This document shows, in pieces, positions 1 through 64,000 of a stretch of DNA of 64,000 nucleotides; positions within the stretch are counted from its first letter, which is position 1; every line of letters begins with the position of its first letter. The translations under genes and the position numbers were made by a program. Below the pieces are notes generated by a model. The model was not told the origin of the DNA and did not search any database. It saw only the letters and a list, made by a program, of their open reading frames with translations. Location of the stretch: positions 164,287 to 228,286 of the IMG/VR virus record IMGVR_UViG_3300032242_002041, one strand, 5' to 3'.

Positions 1-1
1 A

Positions 2-379
2 TTCGTGTTTGGAATCTAACAGGGGAATAAACTTCTTGCGAGTAGTTCCGGGCAATACTGTACTAATTAACACTACTTTTTTAGGAGTTGTAGCATACTG
101 ATTTACATTATTGATAGCATCAATAACGGCATCATGTCCAAAGTCTCGAGGAGTCATATGACTTGATGGAACTGACCCATCATATCCTTCGGTGTGCGGA
201 GTAGGAACAGCAATAAAAATCCACTCGCTTTCGTTAACAAGTTCTTCGATACTGCATACTTTTACACTATCGCTAGTGCGTGGATAGATATCAAAACCGC
301 GTACTTCGTGCTTTTCAGCAAATACTTCTGCACAATCTAATCCTAATTTTCCAATTCCTATGAAGCCAATCTTAGCCAT
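2..379 (-). CDS. ugd: UDP-glucose/GDP-mannose dehydrogenase family protein (5' part; runs off window start)
   Basis: Manual translation MAKIGFIGIGKLGLDCAEVFAEKHEVRGFDI...WIFIAVPTPH; Rossmann GxGxxG and AVPTP motif. Confidence 0.8.
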   Translation of the reverse strand, partial: MAKIGFIGIGKLGLDCAEVFAEKHEVRGFDIYPRTSDSVKVCSIEELVNESEWIFIAVPTPHTEGYDGSVPSSHMTPRDFGHDAVIDAINNVNQYATTPKKVVLISTVLPGTTRKKFIPLLDSKHE

Positions 380-435
380 GAGTTTCCTTTAATATTGAAT
401 GCTACAGACTAATTTATCTGGGTTTGGGCAGGGTG

Positions 436-1185
436 TCAAGATTTTTTAAACACTGGAATAGGATTCATTTTGTGTAGACTGCGAGCACGTATCTCTTGAT
501 ATTTTTGTAGGCGTTCAAGTTCCAAGCTATTTTTTACTAAAATAGTGCCTTCGTCTTGTTGCATGGCAAGTTCCAAATCAACATAAGTCATTCCGCCTAG
601 TTGATCTTCGTCTGTACGTCCATCATCCCATAAACCGTCTGTAGGAGGAGCATCAATGATGTCTTTGAGTACACCTAGTTCACGACCCATTTGCCATACT
701 TCTGTTTTGTAGCAATCAGCAATAGGACTGATATCCACACCGCCATCACCGTATTTGGTATAAAAACCTACACCAAAGTCTTCTACTTTGTTACCTGTAC
801 CTACCACAATACCCGAAACACTTTGAGCAATTTGATAAAGTGTAACCATACGCAAGCGACTGCGACTGTTGGCAAATCCTAACAAGTTGTTGTAGGTGGC
901 CAAGCGGCCTTCAAACTCATCAAAGACAGTGGTTAAGTCAATGATCTCGTGACGCACATTGTCAAAGCGTTCAGCAAGCCAGGCACCTTGGCGCATACTA
1001 AGATCGTGTAGTTCTGGACGCTGACGAATAGGCATGGTTACTGCCACAGTATTCAACCCAGTGCGAGCGCAGAGTGCGCTGACTACAGCACTGTCAATGC
1101 CGCCACTAATGCCAACTACCAATGATTTTATATTGGCTTGTTGAGCATAGTTCTTAATCCAGGCTGTAATTTGATCTTGTAACAT
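436..1185 (-). CDS. nadE: NH3-dependent NAD+ synthetase
   Basis: SGGIDS PP-loop, RLRM..LY, GTGNKVE, GFYTKYGDG, PTDGLW, DEDQLG, HKM motifs. Confidence 0.93.
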   Translation of the reverse strand: MLQDQITAWIKNYAQQANIKSLVVGISGGIDSAVVSALCARTGLNTVAVTMPIRQRPELHDLSMRQGAWLAERFDNVRHEIIDLTTVFDEFEGRLATYNNLLGFANSRSRLRMVTLYQIAQSVSGIVVGTGNKVEDFGVGFYTKYGDGGVDISPIADCYKTEVWQMGRELGVLKDIIDAPPTDGLWDDGRTDEDQLGGMTYVDLELAMQQDEGTILVKNSLELERLQKYQEIRARSLHKMNPIPVFKKS

Positions 1186-1189
1186 TATT

Positions 1190-1453
1190 TTAATATCCTT
1201 TTAATTTTAATACCAACATTTCTTTTGTACTGTACCAACGAGTCCATATCGCACGATCACCAGGACCAGAAATAATATACTGAGCACGATAGGCTAGAGT
1301 AAGCCATAACCACCGACCACTGGCATGGCAACGTCTTGGCCATAGCGACCATTTTAAATCAGTACAGGCCCGTTTTAAAAATCGTTCTTCGCTATAATGA
1401 TCTGGCATACTGAGATCCGGAATTGGCATACTATAACTAAATCCTGGCCACAT
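1190..1453 (-). CDS. hypothetical protein
   Basis: ORF packed between neighbours in the operon. Confidence 0.55.
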   Translation of the reverse strand: MWPGFSYSMPIPDLSMPDHYSEERFLKRACTDLKWSLWPRRCHASGRWLWLTLAYRAQYIISGPGDRAIWTRWYSTKEMLVLKLKGY

Positions 1454-1767
1454 TATGTAATATTATGTTCCCAAAATTGAACCTTCAACCGAGTTTCAGG
1501 ATCAAGTGTTGCCGGATCCTTTGCTTGCATTAATTCAACCCATTTCATGTAAGCCTTCCTGCCATCGCCTTGTGCTTTGGCACGCCGCCCACATTCTTCA
1601 CACACGTGAAATGCCTGAACTAAAATTTTTCCATCTTTTTTAGGATAGACTTCAAAATCTTCTTTAGTAAATTTATCCACACACCCATTAAATGTGCAAA
1701 CCACTTCCATGGTCACTGGGTCTAAAAAAGCTACATCAACTTTCTTTTTTGACATTTTTTTAATCAT
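1453..1767 (-). CDS. hypothetical protein with Cys motifs (CxxxC, CxxC), possible Zn ribbon
   Basis: ORF track 1453..1791; ATG at 1767 abuts the queE stop. Confidence 0.6.
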   Translation of the reverse strand: MIKKMSKKKVDVAFLDPVTMEVVCTFNGCVDKFTKEDFEVYPKKDGKILVQAFHVCEECGRRAKAQGDGRKAYMKWVELMQAKDPATLDPETRLKVQFWEHNIT

Positions 1768-2633
1768 TACTTGCCCCAACCATTGCCCCACAAGTCTACA
1801 TGTAAACGTGGACTATAATTAAATCCACGTTCACAGCAAATATTGGCAATGTTTAGTTTATTTGATTCATACGGATCTACAACACCGCCTTGTGGCATTA
1901 GATAGACAACACCTGTAAATCCACCTGCACGAAAAGCATCAACGGCCCGAACAGCTTCATTGACATGATCTTCAGTTTCAACAACAAACTTAAGATATAC
2001 GTGTCCGTATGTTTGATATTCGGCAACAATATCAGGACAAATGGCATCTTCCCAACGTTCGCCACTGGCACTTAGTTTAGCACTGACACTAAAGGTAACT
2101 TCTTTGTCTTCACAACCATAGGTCCAAAAATTGTCAACCAAAAACTTTTTAAAATCTTCAGATAATGCTTGGGTGCCATTGGTTTCAAATGTAAGATTTT
2201 TTAAATCTGCCATACGAGGATGACTCAACAATTCACCATAAGCACGTTGCCAACCTAGCAACGGCTCTCCACCTGTAATAACCAAGTGTACATCATTGCC
2301 GTTGTTCTGTGCCCACTGACGATTGGGAGTTAGATCTGTCATATGTGTTACAAGTTCTTCTGTAGTGTAACTAGGCGATAAATGCTTAAATGCAGGATGC
2401 CACGACGCATAGCTGTCACATCCTGTTTCTACCAAGGGCAAGTCCAAAAAGTTATTGTACATATGGACAACTTCGGCTACATCGTCGGCACCTGTGCTCT
2501 TCTCACCTGGCTTACAACCAAACCCACTACAGGTAAAGTTACAGCCATAAGTGCGTAAGAACACACTAGGCACACCAACAAAGCGTCCTTCGCCTTGTAA
2601 ACTATAAAATATTTCGCTTACTTTTATTTTCAT
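1767..2633 (-). CDS. queE: 7-carboxy-7-deazaguanine synthase (radical SAM)
   Basis: EIFYSLQGEG, VFLRTYGCNFTC, ITGGEP, ETNGT, SPRLH..LWG; start 2633 overlaps the upstream stop (ATGA). Confidence 0.92.
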   Translation of the reverse strand: MKIKVSEIFYSLQGEGRFVGVPSVFLRTYGCNFTCSGFGCKPGEKSTGADDVAEVVHMYNNFLDLPLVETGCDSYASWHPAFKHLSPSYTTEELVTHMTDLTPNRQWAQNNGNDVHLVITGGEPLLGWQRAYGELLSHPRMADLKNLTFETNGTQALSEDFKKFLVDNFWTYGCEDKEVTFSVSAKLSASGERWEDAICPDIVAEYQTYGHVYLKFVVETEDHVNEAVRAVDAFRAGGFTGVVYLMPQGGVVDPYESNKLNIANICCERGFNYSPRLHVDLWGNGWGK

Positions 2634-3127
2634 TTCCACCAATCTTCCCAAGGAAAAACAATCCACACGTCTTCTTCAGCCTTATTTAGGTCAACGGCTG
2701 AGTAGCTAACATTTAATTCACTAGTACTCGCTTCATTATCTACTAACACAGCAACACGAACAGTATCGCCCCAGATCTCTTGCCACTTTGGATTGTCCGG
2801 TAAACTACTACTCATCCAATCTTCTCGGATCCAATTTAGTGTAGCACCCGAGTCGTTAATATCGTCCACAATAAGAATACGCCGTTGTTCAAAGGCATCT
2901 TCACTCATCCATAGGTTCGATTCGGGTTGGCTAGTATCATCACGCAAACTAACCTTAAGACATTCCATTGGACATTCTAAGTACTGACTAATTAGATTAG
3001 CTGGCACTAGTCCGCCACGAGTAAGTCCAACTACATAATCAGGCCGCCATGGATCCAGTGCCATTTGACGTAGGATTTCTTGTGTTTGTGCTTCGACATC
3101 TTGCCAGGTATAATATACTTTTTTCAT
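2630..3127 (-). CDS. type I purine phosphoribosyltransferase (Gpt-like)
   Basis: GLTRGGLVPA, ILIVDDINDSGATL PRPP loop, WIVFPWE terminus. Confidence 0.88.
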   Translation of the reverse strand: MKKVYYTWQDVEAQTQEILRQMALDPWRPDYVVGLTRGGLVPANLISQYLECPMECLKVSLRDDTSQPESNLWMSEDAFEQRRILIVDDINDSGATLNWIREDWMSSSLPDNPKWQEIWGDTVRVAVLVDNEASTSELNVSYSAVDLNKAEEDVWIVFPWEDWWK

Positions 3128-3133
3128 GTTACA

Positions 3134-3162
3134 ATTATACAATACTTGCCAACACTTGTCAA
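3134..3162 (-). promoter_or_regulatory. consensus sigma70 promoter
   Basis: TTGACA-17 nt-TATAAT on the minus strand immediately upstream of the PRT gene. Confidence 0.85.
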
Positions 3163-3165
3163 GAA

Positions 3166-3879
3166 TTATTCTATATGTAATTGATCGTTTATGTTTTTAA
3201 TGATTTGTAATTTGGCATCGGCATTTCGACTACCATGCCAATGAACGATTCTGGATTCCTCAAGACGGCAACCATTCCAATTATCGGTATAGTCCTTGGC
3301 ATCTTGTGGCCCAGGCAACCAAGGTCCTTGATAGGCCATGTGTGGCATGCGAGCCTGTTCTATAGTTAGTCCTTGCTCCCACATCATTTTGTTCAGAATA
3401 ACCTGTTCGGTATTCCATTCTTCCATGTCCCAATTTTCTGCCATGTTCAAACCAAAATTCCAAATGTCTTGACTCATTTCGGCTGGATAGTATCTAACAT
3501 CGGCGTTGAAGAAATGTGGTATGTCTTGGAACTGTCTTGGATCAGTGTAGTTGAACATACGGAATTCTTTGAAATGGCCAAAGAAATCGACCGGTGCAAT
3601 GGCCTGCACGTCTATGCCACAGTATAAAATATTACAAGGCTCACTGCGCCACAGATCGTAAATTTCAAAAAAGTTTTTACGGAATGTATCTCTAATGTTA
3701 TCGGTTTCTTCGTTGTAAAAAACCAATTCCCAATCACCTTGAACAAAGCGTTTTAAACTTTTCAAAGTAATTTCGTGCATCTCCATATATTTGGAGTATA
3801 TGTCACCTTCGTCACTGCGATCCTTAAACCATTCTGGACTTTTAATTTTATGTAAACTGCGAACTAGATAATTTTTCAT
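3166..3879 (-). CDS. putative glycosyltransferase (GT-A/nucleotide-diphospho-sugar transferase-like)
   Basis: ILYCGIDV DxD-like motif, FNADV, EQVILN, IVHWHGS; located in sugar cluster. Confidence 0.6.
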   Translation of the reverse strand: MKNYLVRSLHKIKSPEWFKDRSDEGDIYSKYMEMHEITLKSLKRFVQGDWELVFYNEETDNIRDTFRKNFFEIYDLWRSEPCNILYCGIDVQAIAPVDFFGHFKEFRMFNYTDPRQFQDIPHFFNADVRYYPAEMSQDIWNFGLNMAENWDMEEWNTEQVILNKMMWEQGLTIEQARMPHMAYQGPWLPGPQDAKDYTDNWNGCRLEESRIVHWHGSRNADAKLQIIKNINDQLHIE

Positions 3880-4823
3880 TGTTGTAACCATTCTGTATGT
3901 TGAGAAGACCATTGAACAAATTGTTCAATGCCTGATGTGCCGGTATATTTAGGTTCAAATCCTGCGGCAAGTATTTTTTTGTTGCTGACGCTATACCTGG
4001 CACCGTGCCCTGGGCGATCTGCCGACTTTACTTCATACCGTAAATCTTGACCAAACAACTGACTGATATATTGAGCGGTGGTCAACAAAGGTTGCTCAGA
4101 GTCACCACCCAGGTTATAAGTATCTACAAATCCGTTCAATGGGCTATACAACAAGAACTGTATGGCTTGGGCACAATCTTCCACATGTAACCAAGCACGT
4201 TGATCGGTGTTGCCGTTGTGGTCTCCGTGTAAAGTTATGGTTTCTTGCTGTAATATAGAACGAACCACCAAACTAAAAAACTTGCCAGGCAATTGTCTGG
4301 CACCGTAGATATTTTGTGCTCGCAATATAGTACAAGGAATTTTATAACTTTGTGCCCAGGCCGATACCAACATTTCGCCTGCGGCTTTGGTGCCACTATA
4401 AGGACTACGACAATTTAGTGGGTCTTGTTCGGTCCAAGAATCGTTGTTGACGTTTGGGCCATACACTTCTCCGCTGGAAACGTAAATGAATCTTTTTAAA
4501 TTTTTACTGGTATGTGCGTATTCCAACATGTTGGCAGTCAAAACTACATTGTCCTCAACTGCCTTGAGTGGATCTTGTAACGTATCTCCTACCTGTGCAT
4601 TGGCTGCACAATGCACAATGTAATCAATTGCTATTGTTGTGGGAAGTTTTTGAACTAGGTCAACTCGGTCAGCAAAATCAGGATGGCTGTCAATGACCCA
4701 CTGTAATCGTTTGCTGATGTTTCTAATGACGCATACAATGTGGTAGTCTGTTTCTTTTAAAAAATAATCCAGTGCATGATGCCCCAGGAATCCTGTAGCG
4801 CCGGTTAGCAATAGAGTTGTCAC
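3876..4823 (-). CDS. NAD-dependent epimerase/dehydratase (RmlB-like SDR)
   Basis: GATGFLG, HCAA, SSGEVYG, YSGTK; GTG start overlapping the rmlC stop. Confidence 0.85.
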   Translation of the reverse strand: MTTLLLTGATGFLGHHALDYFLKETDYHIVCVIRNISKRLQWVIDSHPDFADRVDLVQKLPTTIAIDYIVHCAANAQVGDTLQDPLKAVEDNVVLTANMLEYAHTSKNLKRFIYVSSGEVYGPNVNNDSWTEQDPLNCRSPYSGTKAAGEMLVSAWAQSYKIPCTILRAQNIYGARQLPGKFFSLVVRSILQQETITLHGDHNGNTDQRAWLHVEDCAQAIQFLLYSPLNGFVDTYNLGGDSEQPLLTTAQYISQLFGQDLRYEVKSADRPGHGARYSVSNKKILAAGFEPKYTGTSGIEQFVQWSSQHTEWLQQ

Positions 4824-5341
4824 AGTGATTCCTGATCTACAAATTTGGGCCAAGCACGGTCTTTGTCACTGACTACCGCAGGTTCATGAAGCCAAGGCAG
4901 GCCAAGATCTGAATCGTTCCAGACAATGCCTGTTTCTGCGGTTGGTGCATAGTAGCCATCCAAGTGATACTGTATAACAGTGTCTGGCTCCAAGGTCAAT
5001 ACACCATGATAGCAACCGGGTGGAACTATTAACATACTAGGGTCTTGGTCAGTTAAAGTAAAACTAAAAATCTTACCGTAATTTGGACTATTTCGACGAC
5101 CATCGACAAATATGTCCTGTATGGTACCTTTGATCACTGAGATAGCTTTACAAGTGCGATTGGGCTGGCGCTGTGCGTGTAGGCCTCTAAGCGTATATGC
5201 TTTTTTGGTATAAGAAGTGTTGGTCTGCAAAAAGTCGTTAGCAAATCCTGCATCGGCAAGACGTTGCTTGTTATAAGTTTCACTAAACCATCCGCGATTG
5301 TCATGAAACTTTGTTAGGTTTACTAGTAGGTGATCTTGCAT
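4820..5341 (-). CDS. rmlC: dTDP-4-dehydrorhamnose 3,5-epimerase
   Basis: DNRGWFSE, TLRGLH, DGRRNSPNYG, VPPGCYHG, VSDKD. Confidence 0.9.
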   Translation of the reverse strand: MQDHLLVNLTKFHDNRGWFSETYNKQRLADAGFANDFLQTNTSYTKKAYTLRGLHAQRQPNRTCKAISVIKGTIQDIFVDGRRNSPNYGKIFSFTLTDQDPSMLIVPPGCYHGVLTLEPDTVIQYHLDGYYAPTAETGIVWNDSDLGLPWLHEPAVVSDKDRAWPKFVDQESL

Positions 5342-6381
5342 TAGATTTTAAGCCAGCGATCGTTTTTGAGTGTCCAAGTAACCATTTGTTTGATACGGGT
5401 GTCAAAATCATACTTGGGTTCCCAACCTAACCCTTTCATGTATTCGCCACTGAGACTGTAACGAAAATCGTTACCAGGACGCTCTGGATCGTGTCCTACC
5501 ATGACATATTTTAATTCTCGTCCTAGTAAGGTAGCAATTTTCTGGGCCACAACTAAATTACTAATTTCCAATTGACCAACAATGTTAAACTTGGGGCAAG
5601 TGGCACCGCCAAAGTCACTGGCCAGTGGAAAGCCCTTGTGTGGCAAGTCCATAATGAACATGGTGGCATCGGCTACATCTGCGGCATGCACCCAGTGGCG
5701 CAGTCCACTTTGAGTTCCTGTGGCTTCGTCACAGTAGATGACAACAGTTTCATCTGCCAATACCTTACGCACAACCAATGGAATAAACTTTTCTGGACTT
5801 TGACGCTCGCCAAACACGTTCATGGTGTGCGTACAGTAGATAGGCATGCCAAAGGTGTTTTCGTAGGCAATGCACAATTCTTCACCGCCGGCCTTGGTGG
5901 CACTATAAGGACTGCGACTGTTGTAGCGATCCCACTCTTGGTACTCCACACCTTCGGGGGCATCTCCAAACACTTCGTCTGTACCAAAATATATAAACTT
6001 TTCTAATTTGGGCAAATAATGTCTAGCGTAGTCCAACAGGTTACAGGTTCCTACCACGTTGTCTTGCACAAACATCATAGGGTTTTCGATCGAACGAGTA
6101 ACGTGGCTACCTGCGGCCATGTGAATGATAAAATCAACAGGACCAATTTGATGTGCCAACTGTGGGTTAATTTCGGCACGTAAATCATGATAAATGAACT
6201 TTAGGCGGCTCATGGCATCTGTGCCAAACTCTTGACTCAATTCATACAGTCGATTTAGATTGCCTGAAAAGTCCAAACGATCTAGACAGGTAATTTCATA
6301 TTCTTCGTGTTTGAGCAAGCGACGAATCATATGGTGCCCAATGAATCCTGCACCACCGGTTACTAATACAGTTTTTTTCAT
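5341..6381 (-). CDS. rmlB: dTDP-glucose 4,6-dehydratase
   Basis: GGAGFIG, AAGSHVTRSI, TDEVFG, SPYSATK, QSPEKFIP, RPGNDFRY. Confidence 0.9.
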   Translation of the reverse strand: MKKTVLVTGGAGFIGHHMIRRLLKHEEYEITCLDRLDFSGNLNRLYELSQEFGTDAMSRLKFIYHDLRAEINPQLAHQIGPVDFIIHMAAGSHVTRSIENPMMFVQDNVVGTCNLLDYARHYLPKLEKFIYFGTDEVFGDAPEGVEYQEWDRYNSRSPYSATKAGGEELCIAYENTFGMPIYCTHTMNVFGERQSPEKFIPLVVRKVLADETVVIYCDEATGTQSGLRHWVHAADVADATMFIMDLPHKGFPLASDFGGATCPKFNIVGQLEISNLVVAQKIATLLGRELKYVMVGHDPERPGNDFRYSLSGEYMKGLGWEPKYDFDTRIKQMVTWTLKNDRWLKI

Positions 6382-7202
6382 CGTTGAGTTCTTATTTCAA
6401 ATTGTTGCATTTGGCCATTTACATCGTTTTCTCGTAGCACTTGCCAAGGATCTTGTTTACCAGATTTGACATTGTCCCAGAATGTAGGATTTAATCCTTG
6501 ACTTTTTAAATACTCATTGAGTTTGTCGCATTCCTTGAATCGTATCTGTGATGTTGGAGGGTAGTGAAAATCTCTAGGATTGCTAGGATTACCTTCTAAT
6601 AACTCACGTTCTTTATAAGTAGCATCTAAGTTATTACCAGTGAGGTCGGCACGATCGTGCAGGACATCGACTTCAATACGCTGATAAATGTCTACACAAT
6701 ATGCATTTTGACTTAACCAAGCATCGTTCATACTATGTAAACTCAAATGACCGATTACATCTAGCCAGGCCCTGGGCACAATGGGAAATATACTGTAGGG
6801 ATGATCGTTGTGAGTATGAACTGCCAGGAGTTTAAACTGGCCGGTGTACTTGCAAATTTCAGTATCCCAGCCTTGTGTTTCCATTACAGCATCATCGTTC
6901 CAGAAAAACATCCAATCTGCTGAACTAGCGTGTGCCAAGGTGTTTACATAATCGTGTAATCGACTATACCCCATTGGGTCAAAACTCATGGCAGTATAAT
7001 GCACTCCCATGTCATCCAATTTGGGCTGTAGTTTTTCTTGAAAATGTTCAATACCGACAGTATCATCGGTATCTAGTCCTAACAAAACCTGTATACTATC
7101 TAGGTCTGTGGTTAATTCTAGCAACCCAACAAGGCTACGATCCAATGCCGCTGTGCGGCCTCGTGTGGGTAATAATATGGCTATTTTGTATTCGTTTGTC
7201 AT
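6378..7202 (-). CDS. glycosyltransferase family 2-like
   Basis: ILLPTRGR, D-T-D-D, WNDD DxD-like motif. Confidence 0.75.
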   Translation of the reverse strand: MTNEYKIAILLPTRGRTAALDRSLVGLLELTTDLDSIQVLLGLDTDDTVGIEHFQEKLQPKLDDMGVHYTAMSFDPMGYSRLHDYVNTLAHASSADWMFFWNDDAVMETQGWDTEICKYTGQFKLLAVHTHNDHPYSIFPIVPRAWLDVIGHLSLHSMNDAWLSQNAYCVDIYQRIEVDVLHDRADLTGNNLDATYKERELLEGNPSNPRDFHYPPTSQIRFKECDKLNEYLKSQGLNPTFWDNVKSGKQDPWQVLRENDVNGQMQQFEIRTQR

Positions 7203-7210
7203 CGTGCGAA

Positions 7211-7218
7211 TATTTATA
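7211..7218 (-). promoter_or_regulatory. T4-late-like promoter TATAAATA
   Basis: Exact TATAAATA about 9 nt upstream of the GT2 start; motif recurs before many genes. Confidence 0.7.
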
Positions 7219-7248
7219 TGCGTATATTATTAGGCAAATAAATCTTCA

Positions 7249-7764
7249 TTAGTCTTCGTAAGTAGCTGAATTAGCACCATGTTCAAACACTTCTACAGAT
7301 TTAATCCTAACTGTTGGATTGATCGGATAACGCATGTCGCCACTAGCCAACAGTTCAGCCATTTTGTTATAGGCCAGTTTGGCAAACATTTCACAGCCTA
7401 CTCCGGGCACAATGCGCAGATCACACAAGGCACCGCGTTCATACGGCAACTTGCTTAGATGATTTTTGCTGTCAACATTTACAATTTCGTTCATGTGTTT
7501 GAAAAAATCTAACATTGGATCGTCTTCGGCCACGACCAAAGTATGATCAAACATATAGTCTGCCCATGCTTTGAATTCTTTCAAACCACCAAAGTCCATA
7601 CACCAGTTTTTGTCATCTAGTGTATCACATTCAAAGATTAATTTGATACCAATTGAGTATCCGTGAAGTGTTGAGCAGTGACTATGAGTCGCTCTCCACT
7701 GTCTAAAACAGCATGAAAGTCCGCGATCGTTGCCGTAAGTTTTTGTTGAATAGTACTTTGCCAT
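7249..7764 (-). CDS. queD: 6-carboxy-5,6,7,8-tetrahydropterin synthase
   Basis: CSTLHGY, MDFGGLK, FDHT, GCE, VEVFEHGAN. Confidence 0.9.
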   Translation of the reverse strand: MAKYYSTKTYGNDRGLSCCFRQWRATHSHCSTLHGYSIGIKLIFECDTLDDKNWCMDFGGLKEFKAWADYMFDHTLVVAEDDPMLDFFKHMNEIVNVDSKNHLSKLPYERGALCDLRIVPGVGCEMFAKLAYNKMAELLASGDMRYPINPTVRIKSVEVFEHGANSATYED

Positions 7765-7840
7765 TTGTTTCTCCTATGTTAGATTATAGCATAGGCGGCA
7801 GAGTTTGTAAAGCGGGAGTGACGCCAAGACCGCTGTGAAT
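7765..7840 (-). promoter_or_regulatory. candidate riboswitch-like structured leader of queD
   Basis: AGCGG/CCGCU stem, loop GGCG complementary to downstream CGCC, competing CCUAUG/CAUAGG hairpin over the SD. Confidence 0.55.
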
Positions 7841-8002
7841 CTATTTATTATCGCTGTTTGGTGCTTCTGGTTTTGTTGATGGCATTACCTTATCTATAGC
7901 AGGATTGATATAGGGTTCTACCACAGTTTTTTGGGCAGTGCCCCAACCAATGGCAGAGAAGAAGCCAATTACTATCCAGGTTCCAATCAATTCAATGATC
8001 AT
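7841..8002 (-). CDS. small membrane protein (53 aa, not in ORF track)
   Basis: Manual translation MIIELIGTWIVIGFFSAIGWGTAQKTVVEPYINPAIDKVMPSTKPEAPNSDNK; start overlaps the HIT stop. Confidence 0.65.
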   Translation of the reverse strand: MIIELIGTWIVIGFFSAIGWGTAQKTVVEPYINPAIDKVMPSTKPEAPNSDNK

Positions 8003-8367
8003 TTTTTATAATTACCTTTACCCGGTATTGTATTTCGTACACCGCCCACCGGATCCTCGACATCACCCGTTCTGCGTGGAATAAGATGAATATGGGGATA
8101 CATAACAGTCTGTCCAGCAGCCGTGCCACTGTTATACCCAATGTTGAAACCATCGCATTCTCCTTGTTCAACCATGTGATTACCATCGGCTAGTGCTTGT
8201 TCCATGGCCTGCACAATCCAATTTGGATTGTCATGTTTGGGAACATATAATCTATGACCCGGAGTACACGGATACCGGTCTAGGAATACTGCAACCAATG
8301 GACGTTCTTTGATCTTTTCAGTCCATGGTGCTATTCCGGCTTGTTGTGCTTCTAGTAGTGTTGTCAT
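7999..8367 (-). CDS. HIT family nucleotide hydrolase
   Basis: PCTPGH.L..PK.H, GQTVMYPHIHLIPR. Confidence 0.9.
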   Translation of the reverse strand: MTTLLEAQQAGIAPWTEKIKERPLVAVFLDRYPCTPGHRLYVPKHDNPNWIVQAMEQALADGNHMVEQGECDGFNIGYNSGTAAGQTVMYPHIHLIPRRTGDVEDPVGGVRNTIPGKGNYKK

Positions 8368-8368
8368 T

Positions 8369-11020
8369 TTAATCTATCCAAAATCTAAGTTCGTGCATTA
8401 GTCGATATTGATTCTGCTGGGTTCCCATAACACTGAAACGATACATGGTCTTTTTATCAATCATGTTAGTGTATAATGCTCTAACATACGCTGTAGTTTG
8501 ATTCTGTATTGCTAGTTTTTTGTTAGTGTACACTATATTGCCGCTGTTGTCAACACCAGTCGGCATCTTTGCCTCCACATTGCCTGATAATACCACAGGC
8601 TTGACACCAGCATATACTCCAAGATCACCAAACTGATCTTCGGTATAACGATATCCGGTTTCAGCCCAAGCACCGACTATGTTATTAACCTTGGTTATTA
8701 ATCCTGGAGTAATGTTGGTTGTAACGTGCATCAAGCTGGCCTGTGTGCTAAAGCCACCATCTCGGTAAGTGGCCACATTGTCTAGGATGCCTGAATTGGT
8801 AACAGTGCCCCAAGCACCACCAAACGCCATCCAGGGATTGGTGTTTAGGTTGGTAAACTGAGCACCATAGGTAAACTTACCGTTTTTATAAATTTCTGGA
8901 ATACCTACAGAGTATTGTGTGGGCTTTTGTAGCATTCCAGGTCCTTGATCGTTACCAAAAAATGCATTACGATTTTCTGTAGCAACACGCATATTGCCAT
9001 AGGTTACTGGTGTGCCATTAACCAGATATTCTGCGTGGCTAGTTAAATTGTATTGATCAGTGTGTTCAGTGTTATAACCAAAACTATTCATGCCTGACAC
9101 ATTCATAAATTTAAGGTTGGTTGTAAACCCACGACCTACACTGTCAGTGACCAATGTATCGCTATCATCAAGCCCTAGACCCATTACGTATCCACGTATT
9201 GGTGCAAATCCTTTGCCACCACTTAGTGGTATTGACATATCGCCCACGGGCTGAAATACTTTAGTCGTGTCTAGTAAATTAAAACCAAAATAGTTAGTTG
9301 AGCTGGCTGCCAGCACGGTGTTGACTTGTGCATTACTCATCCACGGCCATACCTGTTTAATCGCCGTAACAGTTGCCTGAGTAGTGGTACTGGCCGTGTC
9401 TCCTAATTTGCTGAGATAGATAGCTTTTTGTTGTGTACCATTGCCGCTATAACTGATTGCTGTAGCAAGATACATGCTATTATCTGGCCCTTTAACAAAC
9501 ACAATACCATTGGCACCGCCGGCTGCACTGGCATTAATTGCCTTTTCAAGAGCCACCGATTGTCCTACAAAAGCATCAATGATGGCGGCATAGCTGGCCA
9601 CATATTTGTTTTCTTTAGTGTGTATTAATACTTGTGCGCCGGTAGTACTTCCCCAACCAGTTGCGGCTAATACGATGTCAGTTAACCCGTCGCCGTTAAC
9701 GTCTACAAGTTTAGGATTATAGTTTGCAGAAGTTTTAGTATCATACCCAACCAGGGTAGTATCAGTAACATCTATAAATGTGCCACCACCTTTGTTTTTT
9801 AAGAATTGTATCTCACTGAAGTCAGGCCATGCTCCATTAGTAAACCAAGGTCTACTAAAAATAACAGCACTAGTTAATCCAGAGTTGTCAAAGTCAAACG
9901 CTAACGCTCTATAATCGGTCGCTCCGCTAAAACCGTAACTATCCCATTTAGGTAAAAAGAATCTTGAGCCTGGCAAAGTACTGATCTTGGTTATTTCAAA
10001 GTCTAGTGTGCCGCGATTGGTGTCGGTCATAGCCCAGCTATATAAATTTGTGCTACAAGTTTTGCAACTAGTTACTCCAGAGTCTGTTAGAATAACCGTA
10101 CTAGTGCCGTTGCCCATAAAATCAGCAATAGCTACTGAAGCAGCAGATCCACCATAATCCAGCCCCGACACAGTATGAGCAACAAAATTATTAGTACGCG
10201 AACCAAATACAACCTTACTACCTGTTGTAAAGATATCGTCAATGCCATCACCGTTGATGTCGTAGACTGCACTGTCATGACCATTAATACCGAGTCCTAA
10301 ATCAACTCTAGTAAAACTTGAACCGTTATTAAGAAATAACCAACCAGATCCAATATTAGCACCATTATCTGTATTTGGTGAAACGTACATACTTTTTCTT
10401 CCACTACCATTAAAGTCACCAAACTTTACACTAGGTTCTGTACCTAAAATTACATTATCCGTTCCTGTGAACCATTTACTAGTTTTGTTTACTAACTGAC
10501 CGTTTTCCCAATCAAAAATGTTCAAATTATATGTAGGATAACTACCGCCATTGGTTGTACCAGAGCGACCTGCTGTAACAAGTTGTTGACCCGTTCCGGC
10601 AAGATTTTCAGCGTATAATGCACTTGAATCGTATTCGTACACTGCACTATTAATCGGAGTAACTGATCCAACACGAACCGGCGTGGCATATGGAACATAG
10701 GTATTTGTGGGTGTAGTGGTTGTGGGTGTAGTAGTGGGTGTAGTGGTTGTGGGTGTAGTGGTTGTAGTGGGTGCGGTAGTGGGTGTAGTGGTTGTAGTGG
10801 TTGTGGGTGTAGTAGTGGGTGTAGTGGTTGTGGGTGTAGTAGTGGGTGTAGTAGTAGGTGTGGTGGTTGTGGGTGTAGTAGTGGGTGTAGTAGTAGGTGT
10901 GGTAGGACCTGTACCTTGGGTAGGGGGCGCAGATGTACCTGGATTGTTTGCGCCTCCACCGCCGCCAGCACAAGCTACTAATTGTAGTACTACTGTTGCT
11001 AAAAGCAAAATCCGTTTCAT
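8369..11020 (-). CDS. large lipoprotein: Thr/Pro linker, FG-GAP/VCBS-like repeats, probable C-terminal beta-barrel
   Basis: Lipobox LVAC; DFNGSG, DINGDGIDD, DFMGNG, DFDNSG, DVNGDGLTD repeats; amphipathic beta-rich C-terminus ending LRFWID. Confidence 0.75.
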   Translation of the reverse strand: MKRILLLATVVLQLVACAGGGGGANNPGTSAPPTQGTGPTTPTTTPTTTPTTTTPTTTPTTTPTTTTPTTTPTTTTTTTPTTAPTTTTTPTTTTPTTTPTTTTPTNTYVPYATPVRVGSVTPINSAVYEYDSSALYAENLAGTGQQLVTAGRSGTTNGGSYPTYNLNIFDWENGQLVNKTSKWFTGTDNVILGTEPSVKFGDFNGSGRKSMYVSPNTDNGANIGSGWLFLNNGSSFTRVDLGLGINGHDSAVYDINGDGIDDIFTTGSKVVFGSRTNNFVAHTVSGLDYGGSAASVAIADFMGNGTSTVILTDSGVTSCKTCSTNLYSWAMTDTNRGTLDFEITKISTLPGSRFFLPKWDSYGFSGATDYRALAFDFDNSGLTSAVIFSRPWFTNGAWPDFSEIQFLKNKGGGTFIDVTDTTLVGYDTKTSANYNPKLVDVNGDGLTDIVLAATGWGSTTGAQVLIHTKENKYVASYAAIIDAFVGQSVALEKAINASAAGGANGIVFVKGPDNSMYLATAISYSGNGTQQKAIYLSKLGDTASTTTQATVTAIKQVWPWMSNAQVNTVLAASSTNYFGFNLLDTTKVFQPVGDMSIPLSGGKGFAPIRGYVMGLGLDDSDTLVTDSVGRGFTTNLKFMNVSGMNSFGYNTEHTDQYNLTSHAEYLVNGTPVTYGNMRVATENRNAFFGNDQGPGMLQKPTQYSVGIPEIYKNGKFTYGAQFTNLNTNPWMAFGGAWGTVTNSGILDNVATYRDGGFSTQASLMHVTTNITPGLITKVNNIVGAWAETGYRYTEDQFGDLGVYAGVKPVVLSGNVEAKMPTGVDNSGNIVYTNKKLAIQNQTTAYVRALYTNMIDKKTMYRFSVMGTQQNQYRLMHELRFWID
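10707..10905. repeat. low-complexity tandem repeat encoding a (PTTT/PTTTT)n linker
   Basis: Repeated gggtgtagtagt / gggtgtagtggttgt units inside the CDS. Confidence 0.95.
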
Positions 11021-11051
11021 TGTATAACCTAGATTAATTAACAATACTAGT

Positions 11052-11080
11052 ATTATACAAGAAACGGATTTTCAGGTCAA
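11052..11080 (-). promoter_or_regulatory. sigma70-like promoter
   Basis: TTGACC-17-TATAAT upstream of the lipoprotein gene. Confidence 0.75.
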
Positions 11081-11110
11081 ACGGTAAATCTGTAGCTTTT
11101 TTACAACGGT

Positions 11111-11917
11111 TTATCTAGGCGCAAAGTCCTGTTGTAGTTTAATATTATCCATAAATTCTTTTTTAGTTCCAGGATCTGTATTAAACGCACCTTTAAGTAC
11201 TGTAGTCTGTGTTAGACTACTGTGCGCCATAATGCCTCGGTTTTCGCAACAACCGTGTGTAGCTTGAATATAAACTCCAACATTCTCACTGTCGGTTGCC
11301 CGCATTATTTCTCTCGCGATGTCATTGCATAGCTCTTCTTGCAAAGTACCACGCCTAGCGCACCACTGAGCTATCCTAGTATATTTGCTAAGACCAATGA
11401 GTTTATTTGCGGCAATAATACCAATATAAGCAACACCACTGACAGGTTGATGGTGATGACTACACATGCTACGGAGCTCACTACGAACCACAAGCATACC
11501 TTCGTAACGATCCGCTGAGTCATTTGGAAAAGCTGTTGCATCTGGTGCTGGATCATATCGACCTCCCATAATTTCGTTATAATACATTTTAGCTAGACGT
11601 CTAGCGGTACCTTTACTGTTAGGATCATTTTCACGATCAATTAATAGTGTGTCCAGTACCTGTTCAAATGCCACCGTGGCTTCATTGATTAGTTGTTCTT
11701 TATCACCTTCATGTAAATAATCACTGATATTATCGCCTGCCCAGAAACGCTTCTTATCACGTTTCATCTTAAAGCGGATAGCATCGGCTAAATTTGCTTC
11801 TTTATAGCCCTTATCGTCCATGCCAACATCTTCATAGCCTGGGTGATACGGTGCTTCTTCTACTAATTTAGAATTAGCCAATGCGTTTTTTAAGTCTTCT
11901 GATGTAAATGTTGTCAA
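11111..11917 (-). CDS. folE: GTP cyclohydrolase I
   Basis: SMCSHHHQP, IGLSKYTRI, LQEEL, HGCCENRG; TTG start. Confidence 0.95.
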   Translation of the reverse strand: MTTFTSEDLKNALANSKLVEEAPYHPGYEDVGMDDKGYKEANLADAIRFKMKRDKKRFWAGDNISDYLHEGDKEQLINEATVAFEQVLDTLLIDRENDPNSKGTARRLAKMYYNEIMGGRYDPAPDATAFPNDSADRYEGMLVVRSELRSMCSHHHQPVSGVAYIGIIAANKLIGLSKYTRIAQWCARRGTLQEELCNDIAREIMRATDSENVGVYIQATHGCCENRGIMAHSSLTQTTVLKGAFNTDPGTKKEFMDNIKLQQDFAPR

Positions 11918-11981
11918 TTCTTTTTCTCCGAGTTATAGGGTCGTGGATGACCAGTCTTGTTACTATTGTAACAGTTATTTA
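11918..11981 (-). promoter_or_regulatory. folE leader: TAAATA plus small SD-involving pseudoknot
   Basis: GGUC-AUCCAC-GACC hairpin whose loop UCC can pair with GGA of the SD (CUCGGAGA); an overlapping TAGACA-17-TACAAT promoter extends to 11993. Confidence 0.5.
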
Positions 11982-11997
11982 GACCGTTGTCTACAAG

Positions 11998-12591
11998 TTA
12001 ATCAATTATTTTAATTTTTCGGCAATCTGGATATGCTATGAATTTAGGCGCTTCGTTAACCAGTGGCAGTAATTGACTTCCTAATTCTGCTTCTTCCGTT
12101 GTGGGTTTATAGTGATAACCTACGTGGAACACTTCTTGTGCTTGCCAGGGCACAATCCTCAGGTCACGACCATCATAGCGTTGAGCCAACATTACCTTGT
12201 AGGCCACAGGATCATCTAGCAAGATAGCACCACAGCGACCAATCTCTAATGGCTTGGTGCGCCCAAAACTTACACAAGTTAATGTGCCAGGACGATACAT
12301 GTTGCGCTCTAATCTGCGAGCACTATCCCAAATCCTAGTAAATTCAAATTTATATTCACCAATCCATTCTTGTCTGTTTGGGTGTTCGTGATAACTGTAC
12401 TTGATACCCAGCTTGTGCATGGTCATAGGCACACTCAAATATGTAAAAGGAGTAAAACAAGTTTCTTTTACACGGTCGTATCTCATACATAATTCAATAG
12501 CATGAGTACAACAGTCAGTCATTACAGTATAAGGAGCACCTGTGTACTCGGCTAACTCTTGTTCAAATTTTAGTATACTGTCAAAGCTCAT
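11998..12591 (-). CDS. short DegT/DnrJ-like PLP aminotransferase
   Basis: FEQELAEYTGAPY.V..DCCTHAIELC, DSA, SFGRTKPL..GRCGAIL. Confidence 0.75.
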   Translation of the reverse strand: MSFDSILKFEQELAEYTGAPYTVMTDCCTHAIELCMRYDRVKETCFTPFTYLSVPMTMHKLGIKYSYHEHPNRQEWIGEYKFEFTRIWDSARRLERNMYRPGTLTCVSFGRTKPLEIGRCGAILLDDPVAYKVMLAQRYDGRDLRIVPWQAQEVFHVGYHYKPTTEEAELGSQLLPLVNEAPKFIAYPDCRKIKIID

Positions 12592-13538
12592 TGATTATAC
12601 CACTTCCATACATGGTTAATTATATCTGTCATAACAAATTTTGGTTGCCAGCCACTGACCTTTGTAAACTTGCCAGCATCAGCTGTTAGAATAGCTGGGT
12701 CACCTTCGCGCTTTGGTCCATGTAACATGGGAATATTAACGCCGGTAATCTGTGCAGACGCACGAACAATTTCAAGATTACTATATCCAGTGTTAGTACC
12801 GAGATTATAGATGTCGCTAGGAATAGTTCGATCCATTGCCAAGATATGTGCCTCGGCCAAGTCTTCCACGTGAATATAATCACGAATACAAGTGCCATCT
12901 GGTGTAGGATAATTAGTTCCATACAAAGTAAAATCTTGTTTGTTTTTAACTGATTCTAATACTCGAGCAATAATATGTGTTGCACCTGCGGCTTGTCCAT
13001 GCCGGGCTAGGCTATCTGCACCACACGCATTAAAATAACGAAAACTCACATAGTCTAAACCATAAGCACGATGATAACTGGCCAACATCCAATCAATCAT
13101 CAACTTGCTTTCGCCATACGGGCTGATCGGTTCTTTGGGATCAATTTCCTGCACAGGAGTTATGACGGGATTGCCGTAGGTTGCAGCACTGCTACTAAAA
13201 ATAAATCTAACTTGTTTATCGTGATTCCTAATCAAATAGTCTAGTAGGATTTTAGTTTTGATAAAATTGTTGTTGTAGTACTCTTGAGGATCTTGCATAC
13301 TAGGACCAACTAAGCTGGTACCAGCACAATGAATAACAGCGTCTGGACAAAATCGCTTGATAGCATCCAGCCCTAGCTCAGCTGCAAAGTCTCCAGTATG
13401 CCACTGGCACGGAACAGGAATCAAGTTACCAGGAGGCATTACCCGATCAATCGCTAATACATCGTGCCCGTCATCCACTAATTTTAATAATGTTTCCCCG
13501 CCAATGAATCCAGCAGCACCAGTGACTACTACTTTCAT
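12588..13538 (-). CDS. galE: UDP-glucose 4-epimerase
   Basis: GAAGFIG, FSSSAATYG, YGESK, RYFNACGA, DGTCIRDYIHV. Confidence 0.9.
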   Translation of the reverse strand: MKVVVTGAAGFIGGETLLKLVDDGHDVLAIDRVMPPGNLIPVPCQWHTGDFAAELGLDAIKRFCPDAVIHCAGTSLVGPSMQDPQEYYNNNFIKTKILLDYLIRNHDKQVRFIFSSSAATYGNPVITPVQEIDPKEPISPYGESKLMIDWMLASYHRAYGLDYVSFRYFNACGADSLARHGQAAGATHIIARVLESVKNKQDFTLYGTNYPTPDGTCIRDYIHVEDLAEAHILAMDRTIPSDIYNLGTNTGYSNLEIVRASAQITGVNIPMLHGPKREGDPAILTADAGKFTKVSGWQPKFVMTDIINHVWKWYNQ

Positions 13539-14740
13539 CCTTCAATTTTCCTTACGTGATACTTGGCTTGGCTTACATGATCGCGATAACGATTGCCTGC
13601 ACGATTCCACTGTTCACCGTTACCTTCTAAGATGTCCACAATACGATCCACAGTGCCATCAGTCCAGTCACTGATCAGGCCTGTATTGTGATGTAATTCA
13701 CCTAACAAGTTTTCTAACTTGTGATAAGCGTCATCAATGCTCCAAGGAACATATAACCTGTTAGGATCGTCAGCAAAAGTTTCAGGGAAACTGCGATAAG
13801 CAGGATAAAGCACATTAGAGCCAAGTGTGTCTGCTTCCGAGACGGTGTTGCTGACCCAGTCTTGTAAAGCACAATTAAACAATACCCGAGTATCATTGAG
13901 CAAATTATAGTAATCATTTTTCTTTAAGTTTTCATAGATTGTAAGTTTACCTTCGCTTTGCAAAACTCTTGCTCTAGTTACATATTCTGAATTATTACTA
14001 CGCAATGGACCACCTTGGAATATGGCAAATTCAATATCTTTATGACGACCTTGGCTATAGTACATGTCAATCAAATCCATAAAGAAACCTGGTTGTTTCT
14101 CTTGGTCAAATCTAGCTGCAAACCCCACTCGGATCTTACGTTCATTAAATGGTTTAATATTTTGAGCGCCACCAATGCGTTCTAGCACCTCTTCTTTGCC
14201 AAAAGCAAGTCCAGAGATATTGTAGATTGGAGCCGACCAACCTGCAATACGCATATGAGCCACCATCTCTTCGTTAGTGGCCAACACACCTGTTACGAAC
14301 TCATTGACCATCTTCTCATATAAGTCCATCCACTTGGCCATACCCCAGACATGAACAAAGTCGTCTGGATCAATTGCTTGTGCCAGACAACGCACAAAGA
14401 CCTTAGGACGTTGCTCCGCTGGAATTTGATCCATAATGTATGGCAACGATTCGATGCCTGGCTGGAACATGTCTTCAAAGTAGATAACGTCTTCACTAGT
14501 TACATCACCGTTACGCATCATTTGAACCAAGTTCATCATTTGACTCATGCCAAAGTAACTGCGACCGTGTGCGTCTAGCACCTGTCCAACACTAATACTT
14601 TGCGTGTTGTCAATAGTATTGCCAGGAACATAGACTACATCTAGTCCACGACGATCAAATACACGCCGATTCCATTCTGTAAGTTGTAGAGTGTAGCGAG
14701 CCTCATATGACTCCAAGCCCATATAGAATAATTTACGCAC
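13535..14740 (-). CDS. GT-B fold glycosyltransferase-like protein
   Basis: FAARFDQEKQP and LYPAYRSFPE resemble the GT-B C-terminal donor-binding region; likely GTG start 14740 (track start 14881 overlaps the upstream gene). Confidence 0.65.
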   Translation of the reverse strand: MRKLFYMGLESYEARYTLQLTEWNRRVFDRRGLDVVYVPGNTIDNTQSISVGQVLDAHGRSYFGMSQMMNLVQMMRNGDVTSEDVIYFEDMFQPGIESLPYIMDQIPAEQRPKVFVRCLAQAIDPDDFVHVWGMAKWMDLYEKMVNEFVTGVLATNEEMVAHMRIAGWSAPIYNISGLAFGKEEVLERIGGAQNIKPFNERKIRVGFAARFDQEKQPGFFMDLIDMYYSQGRHKDIEFAIFQGGPLRSNNSEYVTRARVLQSEGKLTIYENLKKNDYYNLLNDTRVLFNCALQDWVSNTVSEADTLGSNVLYPAYRSFPETFADDPNRLYVPWSIDDAYHKLENLLGELHHNTGLISDWTDGTVDRIVDILEGNGEQWNRAGNRYRDHVSQAKYHVRKIEG

Positions 14741-14960
14741 GGCGATATCCTGAGAATCTACGAGTATCTTCTTCCCACATGTTTTTGGCATTCTTGCCTT
14801 GAGTAAATTTGTTATACTGTTGCCAGGCATAAGAACGGAAGTTGTAGAGATCTTCTTCTCTATAACGGTATCCGTAGTCACGACAGAATTCCAAGTAGTT
14901 TGACAAATCTTCTAATGCTTGAAGAGCTCTTGGGTTTACACGATGTTGGGGTTTGCCCAT
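14733..14960 (-). CDS. hypothetical protein
   Basis: ORF with SD (AGGAAC) between dpdL and the GT gene. Confidence 0.65.
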   Translation of the reverse strand: MGKPQHRVNPRALQALEDLSNYLEFCRDYGYRYREEDLYNFRSYAWQQYNKFTQGKNAKNMWEEDTRRFSGYRRA

Positions 14961-14970
14961 GATAGTTCCT

Positions 14971-15432
14971 TTAAATTACAGTTGATTGTGTTGGACGAGT
15001 AAGATTATAACTAATGGAGCATCCGTTCTCGCCGTCTTCGGATACTTCAATTACTACAGCACGACCGGGATAGCGTTCGGCTATCTTTAAATATAAATCA
15101 TCGGCAATCATTTCACATGATTTCCAGTCTAGTTCTAAAACGGGATTCGAAACAATTCCGTTATTGGAATAGAGATTTTCAAGCCACCGTTTGAATTGGA
15201 TGAATTCGATATCTCTGTCGTTATGGAAGACATCGATTGACACCCGGAAATGAAAGATATGGCGATGAGGACTGGCCAAAAACGATACATCATATTCTCC
15301 TGCTGTGCATAATGCTGGGTCTGTTGCAGCCGCTGGATAGCGATGAATGCCTTCCTTACGGAATGTAACCCAAATTTGTCTCTGGGCTGCCGCTTTAATG
15401 CGTTCAATAGTTTCGCGTTCTTGTTGTATCAT
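14971..15432 (-). CDS. dpdL: QueD-like T-fold protein, probable CDG decarboxylase DpdL
   Basis: LASPHRHIF matches LxxxHRHxF; DRDIEFI, SCEMIA, VSEDGENG; second QueD paralogue in the cluster. Confidence 0.75.
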   Translation of the reverse strand: MIQQERETIERIKAAAQRQIWVTFRKEGIHRYPAAATDPALCTAGEYDVSFLASPHRHIFHFRVSIDVFHNDRDIEFIQFKRWLENLYSNNGIVSNPVLELDWKSCEMIADDLYLKIAERYPGRAVVIEVSEDGENGCSISYNLTRPTQSTVI

Positions 15433-16604
15433 TTCTGGTGGCTTTCTATATTAGTATTATTAAACGAGTCAATGGCATCATACATATCTGGAAAAATTGC
15501 ACGACTATTTAATTTTCTATCTTGGTCTAATTTGTTAAATTCTTCTACTGTATATTCAAGTCCGTCCCAATTGGATTTATAGGGAGTTCGATCGTCGTTT
15601 AACGAGGCAATTACGTTGTCAATGCCAAGAATATTTGAATAATCATTTTTAGAAATTCGCTGTCTAACCAACTCTCTCTGGTGATCAGTTAGTCGTTGAA
15701 TTGCCCACGGACCACCATTATCTCTCAGATTGTAGATATTAATAGTTATTGCTCGATGAGATATATTCAAAGTTTGATGCACCAAATCAATAAAATCCCA
15801 AATTGACAACGAGTTAATATTCATAAACACCATGTTAAAACTAAGGTGATGCTTTGCAATCAAGTTAATTGTGTGTAAATTTTCTAAGAAAACATTCCAT
15901 TTTCCGGGCCAACGAATATATTCATATTGTTCTGCAATTGATTCTCCGCTAACTAACCATTGTACATTACTAAACTGTTTCAACAATTCAAAAATTTTAT
16001 TTTCGTGTATTAGGCTAAGATTAGTATTAACACAAATACGACAAGATTTATTAACTTCTAATAATTTTCTTAAGACTATTTCGTTTTCTTTTATCATCAA
16101 CGGCTCGCCACCAGCAAGATATATTTCTTTAAGGTCGGCAGCAGATTCTAAAACATAATCTAACAAATCTCCTTTGGCTTCTTTCATCTTAACTACTTGA
16201 TATTTCTGTTCGGCCCATAGTGAGCTGAGCTCAGGGTCACAATATATGCAGGCAAAATTGCAGGTATTGTTCCAACGCAAATCAAGATATTTTAAATTAA
16301 AGTTATCAATATTGTTGTAAAACTCATCACCAAGATGGTTATATTTCTTTTTAAAATGATGTTGTAAAGTATGAGTACCAATCTGAGAGTGGCAATTTTT
16401 ACACCCTTCAACCGGAATATCATTTAACATCATTGTTTTGATATCGAGATTATTAGAGCCGCTTATTGTGTCTTTGATTGCAGGAGTTTTATTAATATTA
16501 CCTAATTTATTTTTACTCACACAACAATTTTCTATATTGCCTTGGGGGTCAATATACAGTGAAACCCACGGCGCTGGACAGAAATGTTTATTATCTATGG
16601 TCAT
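15429..16604 (-). CDS. radical SAM protein with N-terminal SPASM/twitch-like Cys domain
   Basis: FCPAPW..CC..GCKNC, then CNFACIYC, AGGEP. Confidence 0.85.
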   Translation of the reverse strand: MTIDNKHFCPAPWVSLYIDPQGNIENCCVSKNKLGNINKTPAIKDTISGSNNLDIKTMMLNDIPVEGCKNCHSQIGTHTLQHHFKKKYNHLGDEFYNNIDNFNLKYLDLRWNNTCNFACIYCDPELSSLWAEQKYQVVKMKEAKGDLLDYVLESAADLKEIYLAGGEPLMIKENEIVLRKLLEVNKSCRICVNTNLSLIHENKIFELLKQFSNVQWLVSGESIAEQYEYIRWPGKWNVFLENLHTINLIAKHHLSFNMVFMNINSLSIWDFIDLVHQTLNISHRAITINIYNLRDNGGPWAIQRLTDHQRELVRQRISKNDYSNILGIDNVIASLNDDRTPYKSNWDGLEYTVEEFNKLDQDRKLNSRAIFPDMYDAIDSFNNTNIESHQK

Positions 16605-16930
16605 TTTTGTAGCAATTCCATAGTTACAATTTTACCAATTGATTCAGATAAGTTTTCATCAGGGGTAACAATGTGTAGTTTAATCCGTTCTTCGTCTTTT
16701 TTGTGGTCATAATATTTGGTTTCAATTACTGTACCACCCGATACCTGTTGTACACGGAAGCGTATTGGATCCGGAAGTTCGAGACAATCTTTCGTCTCAA
16801 CGTCACAGTCATCAAAACTGACGCTAATACTTCCACGTCCAATCCTAGCAGGTTTACTTTTTTCTTCACTTAATTCGTAACTAAAATCCCAACCCCATGC
16901 AACTATCTTTGCCCATAACCATCTAATCAT
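16601..16930 (-). CDS. hypothetical protein
   Basis: Overlapping operon ORF. Confidence 0.65.
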   Translation of the reverse strand: MIRWLWAKIVAWGWDFSYELSEEKSKPARIGRGSISVSFDDCDVETKDCLELPDPIRFRVQQVSGGTVIETKYYDHKKDEERIKLHIVTPDENLSESIGKIVTMELLQK

Positions 16931-17442
16931 TTGATAACCTCGTCCTTTGTGTATTTAGACCAGTCAGTAAACACCTCACGTTTTTGTAAATCGTGTAACG
17001 AGTGGCACCAGACGCCTGGGTTTGTTGCTGCAAAATCTCGGTCATCAATTTTAAGAGTAGCATTGTATCCAAACTGTTTAATATAAGGAAGTTTAACGCT
17101 AATCATTGGAATGAAGTTATGGAATTCTACCAGTGCGGATTCAAGTAATCCTTCTGCCTGTTGAATATCTAAATCCAAAGTACATAACCAGCCAGCTTCC
17201 AAGCAGTCTTGTACCATGACTTCCCAATCACGCCATGCATCACCGTCATTTTTATCCAATGCTGGAAAACTCTGATTGGCACCAAAGTAGATATGTTCAA
17301 TGTTGTTATTCTTTGCTTCCTGTTGGACGATTTGTGAATCCTGTACACCTACTACAAATAGTGTACGGCGTCCAAACGCAGGGGTATGTTCTACTTCGGT
17401 TCCTGTAAAGAAACTTACTTCTTCGTGTCCTGCTCTAATCAT
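16927..17442 (-). CDS. conserved hypothetical protein of the deazaguanine cluster (paralogue within 26930..27655)
   Basis: GTEVEHTPAFGRRTLFV..HIYF..GVW..FTDWSKYTKD; likely start 17442. Confidence 0.7.
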   Translation of the reverse strand: MIRAGHEEVSFFTGTEVEHTPAFGRRTLFVVGVQDSQIVQQEAKNNNIEHIYFGANQSFPALDKNDGDAWRDWEVMVQDCLEAGWLCTLDLDIQQAEGLLESALVEFHNFIPMISVKLPYIKQFGYNATLKIDDRDFAATNPGVWCHSLHDLQKREVFTDWSKYTKDEVIK

Positions 17443-17641
17443 TTTGTTCTGTATTATAATGGGTGGATGGATTATTTTCTTGTTTAAGTATAACAATTTG
17501 TTTTTTTAATTGCAACCTTTGTTTCTTCAAATCAGTTAGTTCAACATCATCAAACACACCGGTGCTTTCCAAACCGTCAATTCTTTTGTTGAGTGCGTGG
17601 TGTGCTTCTTCTAAATGTTTAATTCTTCTTTCCCAAGACAT
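17435..17641 (-). CDS. small coiled-coil protein (YdcH/DUF465-like)
   Basis: HHALNKRI...LKKQRLQLKKQI pattern. Confidence 0.6.
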   Translation of the reverse strand: MSWERRIKHLEEAHHALNKRIDGLESTGVFDDVELTDLKKQRLQLKKQIVILKQENNPSTHYNTEQND

Positions 17642-19341
17642 TAGGCCTCCAGATTATCTAGTTTTGATTCATCTAAATCGGCATCATCTCCATCAATGCC
17701 ATCGTTTGATTCCTCTACTTCAAATAATGCATTAAATTGACTGTGTGCGTTTTTGGCTTTTTTACCTTTGAATCCGCGTGTGCCTACAATGTCCATCCAG
17801 TAACGATCATAAGACTCAATAATGGCTTCGGCTTCGGCACGATCAGGCGTAGCAAAGATGGCTTCTACAATGTCTTTAAATCGTGTATGATCTCCGTTTT
17901 GATCCCACATCATGGCGGGCCAAGATCCGTTGTCATATTCACGATTAGCTCTTTGTACAGCTTCTAGGTGCATCCAAACATTATGGCCCATTAGTAATGC
18001 ATAACTAAAACTATCCCACGATGTCTTGCCTTCTTTGCCAATCTTGTTCAACATACCAGGTTGATAGTAACAAACATCCTTCATTTGTAACTGTAGACTG
18101 ATTGGACTCTCGTCAAAGTGATCAACAAGACCATCGGCTACTACCGCTTGTCCATACGGACGAGTATCTGTTGAATACTTTTTATCGTCCGCAATTGGAC
18201 TCATTCGATAGCACCACTTTTCGTTGTGTGGAAGGTCGATGTGGTGGTAGACTTGCCCATTTGCTGTAGCCAAAAACGGCGAAGCACAATCAAAACTAAT
18301 AGTAAAAGAAGGATTAACATACTTACGAACTGCACGTTGAATGTCTGTAAGTAATACTGCCCACTCTAATTTACTTGTGCCCAAGAAGTGCATCCAATCA
18401 TGCACACCTTCTTTTAACAAGCCATCGTGGCGTAATGCTACAAGTCTACGCAGGACCAAATGCACATCGCACATGTTCTGACCACCCATTGACCAACCAT
18501 CAAAGTGTGTGTCTGGGTATATGGCAGGGTCACAATAGTGTTTCATTGTTTCATACCAACGATCTGCGTCAGCGTGATTGGCACCTTGTAAAACATTAAG
18601 AACTTTCATGCCACCATTCTTGGCGCCCTTGCGGTGCTTCATGTAATAGTCATTATTATATTTGGTAGCAGCCACAGCTTCTTCTAGTGTAGTAATGCCA
18701 CACTTGGCGCTGGCGTGTTTGTCATGTATGACCCAGGTTGGTATATCAAGTGTCATACCATAGTCGGCAACACCATCTAACCATTTGAGTACAGCTTCAC
18801 GTTTCTTCTGTGCAGCATCTAATAGATTTTGATAATTTTTAACATGATCAATCTTAATGTATTTGGTATTACCATTCTTATCGTGCTTGGGGGTACCATC
18901 GGGTTTAAGATCCGGCACATGCTCAACACCCTTGGCCCGGAGCTCGGCCATCTTGGCCAACACCACTGGACTTGTTGGGTCGCGCCACTCACCTTCCCAT
19001 AGACCTTTGGCAATTTGGAATCCACCTGAGTCGCCTAGCATTACAGTGCCAGGTTCACGATTACGAACCATATCCTCTGACCAGTCTTGTTTGGTTAGAT
19101 CCAAGTTGGCATGTCCACCCGAATACAAAGACCACTTATATGGAAATAAGCTCTTGGCGCTGTTAAGCCAGTTCATCATTTCCATATCTTTCATGCCAGC
19201 TGGCATACGAGTTTTTGGGTCTACATACGGTCCGTTTACTGGATCTCGTTGTTTACCTATGTAAGTGGCATAGAAACCACTAATAGCTGGCAAGAACACA
19301 GCATAATCGTTTTGTTTGGCTGTAAGATTATCTTGAGTCAT
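17641..19341 (-). CDS. dpdA: divergent tRNA-guanine transglycosylase-like protein (DpdA family, probably DpdA3-type)
   Basis: DSGGFQ, MTLDIP, VLQG, HFLGTS, SFDCASP TGT core motifs; in folE/queD/queE cluster. Confidence 0.8.
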   Translation of the reverse strand: MTQDNLTAKQNDYAVFLPAISGFYATYIGKQRDPVNGPYVDPKTRMPAGMKDMEMMNWLNSAKSLFPYKWSLYSGGHANLDLTKQDWSEDMVRNREPGTVMLGDSGGFQIAKGLWEGEWRDPTSPVVLAKMAELRAKGVEHVPDLKPDGTPKHDKNGNTKYIKIDHVKNYQNLLDAAQKKREAVLKWLDGVADYGMTLDIPTWVIHDKHASAKCGITTLEEAVAATKYNNDYYMKHRKGAKNGGMKVLNVLQGANHADADRWYETMKHYCDPAIYPDTHFDGWSMGGQNMCDVHLVLRRLVALRHDGLLKEGVHDWMHFLGTSKLEWAVLLTDIQRAVRKYVNPSFTISFDCASPFLATANGQVYHHIDLPHNEKWCYRMSPIADDKKYSTDTRPYGQAVVADGLVDHFDESPISLQLQMKDVCYYQPGMLNKIGKEGKTSWDSFSYALLMGHNVWMHLEAVQRANREYDNGSWPAMMWDQNGDHTRFKDIVEAIFATPDRAEAEAIIESYDRYWMDIVGTRGFKGKKAKNAHSQFNALFEVEESNDGIDGDDADLDESKLDNLEA

Positions 19342-19344
19342 CTA

Positions 19345-20067
19345 TTATTTAGACTGTGCTGGAATGATATAAGTGTAAGTAGCCAATCCAGAATCAACAG
19401 TAATCTGTGCTGCGCCATCGTCGCTGATCTTCATAACTTTATCGCCGGTTAAATCTAAAATACTAATAACTGTTTTAATTGGCCAACTCCAAGCACGTTT
19501 AAGAGTACCTGTTACACCTGGGTGGAACACAAAGTTACCTGCGTGTGTTGAATGGTCGCCGAAGAAGAATTTTAAATCGCCGTCTTCTGTTTTTGCTTGA
19601 AAGTTAACTTCTTCGGCATTGGCACTGGCCTGCATCTTCAATCGTTGAATAGCTGCTACAGTTGGTTCAAACTCAACGTGCCAAGGAACGCCTTTAAATT
19701 TAACTGTTTTGGCCTTTTGATCAACATGTTCGGCAGCCATAAAGCGATAATTATTTTTAAAGTCGCCGGTGGCATTTTTAAAATTAATACCATCTAGTGC
19801 CCCGGTATCTTTCTTTGTTACACCAAGTTCTGCACCTTCTTTATACTCTGGCAAGTTTAATAAAATATTAAGTTTAGCCAAATTTGGCATGCCAAACAAA
19901 CCAATAAACTCTGGCACCGGGTTGGTATATTTGCCTTCTACAATTACGCTACGATCTTCAGCAATACCAAATATTTCGGTTGCCTTGTCATCGCCTGTAA
20001 TTTTAACTAGGTCAATACAGCCTAATTTGTGTGTGTGTTCTACTAAGTCTAGTAAATGATCTTTCAT
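19345..20067 (-). CDS. DNA polymerase sliding clamp (gp45/PCNA-like)
   Basis: About 240 aa two-domain beta-rich protein ending YTYIIPA, near polB; SD AGGAGA before ATG 20067. Confidence 0.65.
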   Translation of the reverse strand: MKDHLLDLVEHTHKLGCIDLVKITGDDKATEIFGIAEDRSVIVEGKYTNPVPEFIGLFGMPNLAKLNILLNLPEYKEGAELGVTKKDTGALDGINFKNATGDFKNNYRFMAAEHVDQKAKTVKFKGVPWHVEFEPTVAAIQRLKMQASANAEEVNFQAKTEDGDLKFFFGDHSTHAGNFVFHPGVTGTLKRAWSWPIKTVISILDLTGDKVMKISDDGAAQITVDSGLATYTYIIPAQSK

Positions 20068-20098
20068 ATAATTCTCCTTGTTGTTGATTGTACGTGGT

Positions 20099-21058
20099 TT
20101 ATTTAGATTCTGCAACGGGTTTAGGTAATATTTGTGCCAAGGCCTGGCCACCACGGTATGATTGCCATTTTCCTGGTTTACGAAATTCTATCCAGGTCCA
20201 CGGCCCGTTGTCGTGATAGGTAAAGTGTTGTTCAAATCCTAAACTTTCAGCAAACGATAGAATCAGTGACCCCGGTGTGTACAGCCCTGTTGTTGCTTCA
20301 ACTGCTTTGACCCCTTCCCATCGATCACAGTCATTAAAGGTCATTAAGAGCATGCCCCCTGGGCGCATCTTTCTATAAAGTTCTATTAGGTATTGACGAA
20401 TTATTTCAAAAGGTCTATGGTTAAAATAATTCCAAGCAAGTACTAATCCAAATTGATTATTGGGCAATTGCCACAATATATCCTGATCTTGATCTTCTCG
20501 TATTGTGTAAGTTCGTAATCTACGTTGATATGCTTCATTGAACTGTGATAAAACTGGTTTTAACAGTTCATAATCTTCGTCAACAAGATATATAGGATCA
20601 TTGTTAACCATGTTGTGTATCCAAGATTCTACTCCAGGACGCAAAATCATAGTTGTATTTTGCCAACCAGAAACTCGCGTAATGCGATTTATGAGAAGTT
20701 CTCGAGTCTGGTCTGATACAGGCAAACGACTACTAAGAACATTATTAACATACTCGTTTGGGTCTCTCCATTTGTACCAACTATATCGATAAGAACGAAA
20801 TTCTTCATATGTTTTATAACTATTTTGTAGGTATGGCTGTTCTTCTTTTCTAATTTGATCGTATACTTGACGTTTAATAGTGTTGAATGCACTTTCAAAT
20901 TGATCAAATGAATTTAGTACATCGGAACGCAGATTTTCTAATTCTGAATGCTGAGATATTTGAATAATTTTTTGTAATTCTGCGTCAGCAAACCGTTTGG
21001 CATCTATTGCGGTTATAGAACACAGTTGATTGTAGTAGTTAACTAGATCGCTTAACAT
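20099..21058 (-). CDS. class I SAM methyltransferase-like protein
   Basis: FGLVLAWNYFNH...LYRKMRPGGMLL motif. Confidence 0.55.
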   Translation of the reverse strand: MLSDLVNYYNQLCSITAIDAKRFADAELQKIIQISQHSELENLRSDVLNSFDQFESAFNTIKRQVYDQIRKEEQPYLQNSYKTYEEFRSYRYSWYKWRDPNEYVNNVLSSRLPVSDQTRELLINRITRVSGWQNTTMILRPGVESWIHNMVNNDPIYLVDEDYELLKPVLSQFNEAYQRRLRTYTIREDQDQDILWQLPNNQFGLVLAWNYFNHRPFEIIRQYLIELYRKMRPGGMLLMTFNDCDRWEGVKAVEATTGLYTPGSLILSFAESLGFEQHFTYHDNGPWTWIEFRKPGKWQSYRGGQALAQILPKPVAESK

Positions 21059-21059
21059 A

Positions 21060-23717
21060 TTACCACTCAAATAAAGTTTGGAAGGTATTTTCGGTGTTAG
21101 TAGCTGCCGCTAGATCCCATTCCAACACACCTAACAAATTGTCTAATTTTTGATCTACCACTGTGGCTTCCATTTCGCTGTCATCAAATGGTAGTTCTTT
21201 AAACCACGTAGGAAGATGTGTTTCATCAGTAGGATAACCTATTGACGTCCAGCCCAGTGGGTTTGCTTTAAGTTTGCAAACAATAGTTTTCATGCCATCT
21301 ACAATTTGCATACTATACTTGTCACTGTTCATACGACGCAAATTGTTCCAGTTAAGTGCGGCACGGACATGTCCTGGCATGTTGGCTTTGCCTAGGCGTT
21401 CTTCTTCCTTGCCATATTTGGTCAAGTTGTTTACACGCTTAGGACTACCCTTTTCCCAACCTGGACGTTCTTTGAACTTGTACTTGAACTCGCGAATCTT
21501 TTCAATGATTTCTTCACGACTTGTGCCAATTAGTACCTCATCAAGAATTTGACTTAGGAATTCTTGAATAACCTTAGGAGTATCACTACGCTTGAGATCT
21601 AATCCCATGGCTTTTACTTTACCCGGTGATCCGTGTGTGTCTACACGCTTGTTTTCTTTGTCGTAGTACATGACAGCATACCGCTTTTTAGTAATAAACA
21701 AGCCTTTACTGGCAACAATCTCACGTCCACCTTTAATAACATCGCCCATCTCCCTAGGCACGTGAAATGCTTGTTCCATAAAACCTGGAAAGCTATCGTT
21801 AACTTGATCAGCAATACTGTTATACAGTCGAACGGCAATTTCACGACTCCAGGTCATGTTGCCTGCTTCTATTTCTTTTTGTAGTACAGGATACGCTGTA
21901 AAATAACACGAGTCTGTATCACCATATATAATTGCCTCGCCTACGTGATCATACACACCTGTGATACATTCGTTCACATACGCATCCATATGCCGGGCAA
22001 TTGCACGACCAGTAAGAGTTGTGGATTGACCAATACGCTTATCAAAGAAACGGCAACCAGGATTAAGAATAGCACCATAGAGACTGTTGAGGTTAATCTT
22101 TTTAACAAGTTGACGCTTGTCCCAGTATTCTTCATCTTCTGCATTTTTACACTCCTTTAATCGGGCCTGCATCTCTTTACGTTCAGCATACCAACGTTTT
22201 AACAATCCTGGAATAACAGCTTCCTTCTCATAGGTAAAGATAGTACCGTTAGCGGTAATCATCCAAGGATGATTGCTATCAAAAATTATCTTCCATATGT
22301 CAGCGGCACTGTGTACACTCTCCTCACCGTCTTTCCAGTCAATGGTAATTTCTGTACCTACTTCGGTATTCATGACTGCTTCGTATTCTAAACTTCCAAA
22401 CAGGCCTTCCCATGCCCCGGCAAATGAGCTACCTGCTCGCATCTTATCACCAATATAGCGTTCAGTCATTATAGGTCGGAGTTGTCCTACAATAGTTTCA
22501 GGTCCCATATTAAGTGCTCTAATAGCACTTGGATACAGTGAGTTAATATCTATACTACCTACATACTCGTGTATGCCTTTTTTTGGAAACGCAACATAGG
22601 CACCTGCGGCTTGTGTGTCTTCATCCGAATAGCGTTCCTTGCGATTAGGCACAACCATACCACGCTCGTGTGCTTCGTTAATAATTGCTTGTTCTGTTAC
22701 AGCTACAGCACCCATTGTAGTTTGTAGTAACACTGTGTTTTCGTGTGCTAGGGTATTGGCCAAATCCAAGAACTTTAATTTCTTATCCAGCTTGGCAAGA
22801 ATCATTGTGTCCTGACGGTTATATTCGATAAACTTTTTAAAGTTTTGATTGTACAATTGATCAAGTGTGCCTTCAAACACCGTCTTGGTTTCTTGTAACT
22901 CATATTCAGCAATAGCATCCAAACTATAACTATGGCGTTCTTCGTATGTGTACTTGCGATACAGTTGCATATAGTCCATATGCACACGACCAATTAAATC
23001 GTAGGTTTCGTTTTCTGCACCAAAGCGTTCGAACATACGTTTCTTAGGGTACTGGTTCCACAGGCAAAATCTGCGTGTATCATCCTTGCTGAGAATACGT
23101 GTAACACGATTTACTGTGTAGGGTATATCATAACCCTCTGAGTTCCAACCGGATAGTGCATCGGCGTCTTCGATAAGGTCCAAGAATGTTTTTAACATTT
23201 CATCTTCACGCTCAAAGACGACGCAGTTTTCAAACTCCTTGGCAATTTCGTTCGCAGTTGCACGACTCATATGCTTGGGCGGAACAACTAGCGTGACCAT
23301 TTGATCGAGCCATTGCAAGTAGACCGAGATTGCAGTGATAGCATTAAATGGATCTGTTGTTGGTGAGAAACCACGTTCGGGATCAAAGTCTACTTCAATG
23401 TCAAAGAATGCTACGTTTAACTTGGGACCATCTTGCCCTTTGTAGTTTTCTTCTAAGCACCGAAAGATTGGATTGATATCACTCTCATACAGTTGCTTGC
23501 CTGACTGTATGCGAATTTCTTTACGAAACTCTTTGTTGTTGCGTGTGCTGAATCTACTGACAGGTGTGCCGAATAGGCTTAGGAATTTACCACGAGGATC
23601 CTCGTAATAAAATACATAGTTGGCCGGATATTCTTGATAGGTTCTACGTCCATCCTTCCGTTCAACTACATGAATACGATCGTGTTCACGATCAAATAGT
23701 GCATCTACATAACTCAA
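21060..23717 (-). CDS. polB: family B DNA polymerase
   Basis: FFDIEV ExoI, WNSEGYD, DINSLYPS, KINLNSLYG, YGDTDS, KKRY; TTG start. Confidence 0.97.
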   Translation of the reverse strand: MSYVDALFDREHDRIHVVERKDGRRTYQEYPANYVFYYEDPRGKFLSLFGTPVSRFSTRNNKEFRKEIRIQSGKQLYESDINPIFRCLEENYKGQDGPKLNVAFFDIEVDFDPERGFSPTTDPFNAITAISVYLQWLDQMVTLVVPPKHMSRATANEIAKEFENCVVFEREDEMLKTFLDLIEDADALSGWNSEGYDIPYTVNRVTRILSKDDTRRFCLWNQYPKKRMFERFGAENETYDLIGRVHMDYMQLYRKYTYEERHSYSLDAIAEYELQETKTVFEGTLDQLYNQNFKKFIEYNRQDTMILAKLDKKLKFLDLANTLAHENTVLLQTTMGAVAVTEQAIINEAHERGMVVPNRKERYSDEDTQAAGAYVAFPKKGIHEYVGSIDINSLYPSAIRALNMGPETIVGQLRPIMTERYIGDKMRAGSSFAGAWEGLFGSLEYEAVMNTEVGTEITIDWKDGEESVHSAADIWKIIFDSNHPWMITANGTIFTYEKEAVIPGLLKRWYAERKEMQARLKECKNAEDEEYWDKRQLVKKINLNSLYGAILNPGCRFFDKRIGQSTTLTGRAIARHMDAYVNECITGVYDHVGEAIIYGDTDSCYFTAYPVLQKEIEAGNMTWSREIAVRLYNSIADQVNDSFPGFMEQAFHVPREMGDVIKGGREIVASKGLFITKKRYAVMYYDKENKRVDTHGSPGKVKAMGLDLKRSDTPKVIQEFLSQILDEVLIGTSREEIIEKIREFKYKFKERPGWEKGSPKRVNNLTKYGKEEERLGKANMPGHVRAALNWNNLRRMNSDKYSMQIVDGMKTIVCKLKANPLGWTSIGYPTDETHLPTWFKELPFDDSEMEATVVDQKLDNLLGVLEWDLAAATNTENTFQTLFEW

Positions 23718-23788
23718 ATTTTTCTCCGTTTATGGCCGGTTAGCCATGATTCATGCTCCTTATGGGAGCGACTCAGTAAATATTTATA
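23718..23788 (-). promoter_or_regulatory. polB TATAAATA promoter and two-hairpin leader (putative translational operator)
   Basis: TATAAATA 23781-23788; GCUCC/GGAGC and AUGGC/GCCAU stems; loop CCG complementary to CGG at the SD. Confidence 0.55.
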
Positions 23789-23801
23789 TACACAACTCGA
23801 C

Positions 23802-24875
23802 TCAGTTAAAATTTCCTTCAAACCATGTGTCCGGAAGTAACTTTGCCTGGTTAATTAAATCTAATGCTATAATTTTTTCTGGATGTAAATTATTAAAAAC
23901 ATCGTGAGTTTTAAATTCATGTTTATCCCAGGTATTCCAATTGGTCAGTCGAGAGTATTCAACTCGATCAACATTGTATAGCTTGCACAGACTGTAAAAT
24001 TCAAGAATTTCTCGAAAGTTAGATTGTTGCACAATCATTCGAGTATTAAACTTGAATCCTACTGCCTCTTTTTTATTTTTTAAAAATTCCAAAGACCTTA
24101 AAATGTCTGGCCACTGGCCACCGCGTCTAATTTTTTCATATGTATCGGGTCTAGCTGCATCAACTGATATAGTTACATTACTAATTGCTGATTCTATGTG
24201 TTTGACTCTATGCCAATTTTTTTCAGCCAATAAGCCATTACTGTGTAAACTTATTGCTATGTTTGGAAAGTCTTTTAAATTTAATAGTCCCAAAAAACTT
24301 TGTATCATAGGACTAGAAAAAACTTCTCCAGCGCCACTGGTTACTAAGTGTATACGTTGACTAGATGGTTTTGAAAAAATATTTTGAAAGATACGTTGAC
24401 TAATTTCTTCTTGTCTAGCTATATCTTCCTCACTGATTTTGGTTACCTTTGTTCTACAACTAGGACAACTAAGATTGCAGGTAGAATCAACATTTAACGC
24501 AATTTCGTAAGGCATGTCATGTAGACTGGCATCTTCGATTTGCCGAGCTACATTTAACGGAAGAGTGTCCGCGGTGTTTAAATTGCCATTGATTATTAAT
24601 GCACATTGATTCTCGTCGCAATAATCATAAGTGCCATCTATAATGCTTTGTCTGATGCGTTGTGCTTTTGGAGACGACAGCATCTGTTCCAGTGTTTCGG
24701 TTAAAATATTTCCAATTCTGGTATCGCCCCAACCGGGACAGGGGCAAAGATGAACTTCGCCTATGACACTGATGTGTATGTTTATAAACGGACTAAGACA
24801 AAAGTAACCTTTAAGATTCTTAGGAGGAAACTTTTTCTTATCTATAAACACCACCGGAACAGCTACAGAGTTCAA
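23802..24875 (-). CDS. radical SAM protein with N-terminal SPASM/twitch-like domain
   Basis: FCLSPF..CPC..YCDENQC, CNLSCPSC, GAGEVF. Confidence 0.85.
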   Translation of the reverse strand: MNSVAVPVVFIDKKKFPPKNLKGYFCLSPFINIHISVIGEVHLCPCPGWGDTRIGNILTETLEQMLSSPKAQRIRQSIIDGTYDYCDENQCALIINGNLNTADTLPLNVARQIEDASLHDMPYEIALNVDSTCNLSCPSCRTKVTKISEEDIARQEEISQRIFQNIFSKPSSQRIHLVTSGAGEVFSSPMIQSFLGLLNLKDFPNIAISLHSNGLLAEKNWHRVKHIESAISNVTISVDAARPDTYEKIRRGGQWPDILRSLEFLKNKKEAVGFKFNTRMIVQQSNFREILEFYSLCKLYNVDRVEYSRLTNWNTWDKHEFKTHDVFNNLHPEKIIALDLINQAKLLPDTWFEGNFN

Positions 24876-25135
24876 AGAGTCTTGCCTACTGTAACTAAAA
24901 TTTGTTCAAGTAATTCGTGATCCTGTTGCTCACGACCAAACTCACTCTTGTGTGCCAGCTTGATAGCCTTCTTGAGAATGTTGGGTTTGATGTCTAATTC
25001 TTCGGCAATGGCTTTGATAGTATCGTTAAGTCCACCTGTGAGTGTTTCGATCTCCAAGGTCACCTGCATACCTTCGTTAATAACCTGGGTCAATTTGGCC
25101 TGTTCGGCTGTGTTAAAAGTTCTGTTGTTAGACAT
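24872..25135 (-). CDS. small dsDNA-binding protein (T4 DsbA/GapR-like)
   Basis: Helical IETL..LNDTIKAIAEELDIKPNILKKAIKLAHK pattern; sigma70-like promoter at 25157-25184. Confidence 0.55.
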   Translation of the reverse strand: MSNNRTFNTAEQAKLTQVINEGMQVTLEIETLTGGLNDTIKAIAEELDIKPNILKKAIKLAHKSEFGREQQDHELLEQILVTVGKTL

Positions 25136-25210
25136 GTAAATCTCCTTTGTTCTGCTATTATATACGATTATTTTAAAAAGTCAAGCCTGGATTGGCTAAA
25201 CTTAAATGCG

Positions 25211-26110
25211 TCAACCTAATATTATTAGATTAACAGACACAAAGTCTTCTCGCCACCTACAAAATATTCTATCTAGTTGGTCCTGGTCTCGATTAACAAT
25301 ATTACCCAATGGATAATCTCCCCAAAGGTCTTGATAAGTAACCGCATTTTGATCCATCCATTTGCGAAACAATGGACCTTGATAGATCTCTTGTCTATAA
25401 GTTCCGTTTACTAATTTGCAACCGCCCCAACTCATGTGATGACCGGTTGTGTCCCAATGGTTAGGATCATCATTGTCGATAAAACTTTGCATGGTTGTTT
25501 TGCCATGCACAGCTTGATCCAAAATTAAATCAGCGTGTTCCCAGCTGTGGTATTGACGATGAGGAGCTAGATCAACATAACCAATTTTAAATCCGTGTCT
25601 ATCTAACTTAGGCTGAAAATTAAACTCCAATCCAGCTGTGCTTAATTCTTTTTTTGGATACTCATGAATAGTGGATTCTAAAACATGCACTACCTGATTT
25701 AATTCGTTCAACCAGTAATACTCAGCAGATAGTTCTAAATTATCAGTTGTTATTCCTTGAATATAATCATCAAACCAACTAGGATTGTTAGTTATTATCC
25801 GTTGAGAATGCTCAGTAAACCATCTATGCCATACATTAAGATGGTGTTGTGTAATCTCTTCCGGTGTACTAACCGGTAACGGTATAGGTAAAGAAGTCTT
25901 GGACAATTCTTGTTGCACTAATTGTTGATGAACCCACTGTGATTGATTTGCAACTAATAAGTTTGTTGCTATTCCTTGCTTTATTACACTTCTAGACTGG
26001 GGAAGTTTTTTGCAATATTCACCCCAGGCGCAAACTCCCGGATTATCTATTAAATCAATTAATAAACTTTCGGTGCTAGATCTAAATTTGATATCAATTT
26101 TTAGTTGCAT
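25211..26110 (-). CDS. hypothetical protein
   Basis: 299-aa AT-rich ORF. Confidence 0.7.
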   Translation of the reverse strand: MQLKIDIKFRSSTESLLIDLIDNPGVCAWGEYCKKLPQSRSVIKQGIATNLLVANQSQWVHQQLVQQELSKTSLPIPLPVSTPEEITQHHLNVWHRWFTEHSQRIITNNPSWFDDYIQGITTDNLELSAEYYWLNELNQVVHVLESTIHEYPKKELSTAGLEFNFQPKLDRHGFKIGYVDLAPHRQYHSWEHADLILDQAVHGKTTMQSFIDNDDPNHWDTTGHHMSWGGCKLVNGTYRQEIYQGPLFRKWMDQNAVTYQDLWGDYPLGNIVNRDQDQLDRIFCRWREDFVSVNLIILG

Positions 26111-26114
26111 ATTA

Positions 26115-26229
26115 ACCTGTAGCTCACTTTAAGTTACCATTCCGGGGCACGACTCCCATAATAACTAACCCAGCAGCCGGGCACACCCAAAGTAACGGTA
26201 ACGTCCTAAGGTAGGTGTTTTATACAGGT
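26115..26229 (-). ncRNA. candidate structured non-coding RNA
   Basis: GC-rich intergenic segment closed by ACCUGUA/UACAGGU with internal stems ACACC/GGUGU, GCCCGG/CUGGGU, AGUUAUU/GGUAACU, GGG/CCC. Confidence 0.45.
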
Positions 26230-26300
26230 GCATAGGGATTACGTTTGTAATCGCTATTATCACCTTCTTGTTGTTCTGGATAAATTGGATAATCGTTCAT
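26220..26300 (-). CDS. 26-aa micro-ORF
   Basis: MNDYPIYPEQQEGDNSDYKRNPYAPV; starts 5 nt after the upstream stop. Confidence 0.5.
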   Translation of the reverse strand: MNDYPIYPEQQEGDNSDYKRNPYAPV

Positions 26301-26304
26301 ATGT

Positions 26305-26943
26305 CTACTTACCGTCGACATGGAGCTGGCTACCATTATTGAAGCTGGGGCTAAATGGACTTTGTGCTACACGCCCGCCTTTGGATTGTGACCATGCATA
26401 GCCGGCACGATGTCCTGAACAGTCTTTGGTGCAAGGGCTACCAAGGAAGCTGAGTTCGTTTAATTCATCTTTGAGCCAGGTATCAGCAAAGGCTTTGCAC
26501 AATGCTTGAATTTTTTTATTTCGAGTAATTTCTAAATGATATGTTTTATTACCGGCTTTGGTTTGTTGACTAGGATCTCTATAGCCAGCATAGACTTTAT
26601 GTACCGGTGTACTACTGATCAAATCTCGACAGCTAGAACCCGCACGTTCAGGCATGGGTTCGGTGCAAGGACTACAGGTAGTCAGGATGATACTGCCATT
26701 GGGTATGTCGCCAAAACGGTCATGATACGCATCAATAGCCGCTCGTTCAGCGTGAACATCACCTGATTCGATCCAGTAGTTCAGTGCTGCCACACAGTTG
26801 TTGTTACGATCCAGCACCGCGGCTGCACACATCATGTAAGCATCGGGATCTCGACGCTGTCCGTCAATTACCAACTCACAAAGACGTACCAGGATTTCAT
26901 CTAGTTGCTTTCTATCATGTATTTGAAAATCACTTATGCGCAT
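26305..26943 (-). CDS. zinc-dependent deaminase-like protein plus C-terminal Cys peptide
   Basis: HAE...SPC..C deaminase motifs; MRISDF leader; LNE boundary before PCTKDCSGHRAGY. Confidence 0.75.
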   Translation of the reverse strand: MRISDFQIHDRKQLDEILVRLCELVIDGQRRDPDAYMMCAAAVLDRNNNCVAALNYWIESGDVHAERAAIDAYHDRFGDIPNGSIILTTCSPCTEPMPERAGSSCRDLISSTPVHKVYAGYRDPSQQTKAGNKTYHLEITRNKKIQALCKAFADTWLKDELNELSFLGSPCTKDCSGHRAGYAWSQSKGGRVAQSPFSPSFNNGSQLHVDGK

Positions 26944-27655
26944 CTTTAATCCAGTCGTCGGGAACTACACCGTGTTTTTCAACAAACAGCTCGTGCAGTT
27001 TTTTTGGAGTAATTTTGTATTTTTTGGCTATAGACTTCATCATGTGATCTATAGCATCGTAGCTGTAGGGATGGCGAAGATCTTTTTCAAGATCATCAAC
27101 ACTGCCTTCTTTTAATGGAATAACCTTGACATCTTTATCATACCGTTTCCAAGGTGTAAAGTTTTTGTTAGTTCTAATCGTATCAAAGTCAGCAACATAT
27201 ACACCGCCTGACTTGTTCCAGTCAGCACCGCCAACAAATTTCATGGACACACGGTCTCCTAACTTGTGCATGTCAGGGATTTGTATAGCCACATTCATAA
27301 CAAAGTTTTTATTGTTAGTTAAATCAGCATAACGGCTAGCTAGTTCGTTAGGAATATCAATAGTAACTGTATAGTTTTGTCGTAAGAAGTGCTGGGCCAA
27401 TTGCCTATATCTCTTTAATACCTGCGCCTGATTACTACTGTGATTTAACGCATAGGTAACTTCTAAATAAATGTGACGGCATTTGAATTGTTCGGCTATA
27501 GATTGAATGGTGTCAATGTCTTTGAACTGGTTGACAATCAAAGTTTTTTTGCCGTAGGCAGCAGTCCTCTCAACTTCAGGACCGATGATATAATCGGGTC
27601 TATTGCCGGTTGGATGCACATTTTTTGTGCTGGTAGTAAAGTCACTGGCTCTCAT
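26930..27655 (-). CDS. putative virion internal protein carrying a paralogue of 16927..17442
   Basis: MRASDF leader; GPEVERTAAYGKKTLIV..HIYL..GVY..FTPWKRYDKD; LKE boundary. Confidence 0.7.
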   Translation of the reverse strand: MRASDFTTSTKNVHPTGNRPDYIIGPEVERTAAYGKKTLIVNQFKDIDTIQSIAEQFKCRHIYLEVTYALNHSSNQAQVLKRYRQLAQHFLRQNYTVTIDIPNELASRYADLTNNKNFVMNVAIQIPDMHKLGDRVSMKFVGGADWNKSGGVYVADFDTIRTNKNFTPWKRYDKDVKVIPLKEGSVDDLEKDLRHPYSYDAIDHMMKSIAKKYKITPKKLHELFVEKHGVVPDDWIKDAHK

Positions 27656-30600
27656 TCAACACCAAGGATCTGTTGAACCTGATTGACATAAGCACTAACA
27701 TCACTGGTGCCAATTTCGTCTACGTCACCTACATTGTATGCCACTTCCTCAATGGCCTGTGTGACTTTATCTAGCCCAAATTCCATTATCAAATCAGTGT
27801 GCGCCACTAGGATACGCCTGATAATGGCGATCTCAACGGCTTCGCTACTGGTTGAATTTTCGTCCTCGACCAAGTCTTGTTCAAGTCGATTGATCAGTTT
27901 GGAAACTGTTGTTTCAAAGGACTGTATGCTGGGTTTACCCAATCGAGCCTGCTCAATGGCAGCTTCTTCGCTATCGCCACGTCGTGTGATGCTGACCATT
28001 CGAGTTTGAGGATTGTAATAGACCACATAGCCGCGGATCACACTTTTCTGTGGAATAGTAGTACCGGGCATTTCAAATTCTTCTGTGACTTTGTCCTCAA
28101 ATGGCAAATACCAGAACCAGTTTTGGAAACCACCTGGGTTGGTATCATAGTCCATATGCGCACGATTACGAGCACCAGCCATCATACGTTTGAACTCATT
28201 TTCTGCGCCATGTAGTTCAGCAATGTTTTCTAGCTCGTCGTACAGTTGACCAGCAAGAAAACTGTCCCTGTGACGTTCAATTTTAGGAGCCAGGCGGCGA
28301 TAAACTCTAGCCATTTCTGCTCGAACATCTGTAACAGTTTCGGCTACGCCTTGCTTGCGCTCGTAGTCACGAATGATGTCAGCCCGCATATTAGGATTAC
28401 GTTCAATAGCCCGTAGCACTGCCTCGGGATAACGTGCAGGTTGTTTTGCTTTAACTGCTATGTGAGCATCTGGCATGTCATTCCATTCACCATCATCATA
28501 ATCATCACTTTCGTTCTTGGGTTTGACATGATGTTTTTTCATGTTGATTGCAATAGCAGCCTGCTGTGCGGCATTGGCGGCTTCCTCAAAGTCATCTCGA
28601 GGATTCATGACAACCGAACGAGATTGAGGTTGATTAACTGATTTTGCTGTCGGAGATTGATTAATGGTTTGAGCTTGTGAGCCGGCCGCATTTCTATGAC
28701 CAATTGCACCAATAATACTATTAACATCATTACTGCCCTGCATACCGGCTGTATTTTGTAATATTTTCCATACCGCTTGTTTATTACTTGCGTTACCTAG
28801 TGCTGACATTAAATCATTTTGATTTTGAATTTTACCAGACTGAATTTGTTGTATAACAGCGGTAGGATTGACTACACTAGGACCACTGCTTTGTGCCTGA
28901 GCCGCACCGGCGCCGCCCAAGGCCATGGCACCTGCTAGGGCTGCACCACCTAATGCTGATTTCCAGCCTTCATCCAGATCAATATCAGCCGGAGCAACCC
29001 ATACTGTATCGTGAGTCCATTTTGTTGGATCTTTCTTGCGCATGGCGGCCACATAGGCTTCAGCTTCTCTAGTATTCATGGGTTTGCCAATCTTATTTGT
29101 GGATTTGATACGCTTGACTTGACCGTTTTGTTTGGTATACACCGCATAGTGGTCACGTAGTCCTGCGGCCCCACTTCCACCCCAATTGCCTTCCTTGACT
29201 GGTGTGTCTTGTTGAGGTGCTGGTTTTAGCAGTGTGCGATACTGTTGTTGAAATGCCGCTTTGCTCATACCATATGCAGTATAAAACTGGCGCTCATTCA
29301 TATGTTCTACGTCTTGACGCATGATATCTATATCACTCAAACTGTCGCTTTCATCTAACTCGTCGTACCAATCATCTTCTTCTTGTTTGTCAGCATACTG
29401 GTTGTATTCAACATCACTCAGGTGCATGCTGTGTTTACCGTGATTGTACAAGTCGACAATAACAAATGTTCCACTTGGACTGAGTTCATAGATCTCGCCA
29501 GTCTTGCCTTCAAATTCGTTGGGTGCTGTAACAATGATAGGATCACCCGGGTGTAATCGGTTAGCAGATTCGTCAATGTTTAATAAATCAAATTCATCTT
29601 CTGGATTAGGAACTGGTAGTGTCTGAGATTTAATCTGAGGAGCGGCAGGCTTGGCCTTAGGTTTAGATTTGGATTTGGAAGGTGCAACATCTAAATCACT
29701 AAACGGAGCCTGCACACGCGGAGTCTGTTGTTTTTTGGTCGTGGTCAAATTATCCTGATCTATGTTTAATGCCTGTGCGGCCTGTGCCGGCAGTGAGTTT
29801 ATTTGAGTTCGTAATTTTGCTATTTCGGCCTTGACATTATCTGATGGTGGCTGTTGTTGTAATTGATTAATTTGCATTTTAAGATCTTGTAGTTCTTTTT
29901 CAACTCCTGGATCTGCACCAGGCGCAATGATTGTTGTGGGCTCTGGGGTTATTGTCTGTGGTGTTGTCTTGGCTGCTTGTTTAGGACGTGTGGACTGTTT
30001 TGCTCCAGTCATTGATTGGATGGTGTTTTGTAAACGATCGTTAGTAGCTTGTATGCGAGCTAACTGAGCTTCAAGACTATTATTTTCAGAATCTAACCCG
30101 TCAATCTCACGCCCTTGCTCTTGGTCAAGTGATACTAATTTTTTTAAGAGTTCGTCTTGTTTAGTGTTAGCACCCTGAATAGCAGCCAACTGTTGATCAC
30201 TACGTTTTTGATGGTCCAATTCATCTTTGGCCAAAGCTGCCATAGCATTAGGAGCTGCAGGGTGCTTGGCTTGTATTTTTCTTACAGCGTTGGTGGTTTC
30301 GGCGTCGCCAAAGTTTGGATCTTCAGAATTTTTTTTTTGAGCTCGTTCTGAGACTGGGCTTATCTTAGGTTCAGCATACCCTGTCAATTTGGGCTGGAAA
30401 GGATCTGCGGGTTGTTTTAACTGTGGACGAGTGGTTACTTTTTTCTGCCCACCTAACCATAAGGCAAAATTATTACGATCAGCTAATGTTTGTAGTGCAA
30501 ATTGATTACGAGTTTGGCGGCTCATATTTTTTAATTTTAATAAAGTATGATATATTTGATTACGTGACATAGTAATTGGTTCAGGACTGTTCATCCAGCG

Positions 30601-31137
30601 GATAGTTGCAATATCAACATTGTCGTCATGTGCTTTACGCATTTGTTCGTAGGCATATTTGGCAGCAGCTACAGGAGAAATTGCGGCTGTTTGTTCTTTA
30701 ACTGTGGACTCGTATGTAGGACCAGTGTCGTCTCGACCTGCTAACCAATCAACAAAACTAGAAAAAGTCGATTTAGCTTTTCCTAACGCAGTATTGCTTG
30801 GAGGAGTAGCACCGGTTACACGTTGTTGCGGAGTAACTAAATCTGTACCAGCACGAACAGGTTGGGCGGGTGCTGGAACTTGGTCAGCTTCACCTAAGCT
30901 ACCATAGCCCATGCACTCATCTTTAATCTTGTAATAGCCGTCGCGCTCAGTTTTGCACTTTTGAAATTCTTTAACCAATGCCGCCTTAGATTCTGGAGTA
31001 GTAGCTGTTTTAGCACGAGCAACCAAGTCATCCATCTTCATAGCTAAATCGTCAATGCGACGTTGTTCTAATTGGTCAACAGCACCTTCTGCAAGGCGTC
31101 GTTCGTGATCTGTGTTAAATAGGTCTAATGCAAACAT
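27652..31137 (-). CDS. large modular putative internal virion polyprotein
   Basis: Many short modules between LxE/VxE/GVAE sites; coiled coil; KOW-like segment; internal hydrophobic helix. Confidence 0.75.
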   Translation of the reverse strand: MFALDLFNTDHERRLAEGAVDQLEQRRIDDLAMKMDDLVARAKTATTPESKAALVKEFQKCKTERDGYYKIKDECMGYGSLGEADQVPAPAQPVRAGTDLVTPQQRVTGATPPSNTALGKAKSTFSSFVDWLAGRDDTGPTYESTVKEQTAAISPVAAAKYAYEQMRKAHDDNVDIATIRWMNSPEPITMSRNQIYHTLLKLKNMSRQTRNQFALQTLADRNNFALWLGGQKKVTTRPQLKQPADPFQPKLTGYAEPKISPVSERAQKKNSEDPNFGDAETTNAVRKIQAKHPAAPNAMAALAKDELDHQKRSDQQLAAIQGANTKQDELLKKLVSLDQEQGREIDGLDSENNSLEAQLARIQATNDRLQNTIQSMTGAKQSTRPKQAAKTTPQTITPEPTTIIAPGADPGVEKELQDLKMQINQLQQQPPSDNVKAEIAKLRTQINSLPAQAAQALNIDQDNLTTTKKQQTPRVQAPFSDLDVAPSKSKSKPKAKPAAPQIKSQTLPVPNPEDEFDLLNIDESANRLHPGDPIIVTAPNEFEGKTGEIYELSPSGTFVIVDLYNHGKHSMHLSDVEYNQYADKQEEDDWYDELDESDSLSDIDIMRQDVEHMNERQFYTAYGMSKAAFQQQYRTLLKPAPQQDTPVKEGNWGGSGAAGLRDHYAVYTKQNGQVKRIKSTNKIGKPMNTREAEAYVAAMRKKDPTKWTHDTVWVAPADIDLDEGWKSALGGAALAGAMALGGAGAAQAQSSGPSVVNPTAVIQQIQSGKIQNQNDLMSALGNASNKQAVWKILQNTAGMQGSNDVNSIIGAIGHRNAAGSQAQTINQSPTAKSVNQPQSRSVVMNPRDDFEEAANAAQQAAIAINMKKHHVKPKNESDDYDDGEWNDMPDAHIAVKAKQPARYPEAVLRAIERNPNMRADIIRDYERKQGVAETVTDVRAEMARVYRRLAPKIERHRDSFLAGQLYDELENIAELHGAENEFKRMMAGARNRAHMDYDTNPGGFQNWFWYLPFEDKVTEEFEMPGTTIPQKSVIRGYVVYYNPQTRMVSITRRGDSEEAAIEQARLGKPSIQSFETTVSKLINRLEQDLVEDENSTSSEAVEIAIIRRILVAHTDLIMEFGLDKVTQAIEEVAYNVGDVDEIGTSDVSAYVNQVQQILGVE

Positions 31138-31147
31138 TTATTTTTCC

Positions 31148-31960
31148 TTAAGCTTCGTCTATGTAATCTTGTGCTTCGTTGTGCTTACGTTGACGATGTG
31201 CAAACATTTCAATGGCCATTTCGGCCTCATCTAACGTTTTAAAACGTGTAGGCAAGCTACGGCCGGATCGACGAATTTCAAAACCATTATGCTCATTGCC
31301 GTGCATTTCCCAAAGTCCACATTCGTTAGTGATAGTTTTAACTGGACTATCTTCCTTGATGCTAACTCCGGGTTCTCCAGCAGGTTGTTCTGCGGGAATA
31401 ACACCGCTTAAGTCCGTACCAAGTTCTGACTCGTTGGCTATTAAATCTCGATCTTGTTTATCTTTTGATTTTAAATCGCCATCTTCGTGTTTTTTATCTT
31501 TAAGATCTGAATCTTTAATTTCTTGTTCAGCTTGTTTAATAAAATCTGTAAACGAACGTTTAACCTTGTCCAGGACATCCTCGCTAGTAATAGCTTCTGC
31601 TAAGTCCTGATTATGATAATTATCCCAGAACTCTTCCGGATCATCAAAGTAACGACTATATTCGTCATAGAACTCATCATAGTCCATTACTTGTGCATCG
31701 GCAATTAAGTCTTGTAATAGCGCAGGGTCTTTAATACCATGCCATGGTTCTTCATCATGTTCAACACTTTCTTCGCAGCCGCCAACCAACTTGCCTGCCA
31801 TTGGATTCTTGGGATCTTGTTTGGCAGTGAGTACTGCCACTGTCTTGGGTTTAAAAGTTGCGCCAAGTTGATTGACGCTTTTTTGATTCGCGTTTAGACC
31901 TTCTTCCAACATACGAAGACGTTCTACAATAGTATAGATATCGTTATGGTCTTGTGCCAC
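31148..31960 (-). CDS. acidic putative head-associated protein
   Basis: Glu-rich, with LEE/LAE/IKE sites. Confidence 0.65.
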   Translation of the reverse strand: MAQDHNDIYTIVERLRMLEEGLNANQKSVNQLGATFKPKTVAVLTAKQDPKNPMAGKLVGGCEESVEHDEEPWHGIKDPALLQDLIADAQVMDYDEFYDEYSRYFDDPEEFWDNYHNQDLAEAITSEDVLDKVKRSFTDFIKQAEQEIKDSDLKDKKHEDGDLKSKDKQDRDLIANESELGTDLSGVIPAEQPAGEPGVSIKEDSPVKTITNECGLWEMHGNEHNGFEIRRSGRSLPTRFKTLDEAEMAIEMFAHRQRKHNEAQDYIDEA

Positions 31961-31963
31961 AGA

Positions 31964-32404
31964 TCATGCCCTTGCTTCTTTTAAACTAGAACGTAATTGC
32001 CAAGCAAACTTATTGGTTTGACTTAAACGTTCAGCAATAAAATTTGCTATGTCTTGTTTGTTTTCTTTGGTGGCAGCTGCAAAACATTGGTTTAATAACC
32101 CAACCATCTCTTCGCTATTGGCCAACAATTCTTCAATCATTAATCGGGCACGGGGCACTTTGAGTTGCCCGGGGATTACGCTTAGTTCTAGGAAACGTTC
32201 CATACTACCTGGGGAATATTCTTGTAGACTGCGAATGTATTCGGCTGTGGGATCTATGGCACTATAGGCATCTTCATAGATCTTTTGGAAAAACTTATGA
32301 TATTGATAAAAGTCTGGCGATTCAATATTCCAGTGGAAAGCATGTGCTTTTACATAATAGGCAAATTGAGTTCCTAACAAGGTTTTTAACAAATCAGCTA
32401 ACAT
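31964..32404 (-). CDS. dps: Dps/ferritin-like DNA starvation protection protein
   Basis: HAFHWNI..PDFYQYH..F..IYE, D..AEYIR, K.AWQL. Confidence 0.88.
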   Translation of the reverse strand: MLADLLKTLLGTQFAYYVKAHAFHWNIESPDFYQYHKFFQKIYEDAYSAIDPTAEYIRSLQEYSPGSMERFLELSVIPGQLKVPRARLMIEELLANSEEMVGLLNQCFAAATKENKQDIANFIAERLSQTNKFAWQLRSSLKEARA

Positions 32405-32613
32405 TACTTTTTCCGTTTATATTTCTTGTACTCTGCAGGCGTATTGGGCGTTGCATCGTCAGTAGTGTATTTAGTGCCAGAAAAGAAATGGCCACCATTT
32501 CTACTAATCATGCCACCTAAGGGCATGGCTACAGGGGCTATACTGCCTGCGCAAGTAGATCCACTACTTGCGCCACTGTCTTCTCGTAAGTCAACAAATT
32601 CGTGCAATCTCAT
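32404..32613 (-). CDS. small putative internal virion protein
   Basis: MRLHEFVDLRE leader, basic C-terminus. Confidence 0.65.
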   Translation of the reverse strand: MRLHEFVDLREDSGASSGSTCAGSIAPVAMPLGGMISRNGGHFFSGTKYTTDDATPNTPAEYKKYKRKK

Positions 32614-32894
32614 TCTGCAATCCTTAATACGTTATTTTCTACGGTTCCAGGGCCAAAATCTACACGGATATTTTGTACTTGCAACTGAGCTAAATGCGGT
32701 GGAACTAATTCCCAACGTAACCGATACTCTCCGGGCTCTGCTTCAATCTGTAGCATTTCTTCAAGATATTCTGTGGTCCAATACCAGGTACGCTCGGCAA
32801 ACAATTCGTCATTGACGTACACGCGATAGATAGGATTTAACCCTTCCCAGTCGCAGTCTACATCGGCTAACACACGTACAAAATGTTTATTCAT
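32610..32894 (-). CDS. hypothetical beta-rich protein
   Basis: TAAATA directly upstream (32899-32904). Confidence 0.65.
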   Translation of the reverse strand: MNKHFVRVLADVDCDWEGLNPIYRVYVNDELFAERTWYWTTEYLEEMLQIEAEPGEYRLRWELVPPHLAQLQVQNIRVDFGPGTVENNVLRIAE

Positions 32895-32919
32895 AGTGTA
32901 TTTAGCGTAATTTAAACTG

Positions 32920-33654
32920 TTATATTGATAGATATCTTATAATCAAAACGCCAGGCTGAGCCGATAATCGATTACAATAGTTAGACTCGGCTAGATCGTA
33001 GCCGCCGCCAGCGCCATAGCTGGTATATCCTGTGCCATTAAGGCCAATACCGCCTGGGCCCTTGCCACTGCCGCCGCCGGCATAATAAACCATGTTACCA
33101 GTGATATCACTAGGTATACCTACACCACCACGTCCGCCAACTCCATCTAGAGTGCCCTGTCCGCCAGAGCCAGCAGCGCCACCCCCGCCACCTGGACCAA
33201 ACGGTGGATATCCACCACCAGCTGGAGCACCGCCGGCATAGCCTTGTCCGGGTATGCCAGCACCGCCTACAAAGTTTTGAAAATTGATATGTGTGACACC
33301 CAAGGTTCCGCCACCGCCGCCGGATCCACCACTAAAGCCATTGCCATAAAATCCACCCTGCCCGCCACCGTTGGCTGTCATGTTTAAGAAACTGCTGTTG
33401 TTGCCCGGATCACCAACAATTACTGGATATGATCCTGTGTTAATTGTAACGTTGCCTGTGAGTACTCCACCTGCACCACCACCGGCTACATAGGTACTCT
33501 GTGGCAGAGCTGCATTGCCGCCGCCGGCTACAAGCAAGTATTGGACGTCTGCAAGTGTACCACCCGACACAGTTAAACTACCATTGGCCTCAAAGGTTAC
33601 GACAGTATAATCACCGTCGGTGGTGACTGTACCAGTGGATGTTACCACGGTCAT
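32920..33654 (-). CDS. glycine-rich structural protein (tail/fibre-associated type)
   Basis: YLLVAGGG, GGGAGG repeats, GVLIIRY terminus. Confidence 0.75.
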   Translation of the reverse strand: MTVVTSTGTVTTDGDYTVVTFEANGSLTVSGGTLADVQYLLVAGGGNAALPQSTYVAGGGAGGVLTGNVTINTGSYPVIVGDPGNNSSFLNMTANGGGQGGFYGNGFSGGSGGGGGTLGVTHINFQNFVGGAGIPGQGYAGGAPAGGGYPPFGPGGGGGAAGSGGQGTLDGVGGRGGVGIPSDITGNMVYYAGGGSGKGPGGIGLNGTGYTSYGAGGGYDLAESNYCNRLSAQPGVLIIRYLSI

Positions 33655-33863
33655 CGAACTTCCTTTACACTGCCAATATGCCAGAGTGGCACACCATACT
33701 GTGCTTGCATTAGTTGACGGGCCAGTTGTGCGTTGGGCGCAGTCACAGTTACATCAATATAGCCTACATAATTAGGTTGAGTAATCTTAACCGGCGCTGT
33801 CCATAGCTTGGCAGCCACGGCTGTGTTTTGTTTTACGGCTTCCGATATTTCGTAGAATCTCAT
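33651..33863 (-). CDS. small putative internal virion protein
   Basis: MRFYEISE leader; ATGA overlap with the upstream stop. Confidence 0.6.
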   Translation of the reverse strand: MRFYEISEAVKQNTAVAAKLWTAPVKITQPNYVGYIDVTVTAPNAQLARQLMQAQYGVPLWHIGSVKEVR

Positions 33864-34693
33864 TGTCCTGTCCACTTGGCTATCATAGTTGCTTGACTGG
33901 TATAAATGCCAGTGCCTCTTCGTCCGCTACGCATACTACTGCTACCAGGTTTTACTGGAAATGTATATCTAGTCCAATCCGCCGTTTGATCAACGACCTG
34001 GTCACCGCGTTGTGGCCGGTATTCATCAGTGGGCGTCATGTTGTAACCTAGGACTTCAACTCCTGGAATACTATTTAACATTAGCCACATCTGTTGTCCG
34101 TGACGGGTTTGTGTTTCGCCAGCTTCTACTGTGAGCTTTAATATGCTTAAGGCAATGCCATACAAGGCTTTGCCAAGCCCCTGTCCACGAAAATCAGGAT
34201 CAACCACTACAGTATCAACTTTCCAAGTTTTCATGTAGTCCTGAGTATAATACAAATCCATTTCGGCAGCTAATATTTGGCCATCAAAGATCATAATTTC
34301 TATATTTTCAGCATCGGGTTGATTAACAGCATAGTCAAACTTACTACCGCCTGGCAGGGGTTTTGTTTTGGGCGGAGTTTTAGGATCGGCCAAGGTGCCT
34401 TTTTTGCCCCAGTCACCTAGTTCACTTTTTGGCAAGCGGGCTATCTCAAATAATTCTGGATCAAAGTCATCAGCACTGATAAAATGTGTAGTGCCATCAC
34501 GATGTTGTAGTTGCACAGCATCATCCTCTGATTCAACTTGATGTATGCTCCAACCAAGACTGTTTAGTACATGTTCAATCTGTGGTTGTCGGTCCGTGGC
34601 GTTCCACCAACGATTGGCCAGAACAAAAATAGGATCTGGAACATCATCATTGTTGTCACGCTCAGGACTGGGAGCAAATTCTCTTAATCTCAT
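33860..34693 (-). CDS. GNAT acetyltransferase-domain protein
   Basis: VVVDPDFRGQGLGKALY acetyl-CoA motif; MRLREF leader; LFE boundary. Confidence 0.8.
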   Translation of the reverse strand: MRLREFAPSPERDNNDDVPDPIFVLANRWWNATDRQPQIEHVLNSLGWSIHQVESEDDAVQLQHRDGTTHFISADDFDPELFEIARLPKSELGDWGKKGTLADPKTPPKTKPLPGGSKFDYAVNQPDAENIEIMIFDGQILAAEMDLYYTQDYMKTWKVDTVVVDPDFRGQGLGKALYGIALSILKLTVEAGETQTRHGQQMWLMLNSIPGVEVLGYNMTPTDEYRPQRGDQVVDQTADWTRYTFPVKPGSSSMRSGRRGTGIYTSQATMIAKWTGQ

Positions 34694-35169
34694 AGGTATC
34701 CTACCCAGGCTGGTCCTGCGTATCCTTGTGGAAATGCCTTTAATGCTTGTGTGGTTCTATGTCCACCTTCAACCAACGCATAGCCGTCGGGCATTTTTAT
34801 AACAATGATGGGTTCTCCACTGACCCCTTGTTGTTGTATCTTGGCGGCTTGTGCGGCATGCCGTTCGGCATCTCTGGGCACCTGATTGGGATTTTTAGAG
34901 CCGCCTTCTCTTTTACGAATTTGTTCCTGTGTAGCAGGTGTAAAGATGTCCATGGTAATAGGCAATTTTTCTAAACGCCATTGCCGGATTGGATATTCCT
35001 GTAACAAATGCTGTATGTGGGCTTTTTTATCTTCAAGTTCCATGTTATCAGGAATACGACCATACAACCAATCTTTGACCACATAGTCAGGCCAGTGTTT
35101 AGGCACCATGCTGCGTATTAAACGCCATGCTCCGCCTTGATATTCAAACAAAAATTCTTCAGCTCTCAT
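34690..35169 (-). CDS. ParB/Srx-like domain protein
   Basis: EPIIV...YALVEGGHRT; MRAEEFLFE leader. Confidence 0.7.
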   Translation of the reverse strand: MRAEEFLFEYQGGAWRLIRSMVPKHWPDYVVKDWLYGRIPDNMELEDKKAHIQHLLQEYPIRQWRLEKLPITMDIFTPATQEQIRKREGGSKNPNQVPRDAERHAAQAAKIQQQGVSGEPIIVIKMPDGYALVEGGHRTTQALKAFPQGYAGPAWVGYL

Positions 35170-36249
35170 TTAGCAGTTCCAACGACGGCGTGCCTTGCAG
35201 ATAGCTTTGTCAGGAGTTTTTGCACAGCTAATATTGTGCATCTTCATTTGACCACGACTGCGTGAGCAGTAGCTCTTGCGACGCTTGCTGGCTTTGCTAC
35301 CTTTTTTGAGCTTGGAAGGTTTAGTAGTCACAGCAGTTTGTAGTTTGCTACCAGGATGCTCACGGCGATATGTTTTGACGGCTTTCTTACTCATGCCATC
35401 TGTGCGGTCTCGATTGTTGACCTTCTGCCAGGCTTCGGTTTCCATAATAGTTGTTGTGGTTGCAAACACATACAGTTCATCATCGTCCAAGCTCTCTAGG
35501 TCTTCCCAGATCACTTCGCTATCTACGCCATTACGCTCAGCAAGAGTTTCAATAATGTTTTCGATTAAGTCAAATTCTTCAGCCAGTTCTGTGTCTTCCG
35601 CCACACCTTGCTGTCTTTGGACAGGGCTGTCTCTAAGTGCATCTCGATAAAACTCTTTGAAATCTTGTGCCAATTCTCTTGCTGACCACGCCCAAGTTTG
35701 ACGGTCCCAATCGTCTGTCATCTCAGCTTCAAGTTTAGCACCTGGTGCTCGACCACGACTAAACCCTATACGAACAGTATGTTCAATTTGTTTATTAACC
35801 AACTTTGCAAATAGTTTGCCATTGGGATTTGGATTAATTGTTACTTTATATCCGTGTCGTTCGGCAAACTGTATCGTTGGCTGTAAGAACTGGATTTTAG
35901 GATCAACAACACCAGCTTGAGGCGGAACAGCTTCCGCCACACTCTCGTTAGGCACACAGTTACGCACCTGGCCGCCATTCCGGCCTTTCTTTGTACCTTC
36001 GGCATGTTTGCCAGGCCAGCAACGAGTATAGCCATTGGCATCTTTAGCACCCTTCTTGATTTCATTGAGATTGCCATGTGTTTGACACATGCCACAGTCT
36101 TCACAGACCATTTCCATTTCTGTGCTTTCATTGTGCTTTTTCTTACCAGCACAATGAGCTCGTTGCGAGAAGCCCTTGGGGTGGCTACAGTTGATACTGC
36201 TCTTGTATTTTTGACTCCACTTTTCAGTGATAAATTCATAGGCTTTCAT
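35170..36249 (-). CDS. putative internal virion polyprotein of basic Cys-containing peptides
   Basis: MKAYEFITE leader; Lys/Cys-rich modules between xxE sites. Confidence 0.75.
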   Translation of the reverse strand: MKAYEFITEKWSQKYKSSINCSHPKGFSQRAHCAGKKKHNESTEMEMVCEDCGMCQTHGNLNEIKKGAKDANGYTRCWPGKHAEGTKKGRNGGQVRNCVPNESVAEAVPPQAGVVDPKIQFLQPTIQFAERHGYKVTINPNPNGKLFAKLVNKQIEHTVRIGFSRGRAPGAKLEAEMTDDWDRQTWAWSARELAQDFKEFYRDALRDSPVQRQQGVAEDTELAEEFDLIENIIETLAERNGVDSEVIWEDLESLDDDELYVFATTTTIMETEAWQKVNNRDRTDGMSKKAVKTYRREHPGSKLQTAVTTKPSKLKKGSKASKRRKSYCSRSRGQMKMHNISCAKTPDKAICKARRRWNC

Positions 36250-39200
36250 TCTTTGTGTTTCCTTTTCTGTCCTCTACGCATATTTAACTGCCAACGTGCC
36301 AGTTGTCCTTTACGACCTTTGGCATGACTCGCTTTTTCTAATTCAGCCATTGTAGCACCTTTGGGGATGCCGTGACGAACGCTATCGCCTGGACGACCAG
36401 GTCCTTTGCCGTCGGCAAAATTTTCTTGTAATCCTCTGACTGACATATTGTGTCCAGTGCTACGTTCTAGTTCGTTGGCACGAGCATCAGCCTGCGACCA
36501 AGGCACGTTATCCATTCTGCTGATCTCGCGTCCTAAGGTAACATCGTATATTGCCCAAGTGCCTACTCTATTGGTAGCATCCGCGGGTTGGTCAAAGTTC
36601 TGTGCCACATCTGGCTCAACATCCTTGACTGCTGTTTCTTGCTTGCGTGGTCTATAACCATAGTCGTGAGTGTCGTTTGGCAAACCCTTCATTGTCAGCC
36701 ATTTATCAAACGTTGCATCTGCTTCTTGTTTGTCAGCGGCATAGAACCGGTCCACTACACGTAGATTTACATCGCCAAGATTTACAATTTCGTAGTTGTA
36801 GTCTGTGGGCTTTTTGGTTTGAGTAATGCGCTTGGCTAACTTGGCACGTGGTGTCATAGTTGCTGGATCTTCCCAAGGGCGAACCTGGAAGCCAATGCCT
36901 TGATCCACATACTTGTCGTAGACCTGATCAGCCACTTCGCCTTTGCTCTTGCCCTTGACTATTTCCAGCGTCTTGCCAGTGTTGACATCATACACTTCCC
37001 AGTCTTGCTCACCCATGTTGACCAGCTGATATTCACCAGAGTCCAAGGCTTCACGACCATACTTGGCCCATACTCGGTTTTTAACTTCACTTTCGGGGTA
37101 ACCATTCCACTCGGCACCAGGAACTGGTTCCCACCGACCGTTGACGTTTTGATACAGTCTAAAACGCTGATTCATTTTCTTTTCTTTACCGATGGTCTTT
37201 TCGGCCCATTGTTTCTTGAGTTGTTCTGCGGTGAGTTCACCCGCGGCATATTGACTGAACAGAGCTAGTTCACTGTCGCCTTCGGGCGCTACTAACTTGT
37301 ACAACTTCTTGGCATACTCTCTGCGTTCTTCAGCAGGGTTAGCCGCCAAACTCATAGCACGGGCAAAACGCAACATGGTTGTTTGTAATTTTTCCGGATC
37401 AGCTGACTCTTCTGCTAACCAATCACCACCTGGCGATCTAAATTCAATATAGCCTTTTTGTATGTGGGCACTGGTGTACTTGCCATCGCCTACCCCTTTT
37501 TGTATTTCTTTGTGTGCTAGTTCAATCAAGCCACTCTGCATGAGTTTGATCGCACCCATAGGATCAGCACGACCGCCTTTGATGTTTTCACGGAACTTGC
37601 TCATGGCACTCTTGGTGTAGGTATTGGCTTCGCGACCAAATGACCGTAACACATACTCGTCACCCAAGAACAGGATTAATTTCAAGTAGTCAACATCGCC
37701 ACCTTTGAATGGCACACTAACGCCCATGTGCAGGCCAGTTGAGCTGTTGGTATAGGCATTACCTTCTTGAGGATTATTGGCCCAGTCACATACTTGTTGT
37801 AGTTTTTCTAATGCTGTCAACAGGGGCATAGGAGGACTTACAATTTCCAACCCAAAATCTTCACGATCATCGGGTTCTAAACTGGTATCAGGTTCTACAA
37901 TAAACTGTCCTTCTCGGCGAGTAGCTTGGTGATAACCGCTACTTACTTTAACCGGCATGTCAACGGCACTGTTCAAACTGTCACCAATTTCATCCCAATC
38001 ACGACTTCCGTCATTGCCACCGCCACCGGTCATGTAAGGCCAGTCTAAGTCATATGAATTGGCCACATCACTCATCCAGCGTAGACCCACATCATCAAAG
38101 AATCCTGAATCGTCATCAATTTGATAATTGTCGCGGAAATCATCCAGTGCGGCATCCCAGTTGGCACCTTCCTTACGTACTTCATCTGCTATTAAATCAT
38201 CCAACAAGCCTTCGGCTTCGTTTTGTGCATCCAGGTATTTGTCGTAAAGTGGGTTGGCTTCAGCATACAAGATCTGTTCTTTACTGCTTGTGAACTTAGG
38301 TGCCCGTTCGCCCGCTTGTATAATGTCATTCATTTCATCGTCGGTTAAATCCAACAACTCCAACTGTTTTTGTATTTCGTTGTCAAGATCCCAATCGCCT
38401 TCATCTACTAGAACTTTACGAATCAAGTCCTCGGCTTCTTCTCTAAAGTCTTTGTGCATTTGCTCGTCATACCACTCATAATACTGTTCGTCAAGTCCTT
38501 CTTGTAAGGCACGCTCTTGTCTAGGACTTAAATTTCCGTAGTCGCCACCACTAAAAAAGTCTATGATATCTTGGATGCTACGACAACGTTCGTCCTGATC
38601 ATAGTCAGGTTCCATTTCGTAGTCACTGTCGCCGTTGTTGCTGGTGTCACGGAAGATTAACTCTGCTTCAAACCCAGCACGTATACCCTGGGCTTCTGGA
38701 CTCCGTGCCCACTGCATTAGATTGCTTGGACTCATACGTACTTCGTCTAGTTGCTCAACTGATTCGGCTACCTTTGTTTTTTTGAACTGTGATAATTCTA
38801 AGGCTAATTTTTCAAACAGGCCATTAGGATTAGCAATCTGCGGTTGTCCTTGACTGTTGGTTTTTAATTTTAATTTGTTAGCTTCTTTGCCAACTTGACC
38901 TGGCTTGATATCTTGTGTAAGCGCCATTGAATAGCGTGGATCTCGGGCCTGTTTCCGTGTAGGGATGTATCCCGATGCTGACTCCTCTACACCTTGCTTG
39001 GCACGTTGCTTGGCACGTTTGGCACGTTGTAAGTAGTATTTTTTTAATTCTAAATCTTTTGGTGTAGCAGTTCTGATCAGATCTAAATGTTGATCCACTG
39101 GAACTTTTTCAACTTCTATTGGTTTAAGTTCGGTTACGCTGGGCACGGAAGTAAACTCTCTGTCATTGCCGCCGGGCTCAAACAAAGGACGACCATTGGC

Positions 39201-40652
39201 ATCATACCTTGGTAACTTGTGTAGGTAAACCATTTGACCGTGTCTAATTTTGCCGCTGAATAAAACCAATTGCGGATCATTGGGAAATCCAGCAGTATCA
39301 GACCCTCGTTCTGTAAGGCCCATTGCTATAGCAAAATTTTTGTCGGCTGTGGCATAAATGGCTTTTTTATTACTCTTAGGATTGCCGCCGGTGTCTTCTG
39401 CCTGTTGTGGCGTCAGTACTGGAATCTCGTTTCTAGATCCGTGCCATAGATATTCTTGTGACGCACTTTCTTTAACTTCATCAGCGTGTAAGCCTTGGGC
39501 TTGCCCTACAGCAAAGTAGTCCGGGTGTAGTCTAGCATAGTCGCGCATTAAGATACCAGCACGGGCATTGGCTTCATTTTCCCATGGTGATCCTGTTTCT
39601 CCAGCTGTTGGTCCCATACGTTGACCATCGCGTTCGTGTTGATGCTTGTGTGTAAGTTCGTGTGCCACAGTGCGCAACACATCCATGATGTGACGATGGC
39701 CCCAGGCTACTTCAAGCAAGTGTTGATTGTTGATGTAACGGCCAAAAGTTTTGTTACGCACAGACCATTCAGGATCTTTGCGTAATTTAATTGTGGGCAT
39801 CTGCTTGAGTTTTAATTCTTTAAAACAAAAGTCAATAAAATCTTTTAGTATCTCTTCGTCTGAGGGAACAGGGTCTGGTTCCGTTACGGCTTCAACTATC
39901 TCTGGAGTTCGAAATCCATACTTTACAGGAGTCTTAACTACAGTTTTTTCTTTTAAACTGAGTTCCTGATCTTTGGCTGCGTTACGAGCATCATATAATT
40001 CTTTAATCTTGCCTTGACTACGTAACATTTTAAATGCCAAATTTTCTGGTCCAAATTCGCCGTGTTGTTCAAGTCCAGTTTGGCGCATCTTTTTAATCTT
40101 TTCAGCCATACAGGTCATCTGTTTTAAGTTGCCTGATTTGATAGCACGTTCAATTTGGTGCCCTACTGACTCAAATTTGTTTCGAGTGCTGGTATCGTCT
40201 ACCACTGACTTGACACGACGCGGAACTTGAATCCAGTCATTGTTTAAGATACTGTAAATGCCTTGACTAATATGCGGAGCATCGGCATCTTGAACATATA
40301 GTTCAACATCGTATCCACCAATTGTAATATTGTGTTGTTCGTTATACTGAAACTTTTTAGCATCAAACAGTTCACGATAAACTTCGTTATCGGGCATTTT
40401 AACTACTAGGTGTAGATCGATGTCTGAATTGGGTGTGTATGTGTAAGCGGCATTGCTACCACTAATAGTTATGTCTTTGAGGTCAAGGTCTGTAACGCCC
40501 AGAAACTCGCGAAAATCTTCAGCTATTAACAATAGCTGTGCTTTAACTTCTGGCTTTAAATGCTCAGTAGAATCCCATAATCTAGGATTTAATCGATTAT
40601 TAAATTTGACGGCATCGTCAAGGTTATAGGCGTCTAATTCAAGAATATTCAT
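36246..40652 (-). CDS. multi-enzyme polyprotein: Pol-beta nucleotidyltransferase + HExxH metallopeptidase + ADP-ribosyltransferase-like + amidoligase
   Basis: GSNAAY..SDIDLH; AHELTH..WENEA; WHGS..IYAT..E; GFEAE..DTSL..EIVSP..TGLHM..IEFR; start 40652 just after TAAATA. Confidence 0.8.
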   Translation of the reverse strand: MNILELDAYNLDDAVKFNNRLNPRLWDSTEHLKPEVKAQLLLIAEDFREFLGVTDLDLKDITISGSNAAYTYTPNSDIDLHLVVKMPDNEVYRELFDAKKFQYNEQHNITIGGYDVELYVQDADAPHISQGIYSILNNDWIQVPRRVKSVVDDTSTRNKFESVGHQIERAIKSGNLKQMTCMAEKIKKMRQTGLEQHGEFGPENLAFKMLRSQGKIKELYDARNAAKDQELSLKEKTVVKTPVKYGFRTPEIVEAVTEPDPVPSDEEILKDFIDFCFKELKLKQMPTIKLRKDPEWSVRNKTFGRYINNQHLLEVAWGHRHIMDVLRTVAHELTHKHQHERDGQRMGPTAGETGSPWENEANARAGILMRDYARLHPDYFAVGQAQGLHADEVKESASQEYLWHGSRNEIPVLTPQQAEDTGGNPKSNKKAIYATADKNFAIAMGLTERGSDTAGFPNDPQLVLFSGKIRHGQMVYLHKLPRYDANGRPLFEPGGNDREFTSVPSVTELKPIEVEKVPVDQHLDLIRTATPKDLELKKYYLQRAKRAKQRAKQGVEESASGYIPTRKQARDPRYSMALTQDIKPGQVGKEANKLKLKTNSQGQPQIANPNGLFEKLALELSQFKKTKVAESVEQLDEVRMSPSNLMQWARSPEAQGIRAGFEAELIFRDTSNNGDSDYEMEPDYDQDERCRSIQDIIDFFSGGDYGNLSPRQERALQEGLDEQYYEWYDEQMHKDFREEAEDLIRKVLVDEGDWDLDNEIQKQLELLDLTDDEMNDIIQAGERAPKFTSSKEQILYAEANPLYDKYLDAQNEAEGLLDDLIADEVRKEGANWDAALDDFRDNYQIDDDSGFFDDVGLRWMSDVANSYDLDWPYMTGGGGNDGSRDWDEIGDSLNSAVDMPVKVSSGYHQATRREGQFIVEPDTSLEPDDREDFGLEIVSPPMPLLTALEKLQQVCDWANNPQEGNAYTNSSTGLHMGVSVPFKGGDVDYLKLILFLGDEYVLRSFGREANTYTKSAMSKFRENIKGGRADPMGAIKLMQSGLIELAHKEIQKGVGDGKYTSAHIQKGYIEFRSPGGDWLAEESADPEKLQTTMLRFARAMSLAANPAEERREYAKKLYKLVAPEGDSELALFSQYAAGELTAEQLKKQWAEKTIGKEKKMNQRFRLYQNVNGRWEPVPGAEWNGYPESEVKNRVWAKYGREALDSGEYQLVNMGEQDWEVYDVNTGKTLEIVKGKSKGEVADQVYDKYVDQGIGFQVRPWEDPATMTPRAKLAKRITQTKKPTDYNYEIVNLGDVNLRVVDRFYAADKQEADATFDKWLTMKGLPNDTHDYGYRPRKQETAVKDVEPDVAQNFDQPADATNRVGTWAIYDVTLGREISRMDNVPWSQADARANELERSTGHNMSVRGLQENFADGKGPGRPGDSVRHGIPKGATMAELEKASHAKGRKGQLARWQLNMRRGQKRKHKE

Positions 40653-40669
40653 GATAGTATTTACCGGGC

Positions 40670-40696
40670 AAACAAAAGCCGCTTTGATAGCGGCTT
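40670..40696 (-). terminator. rho-independent terminator
   Basis: AAGCCGCT/AGCGGCTT stem followed by a U-rich tract on the minus strand. Confidence 0.7.
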
Positions 40697-40718
40697 GTGT
40701 CATTTAAACAAAAACAGT

Positions 40719-41621
40719 TTATTTTTTCTTTTTCTTGCTGGATGATGCCAGTACTTTAGCTTCAACCGGCTTGGGTGCTACATCAACAGGTGCAGCAACA
40801 CCTGTAGGACCACCTAGTGCTACATTATTGTTTAATGCCAGAGTATGCAGATCTTTGTAGAGTTGATCTTGTGTTTGAAAGTCAAATACATAGGTTCCTG
40901 TGTGCTTGAGTAGGACACGCTTGTCAACCCACACTTTACCTCCTAGATCACGCCAGTTTTCACAGAAAGTCCAGTCTTCGCTATAGTAGCGGTTCTCACG
41001 AACTGCTGTATCAAAGTAGGTTTTCATAAACGGATTTAATTCAGGCGGCAGGCCAATGTCATTTAAAAACGGCTTGGTAGCAGGATGAGCATTGAGTTTT
41101 TCAAATACATCACGTTTGATCAACATAAATCCTGTGCCAGTTTTGCTAACTTCTTGCAGACCATCTGGGCCTTCTTCGGCTCCTTCAAAACCATTGACAC
41201 ACCACTTGACTGGCAGGCTTTTCATTGGGTATAAACCACCAATAACGTCCACGTCACGATTTAACATGACCAGCAGGTGCCATGGCTCCCAACCAATGTC
41301 AGCATCAATAAACATCAGGTGTGTGGATTCTTTGTTGTACAGGAACTTGGCTGTGAGTGTGTTACGAGCACGGCTAATCAATGACTCATTGGTCATGGTT
41401 TCCATGGTCCAATCAATGCCCAATTGACGGCAAGTATTGGCCCATTTGATATAGCTCATAAAACAACTTTCTGTTAGCATACCACCATAGCAGGGCATAC
41501 AAATATGAACTCGAGTAGTTTTTAAATAATCAACGTTAACTTGAATTTGTTGTTGTCCTGGCTGTAGGGCCGGCGCTTGTGGTGTTTCTGTTGTTGGTAC
41601 TGCGTCTTTGGTTTCAGCCAT
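40719..41621 (-). CDS. GT-A fold glycosyltransferase-like protein
   Basis: PCYGG, ESLISRARN, THLMFIDADI, GTGFMLIKR, SEDWTFC. Confidence 0.75.
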   Translation of the reverse strand: MAETKDAVPTTETPQAPALQPGQQQIQVNVDYLKTTRVHICMPCYGGMLTESCFMSYIKWANTCRQLGIDWTMETMTNESLISRARNTLTAKFLYNKESTHLMFIDADIGWEPWHLLVMLNRDVDVIGGLYPMKSLPVKWCVNGFEGAEEGPDGLQEVSKTGTGFMLIKRDVFEKLNAHPATKPFLNDIGLPPELNPFMKTYFDTAVRENRYYSEDWTFCENWRDLGGKVWVDKRVLLKHTGTYVFDFQTQDQLYKDLHTLALNNNVALGGPTGVAAPVDVAPKPVEAKVLASSSKKKKK

Positions 41622-41671
41622 GATTTCCTCTAGTAAAGTGTCTGATATTTACTAGAGTTTAACACACCTGG

Positions 41672-42484
41672 TTATTTTTTCCTAGGCCTACATTCGTCAA
41701 TATAGTCTTGACTGTCACGTAAAATTTGAATTTGTTCTCGCAGATATTGGATATTTTTTTGTAATTTTGCCATACGATTTTCGCGCATAACTGTCACAGG
41801 TTGATCACCGGCAAATACCTTTTCCTGCCCATAAATTACAGCATCTTGAGGCTCATTAACACCCAAACGTTGATCAAAAATATCTTTTAATTCTGGATCT
41901 GGAGCACCATACAAATCAGTAATGATTTGATTACGATCGTTTTCATTGCCATCAACATACATTTTTCTCACAGTGCTGGCAGAATCTGCATCTTGACCCA
42001 GGACTTTAAATGGAATAGTATCCACAACATCTACATAGGCTGTGCCATCGGAAATAGGCTTGCAATCTTTTAAATTTTTAGGCAGGGGTTGTGGGTTAGC
42101 TGGACTTCCGTCCCGCTTGGGAGCAAAGCTAAATCTAGGACGTTGAATAACTTTGCCATCAGCATCTTTAATTAACTGTTGATCTTTTGCTCCCACAGCA
42201 AAAATTAATACAGTATTTTCTGGATCTGGAATATTGGTATATTCTGTAATATGATAAGGATTAACTACTTTGACAATGTCGCTGGCCGGAACGCCCATTT
42301 TGGTTAACATGGTAACTTTGTCACTGTAGCTAAATGGACTGCTTGCTCCGTCTTGTTTTTCAGTTGTAGCAATTTTGACACGCCCGCCCAGTGGAGTGTA
42401 TTTCTTGACAAGATAGTCATAAACACCTTTATGACCTCGGTGGAATAGATGGAATCTGCCTGGATATATTACAAGATAGTTCAT
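41672..42484 (-). CDS. cytidylyltransferase/HxGH nucleotidyltransferase-like protein
   Basis: PGRFHLFHRGH, SPF, SASTVR. Confidence 0.7.
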   Translation of the reverse strand: MNYLVIYPGRFHLFHRGHKGVYDYLVKKYTPLGGRVKIATTEKQDGASSPFSYSDKVTMLTKMGVPASDIVKVVNPYHITEYTNIPDPENTVLIFAVGAKDQQLIKDADGKVIQRPRFSFAPKRDGSPANPQPLPKNLKDCKPISDGTAYVDVVDTIPFKVLGQDADSASTVRKMYVDGNENDRNQIITDLYGAPDPELKDIFDQRLGVNEPQDAVIYGQEKVFAGDQPVTVMRENRMAKLQKNIQYLREQIQILRDSQDYIDECRPRKK

Positions 42485-42500
42485 TGTAACATATTTATGG

Positions 42501-42938
42501 TTACATGTGCTCTAAGAGCCAGAGATAAACAGGGGTAGAAAATTTAAGACTAACTGTGCCATTACATCCCATTTCTCCATAGAATTTACTTTGGGTTTCT
42601 GGGCCAGTGCTATTGAACCGGTGCGTATAAACAGCCTGTTCTACAAGTGTATGACCCAGGGCTATTTCGTCAAATGTCAAGTTTGAAATGGTTAATGTAG
42701 CATCTGCAATAATATCGCCGGCTGCGTTGATTTTAGTATGATCCGTGGTTTTATTTTTCATTACAAATCGTAATTCGTGGTCAGCTTCGTCCTCGACAAG
42801 TTCTATAAAAATTTTCTCTGCAGACGCCACATGGTTGGTGTCAAAATGTTTTTGATCATCAACCCAGACTTCTAAACCCAGTGCCGCAGAGGCATCGGTA
42901 GTATCAACATGACACGAAATTACTATATTGTTTGTCAT
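42501..42938 (-). CDS. hypothetical beta-rich protein
   Basis: Operon ORF ending FSTPVYLWLLEHM. Confidence 0.7.
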   Translation of the reverse strand: MTNNIVISCHVDTTDASAALGLEVWVDDQKHFDTNHVASAEKIFIELVEDEADHELRFVMKNKTTDHTKINAAGDIIADATLTISNLTFDEIALGHTLVEQAVYTHRFNSTGPETQSKFYGEMGCNGTVSLKFSTPVYLWLLEHM

Positions 42939-43298
42939 TTAATACGAAGCGTTGACGATGTTTACGTTGCCGGCAACAAAATCAGTTACAGTTGCTCGTA
43001 ACCAAGTAAAATTACCAACAACTGTGTTGCTACGAACTTCTGACTGGTTGTTGGCTTCTAGTCGTGCTATTTCAAACCAAGGTGCTGATTCTTGAAGATC
43101 ATTTAGCGTAGCCTCAATGGTAATATTTCCTTGCAGAGCATCTACATCATACAAGATAGTTTGAATAGCACCTTGCCCACCGTAGTAGTTGGCTGCCGGG
43201 ACTGCATTACCTATATAGGTGTTACCACCATCGTAATAGGCTGACGGGTCGCCCCATTGTAAAAAGGGCACTAGCGTTTGTGTGGTGTATGAGTTCAT
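42939..43298 (-). CDS. hypothetical structural protein
   Basis: Beta-rich, GNFTWLRA motif. Confidence 0.65.
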   Translation of the reverse strand: MNSYTTQTLVPFLQWGDPSAYYDGGNTYIGNAVPAANYYGGQGAIQTILYDVDALQGNITIEATLNDLQESAPWFEIARLEANNQSEVRSNTVVGNFTWLRATVTDFVAGNVNIVNASY

Positions 43299-43462
43299 GC
43301 TAATGTAAGTTCAACTAGCGTATTATCACCGGCTAGTGCTTCTACTACACTGACAACTTCAGCTATGTTTTCTGAGCTTAACGGAAGACGGTCAATTTCT
43401 GTAGAATTTGGAACCATTTTGCTAACGGTAATTACAAAGGTTTGTTCGATTAATTTTGCCAT
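43295..43462 (-). CDS. hypothetical protein (55 aa, not in ORF track)
   Basis: MAKLIEQTFVITVSKMVPN...LVELTLA; TAAATA at 43470-43475; ATGA overlap downstream. Confidence 0.65.
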   Translation of the reverse strand: MAKLIEQTFVITVSKMVPNSTEIDRLPLSSENIAEVVSVVEALAGDNTLVELTLA

Positions 43463-43468
43463 AGTGTA

Positions 43469-44179
43469 TTATTTAGTCGGGATTATCTGCATAGTTTTTC
43501 TTATAAGGCCAGGGCGAACTAAACCGAGCATGGTTAACCACAGCATTTCGTTGTGATCAACAAAAAAGTAATCTTGGGTCCTATTAAACGGCCCTACTAT
43601 CCATGCGTTGAGCGCAGGGCTTACCCTAACAGTCTGTTGATTTAATAAAAATCCCGTTAGATGAGTCTTTTGTTCCGCGGTCAATTTGACTATTTTAAAA
43701 TAACTACGAAATTGGTGTTGAGGGTTTTTTAGTTGTATAGTATTTGGAGGACGATTAATATCTGCTCGACTGTAACTGTTACTTTCTACTCCATTGAGTT
43801 GATCTACCCGATCAATTAAAGTTAAATCGTTGGTGTAAAGGTATCCTTGGTTGGCACTTACTACTAGTTTAAAATCTACAGGTGCAGTTAACAACAGCGT
43901 TGCCAAGGTGTGTAAGTTATCAACCGTTTGGTCGGTAATTTCTTTTCTTCGCTGTCCTAGTATATGTTGACGGCCTAATACTTGTCCGGTCTTGTGCCAT
44001 CGTTGCATGGCTATGCTACGCCACTCTCGGCGACGTTCAATCGTTCGATCAATTTCGTCATGACCAAGGTCGCGCAAAGCACTGGCTTCATCCATTGTGA
44101 AACTTAGCACGTATTCAAATCGATTATGAAACAATCGATCTTTGACAACCGATTTAAATTGTTGGATCGCTTTGGTCAA
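43469..44179 (-). CDS. hypothetical protein
   Basis: 236-aa ORF downstream of clpA. Confidence 0.7.
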   Translation of the reverse strand: MTKAIQQFKSVVKDRLFHNRFEYVLSFTMDEASALRDLGHDEIDRTIERRREWRSIAMQRWHKTGQVLGRQHILGQRRKEITDQTVDNLHTLATLLLTAPVDFKLVVSANQGYLYTNDLTLIDRVDQLNGVESNSYSRADINRPPNTIQLKNPQHQFRSYFKIVKLTAEQKTHLTGFLLNQQTVRVSPALNAWIVGPFNRTQDYFFVDHNEMLWLTMLGLVRPGLIRKTMQIIPTK

Positions 44180-46430
44180 GAACTATATATCCATTTTCAT
44201 CGACTACAGGAGCCAGCATAGGAGGCTCGATTATAAAATCAATTCGATCATCAACCATGATAGCTGAAATATTGCAGTTTTCTAATCGATCAAACAAGAT
44301 CTTCTTACTCAACGGCACACGAATTAACTCGTCAATCTTACGACCTAAGGGACGAGCACCCATCTTATTGTCATAGCCCTTATCGGCTAACATATCAATA
44401 ACAGATTCCGTTAAGTTTAGCTTAATGTTCTTGTTCATTAGGCTATCTTTAAGTTCATCTACAAATTTAACAACAACTTTCTTGATAGCCAAGGTATCTA
44501 ACTTGTTAAACTTGCACACACAGTCGATACGATTGCGTAGCTCAGGCTTGAAGAACTCTTTCATGGCTTTGTCTTCACTACCGGTCTTTTCTAATGCCTG
44601 ACCGAAGCCAATGTTGTTTGACTCGTTATCACGAGCACCCAAGTTTGATGTCATGATAATGATGCAGTTCTTAAGATCTACTGTTTTACCATTGCTCGAT
44701 GTAATACGAGCTTCGTCTAACATTTGTAACATAATGTTAACAACGTCGGGGTGAGCCTTTTCAATTTCGTCAAACAACAAGATACTAAATGGATTCTTAC
44801 TAACATCACTAATTAACTTGCCGCCGCCTAGGTTACCATCTTCAAAGCCTACGTAGCCTGGAGGCGCACCAATCAAGCCCGAAACTGTATGACGTTCTTG
44901 ATACTCACTCATATCGTATTTTAACAACTTCATATCTAAGTGTTCGCCTAGCAACTTGGCTAGTTCTGTTTTGCCTGTGCCTGTTGGTCCAAGGAATAAA
45001 AAGCTGGCAATAGGACGTTTGTTGTTGCCAATGCCGGAGAAATTAATGTAGACACGTTCTAAGACACGATCTACAGCCGCATCTTGTCCGTAGAGCTTTT
45101 GTTTGATGTTACTTTCCAGTTCAACAATCTTGGTTGAACGTTCGTTTTCAAGTCGATCTAAGGGAACATCAGTTACCCGACTTAGTTGTTCCATAATCAT
45201 TTCTTTGGTAATGGTTACATTGCCCAAGTCCTTGACACGTTCCTTAGCACAAGCACCGTCCAACAGATCAATTGACTTGTCTGGATTCTTACGATCATGA
45301 ATGTAACGGCCACTTAATTCAACTGCGGCTGTAATAGCATCAGTATCAATCATGACATTATGAAACTGTTCCAAACGTGGGCTAAGTCCAATAAGAATCT
45401 GTTCTGTTGTTTCTGCATTGGGCTCATCGATGCTCACACGATGGAAGCGACGCATTAAGGCGCGGTCTTTTTCAAACGACTCGTAGTATTCTTCCCAAGT
45501 AGTACTAGCAATTACTTTTAAACTGCCCTTGGTAATACTTGGCTTTAACATGTTGGCCATGTCCAAGCTACTTTGACTGCTGGCACCAGCACCTTTCATG
45601 GTATGCGCTTCATCAACAAACAAGATACAATTCTTTTTAGTTTCTAGAGCAGTAATAACTGCTTTGAACTTTTCTTCAAACTCACCGCGATACTTTGATC
45701 CAGCTAGTAATGAGCCCACTTCCAATGACCATAGTTCGTGTCCTTTAAGGAATTCTGGTACATGACCAGCGGTCATTTCCTGTGCTAGTCCTTCTACAAT
45801 AGCAGTCTTGCCTACACCGGGGTCGCCAACCATTAACACGTTGGCCTTGAACTTGCGAGCCAACACAGTAATCATTTCATCGAGCTCTGCACTACGGCCA
45901 ATCATGGGTTCAAGACGATCTTCACGGGCTAGCTTGGTAAGCTCAACACAGTGTTCTGTTAATATTTCTGTGGCCTGTTGATCCGTGAGCTTGACATCAC
46001 TTTGTTTGTAATGAGCGTTGTAAAATTCTACAAATTCAGTTTTCTTCATACCATACTTGAGTAGGAAGTAATGAGCGTGACTGTTGTTCTCAGCCATCAT
46101 GGCCAAGTATAAATCTACAGTACTAATAGTTCTGCGACCAGTAAACAAGACCTGAGTCAGTGCGCGATTAAACACACGTTCTAGAGCATTGGTTTTTTTA
46201 GGTTGCACATCTTTGTCAGTGACTAGTGCTGCCAAATTATTTAGATAGGTGTTTAATTCCATATCTAGCAAATTTACGTCAACACCAAATTTTTCCATGA
46301 CACGATGAAAAGGTTCGTGTCTAATTAGGCTCAATAGTACATGTTCAGTTAATACGTATTCGTGATGGCGATCACGTGCTAATTTAACTGCACCGTCAAC
46401 TATTTGTTCAATTTCTGGATTATTTTGCAT
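44154..46430 (-). CDS. clpA: ATP-dependent Clp protease ATP-binding subunit
   Basis: Clp N-domain, GDPGVGKT and GPTGTGKT Walker A motifs, no M-domain, IGF loop. Confidence 0.92.
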   Translation of the reverse strand: MQNNPEIEQIVDGAVKLARDRHHEYVLTEHVLLSLIRHEPFHRVMEKFGVDVNLLDMELNTYLNNLAALVTDKDVQPKKTNALERVFNRALTQVLFTGRRTISTVDLYLAMMAENNSHAHYFLLKYGMKKTEFVEFYNAHYKQSDVKLTDQQATEILTEHCVELTKLAREDRLEPMIGRSAELDEMITVLARKFKANVLMVGDPGVGKTAIVEGLAQEMTAGHVPEFLKGHELWSLEVGSLLAGSKYRGEFEEKFKAVITALETKKNCILFVDEAHTMKGAGASSQSSLDMANMLKPSITKGSLKVIASTTWEEYYESFEKDRALMRRFHRVSIDEPNAETTEQILIGLSPRLEQFHNVMIDTDAITAAVELSGRYIHDRKNPDKSIDLLDGACAKERVKDLGNVTITKEMIMEQLSRVTDVPLDRLENERSTKIVELESNIKQKLYGQDAAVDRVLERVYINFSGIGNNKRPIASFLFLGPTGTGKTELAKLLGEHLDMKLLKYDMSEYQERHTVSGLIGAPPGYVGFEDGNLGGGKLISDVSKNPFSILLFDEIEKAHPDVVNIMLQMLDEARITSSNGKTVDLKNCIIIMTSNLGARDNESNNIGFGQALEKTGSEDKAMKEFFKPELRNRIDCVCKFNKLDTLAIKKVVVKFVDELKDSLMNKNIKLNLTESVIDMLADKGYDNKMGARPLGRKIDELIRVPLSKKILFDRLENCNISAIMVDDRIDFIIEPPMLAPVVDENGYIVLDQSDPTI

Positions 46431-46464
46431 GAATACCTTTTTATGTAAATGTGGCCTATGCTAC

Positions 46465-46493
46465 ATTATACTATATAGTGAATTAAAAATCAA
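46465..46493 (-). promoter_or_regulatory. sigma70-like promoter of clpA
   Basis: TTGATT-17-TATAAT. Confidence 0.6.
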
Positions 46494-46506
46494 TCTATAT
46501 GGATAG

Positions 46507-47298
46507 TTATTGATTACGGGTTTGAGCAATAGCATCCACTACGGATTCTGGAATATTTTCGGGTATTTGTGCCTGAATCCGTACAAACAAATCGCCAGCT
46601 GGCCCGGATCTTTGTCTAAGTCCCCGTTCGCGTAGTCTAAACATAGTTCCTGGTTGAGTTCGGGGTGGTACAGTTACACTCAGGGTGTTGCCCAAGATAT
46701 CACGAACTGGGATTTCCGCTCCCAAAATCAAATCCCAGACGCTAACGGCTTCTTCTGCAATTAAGTTAGCACCTTGTCGCTCCCAACGAGGATTAGGATG
46801 TATTCTAAAAGTAATCAACAAGTCCATGCCCATGGGTCCTGTTTTGGGATACTGTACTGTGTCGCCGTCGTTGATGTTTAGGGGTATTTCTATTTCTACA
46901 GTAACATTGCCTTGATGCGAACCCACGCTGATGGTTTTTCTTCCACCCTCGGCTACATCTTGTAAGGTTATCCATAGGCTCATGCGGGCCTGTTGTGTAC
47001 GTTGTTGATGTGGATGATGAAATTGTGCTCCAAACGCATTGAATATGTTTTCAAAATCAAACGATCCGCCATTGGTTCTAAAACTAAACCCGTGTTGCCC
47101 AAATGGATTAGGATTATCGTGTTGGGCACGTTGTTGTGGATCGCTTAAGGTGCGATATGCCTGTTCTATTTCTTGGAATTTGTTTTTGTCGCCGCCTTTA
47201 TCAGGGTGATGCTGACTGGCCAATCGACGATAAGCTCGTTTGATTTCTTCAGAGGAAGCGGTTTGATTAACGCCTAGTGTTTGATATGGATTTTGCAT
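46507..47298 (-). CDS. dnaJ: DnaJ/CbpA-like co-chaperone
   Basis: J-domain with HPD, G/F region, C-terminal domain, no Zn finger. Confidence 0.88.
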   Translation of the reverse strand: MQNPYQTLGVNQTASSEEIKRAYRRLASQHHPDKGGDKNKFQEIEQAYRTLSDPQQRAQHDNPNPFGQHGFSFRTNGGSFDFENIFNAFGAQFHHPHQQRTQQARMSLWITLQDVAEGGRKTISVGSHQGNVTVEIEIPLNINDGDTVQYPKTGPMGMDLLITFRIHPNPRWERQGANLIAEEAVSVWDLILGAEIPVRDILGNTLSVTVPPRTQPGTMFRLRERGLRQRSGPAGDLFVRIQAQIPENIPESVVDAIAQTRNQ

Positions 47299-47303
47299 AA
47301 AAT

Positions 47304-47338
47304 AAAAAAGCAGACAGCATAGTAATTATACTGTCTGC
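47304..47338 (-). terminator. putative terminator hairpin
   Basis: GCAGACAG/CTGTCTGC inverted repeat followed by a U-tract on the minus strand. Confidence 0.55.
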
Positions 47339-47353
47339 CAAGGGCGATGCGAA

Positions 47354-47566
47354 TTACTTCTTGGCTGGTTTTTTAGCTGGTGTAGGTGCCTTTTCTGGAA
47401 CCGCTGTTCCTTCTACCTTTTTGTGCGTCTTGATTGTTTTGCAAACTTCTTGTTTGGTTTTACTATCTTCGTGGCACACTTTCTGCATGACTGCTTCTGC
47501 GTGTGCAACTTCATAGCCAACTAAACTCCAAATTACAATGTTTAATGCAATTAAAAACTTTTTCAT
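47354..47566 (-). CDS. small secreted protein
   Basis: Signal peptide ending AHA, two Cys, basic tail. Confidence 0.65.
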   Translation of the reverse strand: MKKFLIALNIVIWSLVGYEVAHAEAVMQKVCHEDSKTKQEVCKTIKTHKKVEGTAVPEKAPTPAKKPAKK

Positions 47567-47567
47567 T

Positions 47568-47684
47568 TTACTTTCCTTTTAATAACCCTAAAAGTTTTGC
47601 CTGAATGTTCTTGGCAAAATCAGGTTGTGGTAAATTCCAACCTACAAATGCTCCTACTGCAATCCAAAATAATGTTTCTAACAT
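47568..47684 (-). CDS. 38-aa membrane peptide (not in ORF track)
   Basis: MLETLFWIAVGAFVGWNLPQPDFAKNIQAKLLGLLKGK with strong SD AAGGAG. Confidence 0.7.
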   Translation of the reverse strand: MLETLFWIAVGAFVGWNLPQPDFAKNIQAKLLGLLKGK

Positions 47685-47700
47685 GGTGATTCTCCTTTAG

Positions 47701-48330
47701 TTATAGTGCTGGGAATGATTGTGCAGGTCCCAAGGGTTTACCTGTGTTTGGGCAAGCTGGCGCTGGTGTCCCAAATGCAGGTGCTGGTGTGGAGCCAAAT
47801 GCAGGTGCTGGTGTGGAGCCAAATGCAGGTGCTGGCGCGGATCCATATGCTGGTGTTGCACTGCCGTAACCTCCTGTTGCAGGTGCGCCATATGCTGGTG
47901 CTCCGCCCATTGTTTGCGATCCATATCCATTATTAAATCCTCCACCCATATTGTTATTCATACCACCCATTGCACCGCCTGGAGGAACATACTGTGTACC
48001 TGCTCCTGGTCCAAATCCTTGACTTAATCCGCCATTCTCTGCTCCAGCCATTTTTTCTTTAGTACGGCCATATGCGGCAATACCTAATACAGCACCCATG
48101 GCAATATGGAAAAGTCCAGCACCTTGTAAGGTCAAGGGTTGCCATTGGCTATTAACTTGTCCGTGGTTAATTGCTTGATGTAGACTCCATAGTACCGGAA
48201 ACAACATAAAGTCGCAGGCACAGACAGCCATGTACATCCAACCCATCATTGGACGCCATTTGGCATTCATCCAATCTTCTTTTTTCTTTTCACTATCCGT
48301 AGAGTGATTGTATTCACTTAACTGTGACAT
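47701..48330 (-). CDS. putative holin (GTA 3TM-holin-like) with repetitive Gly/Pro tail
   Basis: WRPMMGWMY, TM helices, LGIAAYGRTKEK; in lysis cassette. Confidence 0.7.
   Translation of the reverse strand: MSQLSEYNHSTDSEKKKEDWMNAKWRPMMGWMYMAVCACDFMLFPVLWSLHQAINHGQVNSQWQPLTLQGAGLFHIAMGAVLGIAAYGRTKEKMAGAENGGLSQGFGPGAGTQYVPPGGAMGGMNNNMGGGFNNGYGSQTMGGAPAYGAPATGGYGSATPAYGSAPAPAFGSTPAPAFGSTPAPAFGTPAPACPNTGKPLGPAQSFPAL
47760..47860. repeat. 24-bp tandem repeat encoding (GSTPAPAF)n
   Basis: gcaggtgctggtgtggagccaaat repeated, with degenerate flanking copies. Confidence 0.85.
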
Positions 48331-48379
48331 ACCTGCTCCTTTTTATTATTATTATTATATTTACTACAAAACTACTTTA

Positions 48380-48664
48380 TTACTTTGCTTCGTCTACGTT
48401 TCCTGCGTGATAATTGGCCAATGCTTCCGCTTCTTTAGCGGCTTCAATTAAGGCGGCTGTTTCGGCCTGTGCTTTGGTTGCAGCGGCCAATGCAGCTAAA
48501 TGTGCGGCCTTGCTAAACTTGGCGGCACGCTGTTTGGCATCTGCCAAGGCACGTTCCGCGGCCGCAACATCATCAATTGCTTCTGTGGACAACTTTTTAG
48601 CATTGGTAAATGCTTCTTTTAACTTGCCCGCTACTGTTTGTTCTAATCGAGTAAACCAACCCAT
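48380..48664 (-). CDS. Ala-rich coiled-coil protein
   Basis: SD AAGGAG before ATG 48664. Confidence 0.65.
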   Translation of the reverse strand: MGWFTRLEQTVAGKLKEAFTNAKKLSTEAIDDVAAAERALADAKQRAAKFSKAAHLAALAAATKAQAETAALIEAAKEAEALANYHAGNVDEAK

Positions 48665-48674
48665 TTTATTCTCC

Positions 48675-48932
48675 TTAAACGGCTCCAGCAATCATAATTA
48701 GCCCGGTAATACAAGTGTTTAAAGTTTCTTTAAACGACAAGGCACTCATGTCATTTAGAATGGCCAATTGATTTTGAGCGTCCTTAAGGATTTCTGCTGT
48801 GTCTTGTGGCGACATTTGTCCTGCCTTGGCTTGTTCTACGATTTGATTTATTTGCGAGGCAAAATTAGCAAATGTTGGATCACCAGAGTTGGCGATATTA
48901 TAAAGTTGTTGTTGAATTTCATCTAGTGTCAT
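48675..48932 (-). CDS. hypothetical protein
   Basis: Operon ORF in the lysis region. Confidence 0.65.
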   Translation of the reverse strand: MTLDEIQQQLYNIANSGDPTFANFASQINQIVEQAKAGQMSPQDTAEILKDAQNQLAILNDMSALSFKETLNTCITGLIMIAGAV

Positions 48933-49327
48933 CTTGGTCTATTTCCTATAACGTGTTGTATTACTCGGGCACTGTTCTCAATACTTGTGTATTTTAACTT
49001 ACAGAACAAGGGAGGAACAGGAGGTGTATCATAACGTTTGGCTAACCCTTGCGCTATATCATTTAAACTTTTAGCGGCCTTATAACTATCTGTGTTATTA
49101 GGAATCTGCTCGCTGTAAACTTCATATAACTCTGTCTTGCGGGCTAATGCAACAGCATTTGGTTGTGCTACCAATGGATTGCTACAGCCATCTCGATAGT
49201 ATGCAGCATCTACACGAATCTCAGTTATAATACGATATTCATTGGAATCAAAGCTGGTCATCATTATAGCGTCATAAACAGCACAGCTTGACAACACAGG
49301 CAACAGTAGCAAGACTAATCTTTTCAT
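48929..49327 (-). CDS. lipoprotein
   Basis: Lipobox LSSC. Confidence 0.7.
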   Translation of the reverse strand: MKRLVLLLLPVLSSCAVYDAIMMTSFDSNEYRIITEIRVDAAYYRDGCSNPLVAQPNAVALARKTELYEVYSEQIPNNTDSYKAAKSLNDIAQGLAKRYDTPPVPPLFCKLKYTSIENSARVIQHVIGNRPR

Positions 49328-49596
49328 TGTGCGCCTTGGTAAATTTGCTTGTGTGTGTTATACCAATTTTGCCAGGCTTCATACCGGTCTTTAAGAATAT
49401 AGTATTTAGAAAAATTAGTGTTGGCGTTGTCAATTAGGTCGCTTAATTTGGTTTGGTCGGCGGCCAACGGGGTTAGGTCTTCGGCAGGTTCCATTAGTTC
49501 GGCGGGTGCATCGGGCCATTTAATATTGATCGGTGCAACTTTGGTGGCACATCCAACTAGACCAACAAGCATTACAGCAATAAGTAATCGTTTCAT
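49324..49596 (-). CDS. o-spanin (Rz1-like lipoprotein)
   Basis: Lipobox LVGC, Pro-rich, follows i-spanin. Confidence 0.75.
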   Translation of the reverse strand: MKRLLIAVMLVGLVGCATKVAPINIKWPDAPAELMEPAEDLTPLAADQTKLSDLIDNANTNFSKYYILKDRYEAWQNWYNTHKQIYQGAQ

Positions 49597-50066
49597 TTTG
49601 TTGGTCCTAATATCTTACTACCGGAGTTTTTTACGGCACGGTTATAGTCTTCCCATGCGTCACTATTGATCTTATTGCAATCAGCATTGATCTTGTCTCG
49701 GTCTTTCTGAATAATAACACTTACTCCATAAGCACGACCTTTAACTAAGTGTGCATTGGCATCAAGTGCTTGACTTAATTGTTGATTAGCTGCCTTGGCC
49801 TGTTCGTCAGCAATGTCTGCCTTGTGTTGTGCTTCTATAACATCGGCTTTGTACACGGCAATCACACCGGCACCACCATACATAAACACACCGGTCAGCA
49901 TGGCAATAAACGCCACAGGTTTGATAAACTTGGCATACAGGCTAAACTGTGGCAAATGACTGATAACACCAGCAAAGAACCAGATCACAAAAGCACCACC
50001 GGCCAGAGCAGGCCATAGCCAGTCTGGAATGTTGCCTAAGGCGTAGTGGACAAATAATTCAAACAT
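49593..50066 (-). CDS. i-spanin (Rz-like)
   Basis: N-terminal TM helices plus coiled coil with C-terminal Cys, after endolysin. Confidence 0.7.
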   Translation of the reverse strand: MFELFVHYALGNIPDWLWPALAGGAFVIWFFAGVISHLPQFSLYAKFIKPVAFIAMLTGVFMYGGAGVIAVYKADVIEAQHKADIADEQAKAANQQLSQALDANAHLVKGRAYGVSVIIQKDRDKINADCNKINSDAWEDYNRAVKNSGSKILGPTK

Positions 50067-50677
50067 TATGAACTAAACACCTGCATGGCCTGCAGGTAAC
50101 GATGCTGACGATCATCTAATCCCAAGGTGCCGCCATTGATCTTCTTGGTCATGGTAACAAAGTCTCCCGAGTCAGCATAAGAATTTAAGTTGTTGTTTTC
50201 CCAGAACCAGCAGGCACTTTGAACAGCACCTTCAAATGTTTGTAGGAACGCAGGAACATCATTGATCGCCATACCAACTGAATCAGCAAACGCTTGATAG
50301 TTTACACGCCCTGTAACTTGTAACAAGCCTCGGCCGCAAAAGTTCCAACCGTCGCCTGACGCTTCATCGCCATTGCCCATACGGCCAGCATAGGCACGGT
50401 TGGCAATACGTTCTGGATTGTGAGCGTATTGCTCGGCGATATCTGGAGTAAAGTGGCTAGGCCAGACCCGACAAAGACTGGCCGCTTGATAGTTTAAGTT
50501 TTCATGTAAGGCAGAATAACCACCCGACTCGTGTGCTGTTTGTGCTAAGAATGCCGCCACACGCTGTGGTGTAGTGATATCATAATCTGGTAGTATTTTG
50601 TTCAAGGCTTCGCACCAATGGTCAACATAAGGGTTGCCCGGTAGGATTTGTGCTAATTGATCTTGTCTGATTTCCAT
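50066..50677 (-). CDS. glycoside hydrolase family 19 endolysin
   Basis: AAFLAQTAHESG, ENLNY, GRGLLQVTGR.NY, TKKINGG. Confidence 0.92.
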   Translation of the reverse strand: MEIRQDQLAQILPGNPYVDHWCEALNKILPDYDITTPQRVAAFLAQTAHESGGYSALHENLNYQAASLCRVWPSHFTPDIAEQYAHNPERIANRAYAGRMGNGDEASGDGWNFCGRGLLQVTGRVNYQAFADSVGMAINDVPAFLQTFEGAVQSACWFWENNNLNSYADSGDFVTMTKKINGGTLGLDDRQHRYLQAMQVFSS

Positions 50678-50719
50678 GGTATTGTGCTCCGTTGATACCA
50701 ATATTTAGCTGATCAAGTG

Positions 50720-51379
50720 TTACAAACTATAAGGGCTCCGACTTCTTAATATACGCAGAAAATCTCTAGTTTTGTCTGTAACTACACCGGTCATCTGTAG
50801 TGTAATCCTGGGGCCATGTCCTGCGTTGGCAGTTGAGTGTGGAATGTTTTGCCAGTCAAAAGTGTGAACATCACCGGCACGCCATCCTGTATGGAGATAG
50901 TTGCCGTAGCTAAAGAAATGTCCTGGTTCATAGTCGTTGAGCGCAATCATAACTCGCATGACTTTGGAAGGGTCTTCTGGATTCCACTTTTCTAGTTTGT
51001 CTAAATGTAAGTTCCAAACTTGTCCTGGTTGTTGAACGTGCAAGCGCATTTTACAGTTGTCCATGCCAAACCATACAGCAATTTTGTTAAATGTTTCCGG
51101 AACGTCCCAGGATAGGTCACCAACAATATGATCTTTGCCGTAGCCAAACTGCTCAAGATCGTAATCCTCTTGATCGTATTCTTCTGCAGGACGGTCAGCA
51201 CCCCGGCCACGAGTACGCCATGTTTTAGGCTTTGCCAGCTCTACAATAGTTGCTAGCTCATCTTGCCAAAATGGCGAAATATTACCTAGGCTAGTAACAC
51301 AGTCTTGATCTGGATCAAATCTAAAATTATCAAAATGATACGTACTACGCTGTTTAGTTAATTCCCAACTTCCGTTCAT
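50720..51379 (-). CDS. 2OG-Fe(II) oxygenase / Asp-Asn beta-hydroxylase-like cupin
   Basis: HLD...PHSTANAG..PRITLQ (HxD..H..R). Confidence 0.7.
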   Translation of the reverse strand: MNGSWELTKQRSTYHFDNFRFDPDQDCVTSLGNISPFWQDELATIVELAKPKTWRTRGRGADRPAEEYDQEDYDLEQFGYGKDHIVGDLSWDVPETFNKIAVWFGMDNCKMRLHVQQPGQVWNLHLDKLEKWNPEDPSKVMRVMIALNDYEPGHFFSYGNYLHTGWRAGDVHTFDWQNIPHSTANAGHGPRITLQMTGVVTDKTRDFLRILRSRSPYSL

Positions 51380-51993
51380 ATTACTTTGACTCCTAAGTCT
51401 GATTTGTTGTAATTCTGCTTATACTCGTCTGGTGCAGGTTGAATACCCAATATGTGTGCTAGAGCAAAATTATCAGTGGGCATCATACCTGTGTATTTGT
51501 CCCATGCCAGTTGAATATCTCTGTTTTGATCAGCTATAATTCCTGCCATGGTTCGTAAATCTTTATAATACTTAGTATAGCTAGGATAGGTAATGTTGAA
51601 ATGCCCGCACTTGACCCACCAACCCAAACATGCATCATCGCCGCGGTGTGCTAAGATAATAGGAGCATCTGGCCAGGTATGACGCAAGAAGTCAATGTTG
51701 TGAGCAAAAATATGGCTCTTGATAATACGCACACCTTCACCACTAAACGGTTCATCAAACCGCCGTTCTAATTCTGCTTTGCTCAAAGTGCTAAGATCTG
51801 CCGGTAAGTCAAATTCCATGCCTGGATCAAAGTACGCACCTAGATGCATGAGCTCAAGTTGTCCAGGAGCATCGTGCCAGTATGTGCGCTCTTCTGAGTA
51901 GTCACTACGATCAACACTGGAACTATAGTAAATATTTTTAATTAAACTTGACCACTTGCTACCAGGAGCGGCTGCACAAAATATATATTTCAT
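51376..51993 (-). CDS. sulfotransferase-fold/P-loop-like protein
   Basis: N-terminal APGSKWS loop, IIKSH, IILAHR. Confidence 0.5.
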   Translation of the reverse strand: MKYIFCAAAPGSKWSSLIKNIYYSSSVDRSDYSEERTYWHDAPGQLELMHLGAYFDPGMEFDLPADLSTLSKAELERRFDEPFSGEGVRIIKSHIFAHNIDFLRHTWPDAPIILAHRGDDACLGWWVKCGHFNITYPSYTKYYKDLRTMAGIIADQNRDIQLAWDKYTGMMPTDNFALAHILGIQPAPDEYKQNYNKSDLGVKVI

Positions 51994-52970
51994 TAATTGG
52001 TTCCTTCTGCGCTGATGTACTTTTGCATAGGCAAGAAGGTGGCACGTAGATCTTCTATCTGCTGATTTAATCCCTTGGGAGTAAGTTCACGCTCTTCAAC
52101 AAAGACCAAATTTTGGTCGCACCACTCTCGATATTCTTTAGTTTTCATTGCGGCGCTAAATGTTCGTTGATACCAAGCAACAATGTCTTTAGGAGTTTTA
52201 GGCGGAAGTGCTATTGCCCATCCGGCATAAACATTAATACCTGGAGCAATTGTGCTTAAGAATGGAACATTGGGATATTGTGCTAACTTACGATCGCCGG
52301 TGAATCCAATGATTTTTACTTTACCAGCATCAGCTAAAGGATGAGCTACAGCAATAGGCATTATTCCAAATTCTGTGCCACCGGCATCCAGACTGGCCAC
52401 ACTGGTAACTGCTTGCAATGGACCTTGGAACTTGATAAACTTGACCTGATCACGCTTGCCATTGCCTTTGACCATCAAGTATTCATAAGCCATGCGATGT
52501 GCGCCCCCGCCAATGGCCACGTTAATAGGTCGATCTGTGGTAGAAATTAATCGCACAAAATCTATAGGAGTGTTTACCCGGCTGTTGGGCCAGGCTACCA
52601 ATACCAACGGACTCTTGCCCATGGTCAATACGTATTCAAATGAATTGTAATCAAATTTTTTAACTTTCTTTTCCCAAATATCATTAGTAACAAACGTACT
52701 CATATGGCTAGGAATACCTGCGGTGTAACCGTCGGGAGCAGCATCGTACACATAATTCATGCCTACCACTGAGTCAGCACCGGGTTTATTTTCAATAACA
52801 AATTTAACCTTGCTCATTTTCTTTTCTGAAATGATGCTGGCTAACTTACGAAAAGCAATTTCATTTCCTGCTCCAGGAGCATTACCTATAACAACAATTA
52901 CAGGTTTTGTGGGTTCCCAGGCAAATGCCAGTGTGGGTATTAATAATAGTATTGCTAACAAACGTTTCAT
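51993..52970 (-). CDS. tripartite tricarboxylate transporter substrate-binding protein (Bug/TctC)
   Basis: Signal peptide, APGAG, IENKPGA, APDGYT, PPKTPKDIV. Confidence 0.85.
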   Translation of the reverse strand: MKRLLAILLLIPTLAFAWEPTKPVIVVIGNAPGAGNEIAFRKLASIISEKKMSKVKFVIENKPGADSVVGMNYVYDAAPDGYTAGIPSHMSTFVTNDIWEKKVKKFDYNSFEYVLTMGKSPLVLVAWPNSRVNTPIDFVRLISTTDRPINVAIGGGAHRMAYEYLMVKGNGKRDQVKFIKFQGPLQAVTSVASLDAGGTEFGIMPIAVAHPLADAGKVKIIGFTGDRKLAQYPNVPFLSTIAPGINVYAGWAIALPPKTPKDIVAWYQRTFSAAMKTKEYREWCDQNLVFVEERELTPKGLNQQIEDLRATFLPMQKYISAEGTN

Positions 52971-52971
52971 T

Positions 52972-53523
52972 TTAGTCCTTGAATAATAAATTTTTAATTT
53001 CGTCGGGTATCCAGGGTTCCTTCATGCGCTCTGGATGCCATACTACTCCTGCTATGTTGGCATCAATCCAGGCTTCGATGTTTCCTTCTGGGTCTGTTGC
53101 CAATGGTGTTGCTTGTTTGGGCAATCGTGTAATTGCTAGGCCATGGTAACTGTTTACCTGATGTTGATCTCCGAAATACATAATGGTATGTTCTGTATTA
53201 TGATGCCCAATAACATCTTCAACTTCGCCACCTAATACTTCTGCTAATAAAAATGCACCATGACAAACACCAACTACGGGTTTTCGTCTAAGTGTCATCT
53301 GTCCCGCTAATTTTAATTCTATTGTGCGGCGGAGAGCTGAATCGTCACCACCTGTGATAATCACGGCGTCTAAATCTACTGCTAACTGCTCAAAATCTTG
53401 ATCGGTTCTATTTGCAATAGGAACAAGCGTATGGCCCTTAAGGTATGAATACCAGGAGTGGGAGCTAGAGTCATACGCCTGTCCGTTATGATATAGGATT
53501 CGTTGTGTTAATCCTATCTTCAA
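52972..53523 (-). CDS. class I glutamine amidotransferase (peptidase C26-like)
   Basis: TGGDD, GVCHG, VNSYH, WHPE triad. Confidence 0.88.
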   Translation of the reverse strand: MKIGLTQRILYHNGQAYDSSSHSWYSYLKGHTLVPIANRTDQDFEQLAVDLDAVIITGGDDSALRRTIELKLAGQMTLRRKPVVGVCHGAFLLAEVLGGEVEDVIGHHNTEHTIMYFGDQHQVNSYHGLAITRLPKQATPLATDPEGNIEAWIDANIAGVVWHPERMKEPWIPDEIKNLLFKD

Positions 53524-53524
53524 A

Positions 53525-54220
53525 TTACCAACCGTATGCGTCTGCTACTAGCTCTCGTCCAGCTTCGGCCGCTACAGTGTTCTTGCATGAAATTTCATAC
53601 AAGTCTTTACGCATAGCGGCAACCAAAGTTTCAACTCGAGCAGCAACTTCTGCGTCTGTAACTAACTGCTCTAACTTACGAGCACCAATCTTGGCATGGA
53701 AACCTTCGTCCTTGGCAATCTTGGCATAACTCTTACGAATAAATTCGTCCTCAACACACTCAGCCATTGTGTTCCAAACAGCTTCAGCACGACCTTCAGC
53801 AACTAGTTGATAAGCAGCAAGAGCAACTGGATCATTTTCTGCTTCGTACTTAGCAAGTAGGCCAGCACCTTTGGCAGTTGGTTTAGCAGCTTCACGGGCA
53901 ATAGCGGCTTCAACATCAACTGGTGCTCCTGTGATATGTTCAATAACATCTTTAACCATACGGAAATGAACGGCTTCATCATGGGCTTGCTGAGTTAGTA
54001 GCTGGAGTTCTACTGGATCAGCATCTGCTGGCATTTGTGCAATAGCTTGGCTGATTTCAACCATGTTCATGCGCTCATTGACCATACGGCCAATGAAGTG
54101 CTCTACTAGCTCTTCTTGAGCTGGCTTGCTGTCAAAGTAAGCCCGAACATTGTGTTGGCTTGCTTGAAATAGGGCTTGGTTGTCTGCTACAATCTTGGCA
54201 ACAAATTGTTTACTGTTCAT
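53525..54220 (-). CDS. ferritin-like diiron protein
   Basis: E...DEAVH and E...DEGFH paired ExxH motifs. Confidence 0.75.
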   Translation of the reverse strand: MNSKQFVAKIVADNQALFQASQHNVRAYFDSKPAQEELVEHFIGRMVNERMNMVEISQAIAQMPADADPVELQLLTQQAHDEAVHFRMVKDVIEHITGAPVDVEAAIAREAAKPTAKGAGLLAKYEAENDPVALAAYQLVAEGRAEAVWNTMAECVEDEFIRKSYAKIAKDEGFHAKIGARKLEQLVTDAEVAARVETLVAAMRKDLYEISCKNTVAAEAGRELVADAYGW

Positions 54221-54312
54221 AAAATCTCCTTAAATAGTTATCATGAAATTACAAGAGGCATAAAATTTTTTATCTCTTTGTAAAATTATTTACCTGAAAC
54301 GGAAATTTTTTA

Positions 54313-55041
54313 ATGAATACCAAAATTTATAAGCTAATACAGAAAAATTTGTATGATACCTTTAATTTGCCCAAGTACAAAGATGTTATTGTCACACCCG
54401 ATACTCGAGTAGATGAGTTGCCTTGGACTCCTGCACGTTATCGCAAGTTTAAAGACGCAGTAGAAACAGAGTTAATGTTAGAGGATTGTGACTTTAATGG
54501 CCCGCTACTTAAAATTGTAGACACTATCAGCGAACGCTACATTCTACGTTTTTTTGGAGAAATTTGGAAACCCAGAACTGATGACTATAATCACACTGGC
54601 TGGAGCCTGGTTGAAGAAATTAACAAACTTGACCCTAAAAATGTATTAGATGTAGGTTGTGGATACCACCCATTTAAAGGGCGCATTCAAAACCTAATAG
54701 GTATTGATCCATACAATGCGGCCGCTGATTATCAAGTTGACATTTTAGAATATCGGGTTAAACACAAGCACGATGTTATTATTGCTCTTGGATCAATTAA
54801 CTTTAATAGTCAAGATGAAATTGAAGCTAGATTTGGGCATTGTGTAGATTTACTTGAAACCGGTGGCCGCTTCTATCTACGTGCCAACCCAGGAATTGCA
54901 CACAAGGCAGGACCATATGTAGAAATATTTCCTTGGACGTTTGAAATAGTAAACGAGTTTGCTGAACGATATAATCTTAAATTGTTAGAGTTTAAAAAGG
55001 ATGCTAACAATCGTTTATATTTTGTTTACGAAAAACTTTAA
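54313..55041 (+). CDS. class I SAM methyltransferase with ACP-like N-terminal domain
   Basis: VLDVGCG, IGIDP, LGSINF; divergent from the ferritin operon; TAAATA at 54231. Confidence 0.75.
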   Translation: MNTKIYKLIQKNLYDTFNLPKYKDVIVTPDTRVDELPWTPARYRKFKDAVETELMLEDCDFNGPLLKIVDTISERYILRFFGEIWKPRTDDYNHTGWSLVEEINKLDPKNVLDVGCGYHPFKGRIQNLIGIDPYNAAADYQVDILEYRVKHKHDVIIALGSINFNSQDEIEARFGHCVDLLETGGRFYLRANPGIAHKAGPYVEIFPWTFEIVNEFAERYNLKLLEFKKDANNRLYFVYEKL

Positions 55042-55690
55042 TCATTAATTCGCCAGCGGCTTGATGTGCTGCTTCTAATGGGTGCCAGCTAGCAGTTTCG
55101 GGGTGCCCATTTTTACGACTCCAGTCTAAAAAATTTAATCCATCGAACTTGGTCATACGAGTTTTTACATAGTCTTGTAGATCCATAATTGCTGGGGTGG
55201 TATGCCACTGTTGATCAAATAGTAACTCATCCATATAGGTCATAACAAACGGAATATTTCTTTGATCAAGAGTATCTATAGCTAATTTTATATAACTTAA
55301 ACAGGTAAATTTATCTCGATACTCAGAATGTAAATCGCGATAGTAGACTTTTGCTATTTCTGTATTGTCTACGGGCATGATAGTTGACCAGTCTTGCCAG
55401 ACTGTTCCAATTTGTTTAGTATTATAATAATCAAACCGATCAATCCAGGTCCAGCTAATAACAAATAAATCAGAGTTATTGCTAGTAGACGCCTGATTTA
55501 ATACTTTTTCTAAAATTTGTAAATTGCCACTACCGGGTCTGGCAAAACATTCATATTGATAATTAAGATTTTTAGCTAAAATTGCTGGCCAGGTTTGTTG
55601 GCTTGGTACAATTGGGCCGCCTGGAACTATAACAGCATCGTTTAGATCACTGCCAAAGATAAATGAACAACCGAAACTTTTTAGAATCAT
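55004..55690 (-). CDS. SGNH/GDSL hydrolase-like protein
   Basis: FGCSFIFG, PGSGN, HPLEAAH. Confidence 0.65.
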   Translation of the reverse strand: MILKSFGCSFIFGSDLNDAVIVPGGPIVPSQQTWPAILAKNLNYQYECFARPGSGNLQILEKVLNQASTSNNSDLFVISWTWIDRFDYYNTKQIGTVWQDWSTIMPVDNTEIAKVYYRDLHSEYRDKFTCLSYIKLAIDTLDQRNIPFVMTYMDELLFDQQWHTTPAIMDLQDYVKTRMTKFDGLNFLDWSRKNGHPETASWHPLEAAHQAAGELMIKVFRKQNINDC

Positions 55691-55721
55691 AGGTAATTAT
55701 ATACCTACTTTTAAAACAAGA

Positions 55722-56306
55722 TTAAATTAATCCAGCGGCGCTTTGGATTGCTTGTAGTGCTGGGTCTTTACGATCGTAAATAGCAACAACTGGCATGCCT
55801 GCTGCTATGCGCATTTCATTAAGATCTGCATCCGAACGTTCACGATATGCTTTAGGACTTAGTGGTACTGTGCTGTCGAATGCATCACGGCTAAATGGAA
55901 CGGACTGACCTTTATAATGCATGGTCCAATCTGTGGCCTTTTCAAATTCCGTAAGAGTATTCAAGTCATCTAAGAGCTCTTCTACCTGTGCTCCGGCTGT
56001 TGAACGGCGACGTATTTCAACGTAAACTAGGTAACGGTTGGGTTTAATTTCACCTGGACTACGGTCAGCATCAAGAACAAAGTCGTAGCCTTTTTCAAAC
56101 CATGACATCAGATCTTTGGCTGCCTGCGGATCACGTACAAAAAAACTCAATACAATGATATCATCATCATCGCCCATTTTGCTTGAAAATTCATCCACGT
56201 GAATAGTAGGCTTCATTAGGCCATCTAAATCTTTAAAATTAAGATTTTCAGAAAGCAGGTTGAGTGGGTTGTTGGAGTTGTTGTTGTGCATTTTCAGCTT
56301 TCTCAT
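55722..56306 (-). CDS. hypothetical phage protein
   Basis: ORF; IHVDEFSSKMG..FVLDAD.SPGE. Confidence 0.7.
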   Translation of the reverse strand: MRKLKMHNNNSNNPLNLLSENLNFKDLDGLMKPTIHVDEFSSKMGDDDDIIVLSFFVRDPQAAKDLMSWFEKGYDFVLDADRSPGEIKPNRYLVYVEIRRRSTAGAQVEELLDDLNTLTEFEKATDWTMHYKGQSVPFSRDAFDSTVPLSPKAYRERSDADLNEMRIAAGMPVVAIYDRKDPALQAIQSAAGLI

Positions 56307-56838
56307 CGCTTTGATAACTATCTTGATCTAGATCCTTCTCGTAGGCTTGATCTAAATCCTCTAAATCAATTTCTTCATCTTCTAATTCTACAGAGCCTGT
56401 GCGGATATCGCTCATCAAGGCCTTGGGCATGGAGATCTGTACTAACCATATTTTCTTTTCTATCAAGCGAGCTTTTTTGGTACCAGGACGATAATCACTG
56501 GGATCTTCAATCTTCATGGGTACTTGCATATTGGTTTTTTTGTATTTGACTTCACAGTCAAATGGCAACAATCTGCGTCCACCACGTGGATCTGGCATAA
56601 GATTTTCAGGCCACATAAAAATGCAGGTCACACGATATTTTCCAATATCAGGGCCACTAACTAGCTCACCAATAGCCCAGTTTTTAAAAGCATATAAATC
56701 CAGCTCGTCAAGCACACGCTCAAAGTCTAGTAGAGTCAGCAGACTGCCTTCGCTAAGATAGATATCCTGAATATTTTGGGCTACTTGCCAGTAGTCGCTC
56801 CCATCCTTGAATATGGCTTGGTCAATGGTTTTGCTCAT
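56248..56838 (-). CDS. hypothetical phage protein
   Basis: ORF with TAAATA at 56844-56849; acidic tail. Confidence 0.7.
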   Translation of the reverse strand: MSKTIDQAIFKDGSDYWQVAQNIQDIYLSEGSLLTLLDFERVLDELDLYAFKNWAIGELVSGPDIGKYRVTCIFMWPENLMPDPRGGRRLLPFDCEVKYKKTNMQVPMKIEDPSDYRPGTKKARLIEKKIWLVQISMPKALMSDIRTGSVELEDEEIDLEDLDQAYEKDLDQDSYQSDEKAENAQQQLQQPTQPAF

Positions 56839-57016
56839 ACAGTTATTTATGGTGTTTTGGAAGAGTCGAATACTTTGAAGATGCGTGTGGACAGCTTAAT
56901 ACTTAGTCCGTTTTTAACTTGTTTAGTACCCATATTAAATGATTTGGCATTCATCTGTAAATATTTCTAACAGCATGTCGCTGTTAGAAGTAATCTAACC
57001 CACTACACGGAGTATC

Positions 57017-57754
57017 ATGAGTAGACAAAAAGCAGTTAGTAAACAACAAAAACGTCAAATGACATACCAAGAAAACACCATAAGATTTGATCAAGCAAAA
57101 CCACAAAAGCAAAGGCCCATTGATATCGTGCCACGTTCACGCAATCAAGAACGCCTTGTATTAGCTTTACAAAGTGCTGATCAGCATATTGTGGTCACAG
57201 CAGGGCCAGCAGGAACAGGAAAGACATATTTGGCCATGCTAGCAGCAGTCAAGGCTTTTAGAGCTGGAGAAGTAGATCGCATAGTATTAACGCGACCAGC
57301 AGTAGGAGTGGAAGATGAAAAGCATGGGTTCCTACCCGGTGATTTAAATCAAAAAATGGATCCGTGGGTTCGCCCATTGACCGATATACTTAGAGAGTAC
57401 TATCGTCAGCCCGACATCCAGGCCATGATAGAGGAGCAAACTATAGAGATTGCCCCGCTCGCTTTCATGCGAGGTCGTACTTTCAAAAGTGCATATATTA
57501 TAGCTGATGAGATGCAGAACGCAACTCCTAGTCAGGTAAAAATGCTGATGACCCGTATCGGCGAAGGCTCAAAAATCGTAATCACGGGCGATGTAGAACA
57601 GGCGGATCGCAACCGCGGCAACAACGGGTTAATGGACCTATGCCAAAGATTGCAGGAAGGAGGTGTAAAGGGAATAGCTGTTTGTCATTTGGACAACCGA
57701 GACATACAGCGGCATGCTATCATTGATAGTGTGCTTACGCTTTACGCTGACTGA
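57017..57754 (+). CDS. phoH: PhoH-like ATPase
   Basis: GPAGTGKT, GFLPG, FMRGRT, DEMQN, TRIG, GD.EQ.D. Confidence 0.95.
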   Translation: MSRQKAVSKQQKRQMTYQENTIRFDQAKPQKQRPIDIVPRSRNQERLVLALQSADQHIVVTAGPAGTGKTYLAMLAAVKAFRAGEVDRIVLTRPAVGVEDEKHGFLPGDLNQKMDPWVRPLTDILREYYRQPDIQAMIEEQTIEIAPLAFMRGRTFKSAYIIADEMQNATPSQVKMLMTRIGEGSKIVITGDVEQADRNRGNNGLMDLCQRLQEGGVKGIAVCHLDNRDIQRHAIIDSVLTLYAD

Positions 57755-58356
57755 CCAGTAATGTGTTCATAAATGTGCCTCCAGTTTTTTACTATTGTAA
57801 TATCTGGATGGTGCTTGTGCATATTATGACCATGTTCCAGGACTAGAGGGCTGAGACCATATTTGTACCCGGTCTCAGCATTCTCCCATTTATCTTCAAT
57901 CCAAAATAATCCAGTGCCTTCATATTCTTCCAAGGCATCGTCTTTGTGTGCGCCAGTGTCTAGACATACAATTCTTTCAAATGCTGTTGGCCCAAACATT
58001 TTGTGAATATTCATTTCGCGCAATCTTTGAGCATTAGGATCAAGACTTAGTGAAGTAATACAGTGGAAGATGTATCCATGTTCTTCGTGCAAGCGTTTGA
58101 CATAGTACATGGCATCACGTTGGGCTGGTAAAAATCCAATTGCGGCACTTTCGTTGAATATACGAATTAATTTGACCACTTGCTCTCTGGGTATGCCGTA
58201 GCGTACACTCATATCATAATTGAGCTTACTGCCCGGAACTTCTTCGAAACCGTGCTCCTGCATCCAAACATTAAAGGCCCACTCCCAGTCGAGTAAACAC
58301 CCGTCTGCGTCAGTTAGGATTAATTTGTTTTTTTTGTTTCTATATTTCGATTTCAT
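57742..58356 (-). CDS. HAD-family 5'-nucleotidase-like phosphatase
   Basis: DADGCLLD, ITS, WIEDK; TTGACC-17-TATAAT promoter at 58363-58391. Confidence 0.8.
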   Translation of the reverse strand: MKSKYRNKKNKLILTDADGCLLDWEWAFNVWMQEHGFEEVPGSKLNYDMSVRYGIPREQVVKLIRIFNESAAIGFLPAQRDAMYYVKRLHEEHGYIFHCITSLSLDPNAQRLREMNIHKMFGPTAFERIVCLDTGAHKDDALEEYEGTGLFWIEDKWENAETGYKYGLSPLVLEHGHNMHKHHPDITIVKNWRHIYEHITGQSA

Positions 58357-58387
58357 AATAATATTATACTTGAAATCGATTTAATGG

Positions 58388-58672
58388 TCAACCAGCTGGA
58401 ATTTCAGCTTTTATATCAACAGGATGCCCGTTTTCTGCAAATAAACGTTCCATAATGCTGGTATAGAATGGATAGTAATATCCAACAATACGATCCCAAT
58501 CTTTAGGAATGGTTGTATCACGCAAGGCGGCCTTAAGAACTTTTAGTTCTTTAAAGTCTAGAATTACGCTGGCAGTTTGCCAATCTTTAGTTCTAACCCG
58601 GGTAGCCACAGTCATACCTTCATCAATTTTACCATTAGCCTGGTAAAAGTAGGTTAACATTAAGTATCTCAT
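58388..58672 (-). CDS. hypothetical protein
   Basis: Overlaps the clamp loader stop. Confidence 0.65.
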   Translation of the reverse strand: MRYLMLTYFYQANGKIDEGMTVATRVRTKDWQTASVILDFKELKVLKAALRDTTIPKDWDRIVGYYYPFYTSIMERLFAENGHPVDIKAEIPAG

Positions 58673-59589
58673 AATCTGCTCAATTCTACTAGAGTGGATG
58701 ATAAATTAATCTCTTGGTCTGCTACCAAGGGCATATTGGCCATGCCATTCTTAATAATAATAATAGCAGAATCCTGTTTTTCTACATCAGTAGACCACAG
58801 GTCCAAGTTGTCATACATCCATCGAAAAATATCTTCAGTTTCTTCTGGAGTACTTTGCTGACAAATCAGTGTGCGAGCTTCGCGAATCTTTCCAGCTTTA
58901 AACAATTGAACACAGTCTAACTTCCAATCGCCCACACTTTTATCTGTTGTGTTGGGAGCATTCAACACACCGGCTTGACTATTTTGTTGTAGCAACTGCA
59001 AACACTTACGCAGGTCTGGATAGGTAGCACGAACATAACTGTCTAGGGTATCGATGTCAAACTCTACGTTCTCTGTGACCAACACAGTGGCCGCACGGGC
59101 TGTAAATTCTGTATGATCCGTTTTTAGAATATGTAATTGTTGCAGTCTCGAATGTAGCGGTGGAATAATCTTGTTAGGATAGTTACAAGTTAAAATAAAA
59201 CGGACGCTGTGACTGTAGTCTTCCATTAAGTTACGCATAGCTGGCTGAACACTATTAGGATTCAAATAGTCCGCTTCGTCAATGAACACTACTTTAAAGT
59301 TACCATAAGGCATGGTTTGACAAAATGAAATTAGTTTGTCTACCCATTCAATCTTACGTCCTTCTTTACTACCATTGGCATATAGGACATCAAACTCGTC
59401 TACTCCAAGCTCATTGATCAGCATCTTGCCAAGAGTAGTTTTACCTGTGCCCGGGCTACCACTAAACAATAGATTTGGAATAGATTGATCCTTAATCCAT
59501 GCCTCTACTTGCTGGCGTTGATTATCATCTACAAATACATAACCGTCAATTGTTTTAGGTCTGTATTTTTCTATCCACAGTTCGTTCAT
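58669..59589 (-). CDS. clamp loader AAA+ subunit (gp44/RFC-like)
   Basis: WIEKYRP, GSPGTGKTT, IDEADYL, FILTCNY, SR motif. Confidence 0.93.
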   Translation of the reverse strand: MNELWIEKYRPKTIDGYVFVDDNQRQQVEAWIKDQSIPNLLFSGSPGTGKTTLGKMLINELGVDEFDVLYANGSKEGRKIEWVDKLISFCQTMPYGNFKVVFIDEADYLNPNSVQPAMRNLMEDYSHSVRFILTCNYPNKIIPPLHSRLQQLHILKTDHTEFTARAATVLVTENVEFDIDTLDSYVRATYPDLRKCLQLLQQNSQAGVLNAPNTTDKSVGDWKLDCVQLFKAGKIREARTLICQQSTPEETEDIFRWMYDNLDLWSTDVEKQDSAIIIIKNGMANMPLVADQEINLSSTLVELSRL

Positions 59590-59781
59590 TTACACTAGTT
59601 CCTCAGCGATTCCTAAAAGTTCTGCAATGGCCAACAAAATAGCCGCAGTTTGAATTTCGTAGAACGCTAAGGCAAAGCAAGCACCAAGGCGGAATCCGCT
59701 TTTGACCAGGCTAATGGCCTTGTGCTTACCTGCATCTGGATGTTGTTCTAGTTGAGTTGTTTTTGGTTTAGTTAATGCCAT
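59590..59781 (-). CDS. small membrane protein
   Basis: ISLVKSGFR..AELLGIAEELV hydrophobic helices. Confidence 0.65.
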   Translation of the reverse strand: MALTKPKTTQLEQHPDAGKHKAISLVKSGFRLGACFALAFYEIQTAAILLAIAELLGIAEELV

Positions 59782-59782
59782 T

Positions 59783-59935
59783 TTATTTTCCCTTAAAAAA
59801 ATTAATTAAATTCATAAATCTTAGTTTTACTGCCGACGAATTGATTGTTGCTGGGTGATACGGGCAACGACCTTGCCGATAATCGCACATGGGCGTGTAT
59901 TTTTTGCCGCAGGTTTTGCAATTTGTTTGTTTCAT
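59783..59935 (-). CDS. 50-aa Cys/His zinc-finger-like protein (not in ORF track)
   Basis: MKQTNCKTCGKKYTPMCDYRQGRCPYHP...; TTGCTA-17-TATACT upstream. Confidence 0.6.
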   Translation of the reverse strand: MKQTNCKTCGKKYTPMCDYRQGRCPYHPATINSSAVKLRFMNLINFFKGK

Positions 59936-59983
59936 TGTAATAGTATAAACGGTTTTACTAAATTTAGCAATACCGTTTGGTGA

Positions 59984-60385
59984 TTATTCTTTGATTTGTT
60001 TTGGTATGTGAACAGCATCACTTTGTGTGTCGTCCTGGGGACGATCCGCCCTATCGCTGATCAATAAAATATCTTTGGGATCAATTTTACGAATGGTGCG
60101 TTTGTGCGCTACCTGTCCATCTTCGATGTCGATGCCTCGTGTCCAACGTCCGTGTGCTACCATGATCCATTGTCCTACTCGAACTTCTGTTTGTTTTGGA
60201 CCTACAGCGTAGACACGACCCCAACGTGGACGAATACCTAGACTGGTTCCGTTATCATTGGGTAGGATAATACCTGACTGTGTAATGCGTGTATCAAACT
60301 CCATGTCTGCTACTAATATATTATCGTGCAGGGCTTTAATTTGTTCTTGTTGAATTTGGTGTGGTGCAAATGCCGCTTTAGTCAT
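59984..60385 (-). CDS. groES: co-chaperonin GroES-like
   Basis: LHDNILV, TQSGIILP, GRVYAVGP, VRVGQ. Confidence 0.85.
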   Translation of the reverse strand: MTKAAFAPHQIQQEQIKALHDNILVADMEFDTRITQSGIILPNDNGTSLGIRPRWGRVYAVGPKQTEVRVGQWIMVAHGRWTRGIDIEDGQVAHKRTIRKIDPKDILLISDRADRPQDDTQSDAVHIPKQIKE

Positions 60386-60393
60386 AGGTCCTC

Positions 60394-60867
60394 TTAAAAT
60401 TTTCTTACGCCTTTGTCTTGCGCTTGTTGGCGTCGTGTTTTGTCTAAATTCTGCTTGATTTCTCTACTGCGAGCAATGGCCTCGGCGAGTCCGCCAGCTA
60501 CTGGTTCCAGACTTGGTGCAGGCTCTGTAACCGGCTCCGTCACAGGTGCAGGTGCTACAACTGGTTCTGGTGTAGGATCTGCTACAAGTGTTACCACTGG
60601 TGCAGGTGGCTCTACATTTGTTTTGGTTTCTCGAACTTTTTTAGAGCTTGACTGAACTGGGGCAGCAGATACATTAGTTGTGGTACGATCGCTTTGTCGT
60701 TGAATTTGCTTTGCCTTAGTTTCAATAACTTGATTATTACTGTCTAATTTATCGCCTCGTGCATTGACTTTCATGTTGCCAACAGCACGTACATGTTCGT
60801 TTTGTAACATTATAGTGCCCAGATCAACGGACTTTCCTTGCGCACTTTTGTAAACTTTACTGGTCAT
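60394..60867 (-). CDS. hypothetical protein with Pro-rich linker
   Basis: AVGNMKVNARGD motif; TAAATA at 60892-60897. Confidence 0.7.
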   Translation of the reverse strand: MTSKVYKSAQGKSVDLGTIMLQNEHVRAVGNMKVNARGDKLDSNNQVIETKAKQIQRQSDRTTTNVSAAPVQSSSKKVRETKTNVEPPAPVVTLVADPTPEPVVAPAPVTEPVTEPAPSLEPVAGGLAEAIARSREIKQNLDKTRRQQAQDKGVRKF

Positions 60868-60894
60868 TATCGTTTCCTTGGAGTAATATTGTAT

Positions 60895-61416
60895 TTAACG
60901 TAAAAATTCACCTGGATCTAAATTATAGTGCAGGCTATTGATACGGTGTACACCCAATTTGTATAATACAAAACTTGCCACACTGGAACCACGTCCTACA
61001 CCCCAAATAATACGGTTAGCGACCATGGTATCTACCAGATATTTTAAATAGCGTAACAAATCAAATAGGTCACGTTCTTGATACAACAACAACTCTTGAC
61101 CGCAGCGTTGTAATTCGGCCTCGTCATTGCACAAATTTAATATGTGTTGAGCAATGTCAATTGTTTTATATTCATCGGGCATGTGCCAGGACTGTTGTTG
61201 TATTAGGTGAAACTCTGGAACCGATGATTCTTGGCTATAAGGAAACGACCAAGTAAGTAATGACTCTGGACGCTCAATGTATCTAGCCAGCTCTTCAAGA
61301 TTAACACTATCGTCAACTACTAGGTGTTTTAAAGAATCGATATTGCGTCCTTGCATAAGCAAATCGCATACATCGTTTTCTGAAAAAACTACCTCACTAA
61401 ATTTATTTTGTTTCAT
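60895..61416 (-). CDS. stand-alone fragment of DNA polymerase III alpha (DnaE-like)
   Basis: IIWGVGRGSSVASFVLYKLGVHRINSLHYNLDPGEFLR matches the DnaE GRGS region. Confidence 0.75.
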   Translation of the reverse strand: MKQNKFSEVVFSENDVCDLLMQGRNIDSLKHLVVDDSVNLEELARYIERPESLLTWSFPYSQESSVPEFHLIQQQSWHMPDEYKTIDIAQHILNLCNDEAELQRCGQELLLYQERDLFDLLRYLKYLVDTMVANRIIWGVGRGSSVASFVLYKLGVHRINSLHYNLDPGEFLR

Positions 61417-62011
61417 CGGGCTGTTTAAAATCTGCAAACACTACAATGTTTCCTGATGCGTCCGAAGTTGGTATATCGGACCATGCCAAGTCTATATCTC
61501 TCCAGGCTGTAGACTGGGGTATAGATACTACTTTGTCAGACTCTACGGGCACAAAATCACTGTGTGTTAAATCAGCGGTGGTCCACCAGTCTGGTTGCTC
61601 ATATCCCAAGGTATTTTCAAATTCACTGTGCAGGTAAGTCATATTTTCACCATAGGTGCTAGATAATTCGGTTTCTACTATGTTCATACGATCTTCGGTA
61701 ATGGCATTAAGTTTATAGTATAACATAATTCCTACCAACTGATCTACAGGGTCTCCAGGCATAGTGGTTATGTTAAGGTCTGCTTGAACAAATCGTTGGC
61801 ACTCGTTTTTTAATTCACTACTAATAAAAATAGTACTGTCTATTTGTGTATAGAGAAAATATTTGATTCGTTCAAATGAAATATTTTGATCAGCTGGATT
61901 TTCACTATTGGTTGTCATCCACAGTCTAAGGTTGTAGTTGTTCATACGCAACGTACCATCATAGTATACGCCGGCAGTAAAAGACATGTCATACTTGAGT
62001 CGTACATTCAT
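61403..62011 (-). CDS. hypothetical protein
   Basis: Operon ORF. Confidence 0.7.
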   Translation of the reverse strand: MNVRLKYDMSFTAGVYYDGTLRMNNYNLRLWMTTNSENPADQNISFERIKYFLYTQIDSTIFISSELKNECQRFVQADLNITTMPGDPVDQLVGIMLYYKLNAITEDRMNIVETELSSTYGENMTYLHSEFENTLGYEQPDWWTTADLTHSDFVPVESDKVVSIPQSTAWRDIDLAWSDIPTSDASGNIVVFADFKQPDETK

Positions 62012-62229
62012 GATATGTCAATCACGCTGTCAAAGTTAGTGTCTGGATTGTTACGAATTTTTTCTTGATATTTGGTTTGATAACTTTCGATAGCCATTCT
62101 GAGTTGATTGCAAAGGTCATTATTGCCCATACGATAGGCTATGCCCAATTTACGATTGAGCTCAGAAATTTTTTCTAGAAGTTGTTCGGCTGTAAACTCT
62201 TCTAAACTAGCAATTAAAGGATGTTCCAT
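62008..62229 (-). CDS. hypothetical protein
   Basis: ORF with TTGACT-17-TACAAT promoter at 62236-62264. Confidence 0.65.
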   Translation of the reverse strand: MEHPLIASLEEFTAEQLLEKISELNRKLGIAYRMGNNDLCNQLRMAIESYQTKYQEKIRNNPDTNFDSVIDIS

Positions 62230-62274
62230 ATACCTATTGTATATGATTACGTGACAAAAGTCAACTAGTTTTGG

Positions 62275-63165
62275 TTAGCCAAATACAGCACCGTTGTTGC
62301 CGACACAGTACCATTTACTATTTGCATATCGTAAACTGCATCCCTGACCAATGGTACTAAATGTGATAGTGCCTGATCCAGATGATTTCCATCCAGCATT
62401 GGCCACAGTAATAACCATATTGCCGGCAGAGGCAGTCATAATAAACTCTTTAACTTGACCGATTACACCGGCAGCCAAAGTAGCTGTCCATGCACCGGTT
62501 GTGGCAAATTTGGTACTGGTTACAGCTAAACTACAAGCCTGACCAGTAGCACTAAGAGTTTCACCTGTAGCGTTAAACGGAGCAAGTTCTTTATTATTTT
62601 CAAAAACAGTAATAGTAGTTCCGGCATTGCTGGTTACAAATTGAAAACTGTATACCCCAACTGCGGCAAAAGTTATTACATTGGTCAATACGTTTAATCC
62701 TTGAATTCCAGCAGCATTAACTGAAACAGCTGAAGGAAGTGTTAACGTATGTGCAACACTAGTTACTGTAGCTACTACGGTAACAGAGGCTGCAGCTCCT
62801 GCGGCAGGAAAATTGCTAAACGCTAAACTAACGGCACCATTGGTGCTCAAGGTCTGATAACTGCCCAAAGCATAGTTGATAGTAACAGAACTGGCCACTG
62901 GTCCTAAGGCCACGGTGGTCTGGTACATGTTTTTTAAATAACCATTACTTAAGGTACTGGTTTGTAGGTTATTGACCACTGGCTGACTGTTGGCCAAACT
63001 AGCGGTTAACACTGCGGTATTTTGTAAAGCAGTTATTTCGTCGGCTGCAAATTGGAAATTAGTAGACGTATTGGTAAAATTTGTACGAAATCCTTGCGAA
63101 TTATTGTCTTGTCCGGCAACTGGATAAGCGCCGTCGATGTTGTTTGGGTTAATGTTACTTGTCAT
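62275..63165 (-). CDS. putative tail/structural protein
   Basis: YPVAGQDNNSQGFRTNF N-terminus, Ser/Thr/Ala beta-rich body; TATAAATA at 63189-63196. Confidence 0.65.
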   Translation of the reverse strand: MTSNINPNNIDGAYPVAGQDNNSQGFRTNFTNTSTNFQFAADEITALQNTAVLTASLANSQPVVNNLQTSTLSNGYLKNMYQTTVALGPVASSVTINYALGSYQTLSTNGAVSLAFSNFPAAGAAASVTVVATVTSVAHTLTLPSAVSVNAAGIQGLNVLTNVITFAAVGVYSFQFVTSNAGTTITVFENNKELAPFNATGETLSATGQACSLAVTSTKFATTGAWTATLAAGVIGQVKEFIMTASAGNMVITVANAGWKSSGSGTITFSTIGQGCSLRYANSKWYCVGNNGAVFG

Positions 63166-63234
63166 AGGTATTCCTAGGTTATATGATGTATTTATACTGG
63201 ATTATTCTAACTGGGTAAATCTTATTATTGTGGA

Positions 63235-64000
63235 TTATAATATTACTGCAATAATGATTTTTTCGCCGTCTGCAAGATCAGTTTCAAGCGATTTGGCAAA
63301 TACAGACATGGCATAACTGCGATCTCTTCCTATACTTTGGGCAAATCCTGCTTGCGAACTAGCAACCAAATTGTCACCTTTGTTTACCGGACCTACGACT
63401 TTTACAGGCACACGACCACGCAAGGCCACTGGCAGCCCAGATTGGCTAGCATTCATTAGGTGTGCTGGCTGAGTACTAATAGCCCCTGCAACTCGTTCGT
63501 CGGCCATTTCTGTAGTCACGGTTATTTCTTGTTTGCCACCAAATATAACCACAGTACCGGGTGCATAATCTGCATCTGACAAATAATTCTCTGCCAAGTC
63601 CGCGTATACTGCTGATGTTGCTTTGGCAAATACCGTGTTAAAATATCCAGTTGAGTTACCGATATTGCCAACGGCATTGGCATTGTTATTGATAATATTA
63701 CCAACAGTTAAACTTGATATATTTGTGATATTGTATCCAGCACCAGCAATATTAGAAGTCAGTGTGCCGCTAAAGGTTCCTGTAGCGCCAGTGGCACCTG
63801 CACCAGTAGCACCAGTAGCACCTGTGGCACCCGAGGCGCCGCCGCCTGGGCCAGTAGCTCCAGTAATGCCAGTAGCGCCTGTAGCGCCTGCACCAGTGGC
63901 ACCAGTACTTCCCTGAATACCTGTAGAGCCAACAATACCAGTGGCACCTGTAGCGCCTGCACCAGTGGCACCAGTACTTCCCTGAATACCTGTAGAGCCA
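63235..64000 (-). CDS. tail fibre C-terminus with collagen-like repeats and intramolecular-chaperone/peptidase G2-like domain (5' end outside window)
   Basis: Frame continues past 63597 to the window end; (GAT)n collagen triplets; [27 protein letters not shown]. Confidence 0.75.
63778..64000. repeat. collagen-like Gly-X-Y repeat with a 69-bp-period direct repeat
   Basis: cctgtagcgcctgcaccagtggcaccagtacttccctgaatacctgtagagcca occurs twice. Confidence 0.85.

Follow-up and report, generated by a model that had tools for sequence, protein, structure and literature searches.

An ADP-ribosyltransferase-fold module as one of many exchangeable cassettes in a three-slot polyvalent protein of a jumbo phage

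Bacterial MARTX and polymorphic toxins (Rhs, CdiA) have conserved scaffolds with exchangeable effector cassettes marked by short conserved peptides, and in MARTX an embedded protease releases the cassettes. Amongst phages, T4 has Alt, a free-standing ADP-ribosyltransferase (ART) of the R-S-E class. Both termini of this ART are trimmed by gp21 at sites ending in Glu (PMC9026906), and cleavage after Glu extends to the giant-phage relatives of gp21 (PMC10052503, PMC9026906). SPN3US gp245 cuts at A-X-E and favours Ser at P1′ (PMC10052503). The substrates of phiKZ gp175 and SPN3US gp245 are packaged with the DNA and each is cut in several places, after S/A-X-E or A-X-E (PMC10052503, PMC9026906). 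Polyvalent proteins, in the part of Iyer et al. 2017 (PMC5512222) drawn on here, show variable architectures and are predicted to be processed and then delivered with the DNA.

The DNA analysed here, the window, is a stretch of 64,000 nucleotides from IMG/VR record IMGVR_UViG_3300032242_002041. It comes from a jumbo myovirus whose capsid protein and prohead protease are of the T4 type; the capsid protein groups with those of PA5oct, CBB and Vibrio phage 2.275.O at 61-65% identity. The genome encodes a Gp23 capsid protein (E 3e-98) and a Peptidase_S77 protease (PF03420, E 1.4e-25; G000:C1:48036-48686), which also matches the phrog_207 head maturation protease (E 1e-56). Beside ClpB-like and DnaJ-like genes, and about 150 kb away from the head-gene cluster, lies a gene for a polyvalent, beads-on-a-string protein of 1485 residues with the following conserved parts.

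36246-40703, minus strand: polyvalent polyprotein open reading frame P0001, 1485 aa (ORF call)
39948-40652, minus strand: N-terminal nucleotidyltransferase module, conserved core, aa 18-252 (Pfam, phrog and occupancy)
39495-39869, minus strand: minimal zincin metallopeptidase module, aa 279-403 (motif, AF2 model and fold matches)
39648-39662, minus strand: zincin H-E-x-x-H, aa 348-352
38796-38984, minus strand: conserved 63-aa 'post' block in the HS1-HS2 interval, aa 574-636 (100% occupancy)
36825-38753, minus strand: conserved core, aa 651-1293, containing the amidoligase-like module
37719-37976, minus strand: amidoligase-like module (Pfam Amidoligase_2), aa 910-995
36249-36422, minus strand: conserved basic C-terminal tail, aa 1428-1485, with N-F-A-D-G at its start

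The true start is probably Met18 (40650-40652); an M-N-I-x-E-L-D start is present in more than 100 of 120 orthologues. The nucleotidyltransferase block, at 100% occupancy in the orthologue alignment, matches phrog_36119 (E 1.6e-40) and, at aa 75-124, Pfam NTP_transf_2 (E 8e-6 for the cut-out piece, 1.3e-4 for the whole protein). The zincin module is modelled by AF2 with a pLDDT of 80.5 and its fold matches, all weak, are to minigluzincins, IrrE/PprI, SprT/Wss1 and ArdC. The 'post' block is also found behind G-V-A-E linkers in other multi-module proteins, and the basic tail is common to many unrelated proteins of that kind. By domain content, namely NTP_transf_2, an unchanged H-E-x-x-H zincin, an ART fold and Amidoligase_2, the product belongs with the polyvalent proteins.

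Alignment of the 120 orthologues, from a family with at least 1,655 homologues in metagenomes, reveals cores at 100% occupancy and three hypervariable sites. The conserved backbone is interrupted by three fixed slots, HS1, HS2 and HS3, and empty alleles exist for all of them. HS1 follows aa 403-411 and the insertion point of HS3 is aa 1426/1427. In the window protein only the first is filled.

38985-39470, minus strand: ART cassette, 162 aa, aa 412-573, in HS1 (an indel relative to empty alleles)
38754-38795, minus strand: slot HS2, aa 637-650, empty here, reading V-A-E then S
36423-36446, minus strand: slot HS3 junction, aa 1420-1427, ending G-L-Q-E, empty here

The original prediction held that modules are gained and lost at the ART site, and that orthologues should have a contiguous VKE-SASGYIP or another domain there. 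This is what the slot displays. HS1 is empty in 51 orthologues, the flanks being joined directly, and filled in 69. The sequence A-D-E-V-K-E-S-A-S-G-Y is uninterrupted in 16 of the 120, with a still shorter linker in 35 more. Inserts at HS1 in other orthologues include a sigma-70 region 4 as well as modules with a signal peptide or a lipobox, and an ART occupies HS1 in only four orthologues (a fifth has one in another slot). An ART at the site in all orthologues would have spoken against the prediction; 116 of 120 lack it. The empty, otherwise filled and rare ART-bearing orthologues therefore identify the ART as a cassette sitting in a linker. About 26 cassette families (more than 20 at HS1), most without known function, are present in the 120 sequences, and the same family can be found in different slots (ART in HS1 and HS2, 62.5% identity; other pairs, 80-95%). 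A tree built from 625 flanking core columns requires at least 55 changes in the state of HS1, an approximate figure because recombination also affects the backbone tree; four changes are needed for the four ART carriers, and HS1 is empty in their nearest neighbour of the window protein, P0003. Cassettes do turn over in these slots. Assembly artefacts are an unlikely cause of the indels because the 120 sequences were drawn from numerous separate metagenome samples (JGI, ENA and Logan). Recombination would then carry effector cassettes into the slots, both from one related phage to another and from gene to gene.

Exchange between genes is also suggested by the closest DNA relative of the window cassette, which is the ART cassette of L054, an unrelated gene of 467 aa.

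39002-39450, minus strand: stretch matching the L054 ART cassette, 91.3% DNA identity over 449 nt with no gaps

The homology stops within the TTGGCACGTT array described below. Against the ART of orthologue L006 nucleotide identity is 51-72%, and the backbone flanks are some 80% identical to those of the nearest orthologue. Because the cassette shares 91% DNA identity with an unrelated gene as opposed to at most 72% with orthologue ARTs, the sequences show its arrival by recent lateral transfer.

What does the cassette encode? The AF2 model has a pLDDT of 93.4 and approximately 40 of the top 50 structural matches from VIA-align are ART-fold proteins. Z-scores, all modest, are 6.9 for KptA/Tpt1, 6.1 for pertussis S1 and 5.6 for both Arr and diphtheria toxin; PARPs, DarT and ParT are further matches, whilst Foldseek places Arr and Tpt1 at the top. 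Across 43 homologues H421-G-S and Y450 are unchanged and the third catalytic position, E516 at the start of a strand, is E or Q. As modelled, the module has an ART fold, probably of the H-Y-E type (H421, Y450, E516), followed by a C-terminal helix, and ADP-ribosyltransferase would be the predicted activity. A Pfam search of the module gave no match to an ART family, 'ART-PolyVal' included. The uncharacterised DUF6886 (PF21820), for which the window domain itself is below threshold in the Pfam search, is the likely family on the basis of homologues: it is matched by 12 of the 43 (best E 1.8e-6) and by the orthologue cassette P0015:390-541 (E 1.1e-5), and is carried by the nearest atlas cluster.

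The borders of the cassettes follow a pattern. P1 is Glu at 112 of 112 HS1 and 104 of 104 HS3 right borders, and P3 is Val, Leu, Ile or Met at 71% of HS1, 100% of HS2 and 97% of HS3 borders; Gln, Thr, Lys or Phe at P3 in the other 29% of HS1 borders is a poor fit to the T4 motif. The ART borders of the window protein, V-K-E then S and V-E-E then S, have the form of such a protease site. Family-wide the motif E-[SGN]-A-[ST] occurs 112 times against 21.5 expected, and Q-G-V-x-E, found on both sides of the ART in other ART-bearing proteins, has 157 occurrences there where 1.0 would be expected. The ORFs of the phage itself contain [LIVM]-x-E-[SN]-A-[ST] five times against 0.88 expected, a count that only these five sites underlie: the two ART junctions, the capsid protein N-terminus, a scaffold-position gene and a fibre-like protein. 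The capsid protein site is 12 residues ahead of the start of the Pfam Gp23 match and is kept in three related genomes. Treating the ART-flanking peptide as a cleavage linker, as originally proposed, appears well motivated because of the motif, the protease present in the genome and the occurrence of the same motif in the capsid protein. In addition, a signal-peptide-like run comes directly after the linker Glu in 33 of the 69 filled HS1 slots, with a lipobox in 21 of the 33. For a signal peptide in that position to function, its N-terminus would presumably have to be free.

Taking the slots, cassette exchange and linkers together, we consider it probable that the linkers are cut by a gp21-type prohead protease and that the modules are delivered. 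The linker would most likely be the recognition site of the phage's own enzyme of this type, cutting after Glu; the polyprotein would be cut into separate modules inside the capsid and the freed modules delivered along with DNA, similar to T4 Alt trimmed at both ends. The distance of about 150 kb between this gene and the head-gene cluster weighs against this reading.

A P1 restricted to Glu, together with a hydrophobic P3, is the signature of the gp21 family and not a usual zincin specificity, which makes it unlikely that the zincin module of the polyprotein cuts the linkers in cis instead, whether inside the capsid or once injected, with the prohead protease uninvolved. The same motif in the N-terminal region of the capsid protein also counts against the zincin, as do Q-G-V-A-E linkers in several 450-700-aa multi-module proteins of related phages, a comparison of linkers rather than of zincin content. 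Consistent with cleavage in cis, the H-E-x-x-H and two further H/E residues (H348, E349, H352, H356 and E357) are unchanged in all 120 orthologues and the fold resembles minimal zincins and the site-specific proteases IrrE/PprI, CapP, SprT/Wss1 and ArdC, with weak E-values. HS1 is directly downstream of the zincin domain across a resident left linker predicted to be disordered (pLDDT below 50 for aa 403-411 in the AF2 model), and autoprocessing of polyvalent proteins by the MPTase is predicted in the part of Iyer et al. 2017 (PMC5512222) considered here.

Somewhat less likely again is that the linkers are not cut, serving as inter-domain joints that tolerate in-frame recombination and are conserved for structure or by repeated recombination. 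The linkers do flank low-pLDDT regions or helix ends, and recombination breakpoints fall within a few codons of them. However, the codon differences in E-S-A-S-G-Y among three sequenced alleles are synonymous only; the peptide is conserved whilst the codons vary, so DNA homology is not the thing maintained. An invariant Glu with Val, Leu or Ile two residues ahead is more specific than a flexible joint needs. The signal peptides and lipoboxes behind the Glu, and the motif in the capsid protein, likewise favour cleavage by the prohead protease over an uncut joint.

How then did the cassette enter the linker? The features at its two ends are as follows.

39471-39485, minus strand: resident left linker A-D-E-V-K, aa 407-411, seen in empty-site alleles
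39459-39470, minus strand: left E-S-A-S junction, aa 412-415, codons GAA AGT GCG TCA, the start of the cassette's own linker
38973-38984, minus strand: right E-S-A-S junction, aa 574-577, codons GAG TCA GCA TCG, the resident copy
38998-39029: tandem repeat TTGGCACGTT(G/T), three copies, spacing 12 and 9

The duplication of E-S-A-S with different codons, and a short repeat at one border of the ART, had both been noted in the original prediction and are confirmed, the latter as the three TTGGCACGTT copies near the right border. On the left V-K-E-S-A-S precedes Q-E-Y-L-W-H-G-S; on the right G-V-E-E-S-A-S precedes G-Y-I-P, with G-V-E belonging to the cassette. A duplicated tetrapeptide is unremarkable at such a length (19 duplicated 4-mers, compared with 13.8 ± 3.7 in shuffled sequences); its significance comes from comparison with orthologues, relative to which both copies are exactly at the ends of the 162-aa indel. 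The left E-S (GAA AGT) also starts the cassettes of L006 and L054 and, being present in three different gene contexts, moves with the cassette. The right E-S-A-S is identical to the empty allele at 11 of 12 nucleotides.

These points separate the two halves of the earlier idea of an insertion footprint: the cassette is placed within a linker, but a footprint at the DNA level is not seen. That the duplication is a target-site duplication, or other DNA footprint, of a mobile element that inserted the ART is very improbable, despite the peptide at both ends of the insert and the short DNA repeat near one border. The E-S-A-S copies differ in four of four codons and agree at only 6 of 12 bases, and the identical flanking repeats that define a target-site duplication are absent: no direct DNA repeat brackets the insert. 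A search for signatures of a transposase, an intein or a homing endonuclease found none in the cassette, whose GC content equals that of the gene. The TTGGCACGTT copies are a local tandem array at one end only, stopping 14 nt short of the right junction; they encode R-A-K-R-A-K-Q-R-A-K-Q, basic A-K-[RQ] repeats of the C-terminal helix, and vary in number between alleles. Dozens of unrelated cassettes bear the same linker peptide. On sequence grounds the duplicated E-S-A-S is best read as a linker brought by each cassette, [V/L/I]-x-E then a small residue, and a filled slot would therefore show the linker twice. Duplicated tetrapeptides are common at this protein length, but a chance duplication beside an ancestral, fixed ART can practically be dismissed given the 116 orthologues without it and a closest DNA relative of the cassette in another gene.

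A bolder possibility, offered tentatively, is that the recognition peptide of a capsid-maturation protease doubles as a universal in-frame joint. Modules with [V/L/I]-x-E at their ends would fit any of the carriers, be they the three slots of a packaged protein or several smaller carrier genes, and would then be excised in the capsid and delivered to the host. Such a joint would provide a large family of environmental jumbo phages with a plug-and-play arsenal. Some of its modules would expose a lipoprotein signal peptide only once cut free, and would thus be re-exported to the host envelope.

If the linkers are cut as proposed, the family represents a natural slot-and-linker delivery system. 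This would explain how the injected proteins of giant phages diversify, and would offer a simple sequence rule by which module borders could be located, and new effector domains recognised, in polyproteins not yet characterised. It would also provide DUF6886 with a first functional hypothesis, ADP-ribosyltransferase. The named sites and two candidate proteases make the long-suggested processing of polyvalent proteins, before or after injection, testable.

Comparison with MARTX, Rhs and CdiA is one of mechanism only. These are secreted bacterial toxins with unrelated motifs and proteases, and we claim no homology. The ejection and inner-body proteins of phiKZ-like giant phages belong to a different lineage from the window phage, and there cleavage mostly trims N-terminal propeptides whereas the sites described here would separate whole modules. 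T4 Alt is closer, for it too is an ART and its phage likewise has a capsid protein of the gp23 type and an S77 protease of the gp21 type; two [V]-x-E sites bracket the window ART as Alt is trimmed at both termini (PMC9026906). In contrast to Alt, the window ART is a module of about 150 residues, probably of the H-Y-E type and placed in DUF6886 through its homologues. It forms part of a 1485-aa polyprotein, where more than 20 other cassettes can take its place, and its packaging and cleavage are predictions. With polyvalent proteins the window protein shares many catalytic domains in one polypeptide, here the nucleotidyltransferase, MPTase-like zincin, ART and amidoligase-like modules. The family is a variant of these known proteins. 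What goes beyond the description in the part of Iyer et al. 2017 (PMC5512222) drawn on here is a conserved orthologous backbone with three fixed slots, and a Glu-ending, prohead-protease-like linker that brackets every cassette.

The polyprotein gene lies on the minus strand, and its product carries the tetrapeptide E-S-A-S twice, in the contexts and with the differing codons that the original prediction described. Its true start is probably Met18 and not the first ATG of the open reading frame (window 40650-40703), because over 100 of the 120 orthologues start at that residue.

Features of polyprotein P0001 (nucleotide positions are those of the window)
36246-40703, minus strand: open reading frame of P0001, 1485 aa
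39459-39470, minus strand: left E-S-A-S, aa 412-415, codons GAA AGT GCG TCA
38973-38984, minus strand: right E-S-A-S, aa 574-577, codons GAG TCA GCA TCG
aa 403-573: HS1, the cassette slot that holds the ADP-ribosyltransferase-fold (ART) module
aa 637-650: HS2, cassette slot, empty in P0001
aa 1426/1427: HS3, cassette slot, empty in P0001
module: nucleotidyltransferase (Pfam NTP_transf_2; phrog_36119)
module: minimal zincin (H-E-x-x-H)
module: amidoligase-like region (Pfam Amidoligase_2)
module: basic C-terminal tail

The two E-S-A-S copies differ in all four codons and agree at 6 of 12 bases. On these grounds, and with no flanking DNA repeat, target-site duplication was rejected as their source. 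Chance duplication was also rejected. P0001 contains 19 duplicated 4-mers against 13.8 ± 3.7 expected, so a duplicated tetrapeptide alone is unremarkable at this protein length and the evidence comes from comparing relatives. The doubled peptide had been taken as the footprint of an insertion; it is instead a linker that comes with each cassette. The short repeat noted by one border is real, with three copies of TTGGCACGTT at window positions 38998-39029. It is a tandem array coding for the basic A-K-[RQ] repeats of the C-terminal helix of the ART module and does not flank the insert. The A-K-Q units number three in this array, two in P0121 and one in P0122, both of these being other ART-bearing proteins, and such copy-number variation suggests replication slippage at the TTGGCACGT unit.

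Searching 5.8 billion proteins for homologues returned 1,655 matches, and the best 120 of these, all full-length (1223-2210 aa) and many on contigs of 100-345 kb, form the orthologue set. When P0001 segments were mapped onto them the ART segment was found only in P0002, P0015, P0061 and P0021, and thus not at this position in all orthologues. The original prediction had proposed, as its check, relatives with a contiguous junction or another domain at the same site, and both kinds occur. With the search anchored on both flanks, those of HS1 are directly joined in 51 of the 120, with exactly A-D-E-V-K-E-S-A-S-G-Y in 16. The other 69 carry inserts of 54-359 aa and of many unrelated kinds, nearly all ending x-x-E then [S/G]-A-S-G-Y.

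Aligned with MAFFT, the 120 proteins show fully occupied core blocks broken by three hypervariable sites, HS1, HS2 and HS3, each with empty and filled alleles. Greedy clustering gives about 26 cassette families, few of which are named by Pfam (Sigma70_r4, ParB_N, DUF6934, DUF3553 and DUF6886, the last being the ART). Some families occur in more than one slot: the ART itself (P0001 HS1 and P0021 HS2, 62.5% identity), P0014-HS1 with P0033-HS2 (95%), P0007-HS1 with P0011-HS3 (80%) and P0061-HS1 with P0019-HS3 (88%). Stacked cassettes are also seen. On a tree of 625 core columns around HS1 the content of this slot changes at least 55 times among the 120 sequences, a count that is approximate because recombination, evident in nucleotide identity ranging from 0.52 to 0.96 along the gene, blurs the tree. 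The four ART carriers require four changes on the HS1-flank tree, and in P0003, the nearest neighbour of P0001 at 93% identity, the slot is empty. Cassette turnover at HS1 is not in doubt. Sigma-70 region 4 is a cassette inside P0018, P0023, P0045 and other polyproteins, and is also encoded by a small gene of its own directly downstream of the polyprotein (L006:10992-11723, at the locus of an ART-bearing orthologue), placements which hint that modules move between polyprotein and neighbouring genes.

The limits of the insert follow from a codon alignment of the P0001 gene with the nearest empty allele (L005) and the ART-bearing orthologue L006. The right E-S-A-S is the resident copy, since the empty allele has GAG TCA GCG TCG at the same place, and the left E-S (GAA AGT) belongs to the cassette, since these two codons recur in L006. 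The insert thus spans aa 412-573 (window positions 38985-39470). Its closest DNA relative is the N-terminal ART cassette of an unrelated 467-aa gene (protein P0121, L054:1619-3022), with 91.3% identity over 449 ungapped nucleotides (window 39002-39450). Identity to the ART of L006 is only 51-72%, and the backbone flanks share about 80% identity with those of the nearest orthologue. The homology with L054 starts 9 nt inside the left junction and stops within the TTGGCACGTT array; the right-hand limit of DNA homology is thus indeed at this repeat. The GC content of the cassette (0.436) equals that of the gene (0.445 ± 0.03); compositional foreignness was rejected, so the cassette circulates in the same gene pool. 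The proposal of a cassette seated in a linker thus holds in substance, the ART being recently acquired and exchangeable. Its nearest relatives occur in smaller genes, those of P0121 and P0122. The P0122 contig has an amidoligase-like gene of its own (988 aa), and the ART gene follows it two genes downstream, so that parts of the polyprotein are encoded as separate genes in some phages.

The module is accepted as an H-Y-E type ART fold, and its AlphaFold2 model is confident (pLDDT 93.4). A structural search, all-against-representatives, matched almost exclusively ART-fold proteins, with Z-scores of 6.9 for KptA/Tpt1, 6.1 for pertussis S1, 5.9 for an Rhs toxin and 5.6 for both Arr and diphtheria toxin; PARPs, DarT and ParT were also among the matches, and Foldseek agrees weakly. 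The Pfam ART families did not match the module, Pfam and NCBIfam gave nothing for the P0001 ART piece itself, and profile searches of the PDB returned nothing for either this module or the zincin. Some of the homologues are stand-alone proteins of 140-190 aa. Across the homologues H-G-[ST] and Y-A do not vary, and a third position is E or Q. DUF6886 is matched by 12 of 43 ART homologues, and a literature search for this family found no papers.

The linkers have a strict pattern. Glu precedes the junction in 112 of 112 cases at HS1 and 104 of 104 at HS3, and likewise at HS2, with V, L, I or M two residues ahead of it at 71% of HS1, 100% of HS2 and 97% of HS3 borders. Among 144 ART-containing representatives the domain occurs in many different proteins, flanked on both sides by Q-G-V-A-E then G, and Q-G-V-x-E is observed 157 times where 1.0 would be expected. 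In related jumbo-phage genomes that are nearly complete, several genes of 450-700 aa have a Q-G-V-A-E-type linker every 50-150 aa. The linker peptide is conserved and its codons vary, so selection is at the level of protein, not DNA. The 58-aa basic tail (starting N-F-A-D-G, window 36249-36422) and the 63-aa block between HS1 and HS2 (S-G-Y-I-P ... D-P-R ... A-L-T, window 38796-38984) recur in many unrelated multi-module proteins, always preceded by a Glu-ending linker, and may be shared targeting or anchoring tags. In every case the tail sits 53-58 aa from the C-terminus and follows [L/V]-x-E, a further hint of cleavage.

The T4 gp21 protease has the motif L/I-x-E. The sites are S/A-X-E in phiKZ (PMC9026906) and A-X-E, with Ser preferred at P1', in SPN3US (PMC10052503), and the T4 motif has been called highly reminiscent of them (PMC9026906). 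The linker motif matches that recognised by proteases of the gp21 family, enzymes that cut after Glu. The source record, an IMG/VR virus of 228 kb with an estimated completeness of 66%, encodes a T4-type (S77) prohead protease (G000:C1:48036-48686; PF03420, E 1.4e-25; phrog_207), a gp23-type major capsid protein (PF07068, E 3e-98) and, in scaffold position, a coiled-coil gene (T4-type head protein). The capsid protein shares 61-65% identity with its counterparts in the jumbo myoviruses PA5oct, CBB and Vibrio phage 2.275.O. The genome has five sites of the form [LIVM]-x-E-[SN]-A-[ST] against 0.88 expected: the two ART junctions, the N-terminus of the capsid protein, the scaffold-position gene and a fibre-like protein. 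The capsid-protein site, L-R-E then N-A-S, lies 12 aa ahead of the start of the Pfam Gp23 match and is conserved in three related genomes. A covariation test of this site against the linker in four genomes was not discriminating, the capsid site being near-constant (L-x-E then N/S-A/V-S) and the linkers somewhat different. The Rak2 paper suggests capsid-protein cleavage from gel mobility, the site not being given. The capsid-protein match L050 (G005:C1:193317-194306), in a 99%-complete related genome, has one in-frame TAA that could be an assembly error, frameshift, intron or broken gene.

We infer cleavage at the linkers, with the prohead protease and the zincin as candidate enzymes. It is unlikely that the zincin is the processing enzyme instead of the prohead protease. 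It adjoins HS1, all 120 orthologues have its H-E-x-x-H and two more H/E residues unchanged, and Iyer et al. propose such processing for polyvalent proteins in general (PMC5512222); the strict P1 Glu and the capsid-protein motif nevertheless favour the prohead protease, if not decisively. The zincin fold resembles, with weak scores, minigluzincins, IrrE/PprI, SprT/Wss1 and ArdC.

That the linkers are simply uncleaved joints appears quite improbable. A signal-peptide-like run stands directly after the linker Glu in 33 of 69 filled HS1 alleles, 21 of them with a lipobox, and as a signal peptide is expected to work at a free N-terminus only, these runs hint at cleavage. In many HS1 cassettes, those of P0029, P0033, P0066, P0076 and others, the Glu is followed directly by a stretch with Lys, a hydrophobic run and an L-S-G-C that resembles a lipobox; this would serve as a lipoprotein signal peptide only after a cut in the linker. 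The orthologues that begin at Met18 read M-N-I-x-E-L-D, with I and E fixed and x variable (L/T/Q/E). This resembles a further [I]-x-E site, placed five residues from the N-terminus, and was counted as a hint of cleavage. In P0121 eight residues ending L-F-E precede the ART. Both starts resemble short T4 propeptides, a likeness that serves as a lead only.

The polyprotein is the last member of a conserved series of DnaJ-like and ClpB-like, cytidylyltransferase-like and 300-aa genes. The chaperone pair just upstream of the locus comprises a ClpB/ClpA-like double-AAA protein (phrog_4871, E 2e-234; window 44154-46430) and an adjoining DnaJ-like protein (46507-47298), the latter assigned by synteny with L005 and L006. 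Elsewhere in the window a family-B DNA polymerase (phrog_262, E 2e-195; 21060-23717) adjoins a gene with a radical-SAM-like match (phrog_21308, E 1.7e-10; 23802-24875), and two large ORFs, 27652-31137 (1161 aa) and 8369-11044 (891 aa), have no PHROG match.

PHROGs matched only the N-terminal nucleotidyltransferase region of whole P0001. Megablast of the polyprotein gene against 50,697 phage records gave no match and tblastn single-domain relatives only, the nucleotidyltransferase in cyanophages, Maribacter and Lak phages and the amidoligase region in Atu_ph07 and RsoM2USA; by these searches no cultured phage has this polyprotein. The fixed three-slot backbone, the Glu-ending linker bracketing every cassette and the assignment of DUF6886 as an ART appear to be undescribed in the literature consulted. 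Both polyvalent proteins and the processing of ejected proteins by gp21-type enzymes were known before. The domain make-up of P0001 is that of the polyvalent proteins of Iyer et al. 2017 (PMC5512222). The closest precedent is T4 Alt, a head-packaged ART trimmed by gp21 at both termini (PMC9026906).

What the first reader, a model, noticed from the sequence alone, without database searches (positions are those of the whole stretch)
50720..55690. Compact biosynthetic-like operon with its own periplasmic binding protein
Seen: ferritin-like diiron protein, class I GATase, Bug/TctC solute-binding protein, sulfotransferase-like protein and 2OG oxygenase in one coupled run leading into the lysis genes. 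A methyltransferase is divergent, with back-to-back TAAATA motifs (54231 plus, 54287 minus), and an SGNH-like gene converges on it. No TctA/B. Inference: a phage pathway that makes or modifies a small carboxylate metabolite and binds it in the periplasm, perhaps a signal linked to lysis, or tailoring of a virion glycan. I know no described system with this set.
Basis: inference. Interest (0 to 1): 0.78.

Follow-up and report, generated by a model that had tools for sequence, protein, structure and literature searches.

The report
Shuffled tailoring-enzyme island of freshwater jumbo phages
A giant freshwater phage carries a conserved but constantly reshuffled set of small-molecule tailoring enzymes plus its own exported carboxylate-binding protein; the set recurs in hundreds of uncultured phages and a few bacteria, and its product is unknown.

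Summary
Window 50720-55690 encodes five tightly packed minus-strand genes: a diiron helical protein, a C26-type class I glutamine amidotransferase, an exported TctC/Bug binding protein, a sulfotransferase-like protein and a cupin with a 2OG-oxygenase motif. A SAM methyltransferase-like gene is divergent and an SGNH-like gene converges on it. The window is the end of a 228-kb jumbo-phage record. Its DNA polymerase is nearest to those of Sinorhizobium phage Phosso and Agrobacterium phage Atu_ph07.

The genes co-occur elsewhere. Of 52 related phage loci with full flanks, 50 have the methyltransferase, 49 the amidotransferase, 48 the sulfotransferase-like gene, 33 the oxygenase and 21 TctC, in 28 different gene orders. 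Relatives add a further P-loop protein and an APS-kinase/nucleotidyltransferase fusion. Rare bacterial islands (Janthinobacterium, Massilia, Tahibacter) link the diiron protein to sulfotransferases, a sulfatase-family protein and the methyltransferase.

Neither this record nor three near-complete relatives encode TctA. Adjacency to the lysis genes is not conserved, and no glycosyltransferase lies in the island.

Best reading (moderate confidence): a PAPS-dependent pathway that oxidises, sulfates and methylates a small amino-acid-like carboxylate, with TctC feeding the host TctAB importer. The substrate is unknown and no described system has this set.

The parts
53525..54220 (-). ferr231: 231-aa all-helical diiron protein. 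A new family with no Pfam model. The fold is closest to heme-oxygenase-like diiron enzymes (CADD, PqqC, TenA, UndA).
52972..53523 (-). gat183: 183-aa class I glutamine amidotransferase / peptidase C26-type amidohydrolase with an intact Cys-His-Glu triad.
   Evidence: Peptidase_C26 E 3.9e-15 and GATase E 3.4e-14. The best NCBIfam hit, for this protein and for two distant family members, is gamma-glutamyl-CDP-amidate hydrolase at 56-84 bits, below the cut-off of 250. C87, H163 and E165 are conserved. It lies within about 7 kb of ferr (usually adjacent) in 49 of 52 loci and in divergent contigs.
51993..52970 (-). tctC325: exported TctC/Bug-family solute-binding protein (tripartite tricarboxylate transporter receptor). 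It is an orphan: no TctA was found in this record or in the relatives searched.
   Evidence: PF03401 at 84.8 bits. Signal peptide MKRLLAILLLIPTLAFA|WEP. The best solved relatives by sequence are the terephthalate-binding protein, Bug27 and a TTT substrate-binding protein, 7ndr. No TctA. Two paralogs lie elsewhere in the genome.
51376..51993 (-). sulfo205: 205-aa sulfotransferase-like P-loop protein.
   Evidence: Sulfotransfer_3 E 0.0019. 8 of 23 family members hit only that family, best E 1.2e-5. P10-G-S-K-W-S15, K92-S93-H94 and R117 are conserved. Atlas neighbours are sulfotransferase clusters. In relatives it is clustered with an APS-kinase fusion.
50720..51379 (-). ogox219: 219-aa cupin/DSBH protein with a 2OG/Fe(II)-oxygenase motif.
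   Evidence: H125-x-D127, H181 and R191 are invariant in 23 sequences. The Atlas links it to Asp_Arg_Hydrox clusters. The model (pLDDT 66) matches cupins and proline 4- and 3-hydroxylases, PHD2 and AspH. There is no Pfam hit.
54313..55041 (+). mt242: divergent class I SAM-methyltransferase-like protein. It stands at the head of the module in nearly all relatives.
   Evidence: Weak CmoB hits. A 36%-identical paralog hits Methyltransf_23. V111-L-D-x-G-C-G117 is conserved in 41 sequences. It is present in 50 of 52 loci and in the Janthinobacterium and Tahibacter islands.
55004..55690 (-). sgnh228: SGNH/GDSL-like hydrolase or acyltransferase, convergent with mt242 (38-nt overlap of the 3' ends).
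   Evidence: hhalign probability 96.8%, E 2.7e-10, to the phage family that hits Lipase_GDSL_2. G7-C8-S9, G55-N56 and H203 are conserved.
54221..54312 (-). Leader of the module: a promoter-like GGTAAATAAT element about 72 nt upstream of ferr231, followed directly by a hairpin, then the TATTTAAGGAG ribosome-binding context.
   Evidence: Sequence. The element is present in 28 of 34 distinct intergenic regions of relatives, at about -70 to -80 where the gap is 90-100 nt. A hairpin with different stem sequences but conserved ACAA/UUGU ends folds in 10 of 11 sequences tested. TAAATA is strongly enriched upstream of genes genome-wide.

Best explanation
The seven genes are this phage's copy of a mobile, modular 'tailoring island' that marks a large lineage of freshwater jumbo phages. 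It has two sub-modules, headed by a divergent methyltransferase gene.

Sub-module A is the diiron oxidase/oxygenase ferr231 with the C26-type amidotransferase/gamma-glutamyl amidohydrolase gat183.

Sub-module B is the sulfotransferase-like sulfo205 with the 2OG-type hydroxylase ogox219. Relatives add one to three further P-loop proteins and an APS-kinase/nucleotidyltransferase fusion that would make the PAPS donor.

Proposed mechanism; every step is inferred:
1. The exported TctC325 captures a small carboxylate in the periplasm, most likely an amino-acid-like or aromatic acid, and hands it to the host's own TctAB membrane components.
2. In the cytoplasm the compound is oxidised or hydroxylated by ferr231 and ogox219.
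3. An amide or gamma-glutamyl group is processed, or ammonia is supplied, by gat183.
4. A hydroxyl is O-sulfated by sulfo205. The PAPS comes from the host in this phage and from the phage's own kinase in relatives.
5. The compound is methylated by mt242, and perhaps acylated or deacylated by sgnh228.

Shown: the family or fold of each protein, intact catalytic motifs, export of TctC only, recurrent co-occurrence, and absence of TctA.

Inferred: that the genes act on one substrate, the nature of that substrate, the direction of transport, and the use of PAPS.
For: (1) Co-occurrence despite shuffling. 341 IMG/VR contigs encode a ferr relative. In the 52 loci with at least 5 kb on both sides, mt242 occurs in 50, gat in 49, sulfo in 48, ploop215 in 38, ogox in 33, TctC in 21 and the APS-kinase fusion in 20, in 28 distinct orders. 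TctC sits in at least 5 different positions inside the cluster.

(2) Divergent contexts keep the pairings:
- L018: [SGGLDS-motif protein] > TctC > ferr > ferr > GAT.
- L021: 2OG oxygenases, a P-loop protein, three ferr copies, an SGNH-like protein and GAT.
- L023: GAT > ferr.

(3) Independent bacterial support:
- In Janthinobacterium and Massilia, ferr (70% identity) lies with ploop215 (62-65%), a sulfo205-like protein and a Sulfatase-family protein; an mt242-like protein was found only in Janthinobacterium.
- In Tahibacter, ferr (45% identity) lies with a sulfo205-like and an mt242-like protein.
- In Tahibacter a bona fide Sulfotransfer_3 protein (123.6 bits) also sits directly downstream of ferr.

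(4) Sulfation context. The APS_kinase domain (E 1e-11) is fused to an NMNAT-like nucleotidyltransferase in relatives, and it is present in all 3 near-complete relatives.

(5) Small-molecule character.
- ferr's fold neighbours (CADD, PqqC, TenA, HrmI, UndA, ADO, MiaE) are mostly small-molecule enzymes.
- ogox's largest structural overlaps are with free-amino-acid proline hydroxylases.
- TctC ligands in solved relatives are carboxylates.
- An Atlas cluster of bacterial proteins fuses Asp_Arg_Hydrox and Sulfotransfer_3 domains.

(6) Recurrent theme. The other two TctC paralogs of this genome also sit among an mt242 paralog, P-loop proteins, an SGNH-like protein, a 2OG oxygenase and radical-SAM enzymes.

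(7) Only TctC has a signal peptide. No TctA is found in the phages.
Against: - No substrate or product is identified, and nothing was measured.
- All phage loci belong to one lineage with shared flanks (PhoH, clamp loader, virion protein). Part of the co-occurrence is therefore inheritance, and the site may simply be a plastic accessory island.
- TctC is absent from 31 of the 52 loci and from the bacterial islands. ferr+gat are absent from 9 of the 13 loci fetched through TctC. The parts can therefore work without each other.
- The sulfotransferase assignment of sulfo205 is weak (below Pfam's cut-off). The P-loop families are not detectably related to each other by hhalign.
- This phage's 228 kb holds no APS kinase.
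- The ogox219 model is only of middling quality (pLDDT 66).
- Tight gene packing is the genome's norm.
- The host is unknown, so the presence of a host TctAB is assumed.
Confidence: 0.42

Rival explanations
1. Unlinked auxiliary genes in a plastic island. TctC is a stand-alone nutrient-uptake booster, as PstS is in cyanophages, that raises carboxylate import through host TctAB for energy or 2-oxoglutarate supply. The enzymes beside it serve other, mutually unrelated purposes and are neighbours only because this site tolerates insertions.
For: - TctC is optional, present in 21 of 52 loci.
- ferr+gat and tctC+sulfo+ogox occur without each other.
- The site lies between conserved core genes and varies greatly in content.
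- Tight packing is the genome's norm.
- The bacterial islands lack TctC, gat and ogox.
Against: - The same families stay together at 92-96% frequency through 28 rearrangements.
- They re-associate in divergent phages and in three bacterial genomes.
- TctC is inserted inside the cluster at 5 or more positions rather than at its edge.
- The two other TctC paralogs again sit next to paralogs of the same enzyme families.
Confidence: 0.2
2. Macromolecule tailoring. The sulfotransferase-like, hydroxylase, methyltransferase and SGNH proteins decorate a protein, peptide or envelope glycan or lipid: a virion component, a ribosomal peptide, or the host surface to block superinfection. The TctC protein is unrelated, or is itself a target.
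For: - The Asp/Arg-hydroxylase-like Atlas neighbours and the AspH/prolyl-hydroxylase structural hits include protein hydroxylases.
- The genome is rich in radical-SAM/SPASM and B12-radical-SAM enzymes, which are typical of peptide modification.
- SGNH and methyltransferase enzymes are common glycan decorators (own knowledge).
Against: - No glycosyltransferase lies in or near the island. GT2 genes were found in 2 of 3 near-complete relatives, about 55-70 kb away.
- No precursor-peptide candidate was identified.
- All the enzymes lack signal peptides.
- ferr's fold neighbours and the C26 enzyme point to small molecules.
Confidence: 0.15
3. A phosphoramidate-type (MeOPN-like) donor pathway. gat183 acts like Cj1417 (gamma-glutamyl-CDP-amidate hydrolase). 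The APS-kinase-like/nucleotidyltransferase fusion of relatives acts like Cj1415/Cj1416. Together they make a PAPS-like 3'-phospho-nucleoside diphosphoramidate. The sulfotransferase-fold proteins transfer from it, and mt242 methylates the result.
For: - The best NCBIfam hit of three divergent gat family members is always NF045546 (Cj1417 family), at near-full length and 7-30 bits above the next family.
- An APS-kinase homolog, a nucleotidyltransferase and a methyltransferase co-cluster with it.
- In C. jejuni, Cj1415-Cj1418 make CDP-phosphoramidate 3'-phosphate from glutamine, ATP and CTP (PMC11800397).
- A plain sulfation pathway gives the amidotransferase no role.
Against: - The defining L-glutamine kinase (PPDK_N domain) is absent from this record and from 4 relatives, 3 of them near-complete.
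- The gat scores are far below the family's cut-off of 250.
- The nucleotidyltransferase is NMNAT-like, not a sugar-nucleotidyltransferase type.
- The bacterial islands pair ferr with a bona fide sulfotransferase and a sulfatase-family protein and have no gat.
- ferr has no role in that pathway.
Confidence: 0.08
4. The phage makes a small carboxylate and its own TctC binds that product in the periplasm, as a signal coupled to lysis or as a sequestering or retrieval device.
For: - TctC is embedded in an enzyme cluster.
- In this window the cluster runs straight into the endolysin and spanin genes.
- Some Bug/TctC proteins signal through sensor kinases (own knowledge).
Against: - No exporter lies in the island.
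- Adjacency to the lysis genes is not conserved.
- The TAAATA element is not specific to late genes; it also precedes the DNA polymerase and PhoH genes.
- The family's known role is uptake.
Confidence: 0.1

Closest known systems
Cyanophage-encoded PstS: a phage-borne periplasmic binding protein that works with the host's transporter (own knowledge)
   Same: A phage encodes only the exported solute receptor and relies on the host's membrane components. The gene is an accessory gene present in part of the lineage.
   Different: PstS belongs to an ABC system and binds phosphate, and it stands alone. Here the receptor is a TTT/Bug-family carboxylate binder, occurs in 2-3 paralogs per genome, and sits inside enzyme clusters. 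tblastn of this TctC against 50,697 GenBank phage records gave a single hit, 24% identical, in a human-fecal phage record.
Orphan Bug/TctC proteins of Betaproteobacteria: BugD, BugE, Bug27, TphC/TBP (solved structures; the adipate binder AdpC from own knowledge)
   Same: Family membership by sequence, a signal peptide, and orphan status without an adjacent tctAB.
   Different: It is encoded by a virus. Identity to the solved members was not computed; the matches score only 33-56 bits. The ligand is unknown.
Heme-oxygenase-like diiron enzymes: CADD/CT610 4-aminobenzoate synthase, PqqC, UndA, HrmI, BesC, PolF
Campylobacter jejuni O-methyl phosphoramidate pathway (Cj1415-Cj1418 plus methyltransferases)
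   Same: A C26-type hydrolase most similar to Cj1417, an APS-kinase homolog, a nucleotidyltransferase and a methyltransferase lie in one cluster.
   Different: There is no glutamine kinase. Scores are far below the equivalog cut-off. Extra diiron, 2OG-oxygenase, sulfotransferase-fold and TctC genes are present.
Dedicated PAPS supply plus sulfotransferase sets: NodPQ/NodH of Sinorhizobium, RaxPQ/RaxST of Xanthomonas (own knowledge)
   Same: In relatives a private APS kinase is clustered with sulfotransferase-like genes.
   Different: The set is phage-borne. The adenylyltransferase part is a small NMNAT-like domain, not CysDN or Sat. The acceptor is unknown. The kinase is missing from this phage's 228 kb.

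Membership tests
TctC/Bug solute-binding proteins (PF03401) | Sequence match above the curated cut-off over most of the domain | tested here: met
   84.8 bits against a cut-off of 27, profile positions 3-242 of 274. 11 solved TTT binding proteins match at E 3.6e-14 to 2.4e-7.
TctC/Bug solute-binding proteins (PF03401) | Export to the periplasm (N-terminal signal peptide) | tested here: met
   MKRLLAILLLIPTLAFA|WEP, read from the translation. The hydrophobic N-terminus is conserved in orthologs and paralogs. No signal-peptide predictor was run.
TctC/Bug solute-binding proteins (PF03401) | Works with TctA/TctB membrane components | not testable with these tools
   No TctA in this record or in 5 relatives. 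The host is unknown. The candidate host genera Janthinobacterium and Massilia each have at least one TctC homolog. TctB was not searched.
TctC/Bug solute-binding proteins (PF03401) | Binds a carboxylate ligand | not testable with these tools
   Loops PGAGNE, PGADSV and GGGAHR are conserved in orthologs, at places where I recall the family's carboxylate-binding loops. That is from memory; no ligand assay was possible.
Class I glutamine amidotransferase / peptidase C26 | Cys-His-Glu catalytic triad in a GxCxG elbow and an HxE motif | tested here: met
   G85-x-C87-H88-G89 and H163-P164-E165 are at least 90% conserved in 41 sequences. Pfam PF07722 and PF00117 both score above their cut-offs.
Gamma-glutamyl-CDP-amidate hydrolase (Cj1417, NF045546) and the MeOPN pathway | Equivalog-level score | tested here: not met
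   63.6 bits (56-84 bits in relatives) against a cut-off of 250.
Gamma-glutamyl-CDP-amidate hydrolase (Cj1417, NF045546) and the MeOPN pathway | L-glutamine kinase partner (PPDK_N-type, Cj1418) | tested here: not met
   PF01326 is absent from G000-G004, of which three are 95-100% complete.
PAPS-dependent sulfotransferases (Sulfotransfer_3 clan) | Sequence match to a sulfotransferase family | tested here: inconclusive
   18.9 bits against a cut-off of 27 for sulfo205. 8 of 23 family members hit PF13469 and nothing else, best E 1.2e-5. There are no PDB profile hits. The Atlas feature and structure neighbours are sulfotransferase clusters, TM 0.63-0.66.
PAPS-dependent sulfotransferases (Sulfotransfer_3 clan) | 5'-phosphosulfate-binding loop and a 3'-phosphate motif | tested here: inconclusive
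   An N-terminal strand followed by P10-G-S-K-W-S15 is invariant, and R89/K92-S93-H94 are conserved. These resemble the PKxGTTW loop and the RxxxS motif as I recall them. Their spacing was not checked against a structure.
Fe(II)/2-oxoglutarate oxygenases (DSBH fold) | HxD/E...H facial triad plus a basic residue for the 2OG C5 carboxylate | tested here: met
   H125, D127, H181 and R191 are invariant in 23 sequences of 29-50% identity.
Fe(II)/2-oxoglutarate oxygenases (DSBH fold) | Double-stranded beta-helix fold | tested here: inconclusive
   The model has pLDDT 66. Foldseek hits are all cupins/DSBH, with 2OG hydroxylases giving the longest overlaps (TMq 0.43-0.48, E 2e-4 to 1e-3). There is no Pfam hit for any of 23 members.
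Heme-oxygenase-like diiron oxidases (PF14518-type) versus ferritin-like diiron proteins | Fold | tested here: met
Heme-oxygenase-like diiron oxidases (PF14518-type) versus ferritin-like diiron proteins | Metal ligand set | tested here: inconclusive
   The conserved set is E49, E82, H85, E142, E172 and H175. That is the ferritin-like E/ExxH/E/ExxH pattern. The three-histidine set I recall for the heme-oxygenase-like group is not seen. Metal content cannot be tested here.
SGNH/GDSL hydrolases | Blocks I, III and V (Ser, Gly-Asn, His) | tested here: met
   G7-C8-S9, G55-N56 and H203 are conserved in 15 sequences. hhalign probability is 96.8% to a family that hits Lipase_GDSL_2. sgnh228 itself has no direct Pfam hit.
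Class I SAM-dependent methyltransferases | Motif I (VLDxGxG) and a downstream acidic residue | tested here: met
   V111-L-D-x-G-C-G117 and D132 are conserved in 41 sequences. A paralog (36% identity) hits PF13489 above its cut-off.

The most novel reading that the evidence does not exclude
Freshwater jumbo phages carry a self-contained pathway that turns an imported or host amino-acid-like carboxylate into a sulfated, hydroxylated and methylated metabolite. The chemistry would rest on a new diiron enzyme family working with a glutamine amidotransferase. The pathway comes with its own family of periplasmic receptors. That would be a virus-made small molecule, whether signal, antimetabolite or protectant, with a cognate binding protein.
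Probability: 0.15. Interest if true: 0.85.

Novelty: new variant of a known kind. Interest (0 to 1): 0.66.

Why it matters
Phage auxiliary genes are mostly known as single genes that boost a host pathway. This is a multi-enzyme module with several unusual features.
- It is widespread: 341 viral contigs, and 2,528 homologs of its diiron protein.
- It is kept together through dozens of rearrangements.
- It carries a diiron protein family with no Pfam model.
- It has a private sulfate-activation step.
- In many variants it includes an exported carboxylate receptor of a family for which I found essentially no counterpart in GenBank phage records.

If it makes or transforms a defined metabolite, it would add sulfation chemistry and TTT-type uptake to what viruses are known to do to host metabolism in lakes. 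It would also give a handle on the function of a new diiron enzyme family.

The rare copies in Janthinobacterium and Massilia offer culturable systems, and a host lead for an uncultured phage lineage.

Tried and rejected
- DNA-level searches of the region against GenBank phages found nothing useful.
- Protein searches of TctC, ferr, ogox and sulfo against 50,697 phage records gave at most weak partial hits.
- Sequence and profile searches of ferr, sulfo and ogox against PDB sequences gave only weak hits (ferritin-like motif matches for ferr) or none.
- The search for homologous proteins for ferr returned only near-identical phage copies, so it did not reach distant relatives.
- The MeOPN-pathway idea was tested and weakened by the absence of a glutamine kinase.
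- The idea that TAAATA marks late genes, and so ties the module to lysis, was dropped because the motif also precedes the DNA polymerase and PhoH genes.
- hhalign did not link the several P-loop families to each other or to the APS kinase. I therefore do not claim they are all sulfotransferases.
Single-sequence folds show the hairpin.
- Distant cellular ferr homologs (25-30% identity) lie in unrelated small-molecule contexts without GATase and gave no function.
- The metatranscriptome lay-down showed contigs of relatives over the ferr gene only. The runs were found with that gene, so this does not rank expression or show co-transcription.
- Literature searches found tctA, but not tctC, reported as a viral auxiliary gene, and found nothing on phage sulfotransferase/APS-kinase clusters.
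- The first alignment-based viral scan failed because no stretch was conserved enough. It worked with a narrower alignment.

Full report
**Where the window lies.** The window is the last 64 kb of a 228,286-bp IMG/VR virus record, which CheckV estimates to be 66% complete. It encodes a family-B DNA polymerase, a clamp loader, PhoH, a Lon-like protease and a GH19 endolysin with spanins. The polymerase is 50% identical to that of Sinorhizobium phage Phosso. It is 46% identical to that of Agrobacterium phage Atu_ph07 and about 42% to the GAP32/CBB-type jumbo myoviruses. Sequencing runs that hold the DNA are freshwater and lake metagenomes. Related contigs reach 342-525 kb at 95-100% completeness.

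**The observation.** On the minus strand lie ferr231 (54220..53525), gat183 (53523..52972), tctC325 (52970..51993), sulfo205 (51993..51376) and ogox219 (51379..50720). Gaps or overlaps between them are 1-4 nt. The endolysin follows 18 nt later. mt242 (54313..55041, plus strand) is divergent. sgnh228 (55690..55004, minus strand) converges on it. Tight packing is not special here: 55% of same-strand neighbours in this genome lie 5 nt apart or less.

**What each protein is.**

- **tctC325** is a clear TctC/Bug protein. PF03401 scores 84.8 bits and 11 solved relatives match. It has a signal peptide.
- **gat183** is a class I GATase of the peptidase C26 type. Cys87, His163 and Glu165 are conserved. 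Its best NCBIfam neighbour is the Cj1417 family, far below the cut-off.
- **ferr231** has no Pfam, PHROG or NCBIfam hit.
  - E49, E82xxH85, E142 and E172xxH175 are conserved.
  - The model has pLDDT 94.5.
  - The nearest named Atlas cluster is PF14518/TENA at TM 0.73.
  - It is therefore a diiron helical enzyme between the heme-oxygenase-like and ferritin-like groups, and it represents a new family. Only 90 representatives were found among 1.84 billion proteins.
- **sulfo205** is sulfotransferase-like on weak but consistent evidence.
- **ogox219** has an invariant HxD...H...R motif and a cupin/DSBH model. Proline hydroxylases, PHD2 and AspH are its longest structural overlaps.
- **mt242** carries SAM motif I, and a paralog hits a methyltransferase family.
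- **sgnh228** is related to a GDSL-hitting phage family and keeps Ser, Gly-Asn and His.

**Do the genes co-occur?** Yes. Thirteen loci fetched through TctC all keep tctC > sulfo, with ogox after sulfo, directly or (L006/L007) after one inserted P-loop gene. mt242 lies divergently upstream in 12 of the 13; L004 begins inside ferr. Only four of them have ferr+gat.

A scan with a ferr alignment found 341 viral contigs, and 79 loci were tabulated. Among the 52 loci with at least 5 kb on both sides the counts are:

| Gene | Loci of 52 |
|---|---|
| mt242 | 50 |
| gat | 49 |
| sulfo | 48 |
| further P-loop protein (ploop215) | 38 |
| ogox | 33 |
| TctC | 21 |
| APS-kinase fusion | 20 |

These occur in 28 distinct gene orders. 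TctC is found between gat and sulfo, between ferr and gat, between sulfo and ferr, and after the kinase.

More divergent contigs keep the pairings. L018 reads [SGGLDS-motif protein] > TctC > ferr > ferr > GAT. L021 has three ferr copies with GAT, 2OG oxygenases, a P-loop protein and an SGNH-like protein. L023 reads GAT > ferr.

The set is real, and it splits into ferr+gat and sulfo+ogox(+TctC, P-loop proteins, kinase) behind a common divergent methyltransferase.

**The sulfation context.** In relatives the island holds a protein with an APS_kinase domain (E 1e-11). It is often fused to an NMNAT-like HxGH nucleotidyltransferase. All three near-complete relatives have it. This phage's 228 kb does not. 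Its closest relative, L025 (94% ferr identity), has the kinase between ogox and the lysis genes.

**Bacterial counterparts.** A scan of one genome per prokaryote species found ferr homologs in three isolate genomes. Janthinobacterium sp. UMAB-56 and Massilia atriviolacea SOD carry 70%-identical copies, and Tahibacter aquaticus a 45%-identical one. The neighbours of ferr differ by genome:

| Genome | Module relatives near ferr | Other neighbours |
|---|---|---|
| Janthinobacterium sp. UMAB-56 | ploop215 (62%), sulfo205-like (40%), mt242-like (36%) | Sulfatase-family protein, 2H phosphoesterase |
| Massilia atriviolacea SOD | ploop215 (65%), sulfo205-like (38%, at the edge of the fetched stretch) | Sulfatase-like and 2H-like proteins (read from sequence similarity to the Janthinobacterium ones, not scanned), cupin, glutamine cyclotransferase/5'-nucleotidase protein |
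| Tahibacter aquaticus | sulfo205-like (35%), mt242-like (41%) | Bona fide Sulfotransfer_3 protein (123.6 bits) directly downstream of ferr, radical-SAM enzyme, metallophosphatase, ADI-fold protein |

There is no gat, TctC or ogox in these islands.

In Janthinobacterium the island has GC 0.48-0.56 against 0.60-0.68 in its flanks; in Massilia and Tahibacter the dip is weaker and local. Only 1 of 201 genomes sampled from Massilia's family has ferr. The bacterial copies thus look like sporadic acquisitions, probably from phages. They point to Oxalobacteraceae as candidate hosts. They also give evidence, independent of the phage lineage, that ferr works with sulfotransferase-type proteins and the methyltransferase.

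**TctC.** The record has three TctC genes, and each near-complete relative has two. None of them has TctA. The other two paralogs of this genome lie at 140.7 and 151.7 kb. Their neighbours are an mt242 paralog, P-loop proteins, an SGNH-like protein, a 2OG oxygenase, two B12-radical-SAM and two radical-SAM(/SPASM) enzymes, and members of a 400-aa family with an SGGxDS-like motif. Orphan Bug proteins that share a few TctAB units are normal in Betaproteobacteria (own knowledge). Absence of tctAB is therefore no anomaly. It means the phage protein must use host components.

**Mechanism.** I commit, at moderate confidence, to an import-and-tailor pathway.

1. TctC delivers a small carboxylate through host TctAB.
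2. ferr231 and ogox219 oxidise or hydroxylate it.
3. gat183 handles an amide or gamma-glutamyl group, or supplies ammonia.
4. sulfo205 sulfates a hydroxyl from PAPS.
5. mt242 methylates.

The grounds are the recurrent clustering and the small-molecule character of the fold neighbours of ferr and ogox. Further grounds are the known uptake role of the TctC family and the private PAPS supply in relatives. None of the chemistry is shown.

The rivals are:

- unlinked accessory genes in a plastic site;
- tailoring of a protein, peptide or envelope polymer;
- a MeOPN-like phosphoramidate donor pathway, which is attractive because it gives gat, kinase, nucleotidyltransferase, methyltransferase and PAPS-fold transferases one logic, but which lacks the glutamine kinase (pathway as summarised in PMC11800397);

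The link to lysis is not conserved. No glycosyltransferase lies near the island.

**Regulatory detail.** The intergenic region 54221-54312 carries GGTAAATAAT about 72 nt upstream of ferr231. The same element stands in 28 of 34 distinct intergenic regions of relatives, at about -70 to -80 where the gap is 90-100 nt. A hairpin follows directly; its stem sequence varies while its ACAA/UUGU ends stay.

TAAATA is under-represented in the genome yet lies within 100 nt upstream of 55 of 230 genes. It also precedes the DNA polymerase and PhoH genes. It is therefore a general promoter-like element and not a late-gene mark. The second TAAATA, facing mt242, overlaps ferr231's TATTTAAGGAG leader.

**Novelty.** None of ferr, TctC, sulfo or ogox has a real homolog among 50,697 GenBank phage records. 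The literature held here reports tctA but not tctC as a viral auxiliary gene, and nothing on such clusters. The components belong to known superfamilies, so I rate the set a new variant of a known kind (a phage auxiliary gene cluster). It contains a new diiron family and, as far as I could find, a first phage-borne TTT receptor family.

**Limits.**

- One phage lineage supplies nearly all loci.
- ORFs in relatives were called mechanically.
- The ogox model is of middling quality.
- The host is unknown.
- No expression data of value could be obtained.

Noticed in passing
outside the window: G000:C1:136000-155000 (locus L017): A second enzyme island in the same phage. It holds two more exported TctC paralogs, two B12-binding radical-SAM enzymes, two radical-SAM enzymes (one of them SPASM-like), a paralog of mt242, a 2OG oxygenase, a metallophosphatase, an SGNH-like protein and two members of a 400-aa family with an SGGxDS-like motif.
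   Followed up: partly
window 54221-54312 (minus strand): A conserved promoter-like (A/G)TAAATAAT element followed directly by a hairpin. The inner stem varies among relatives while the ends stay ACAA/UUGU, and in many relatives a U-run follows. It may be a 5'-terminal stabiliser or an attenuator.
   Followed up: partly
whole genome G000: TAAATA is under-represented overall: 146 sites on both strands against about 257 expected. Yet 55 of 230 genes have it in sense within 100 nt upstream, which suggests a phage-specific promoter core like T4's TATAAATA.
   Followed up: partly
L004:4175-4969, L007:8901-9704 and other relatives: An APS-kinase domain is fused to a small NMNAT-like HxGH nucleotidyltransferase. 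The domain order is that of a PAPS synthase, but the transferase part is only about 110 aa. Beside it in some loci lies an 81-aa membrane protein.
   Followed up: partly
L110 (Janthinobacterium sp. UMAB-56), L111 (Massilia atriviolacea SOD), L113 (Tahibacter aquaticus): Bacterial islands hold 45-70%-identical ferr with ploop215, sulfotransferases, a sulfatase-family protein, a 2H phosphoesterase, a cupin, a radical-SAM enzyme and an ADI-fold protein. GC is lower than in the flanks. ferr was found in 1 of 201 genomes of Massilia's family.
   Followed up: partly
L018, L019, L020, L021: ferr occurs as two or three tandem paralogs in some phages, 40-60% identical to each other, which hints at hetero-oligomers or substrate diversification.
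   Followed up: no
window 53525-54220 compared with its neighbours: ferr is far more conserved among relatives (81-94% amino-acid identity; 120 database clusters at 87% or more) than the adjacent genes (46-66%). Contigs about 80-85% identical to it are present in two lake metatranscriptome runs.
   Followed up: partly
window 47701-50701: A lysis cassette directly downstream: a GH19 endolysin (50066-50701), a 157-aa membrane protein (spanin-like), two small lipoproteins (90 and 132 aa, with LVGC and LSSC lipoboxes) and a 209-aa glycine-rich membrane protein.
   Followed up: no
window 15429-16604, 44154-46430, 57017-57754: Another radical-SAM protein, a Lon-like ATP-dependent protease (phrog_4871, E 2e-234) and a PhoH-like protein.
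   Followed up: no
L109 (contig filed under a Nitrosopumilaceae MAG), L112 (contig filed under a Rhodobacteraceae MAG): Low-GC contigs (0.34-0.38) carrying ploop215 > ferr > gat or ferr > gat > ploop215 are filed inside cellular MAGs. They look like phage contigs binned by mistake.
   Followed up: no

What the first reader, a model, noticed from the sequence alone, without database searches (positions are those of the whole stretch)
60895..61416. DnaE fragment ending just before the catalytic PDxD motif, in a PolB phage
Seen: a clean 173-aa ORF with the GRGS motif that stops at GEFLR. Known: in DnaE the equivalent FERFL is followed within a few residues by the catalytic PD(I/F)D. No intein residues are visible. 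Inference: one half of a naturally split C-family polymerase-like enzyme (partner elsewhere), possibly repurposed for priming or handling modified nucleotides.
Basis: partly seen in the sequence, partly recalled or inferred. Interest (0 to 1): 0.65.

Follow-up and report, generated by a model that had tools for sequence, protein, structure and literature searches.

The report
One half of a split polymerase
This 173-residue jumbo-phage gene is the front half of a miniature, two-piece copy of the catalytic core of the bacterial replicative DNA polymerase; comparative genomics described the arrangement in 2021, so it is real and odd but not new, and its activity is still untested.

Summary
Window 60895-61416 (minus strand) is an intact 173-aa ORF with GRGS at residues 141-144, and it ends in GEFLR. 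Residues 79-173 match the palm of C-family polymerases (E. coli Pol III alpha 278-393) and stop 8 residues before the catalytic Asp 401.

The interpretation also holds. Every complete relative tested encodes, far away, a 190-210-aa protein that starts at the DxDxD strand. That protein carries the third catalytic Asp and a stripped finger domain (E. coli 399-780 with about 200 residues deleted). Both halves occur in the same roughly 95 isolate genomes and in hundreds of metagenomic phage contigs. There is no intein, PHP, thumb or clamp-binding domain.

A co-fold of the window's protein with a relative's C-half scored 0.90 against 0.00 for the best control. It places the GRGS strand against the DxDxD strand.

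The partner is absent from this 228-kb record. The record is about 66% complete, and the roughly 120-kb block that holds the partner in its closest large relative lies exactly between the record's two ends.

Iyer et al. 2021 (Viruses 13:63) already described this "split minimal DNA polymerase III alpha" in group 2.2 jumbo phages. Its function is untested; I infer an auxiliary or repair DNA polymerase.

The parts
60895..61416 (-). CDS of the N-terminal unit of the split minimal Pol III alpha (173 aa plus TAA stop)
60898..61182 (-). Residues 79-173: the N-terminal subdomain of the DnaE-type palm (helices, the strand before the GS loop, and the helices after it). It is equivalent to E. coli alpha 278-393 and ends 8 residues before Asp401.
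   Evidence: VIA alignment, profile-to-PDB alignment, Pfam
60985..60996 (-). GRGS, residues 141-144: the G[GS] nucleotide-binding loop of the Pol-beta-type nucleotidyltransferase fold. It aligns with Taq Pol III alpha G423-S426.
   Evidence: Read; alignment; G141, R142, G143 and S144 are invariant in 25 sequences
61183..61416 (-). Residues 1-78: a phage-specific, variable N-terminal region with no DnaE counterpart. It ends in the invariant WHMP motif (the full WHMPDEYK motif is residues 77-84), which the co-fold places against the C-half.
61403..62011 (-). Context only: upstream 202-aa ORF of unknown function. Its stop overlaps the N-half start by 14 nt. Homologues sit upstream of the N-half in G001, MIJ3, Atu_ph07 and Phosso.
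60394..60867 (-). Context only: downstream 157-aa ORF (phrog_14844, function unknown) with a conserved N-terminal domain of about 50 aa (AVGNMxVNARGD motif). It starts 4-40 nt after the N-half stop in 34 of 37 loci examined.
59984..60385 (-). Context only: GroES/gp31-like co-chaperonin, part of the conserved gene string
58669..59589 (-). Context only: large subunit of a T4 gp44/RFC-type clamp loader, part of the conserved gene string
21060..23717 (-). Context only: family B DNA polymerase, the phage's main replicase

Best explanation
The ORF encodes the N-terminal (nucleotide-binding) unit of the phage-specific, split, minimal DNA polymerase III alpha of T4-like 'group 2.2' jumbo phages. Residues 79-173 supply the first strand, the GRGS loop and the flanking helices of a Pol-beta-type nucleotidyltransferase palm. 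A separately encoded protein of about 190 aa supplies the next strand with DxDxD, the strand with the K-x-D third aspartate, and a stripped finger domain (RPxK and FKKxH motifs). The two bind non-covalently, the GRGS strand pairing with the DxDxD strand, and so rebuild one active site of about 365 residues. That enzyme has no PHP, thumb, clamp-binding or OB domain. Identity and homology of both halves, their co-occurrence, conservation of the catalytic residues and the absence of an intein are shown here. Heterodimer formation is predicted. Template-directed DNA synthesis as an auxiliary or repair polymerase beside the PolB replicase is inferred, as Iyer et al. proposed. My sub-confidences are: identity about 0.95, obligate heterodimer about 0.8, DNA polymerase activity about 0.5. 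In this phage the partner gene should lie in the unsequenced block of about 120 kb.
For: Homology of the N-half: (Z 8.9-10.7; all 16 chains with Z >= 5 are C-family polymerases). Partner family: it starts at DxDxD, matches phrog_11778 at E 4e-52, and its fold (pLDDT 92.6) aligns over 184-188 residues to E. coli alpha 399-780, Taq 460-838 and PolC 970-1295 with Z 7.8-9.6, against 3.7 for the next unrelated fold. In 34 C-half sequences D4, D6, D8, R12, H35, G38, K67, D69, R137, P138, K140, K167 and H170 are invariant. They align with the PDIDIDF, KMDFL, RPG and FNKSH motifs of DnaE. Co-occurrence: 94 and 96 isolate records with the same genus tallies, and 9 of 10 larger N-half-bearing records tested hold the partner. 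No PHP domain and no further PF07733 match above cut-off in 5 of 5 complete isolates. Co-fold: ipSAE 0.90 in three runs with a best control of 0.00. That mark was reached by 58 of 80 solved complexes and 2 of 110 mismatched pairs, and the counts hold only roughly because my own alignments were used. The runs agree in at least 97% of their contacts, the partner pLDDT is 90, and N-half residues 134-147 sit against C-half residues 2-10. Purifying selection. Missing partner explained: the own record is collinear with G001 everywhere except G001 at about 120-240 kb, which falls between the record's two ends. The G001 partner (140.1-140.8 kb) and its tightly linked neighbour both lie there. Prior description: PMC7824862.
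Against: No partner is present in this 228-kb record, so for this phage the pairing is inferred from relatives. The co-fold used a C-half from a related phage whose N-half is 76% identical. The tool warns that a pass may reflect memory of solved structures, here perhaps the intramolecular contacts of full-length Pol III alpha, and that a pass does not measure binding. No biochemical or genetic data exist for any member. The mini-enzyme lacks the thumb. About 20 residues replace E. coli 642-749, the segment that by my memory holds the LRRAMGKK arginines contacting the incoming dNTP. It also lacks every known duplex- and clamp-binding domain. Ordinary processive DNA synthesis is therefore doubtful.
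Confidence: 0.8

Rival explanations
1. The two halves do assemble, but the enzyme is not a template-directed DNA polymerase. It would be another kind of Pol-beta-fold nucleotidyltransferase, for example an untemplated terminal transferase, a primer-making or primer-extending enzyme, or one that acts on modified nucleotides.
For: The thumb, PHP, clamp-binding/HhH and OB domains are lost, and the finger segment E. coli 642-749 is replaced by about 20 residues. The phage already has a complete PolB, clamp loader and related genes. In PA5oct the C-half lies three genes upstream of a primase subunit gene.
Against: Finger motifs found only in C-family polymerases are retained and invariant (RPxK, FKKxH). 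The C-half aligns at similar Z to PolC and Taq ternary complexes with DNA and dNTP (3f2b Z 9.6, 3e0d Z 9.4). No nucleotide-modification gene was found linked to either half. The weak PTPS/QueD-like lead for the upstream ORF (score 0.84) failed Pfam and PDB profile tests.
Confidence: 0.2
2. The N-half works on its own as a non-catalytic protein, for example an adaptor in the clamp-loader neighbourhood or a decoy for the host Pol III, and its link to the C-half is only phylogenetic.
For: Its gene is never next to the C-half: they are about 4.3 to 224 kb apart. It sits in a conserved string with a GroES-like gene and the clamp loader. This record holds it without a partner.
Against: Alone it carries one strand and the GS loop of an incomplete sheet, and residues 130-173 are modelled less confidently alone (75-89) than the whole chain in the complex (89-90). 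The GRGS loop has no evident use without the metal-binding strand, yet it is invariant. Co-occurrence with the C-half is near perfect. The missing partner is explained by synteny.
Confidence: 0.05
3. It is a decaying remnant of a captured host dnaE gene.
For: It covers only about 10% of a DnaE and stops before the catalytic residues.
Against: Length, both termini and 34 invariant positions are conserved in 25 divergent sequences. dN/dS is about 0.1 or less with saturated synonymous sites. It is present in 94 isolate genomes and in many metagenomic contigs. A complementary half exists with intact catalytic residues.
Confidence: 0.01
4. The halves are joined covalently by a split intein, as in cyanobacterial DnaE.
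For: Split-intein DnaE genes are the best-known split C-family polymerases.
Against: The N-half ends at the equivalent of E. coli residue 393 with no extra residues. The C-half has 0-11 residues before DxDxD, which is too short for an intein C-fragment. The two together are contiguous with respect to DnaE.
Confidence: 0.01

Closest known systems
Split minimal DNA polymerase III alpha of group 2.2 jumbo phages (Iyer, Anantharaman, Krishnan, Burroughs and Aravind 2021, Viruses 13:63; PHROG families 11127 and 11778)
   Same: All features tested match: an N-terminal NTP-binding unit of about 170 aa; a separately and distantly encoded C-terminal Mg- and template-binding unit; a T4-like jumbo phage with its own family B polymerase; no other Pol III domain. 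The window's protein matches phrog_11127 end to end and is 43% identical to the PA5oct copy.
   Different: Nothing differs in kind. It is an orthologue from an uncultivated phage, and the record is incomplete and lacks the C-terminal unit.
Bacterial replicative C-family polymerases (DnaE / Pol III alpha, DnaE1, PolC)
   Same: The palm is homologous: the GRGS loop, the DxD strand and the K-x-D third aspartate. Part of the fingers is also shared (RPG/RPxK and FNKSH/FKKxH).
   Different: About 365 residues in two chains against 1000-1450 in one. No PHP domain, thumb, clamp-binding/HhH domain, OB fold or tau-binding tail. About 200 residues are deleted within E. coli 399-780. It has a phage-specific N-terminal region of 78 residues.
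Split-intein DnaE of cyanobacteria (for example Synechocystis and Nostoc)
   Same: A C-family polymerase catalytic subunit encoded by two distant genes.
   Different: The cyanobacterial halves are full-size, are split elsewhere in the protein (from my memory of the literature) and are ligated by protein trans-splicing. Here there is no intein, and the break lies inside the palm between the GS loop and the DxD strand.

Membership tests
Split minimal Pol III alpha of group 2.2 jumbo phages, N-terminal unit | Stand-alone protein of about 170-180 aa, homologous to the NTP-binding (GS-loop) part of the Pol III alpha palm, that stops before the metal-binding DxD strand | tested here: met
Split minimal Pol III alpha of group 2.2 jumbo phages, N-terminal unit | A separately and distantly encoded C-terminal unit with DxD, the third Asp and template-binding finger remnants in the same genome | tested here: inconclusive
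   Absent from the 228-kb record, but the record is 66% complete and the syntenic block that holds it in G001 is missing. It is present in 9 of 10 larger related records.
Split minimal Pol III alpha of group 2.2 jumbo phages, N-terminal unit | Host genome is a T4-like jumbo phage with a classic family B polymerase and an RFC-type clamp loader | tested here: met
Split minimal Pol III alpha of group 2.2 jumbo phages, N-terminal unit | No other Pol III alpha domain (such as PHP) in the genome | tested here: met
   Own record. Five complete isolates. In those isolates the only finger-domain (PF17657) matches are weak ones that lie inside the C-half itself.
Split minimal Pol III alpha of group 2.2 jumbo phages, N-terminal unit | The two units reconstitute one active enzyme | not testable with these tools
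   Only a prediction is available: co-fold ipSAE 0.90 against 0.00 for the best control. No experiment is reported in the library.
Canonical DnaE/PolC (C-family replicative polymerase) | A single polypeptide with PHP, palm, thumb, fingers and a clamp-binding domain | tested here: not met
Canonical DnaE/PolC (C-family replicative polymerase) | Pol-beta-type palm with a G[GS] loop and three catalytic aspartates | tested here: inconclusive
   The G[GS] loop is present in the window's ORF. The aspartates lie only in the partner family, where they are invariant.
Split-intein DnaE | Intein N- and C-fragments at the break | tested here: not met

The most novel reading that the evidence does not exclude
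The mini-polymerase may be a multi-part machine. The small proteins that always travel with each half would replace the lost thumb and clamp-binding functions in trans, or would gate assembly so that the active site forms only at a set stage of infection. These proteins are the ORF starting 4-40 nt downstream of the N-half, the ORF overlapping the N-half start, and the phrog_11637 gene convergent with and overlapping the C-half. That would make it the smallest modular C-family replicase known and a working model of a pre-cellular Pol III.
Probability: 0.12. Interest if true: 0.65.

Novelty: already known. Interest (0 to 1): 0.3.

Why it matters
If the pair is active, it is the smallest C-family polymerase core known: about 365 residues in two chains, without PHP, thumb or clamp-binding domains. 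It would show what the Pol III active site needs at minimum. It would also test the proposal of Iyer et al. that it models an ancestral form of the bacterial replicase, and explain why phages with a full T4-type replisome keep a second polymerase. Cultured relatives exist (PA5oct, RaK2, 121Q, Atu_ph07), so the question can be tested directly. For this scan the main value is confirmation: a reader using sequence alone correctly predicted a split enzyme and where its partner begins.

Tried and rejected
1. Partner in the own record. A protein search, two profile searches and tblastn found nothing (best E 0.42), while the positive control in G001 gave 6e-76.

2. Linking a partner-bearing IMG/VR contig to this phage. 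blastn of 160 partner loci (L060-L139 and L142-L221) against the record gave no hit, so no contig could be assigned to this phage.

3. Stop-codon read-through from the N-half into the downstream ORF. In the window the two are in frame with a single TAA between them. Across 37 loci only 17 are in frame, and many of those have further stops, which is about chance.

4. The downstream ORF as a degenerate remnant of the DxD strand. hhalign against the C-half profile gives probability 0.06%.

5. A PTPS/QueD-like lead for the upstream ORF, which would have fitted the 'modified nucleotides' idea. The atlas score was 0.84. Pfam scans of the 15 family members and a family profile search of the PDB found nothing.

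6. Atlas look-up of the downstream ORF found only unnamed viral clusters.

7. Foldseek alone on the N-half was not significant (best E 0.26), although the top six hits were all Pol III alpha. The VIA second look gave Z up to 10.7.

8. Megablast of the region against isolate phages found no near relative.

9. Searches for experimental work on the split enzyme found only the 2021 paper. The main text of the PA5oct omics paper says nothing on these genes.

Full report
THE OBJECT

Window 60895-61416 holds an ORF on the minus strand: ATG at 61416, TAA at 60895-60897, 173 aa. An in-frame TTG at 61437 would add 7 residues, but all aligned homologues begin at the ATG. GRGS is residues 141-144 (window 60985-60996), and the protein ends in GEFLR.

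Pfam PF07733 (DNA_pol3_alpha) matches residues 103-172 to profile positions 25-94 of 260, above the curated cut-off (27 against 23.9 bits, E 4e-6). PHROG 11127, a 171-position family labelled 'DNA polymerase', matches end to end at E 3e-37. So this is a family of short proteins, not a truncated long one.

The predicted fold has mean pLDDT 79.7, about 95 over residues 80-130. Foldseek alone gave only weak matches, although the top six were all Pol III alpha. The structural second look aligned residues 79-173 to M. tuberculosis DnaE1 307-413 (Z 10.7, rmsd 2.6 A, 92 aligned), E. coli alpha 278-393 (Z 8.9, rmsd 3.2 A, 92 aligned), Taq 298-455 and PolC 825-965. All 16 chains with Z >= 5 are C-family polymerases. 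A profile of the family aligns GRGS with Taq G423-S426, and the C-terminal EFL with the FERFL of Taq 450-454 and E. coli 388-392. Residues 1-78 have no DnaE counterpart.

THE GENOME

The window is the last 64 kb of a 228,286-bp IMG/VR virus record judged 66% complete. The record encodes a family B polymerase (window 21060-23717) and a T4 gp44-type clamp loader. Apart from the ORF itself, it has no PHP domain, no Pol III finger domain and no second PF07733 match.

The ORF's relatives are jumbo myoviruses: PA5oct/MIJ3 (43% identity), Atu_ph07, Phosso, SCTP-2, XacN1, RsoM2USA and the RaK2/121Q/GAP32 group. That is 94 isolate records plus many IMG/VR contigs. In all of them the gene is 170-182 aa long. 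It sits in one conserved string: unknown ORF, N-half, small unknown ORF, GroES-like gene, clamp loader, then PhoH in several of them.

THE PARTNER

A scan of five complete isolates for the Pol III finger domain gave weak hits in four. Each hit lay in an ORF of 188-210 aa. These ORFs start with, or within 11 residues of, DIDID. MIJ3 has one too (E 2e-68).

The family is PHROG 11778. It is present in 96 isolate records with the same genus tallies as the N-half. It also occurs in at least 286 IMG/VR contigs.

In 34 sequences D4, D6, D8, R12, H35, G38, K67, D69, R137, P138, K140, K167 and H170 are invariant. By profile alignment they fall on the DnaE motifs PDIDIDF (E. coli 400-406), KMDFL (the third catalytic Asp), ALxRPG (E. 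coli to 641) and FNKSH (E. coli 756-760).

The fold is confident (pLDDT 92.6). It aligns over 184-188 of its 192 residues to E. coli 399-780, Taq 460-838 and PolC 970-1295 with Z 7.8-9.6. The next unrelated fold scores 3.7.

So the N-half covers E. coli 278-393 and the C-half covers 399-780, with about 200 residues deleted. The deletions remove the thumb and most of 642-749. Nothing beyond residue 780 is present. The break lies inside the palm, between the helix after the GS loop and the DxD strand.

No intein fits. The N-half has no residues past the break, and the C-half has at most 11 before DxDxD. The two genes are never adjacent. They lie about 4.3 kb apart in RsoM2USA and 15 to 224 kb apart elsewhere.

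DO THEY BIND?

I co-folded the window's protein with the C-half of the closest large relative, G001, whose N-half is 76% identical. The score was ipSAE 0.90 in three runs, against 0.00 for the best of three controls. That mark was reached by 58 of 80 solved complexes and 2 of 110 mismatched pairs. These counts hold only roughly here, because my own alignments were used. The runs agree in at least 97% of their contacts, and the partner pLDDT is 90.

N-half residues 134-147 (the strand and the GRGS loop) lie against C-half residues 2-10 (the DxDxD strand). The invariant WHMP motif lies against C-half residues 41-44. This is the geometry expected if the two chains rebuild the palm sheet.

The tool warns that such a pass may come from memory of solved structures, which here could be the contacts within full-length Pol III alpha. 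It supports binding but does not show it.

WHY THE PARTNER IS MISSING HERE

Profile, protein and tblastn searches of the own record find no C-half (best E 0.42). The same profile gives 6e-76 in G001.

I mapped all G001 ORFs onto the own record. Own 228-153 kb matches G001 243-317 kb, and own 129-2 kb matches G001 0-118 kb. The block G001 120-240 kb has only two scattered matches in the record. It lies between the record's two ends.

The G001 C-half (140.1-140.8 kb) and its overlapping convergent neighbour (phrog_11637) both lie in that block, and neither is in the own record. The absence is therefore an assembly gap, not a gene loss.

Of the larger related records tested, 9 of 10 hold both halves. 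The exception is a 43%-complete fragment.

SELECTION

Against seven relatives, non-synonymous differences are 0.14-0.28 per site and synonymous ones 0.66-0.89 (saturated). This gives dN/dS of about 0.06-0.11 where it can be computed. Length, both termini and 34 positions are invariant in 25 sequences. There is no sign of decay.

WHAT IS KNOWN

Iyer, Anantharaman, Krishnan, Burroughs and Aravind (Viruses 2021, 13:63; PMC7824862) report this arrangement. [quoted passage not shown] They suggest it may cooperate with the family B enzyme in synthesis of one strand or in repair.

PHROGs and some GenBank records (Phosso, Turkey3) already label both halves as DnaE-like. I found no experimental study.

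MECHANISM AND ITS LIMITS

Shown here: the homology of both halves, conservation of the catalytic residues, co-occurrence, and the absence of an intein or other Pol III domains. Predicted: an obligate heterodimer.

Inferred: a Mg-dependent nucleotidyl transferase that most likely extends primed DNA. The reason is that it keeps finger motifs found only in C-family polymerases.

Against ordinary replication stand three losses. The thumb is gone. The segment E. coli 642-749 is gone; by my memory of the E. coli sequence it holds the LRRAMGKK arginines that touch the incoming dNTP. Every duplex- or clamp-binding domain is gone. I therefore rate a different transferase chemistry as a live rival (0.2). 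Nothing found links either half to nucleotide modification.

SIDE OBSERVATIONS

The ORF just downstream (window 60394-60867, phrog_14844) starts 4-40 nt after the N-half stop in 34 of 37 loci. It has a conserved N-terminal domain of about 50 aa and a variable low-complexity tail. It is not related to the C-half. Its being in frame with the N-half in the window is chance (17 of 37 loci).

The upstream ORF (61403-62011) overlaps the N-half start by 14 nt and is conserved at low identity. A weak PTPS-like lead for it failed.

The C-half always has a convergent phrog_11637 neighbour, which overlaps its 3' end in PA5oct and G001.

These linked genes are candidate accessory parts but remain untested.

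TOOLS NOT USED

I did not use the reads tools either.

VERDICT

The thing itself is already known from comparative genomics. Interest is modest (0.3) because the enzyme's activity is still untested and can readily be tested.

Noticed in passing
window 60394-60867 (-): A small ORF (phrog_14844, function unknown) starts 4-40 nt downstream of the N-half in 34 of 37 loci, across PA5oct-, RaK2- and Atu_ph07-like phages and metagenomic phages. It has a conserved N-terminal domain of about 50 aa (AVGNMxVNARGD motif) and a variable Pro/Glu-rich tail. It is not homologous to either polymerase half.
   Followed up: partly
window 61403-62011 (-): A 202-aa ORF of unknown function whose stop overlaps the N-half start by 14 nt, which suggests translational coupling. 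Distant homologues lie upstream of the N-half in G001, MIJ3, Atu_ph07 and Phosso and share a PWW..D....D motif. A weak PTPS-like atlas lead (0.84) was not supported by Pfam or PDB profile searches.
   Followed up: partly
L016:1800-2165 (-), L018:1745-2167 (-), L015:556-993 (+), L141:3025-3423 (-), G001 140785-141207 (-): The C-terminal half has a conserved convergent neighbour (phrog_11637, about 120-145 aa, function unknown, WWW..NR..P motif and a basic tail). It overlaps the 3' end of the C-half gene in PA5oct and G001. Like the C-half, it is absent from the own record.
   Followed up: partly
L035 and L036, just after 10510: In a complete 329-kb relative (G002, with direct terminal repeats), a 232-aa ORF with an HNH-like motif (HHIIP...N) sits directly downstream of the N-half, where the usual small ORF starts in the other loci. 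It may be a homing endonuclease.
   Followed up: no
window 60898-61416 (-), residues 125-167: The GRGS region also matches positions 396-438 of phrog_7513, a 461-position family of unknown function (E 0.002). That profile ends soon after the same point, so other phages may carry a longer N-terminal DnaE piece broken near the same site.
   Followed up: no
window 63235-64000 (-), runs off the window end: An open frame with long collagen-like G-x-T/G-A-T triplet repeats, followed by a C-terminal globular domain. It is probably a tail-fibre-type protein, and the record ends inside it.
   Followed up: no
whole record G000 against G001: The 228-kb record is collinear with a 317-kb relative apart from one contiguous block of about 120 kb (G001 120-240 kb), which lies between the record's two ends. 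This gives a concrete prediction of what the missing third of the genome contains.
   Followed up: yes
window 57017-57754 (+) and 57742-58356 (-): A PhoH-like gene and a 204-aa ORF (its Phosso syntenic counterpart is annotated as a phosphatase) lie beside the clamp-loader gene string, as in MIJ3, Atu_ph07 and Phosso.
   Followed up: no
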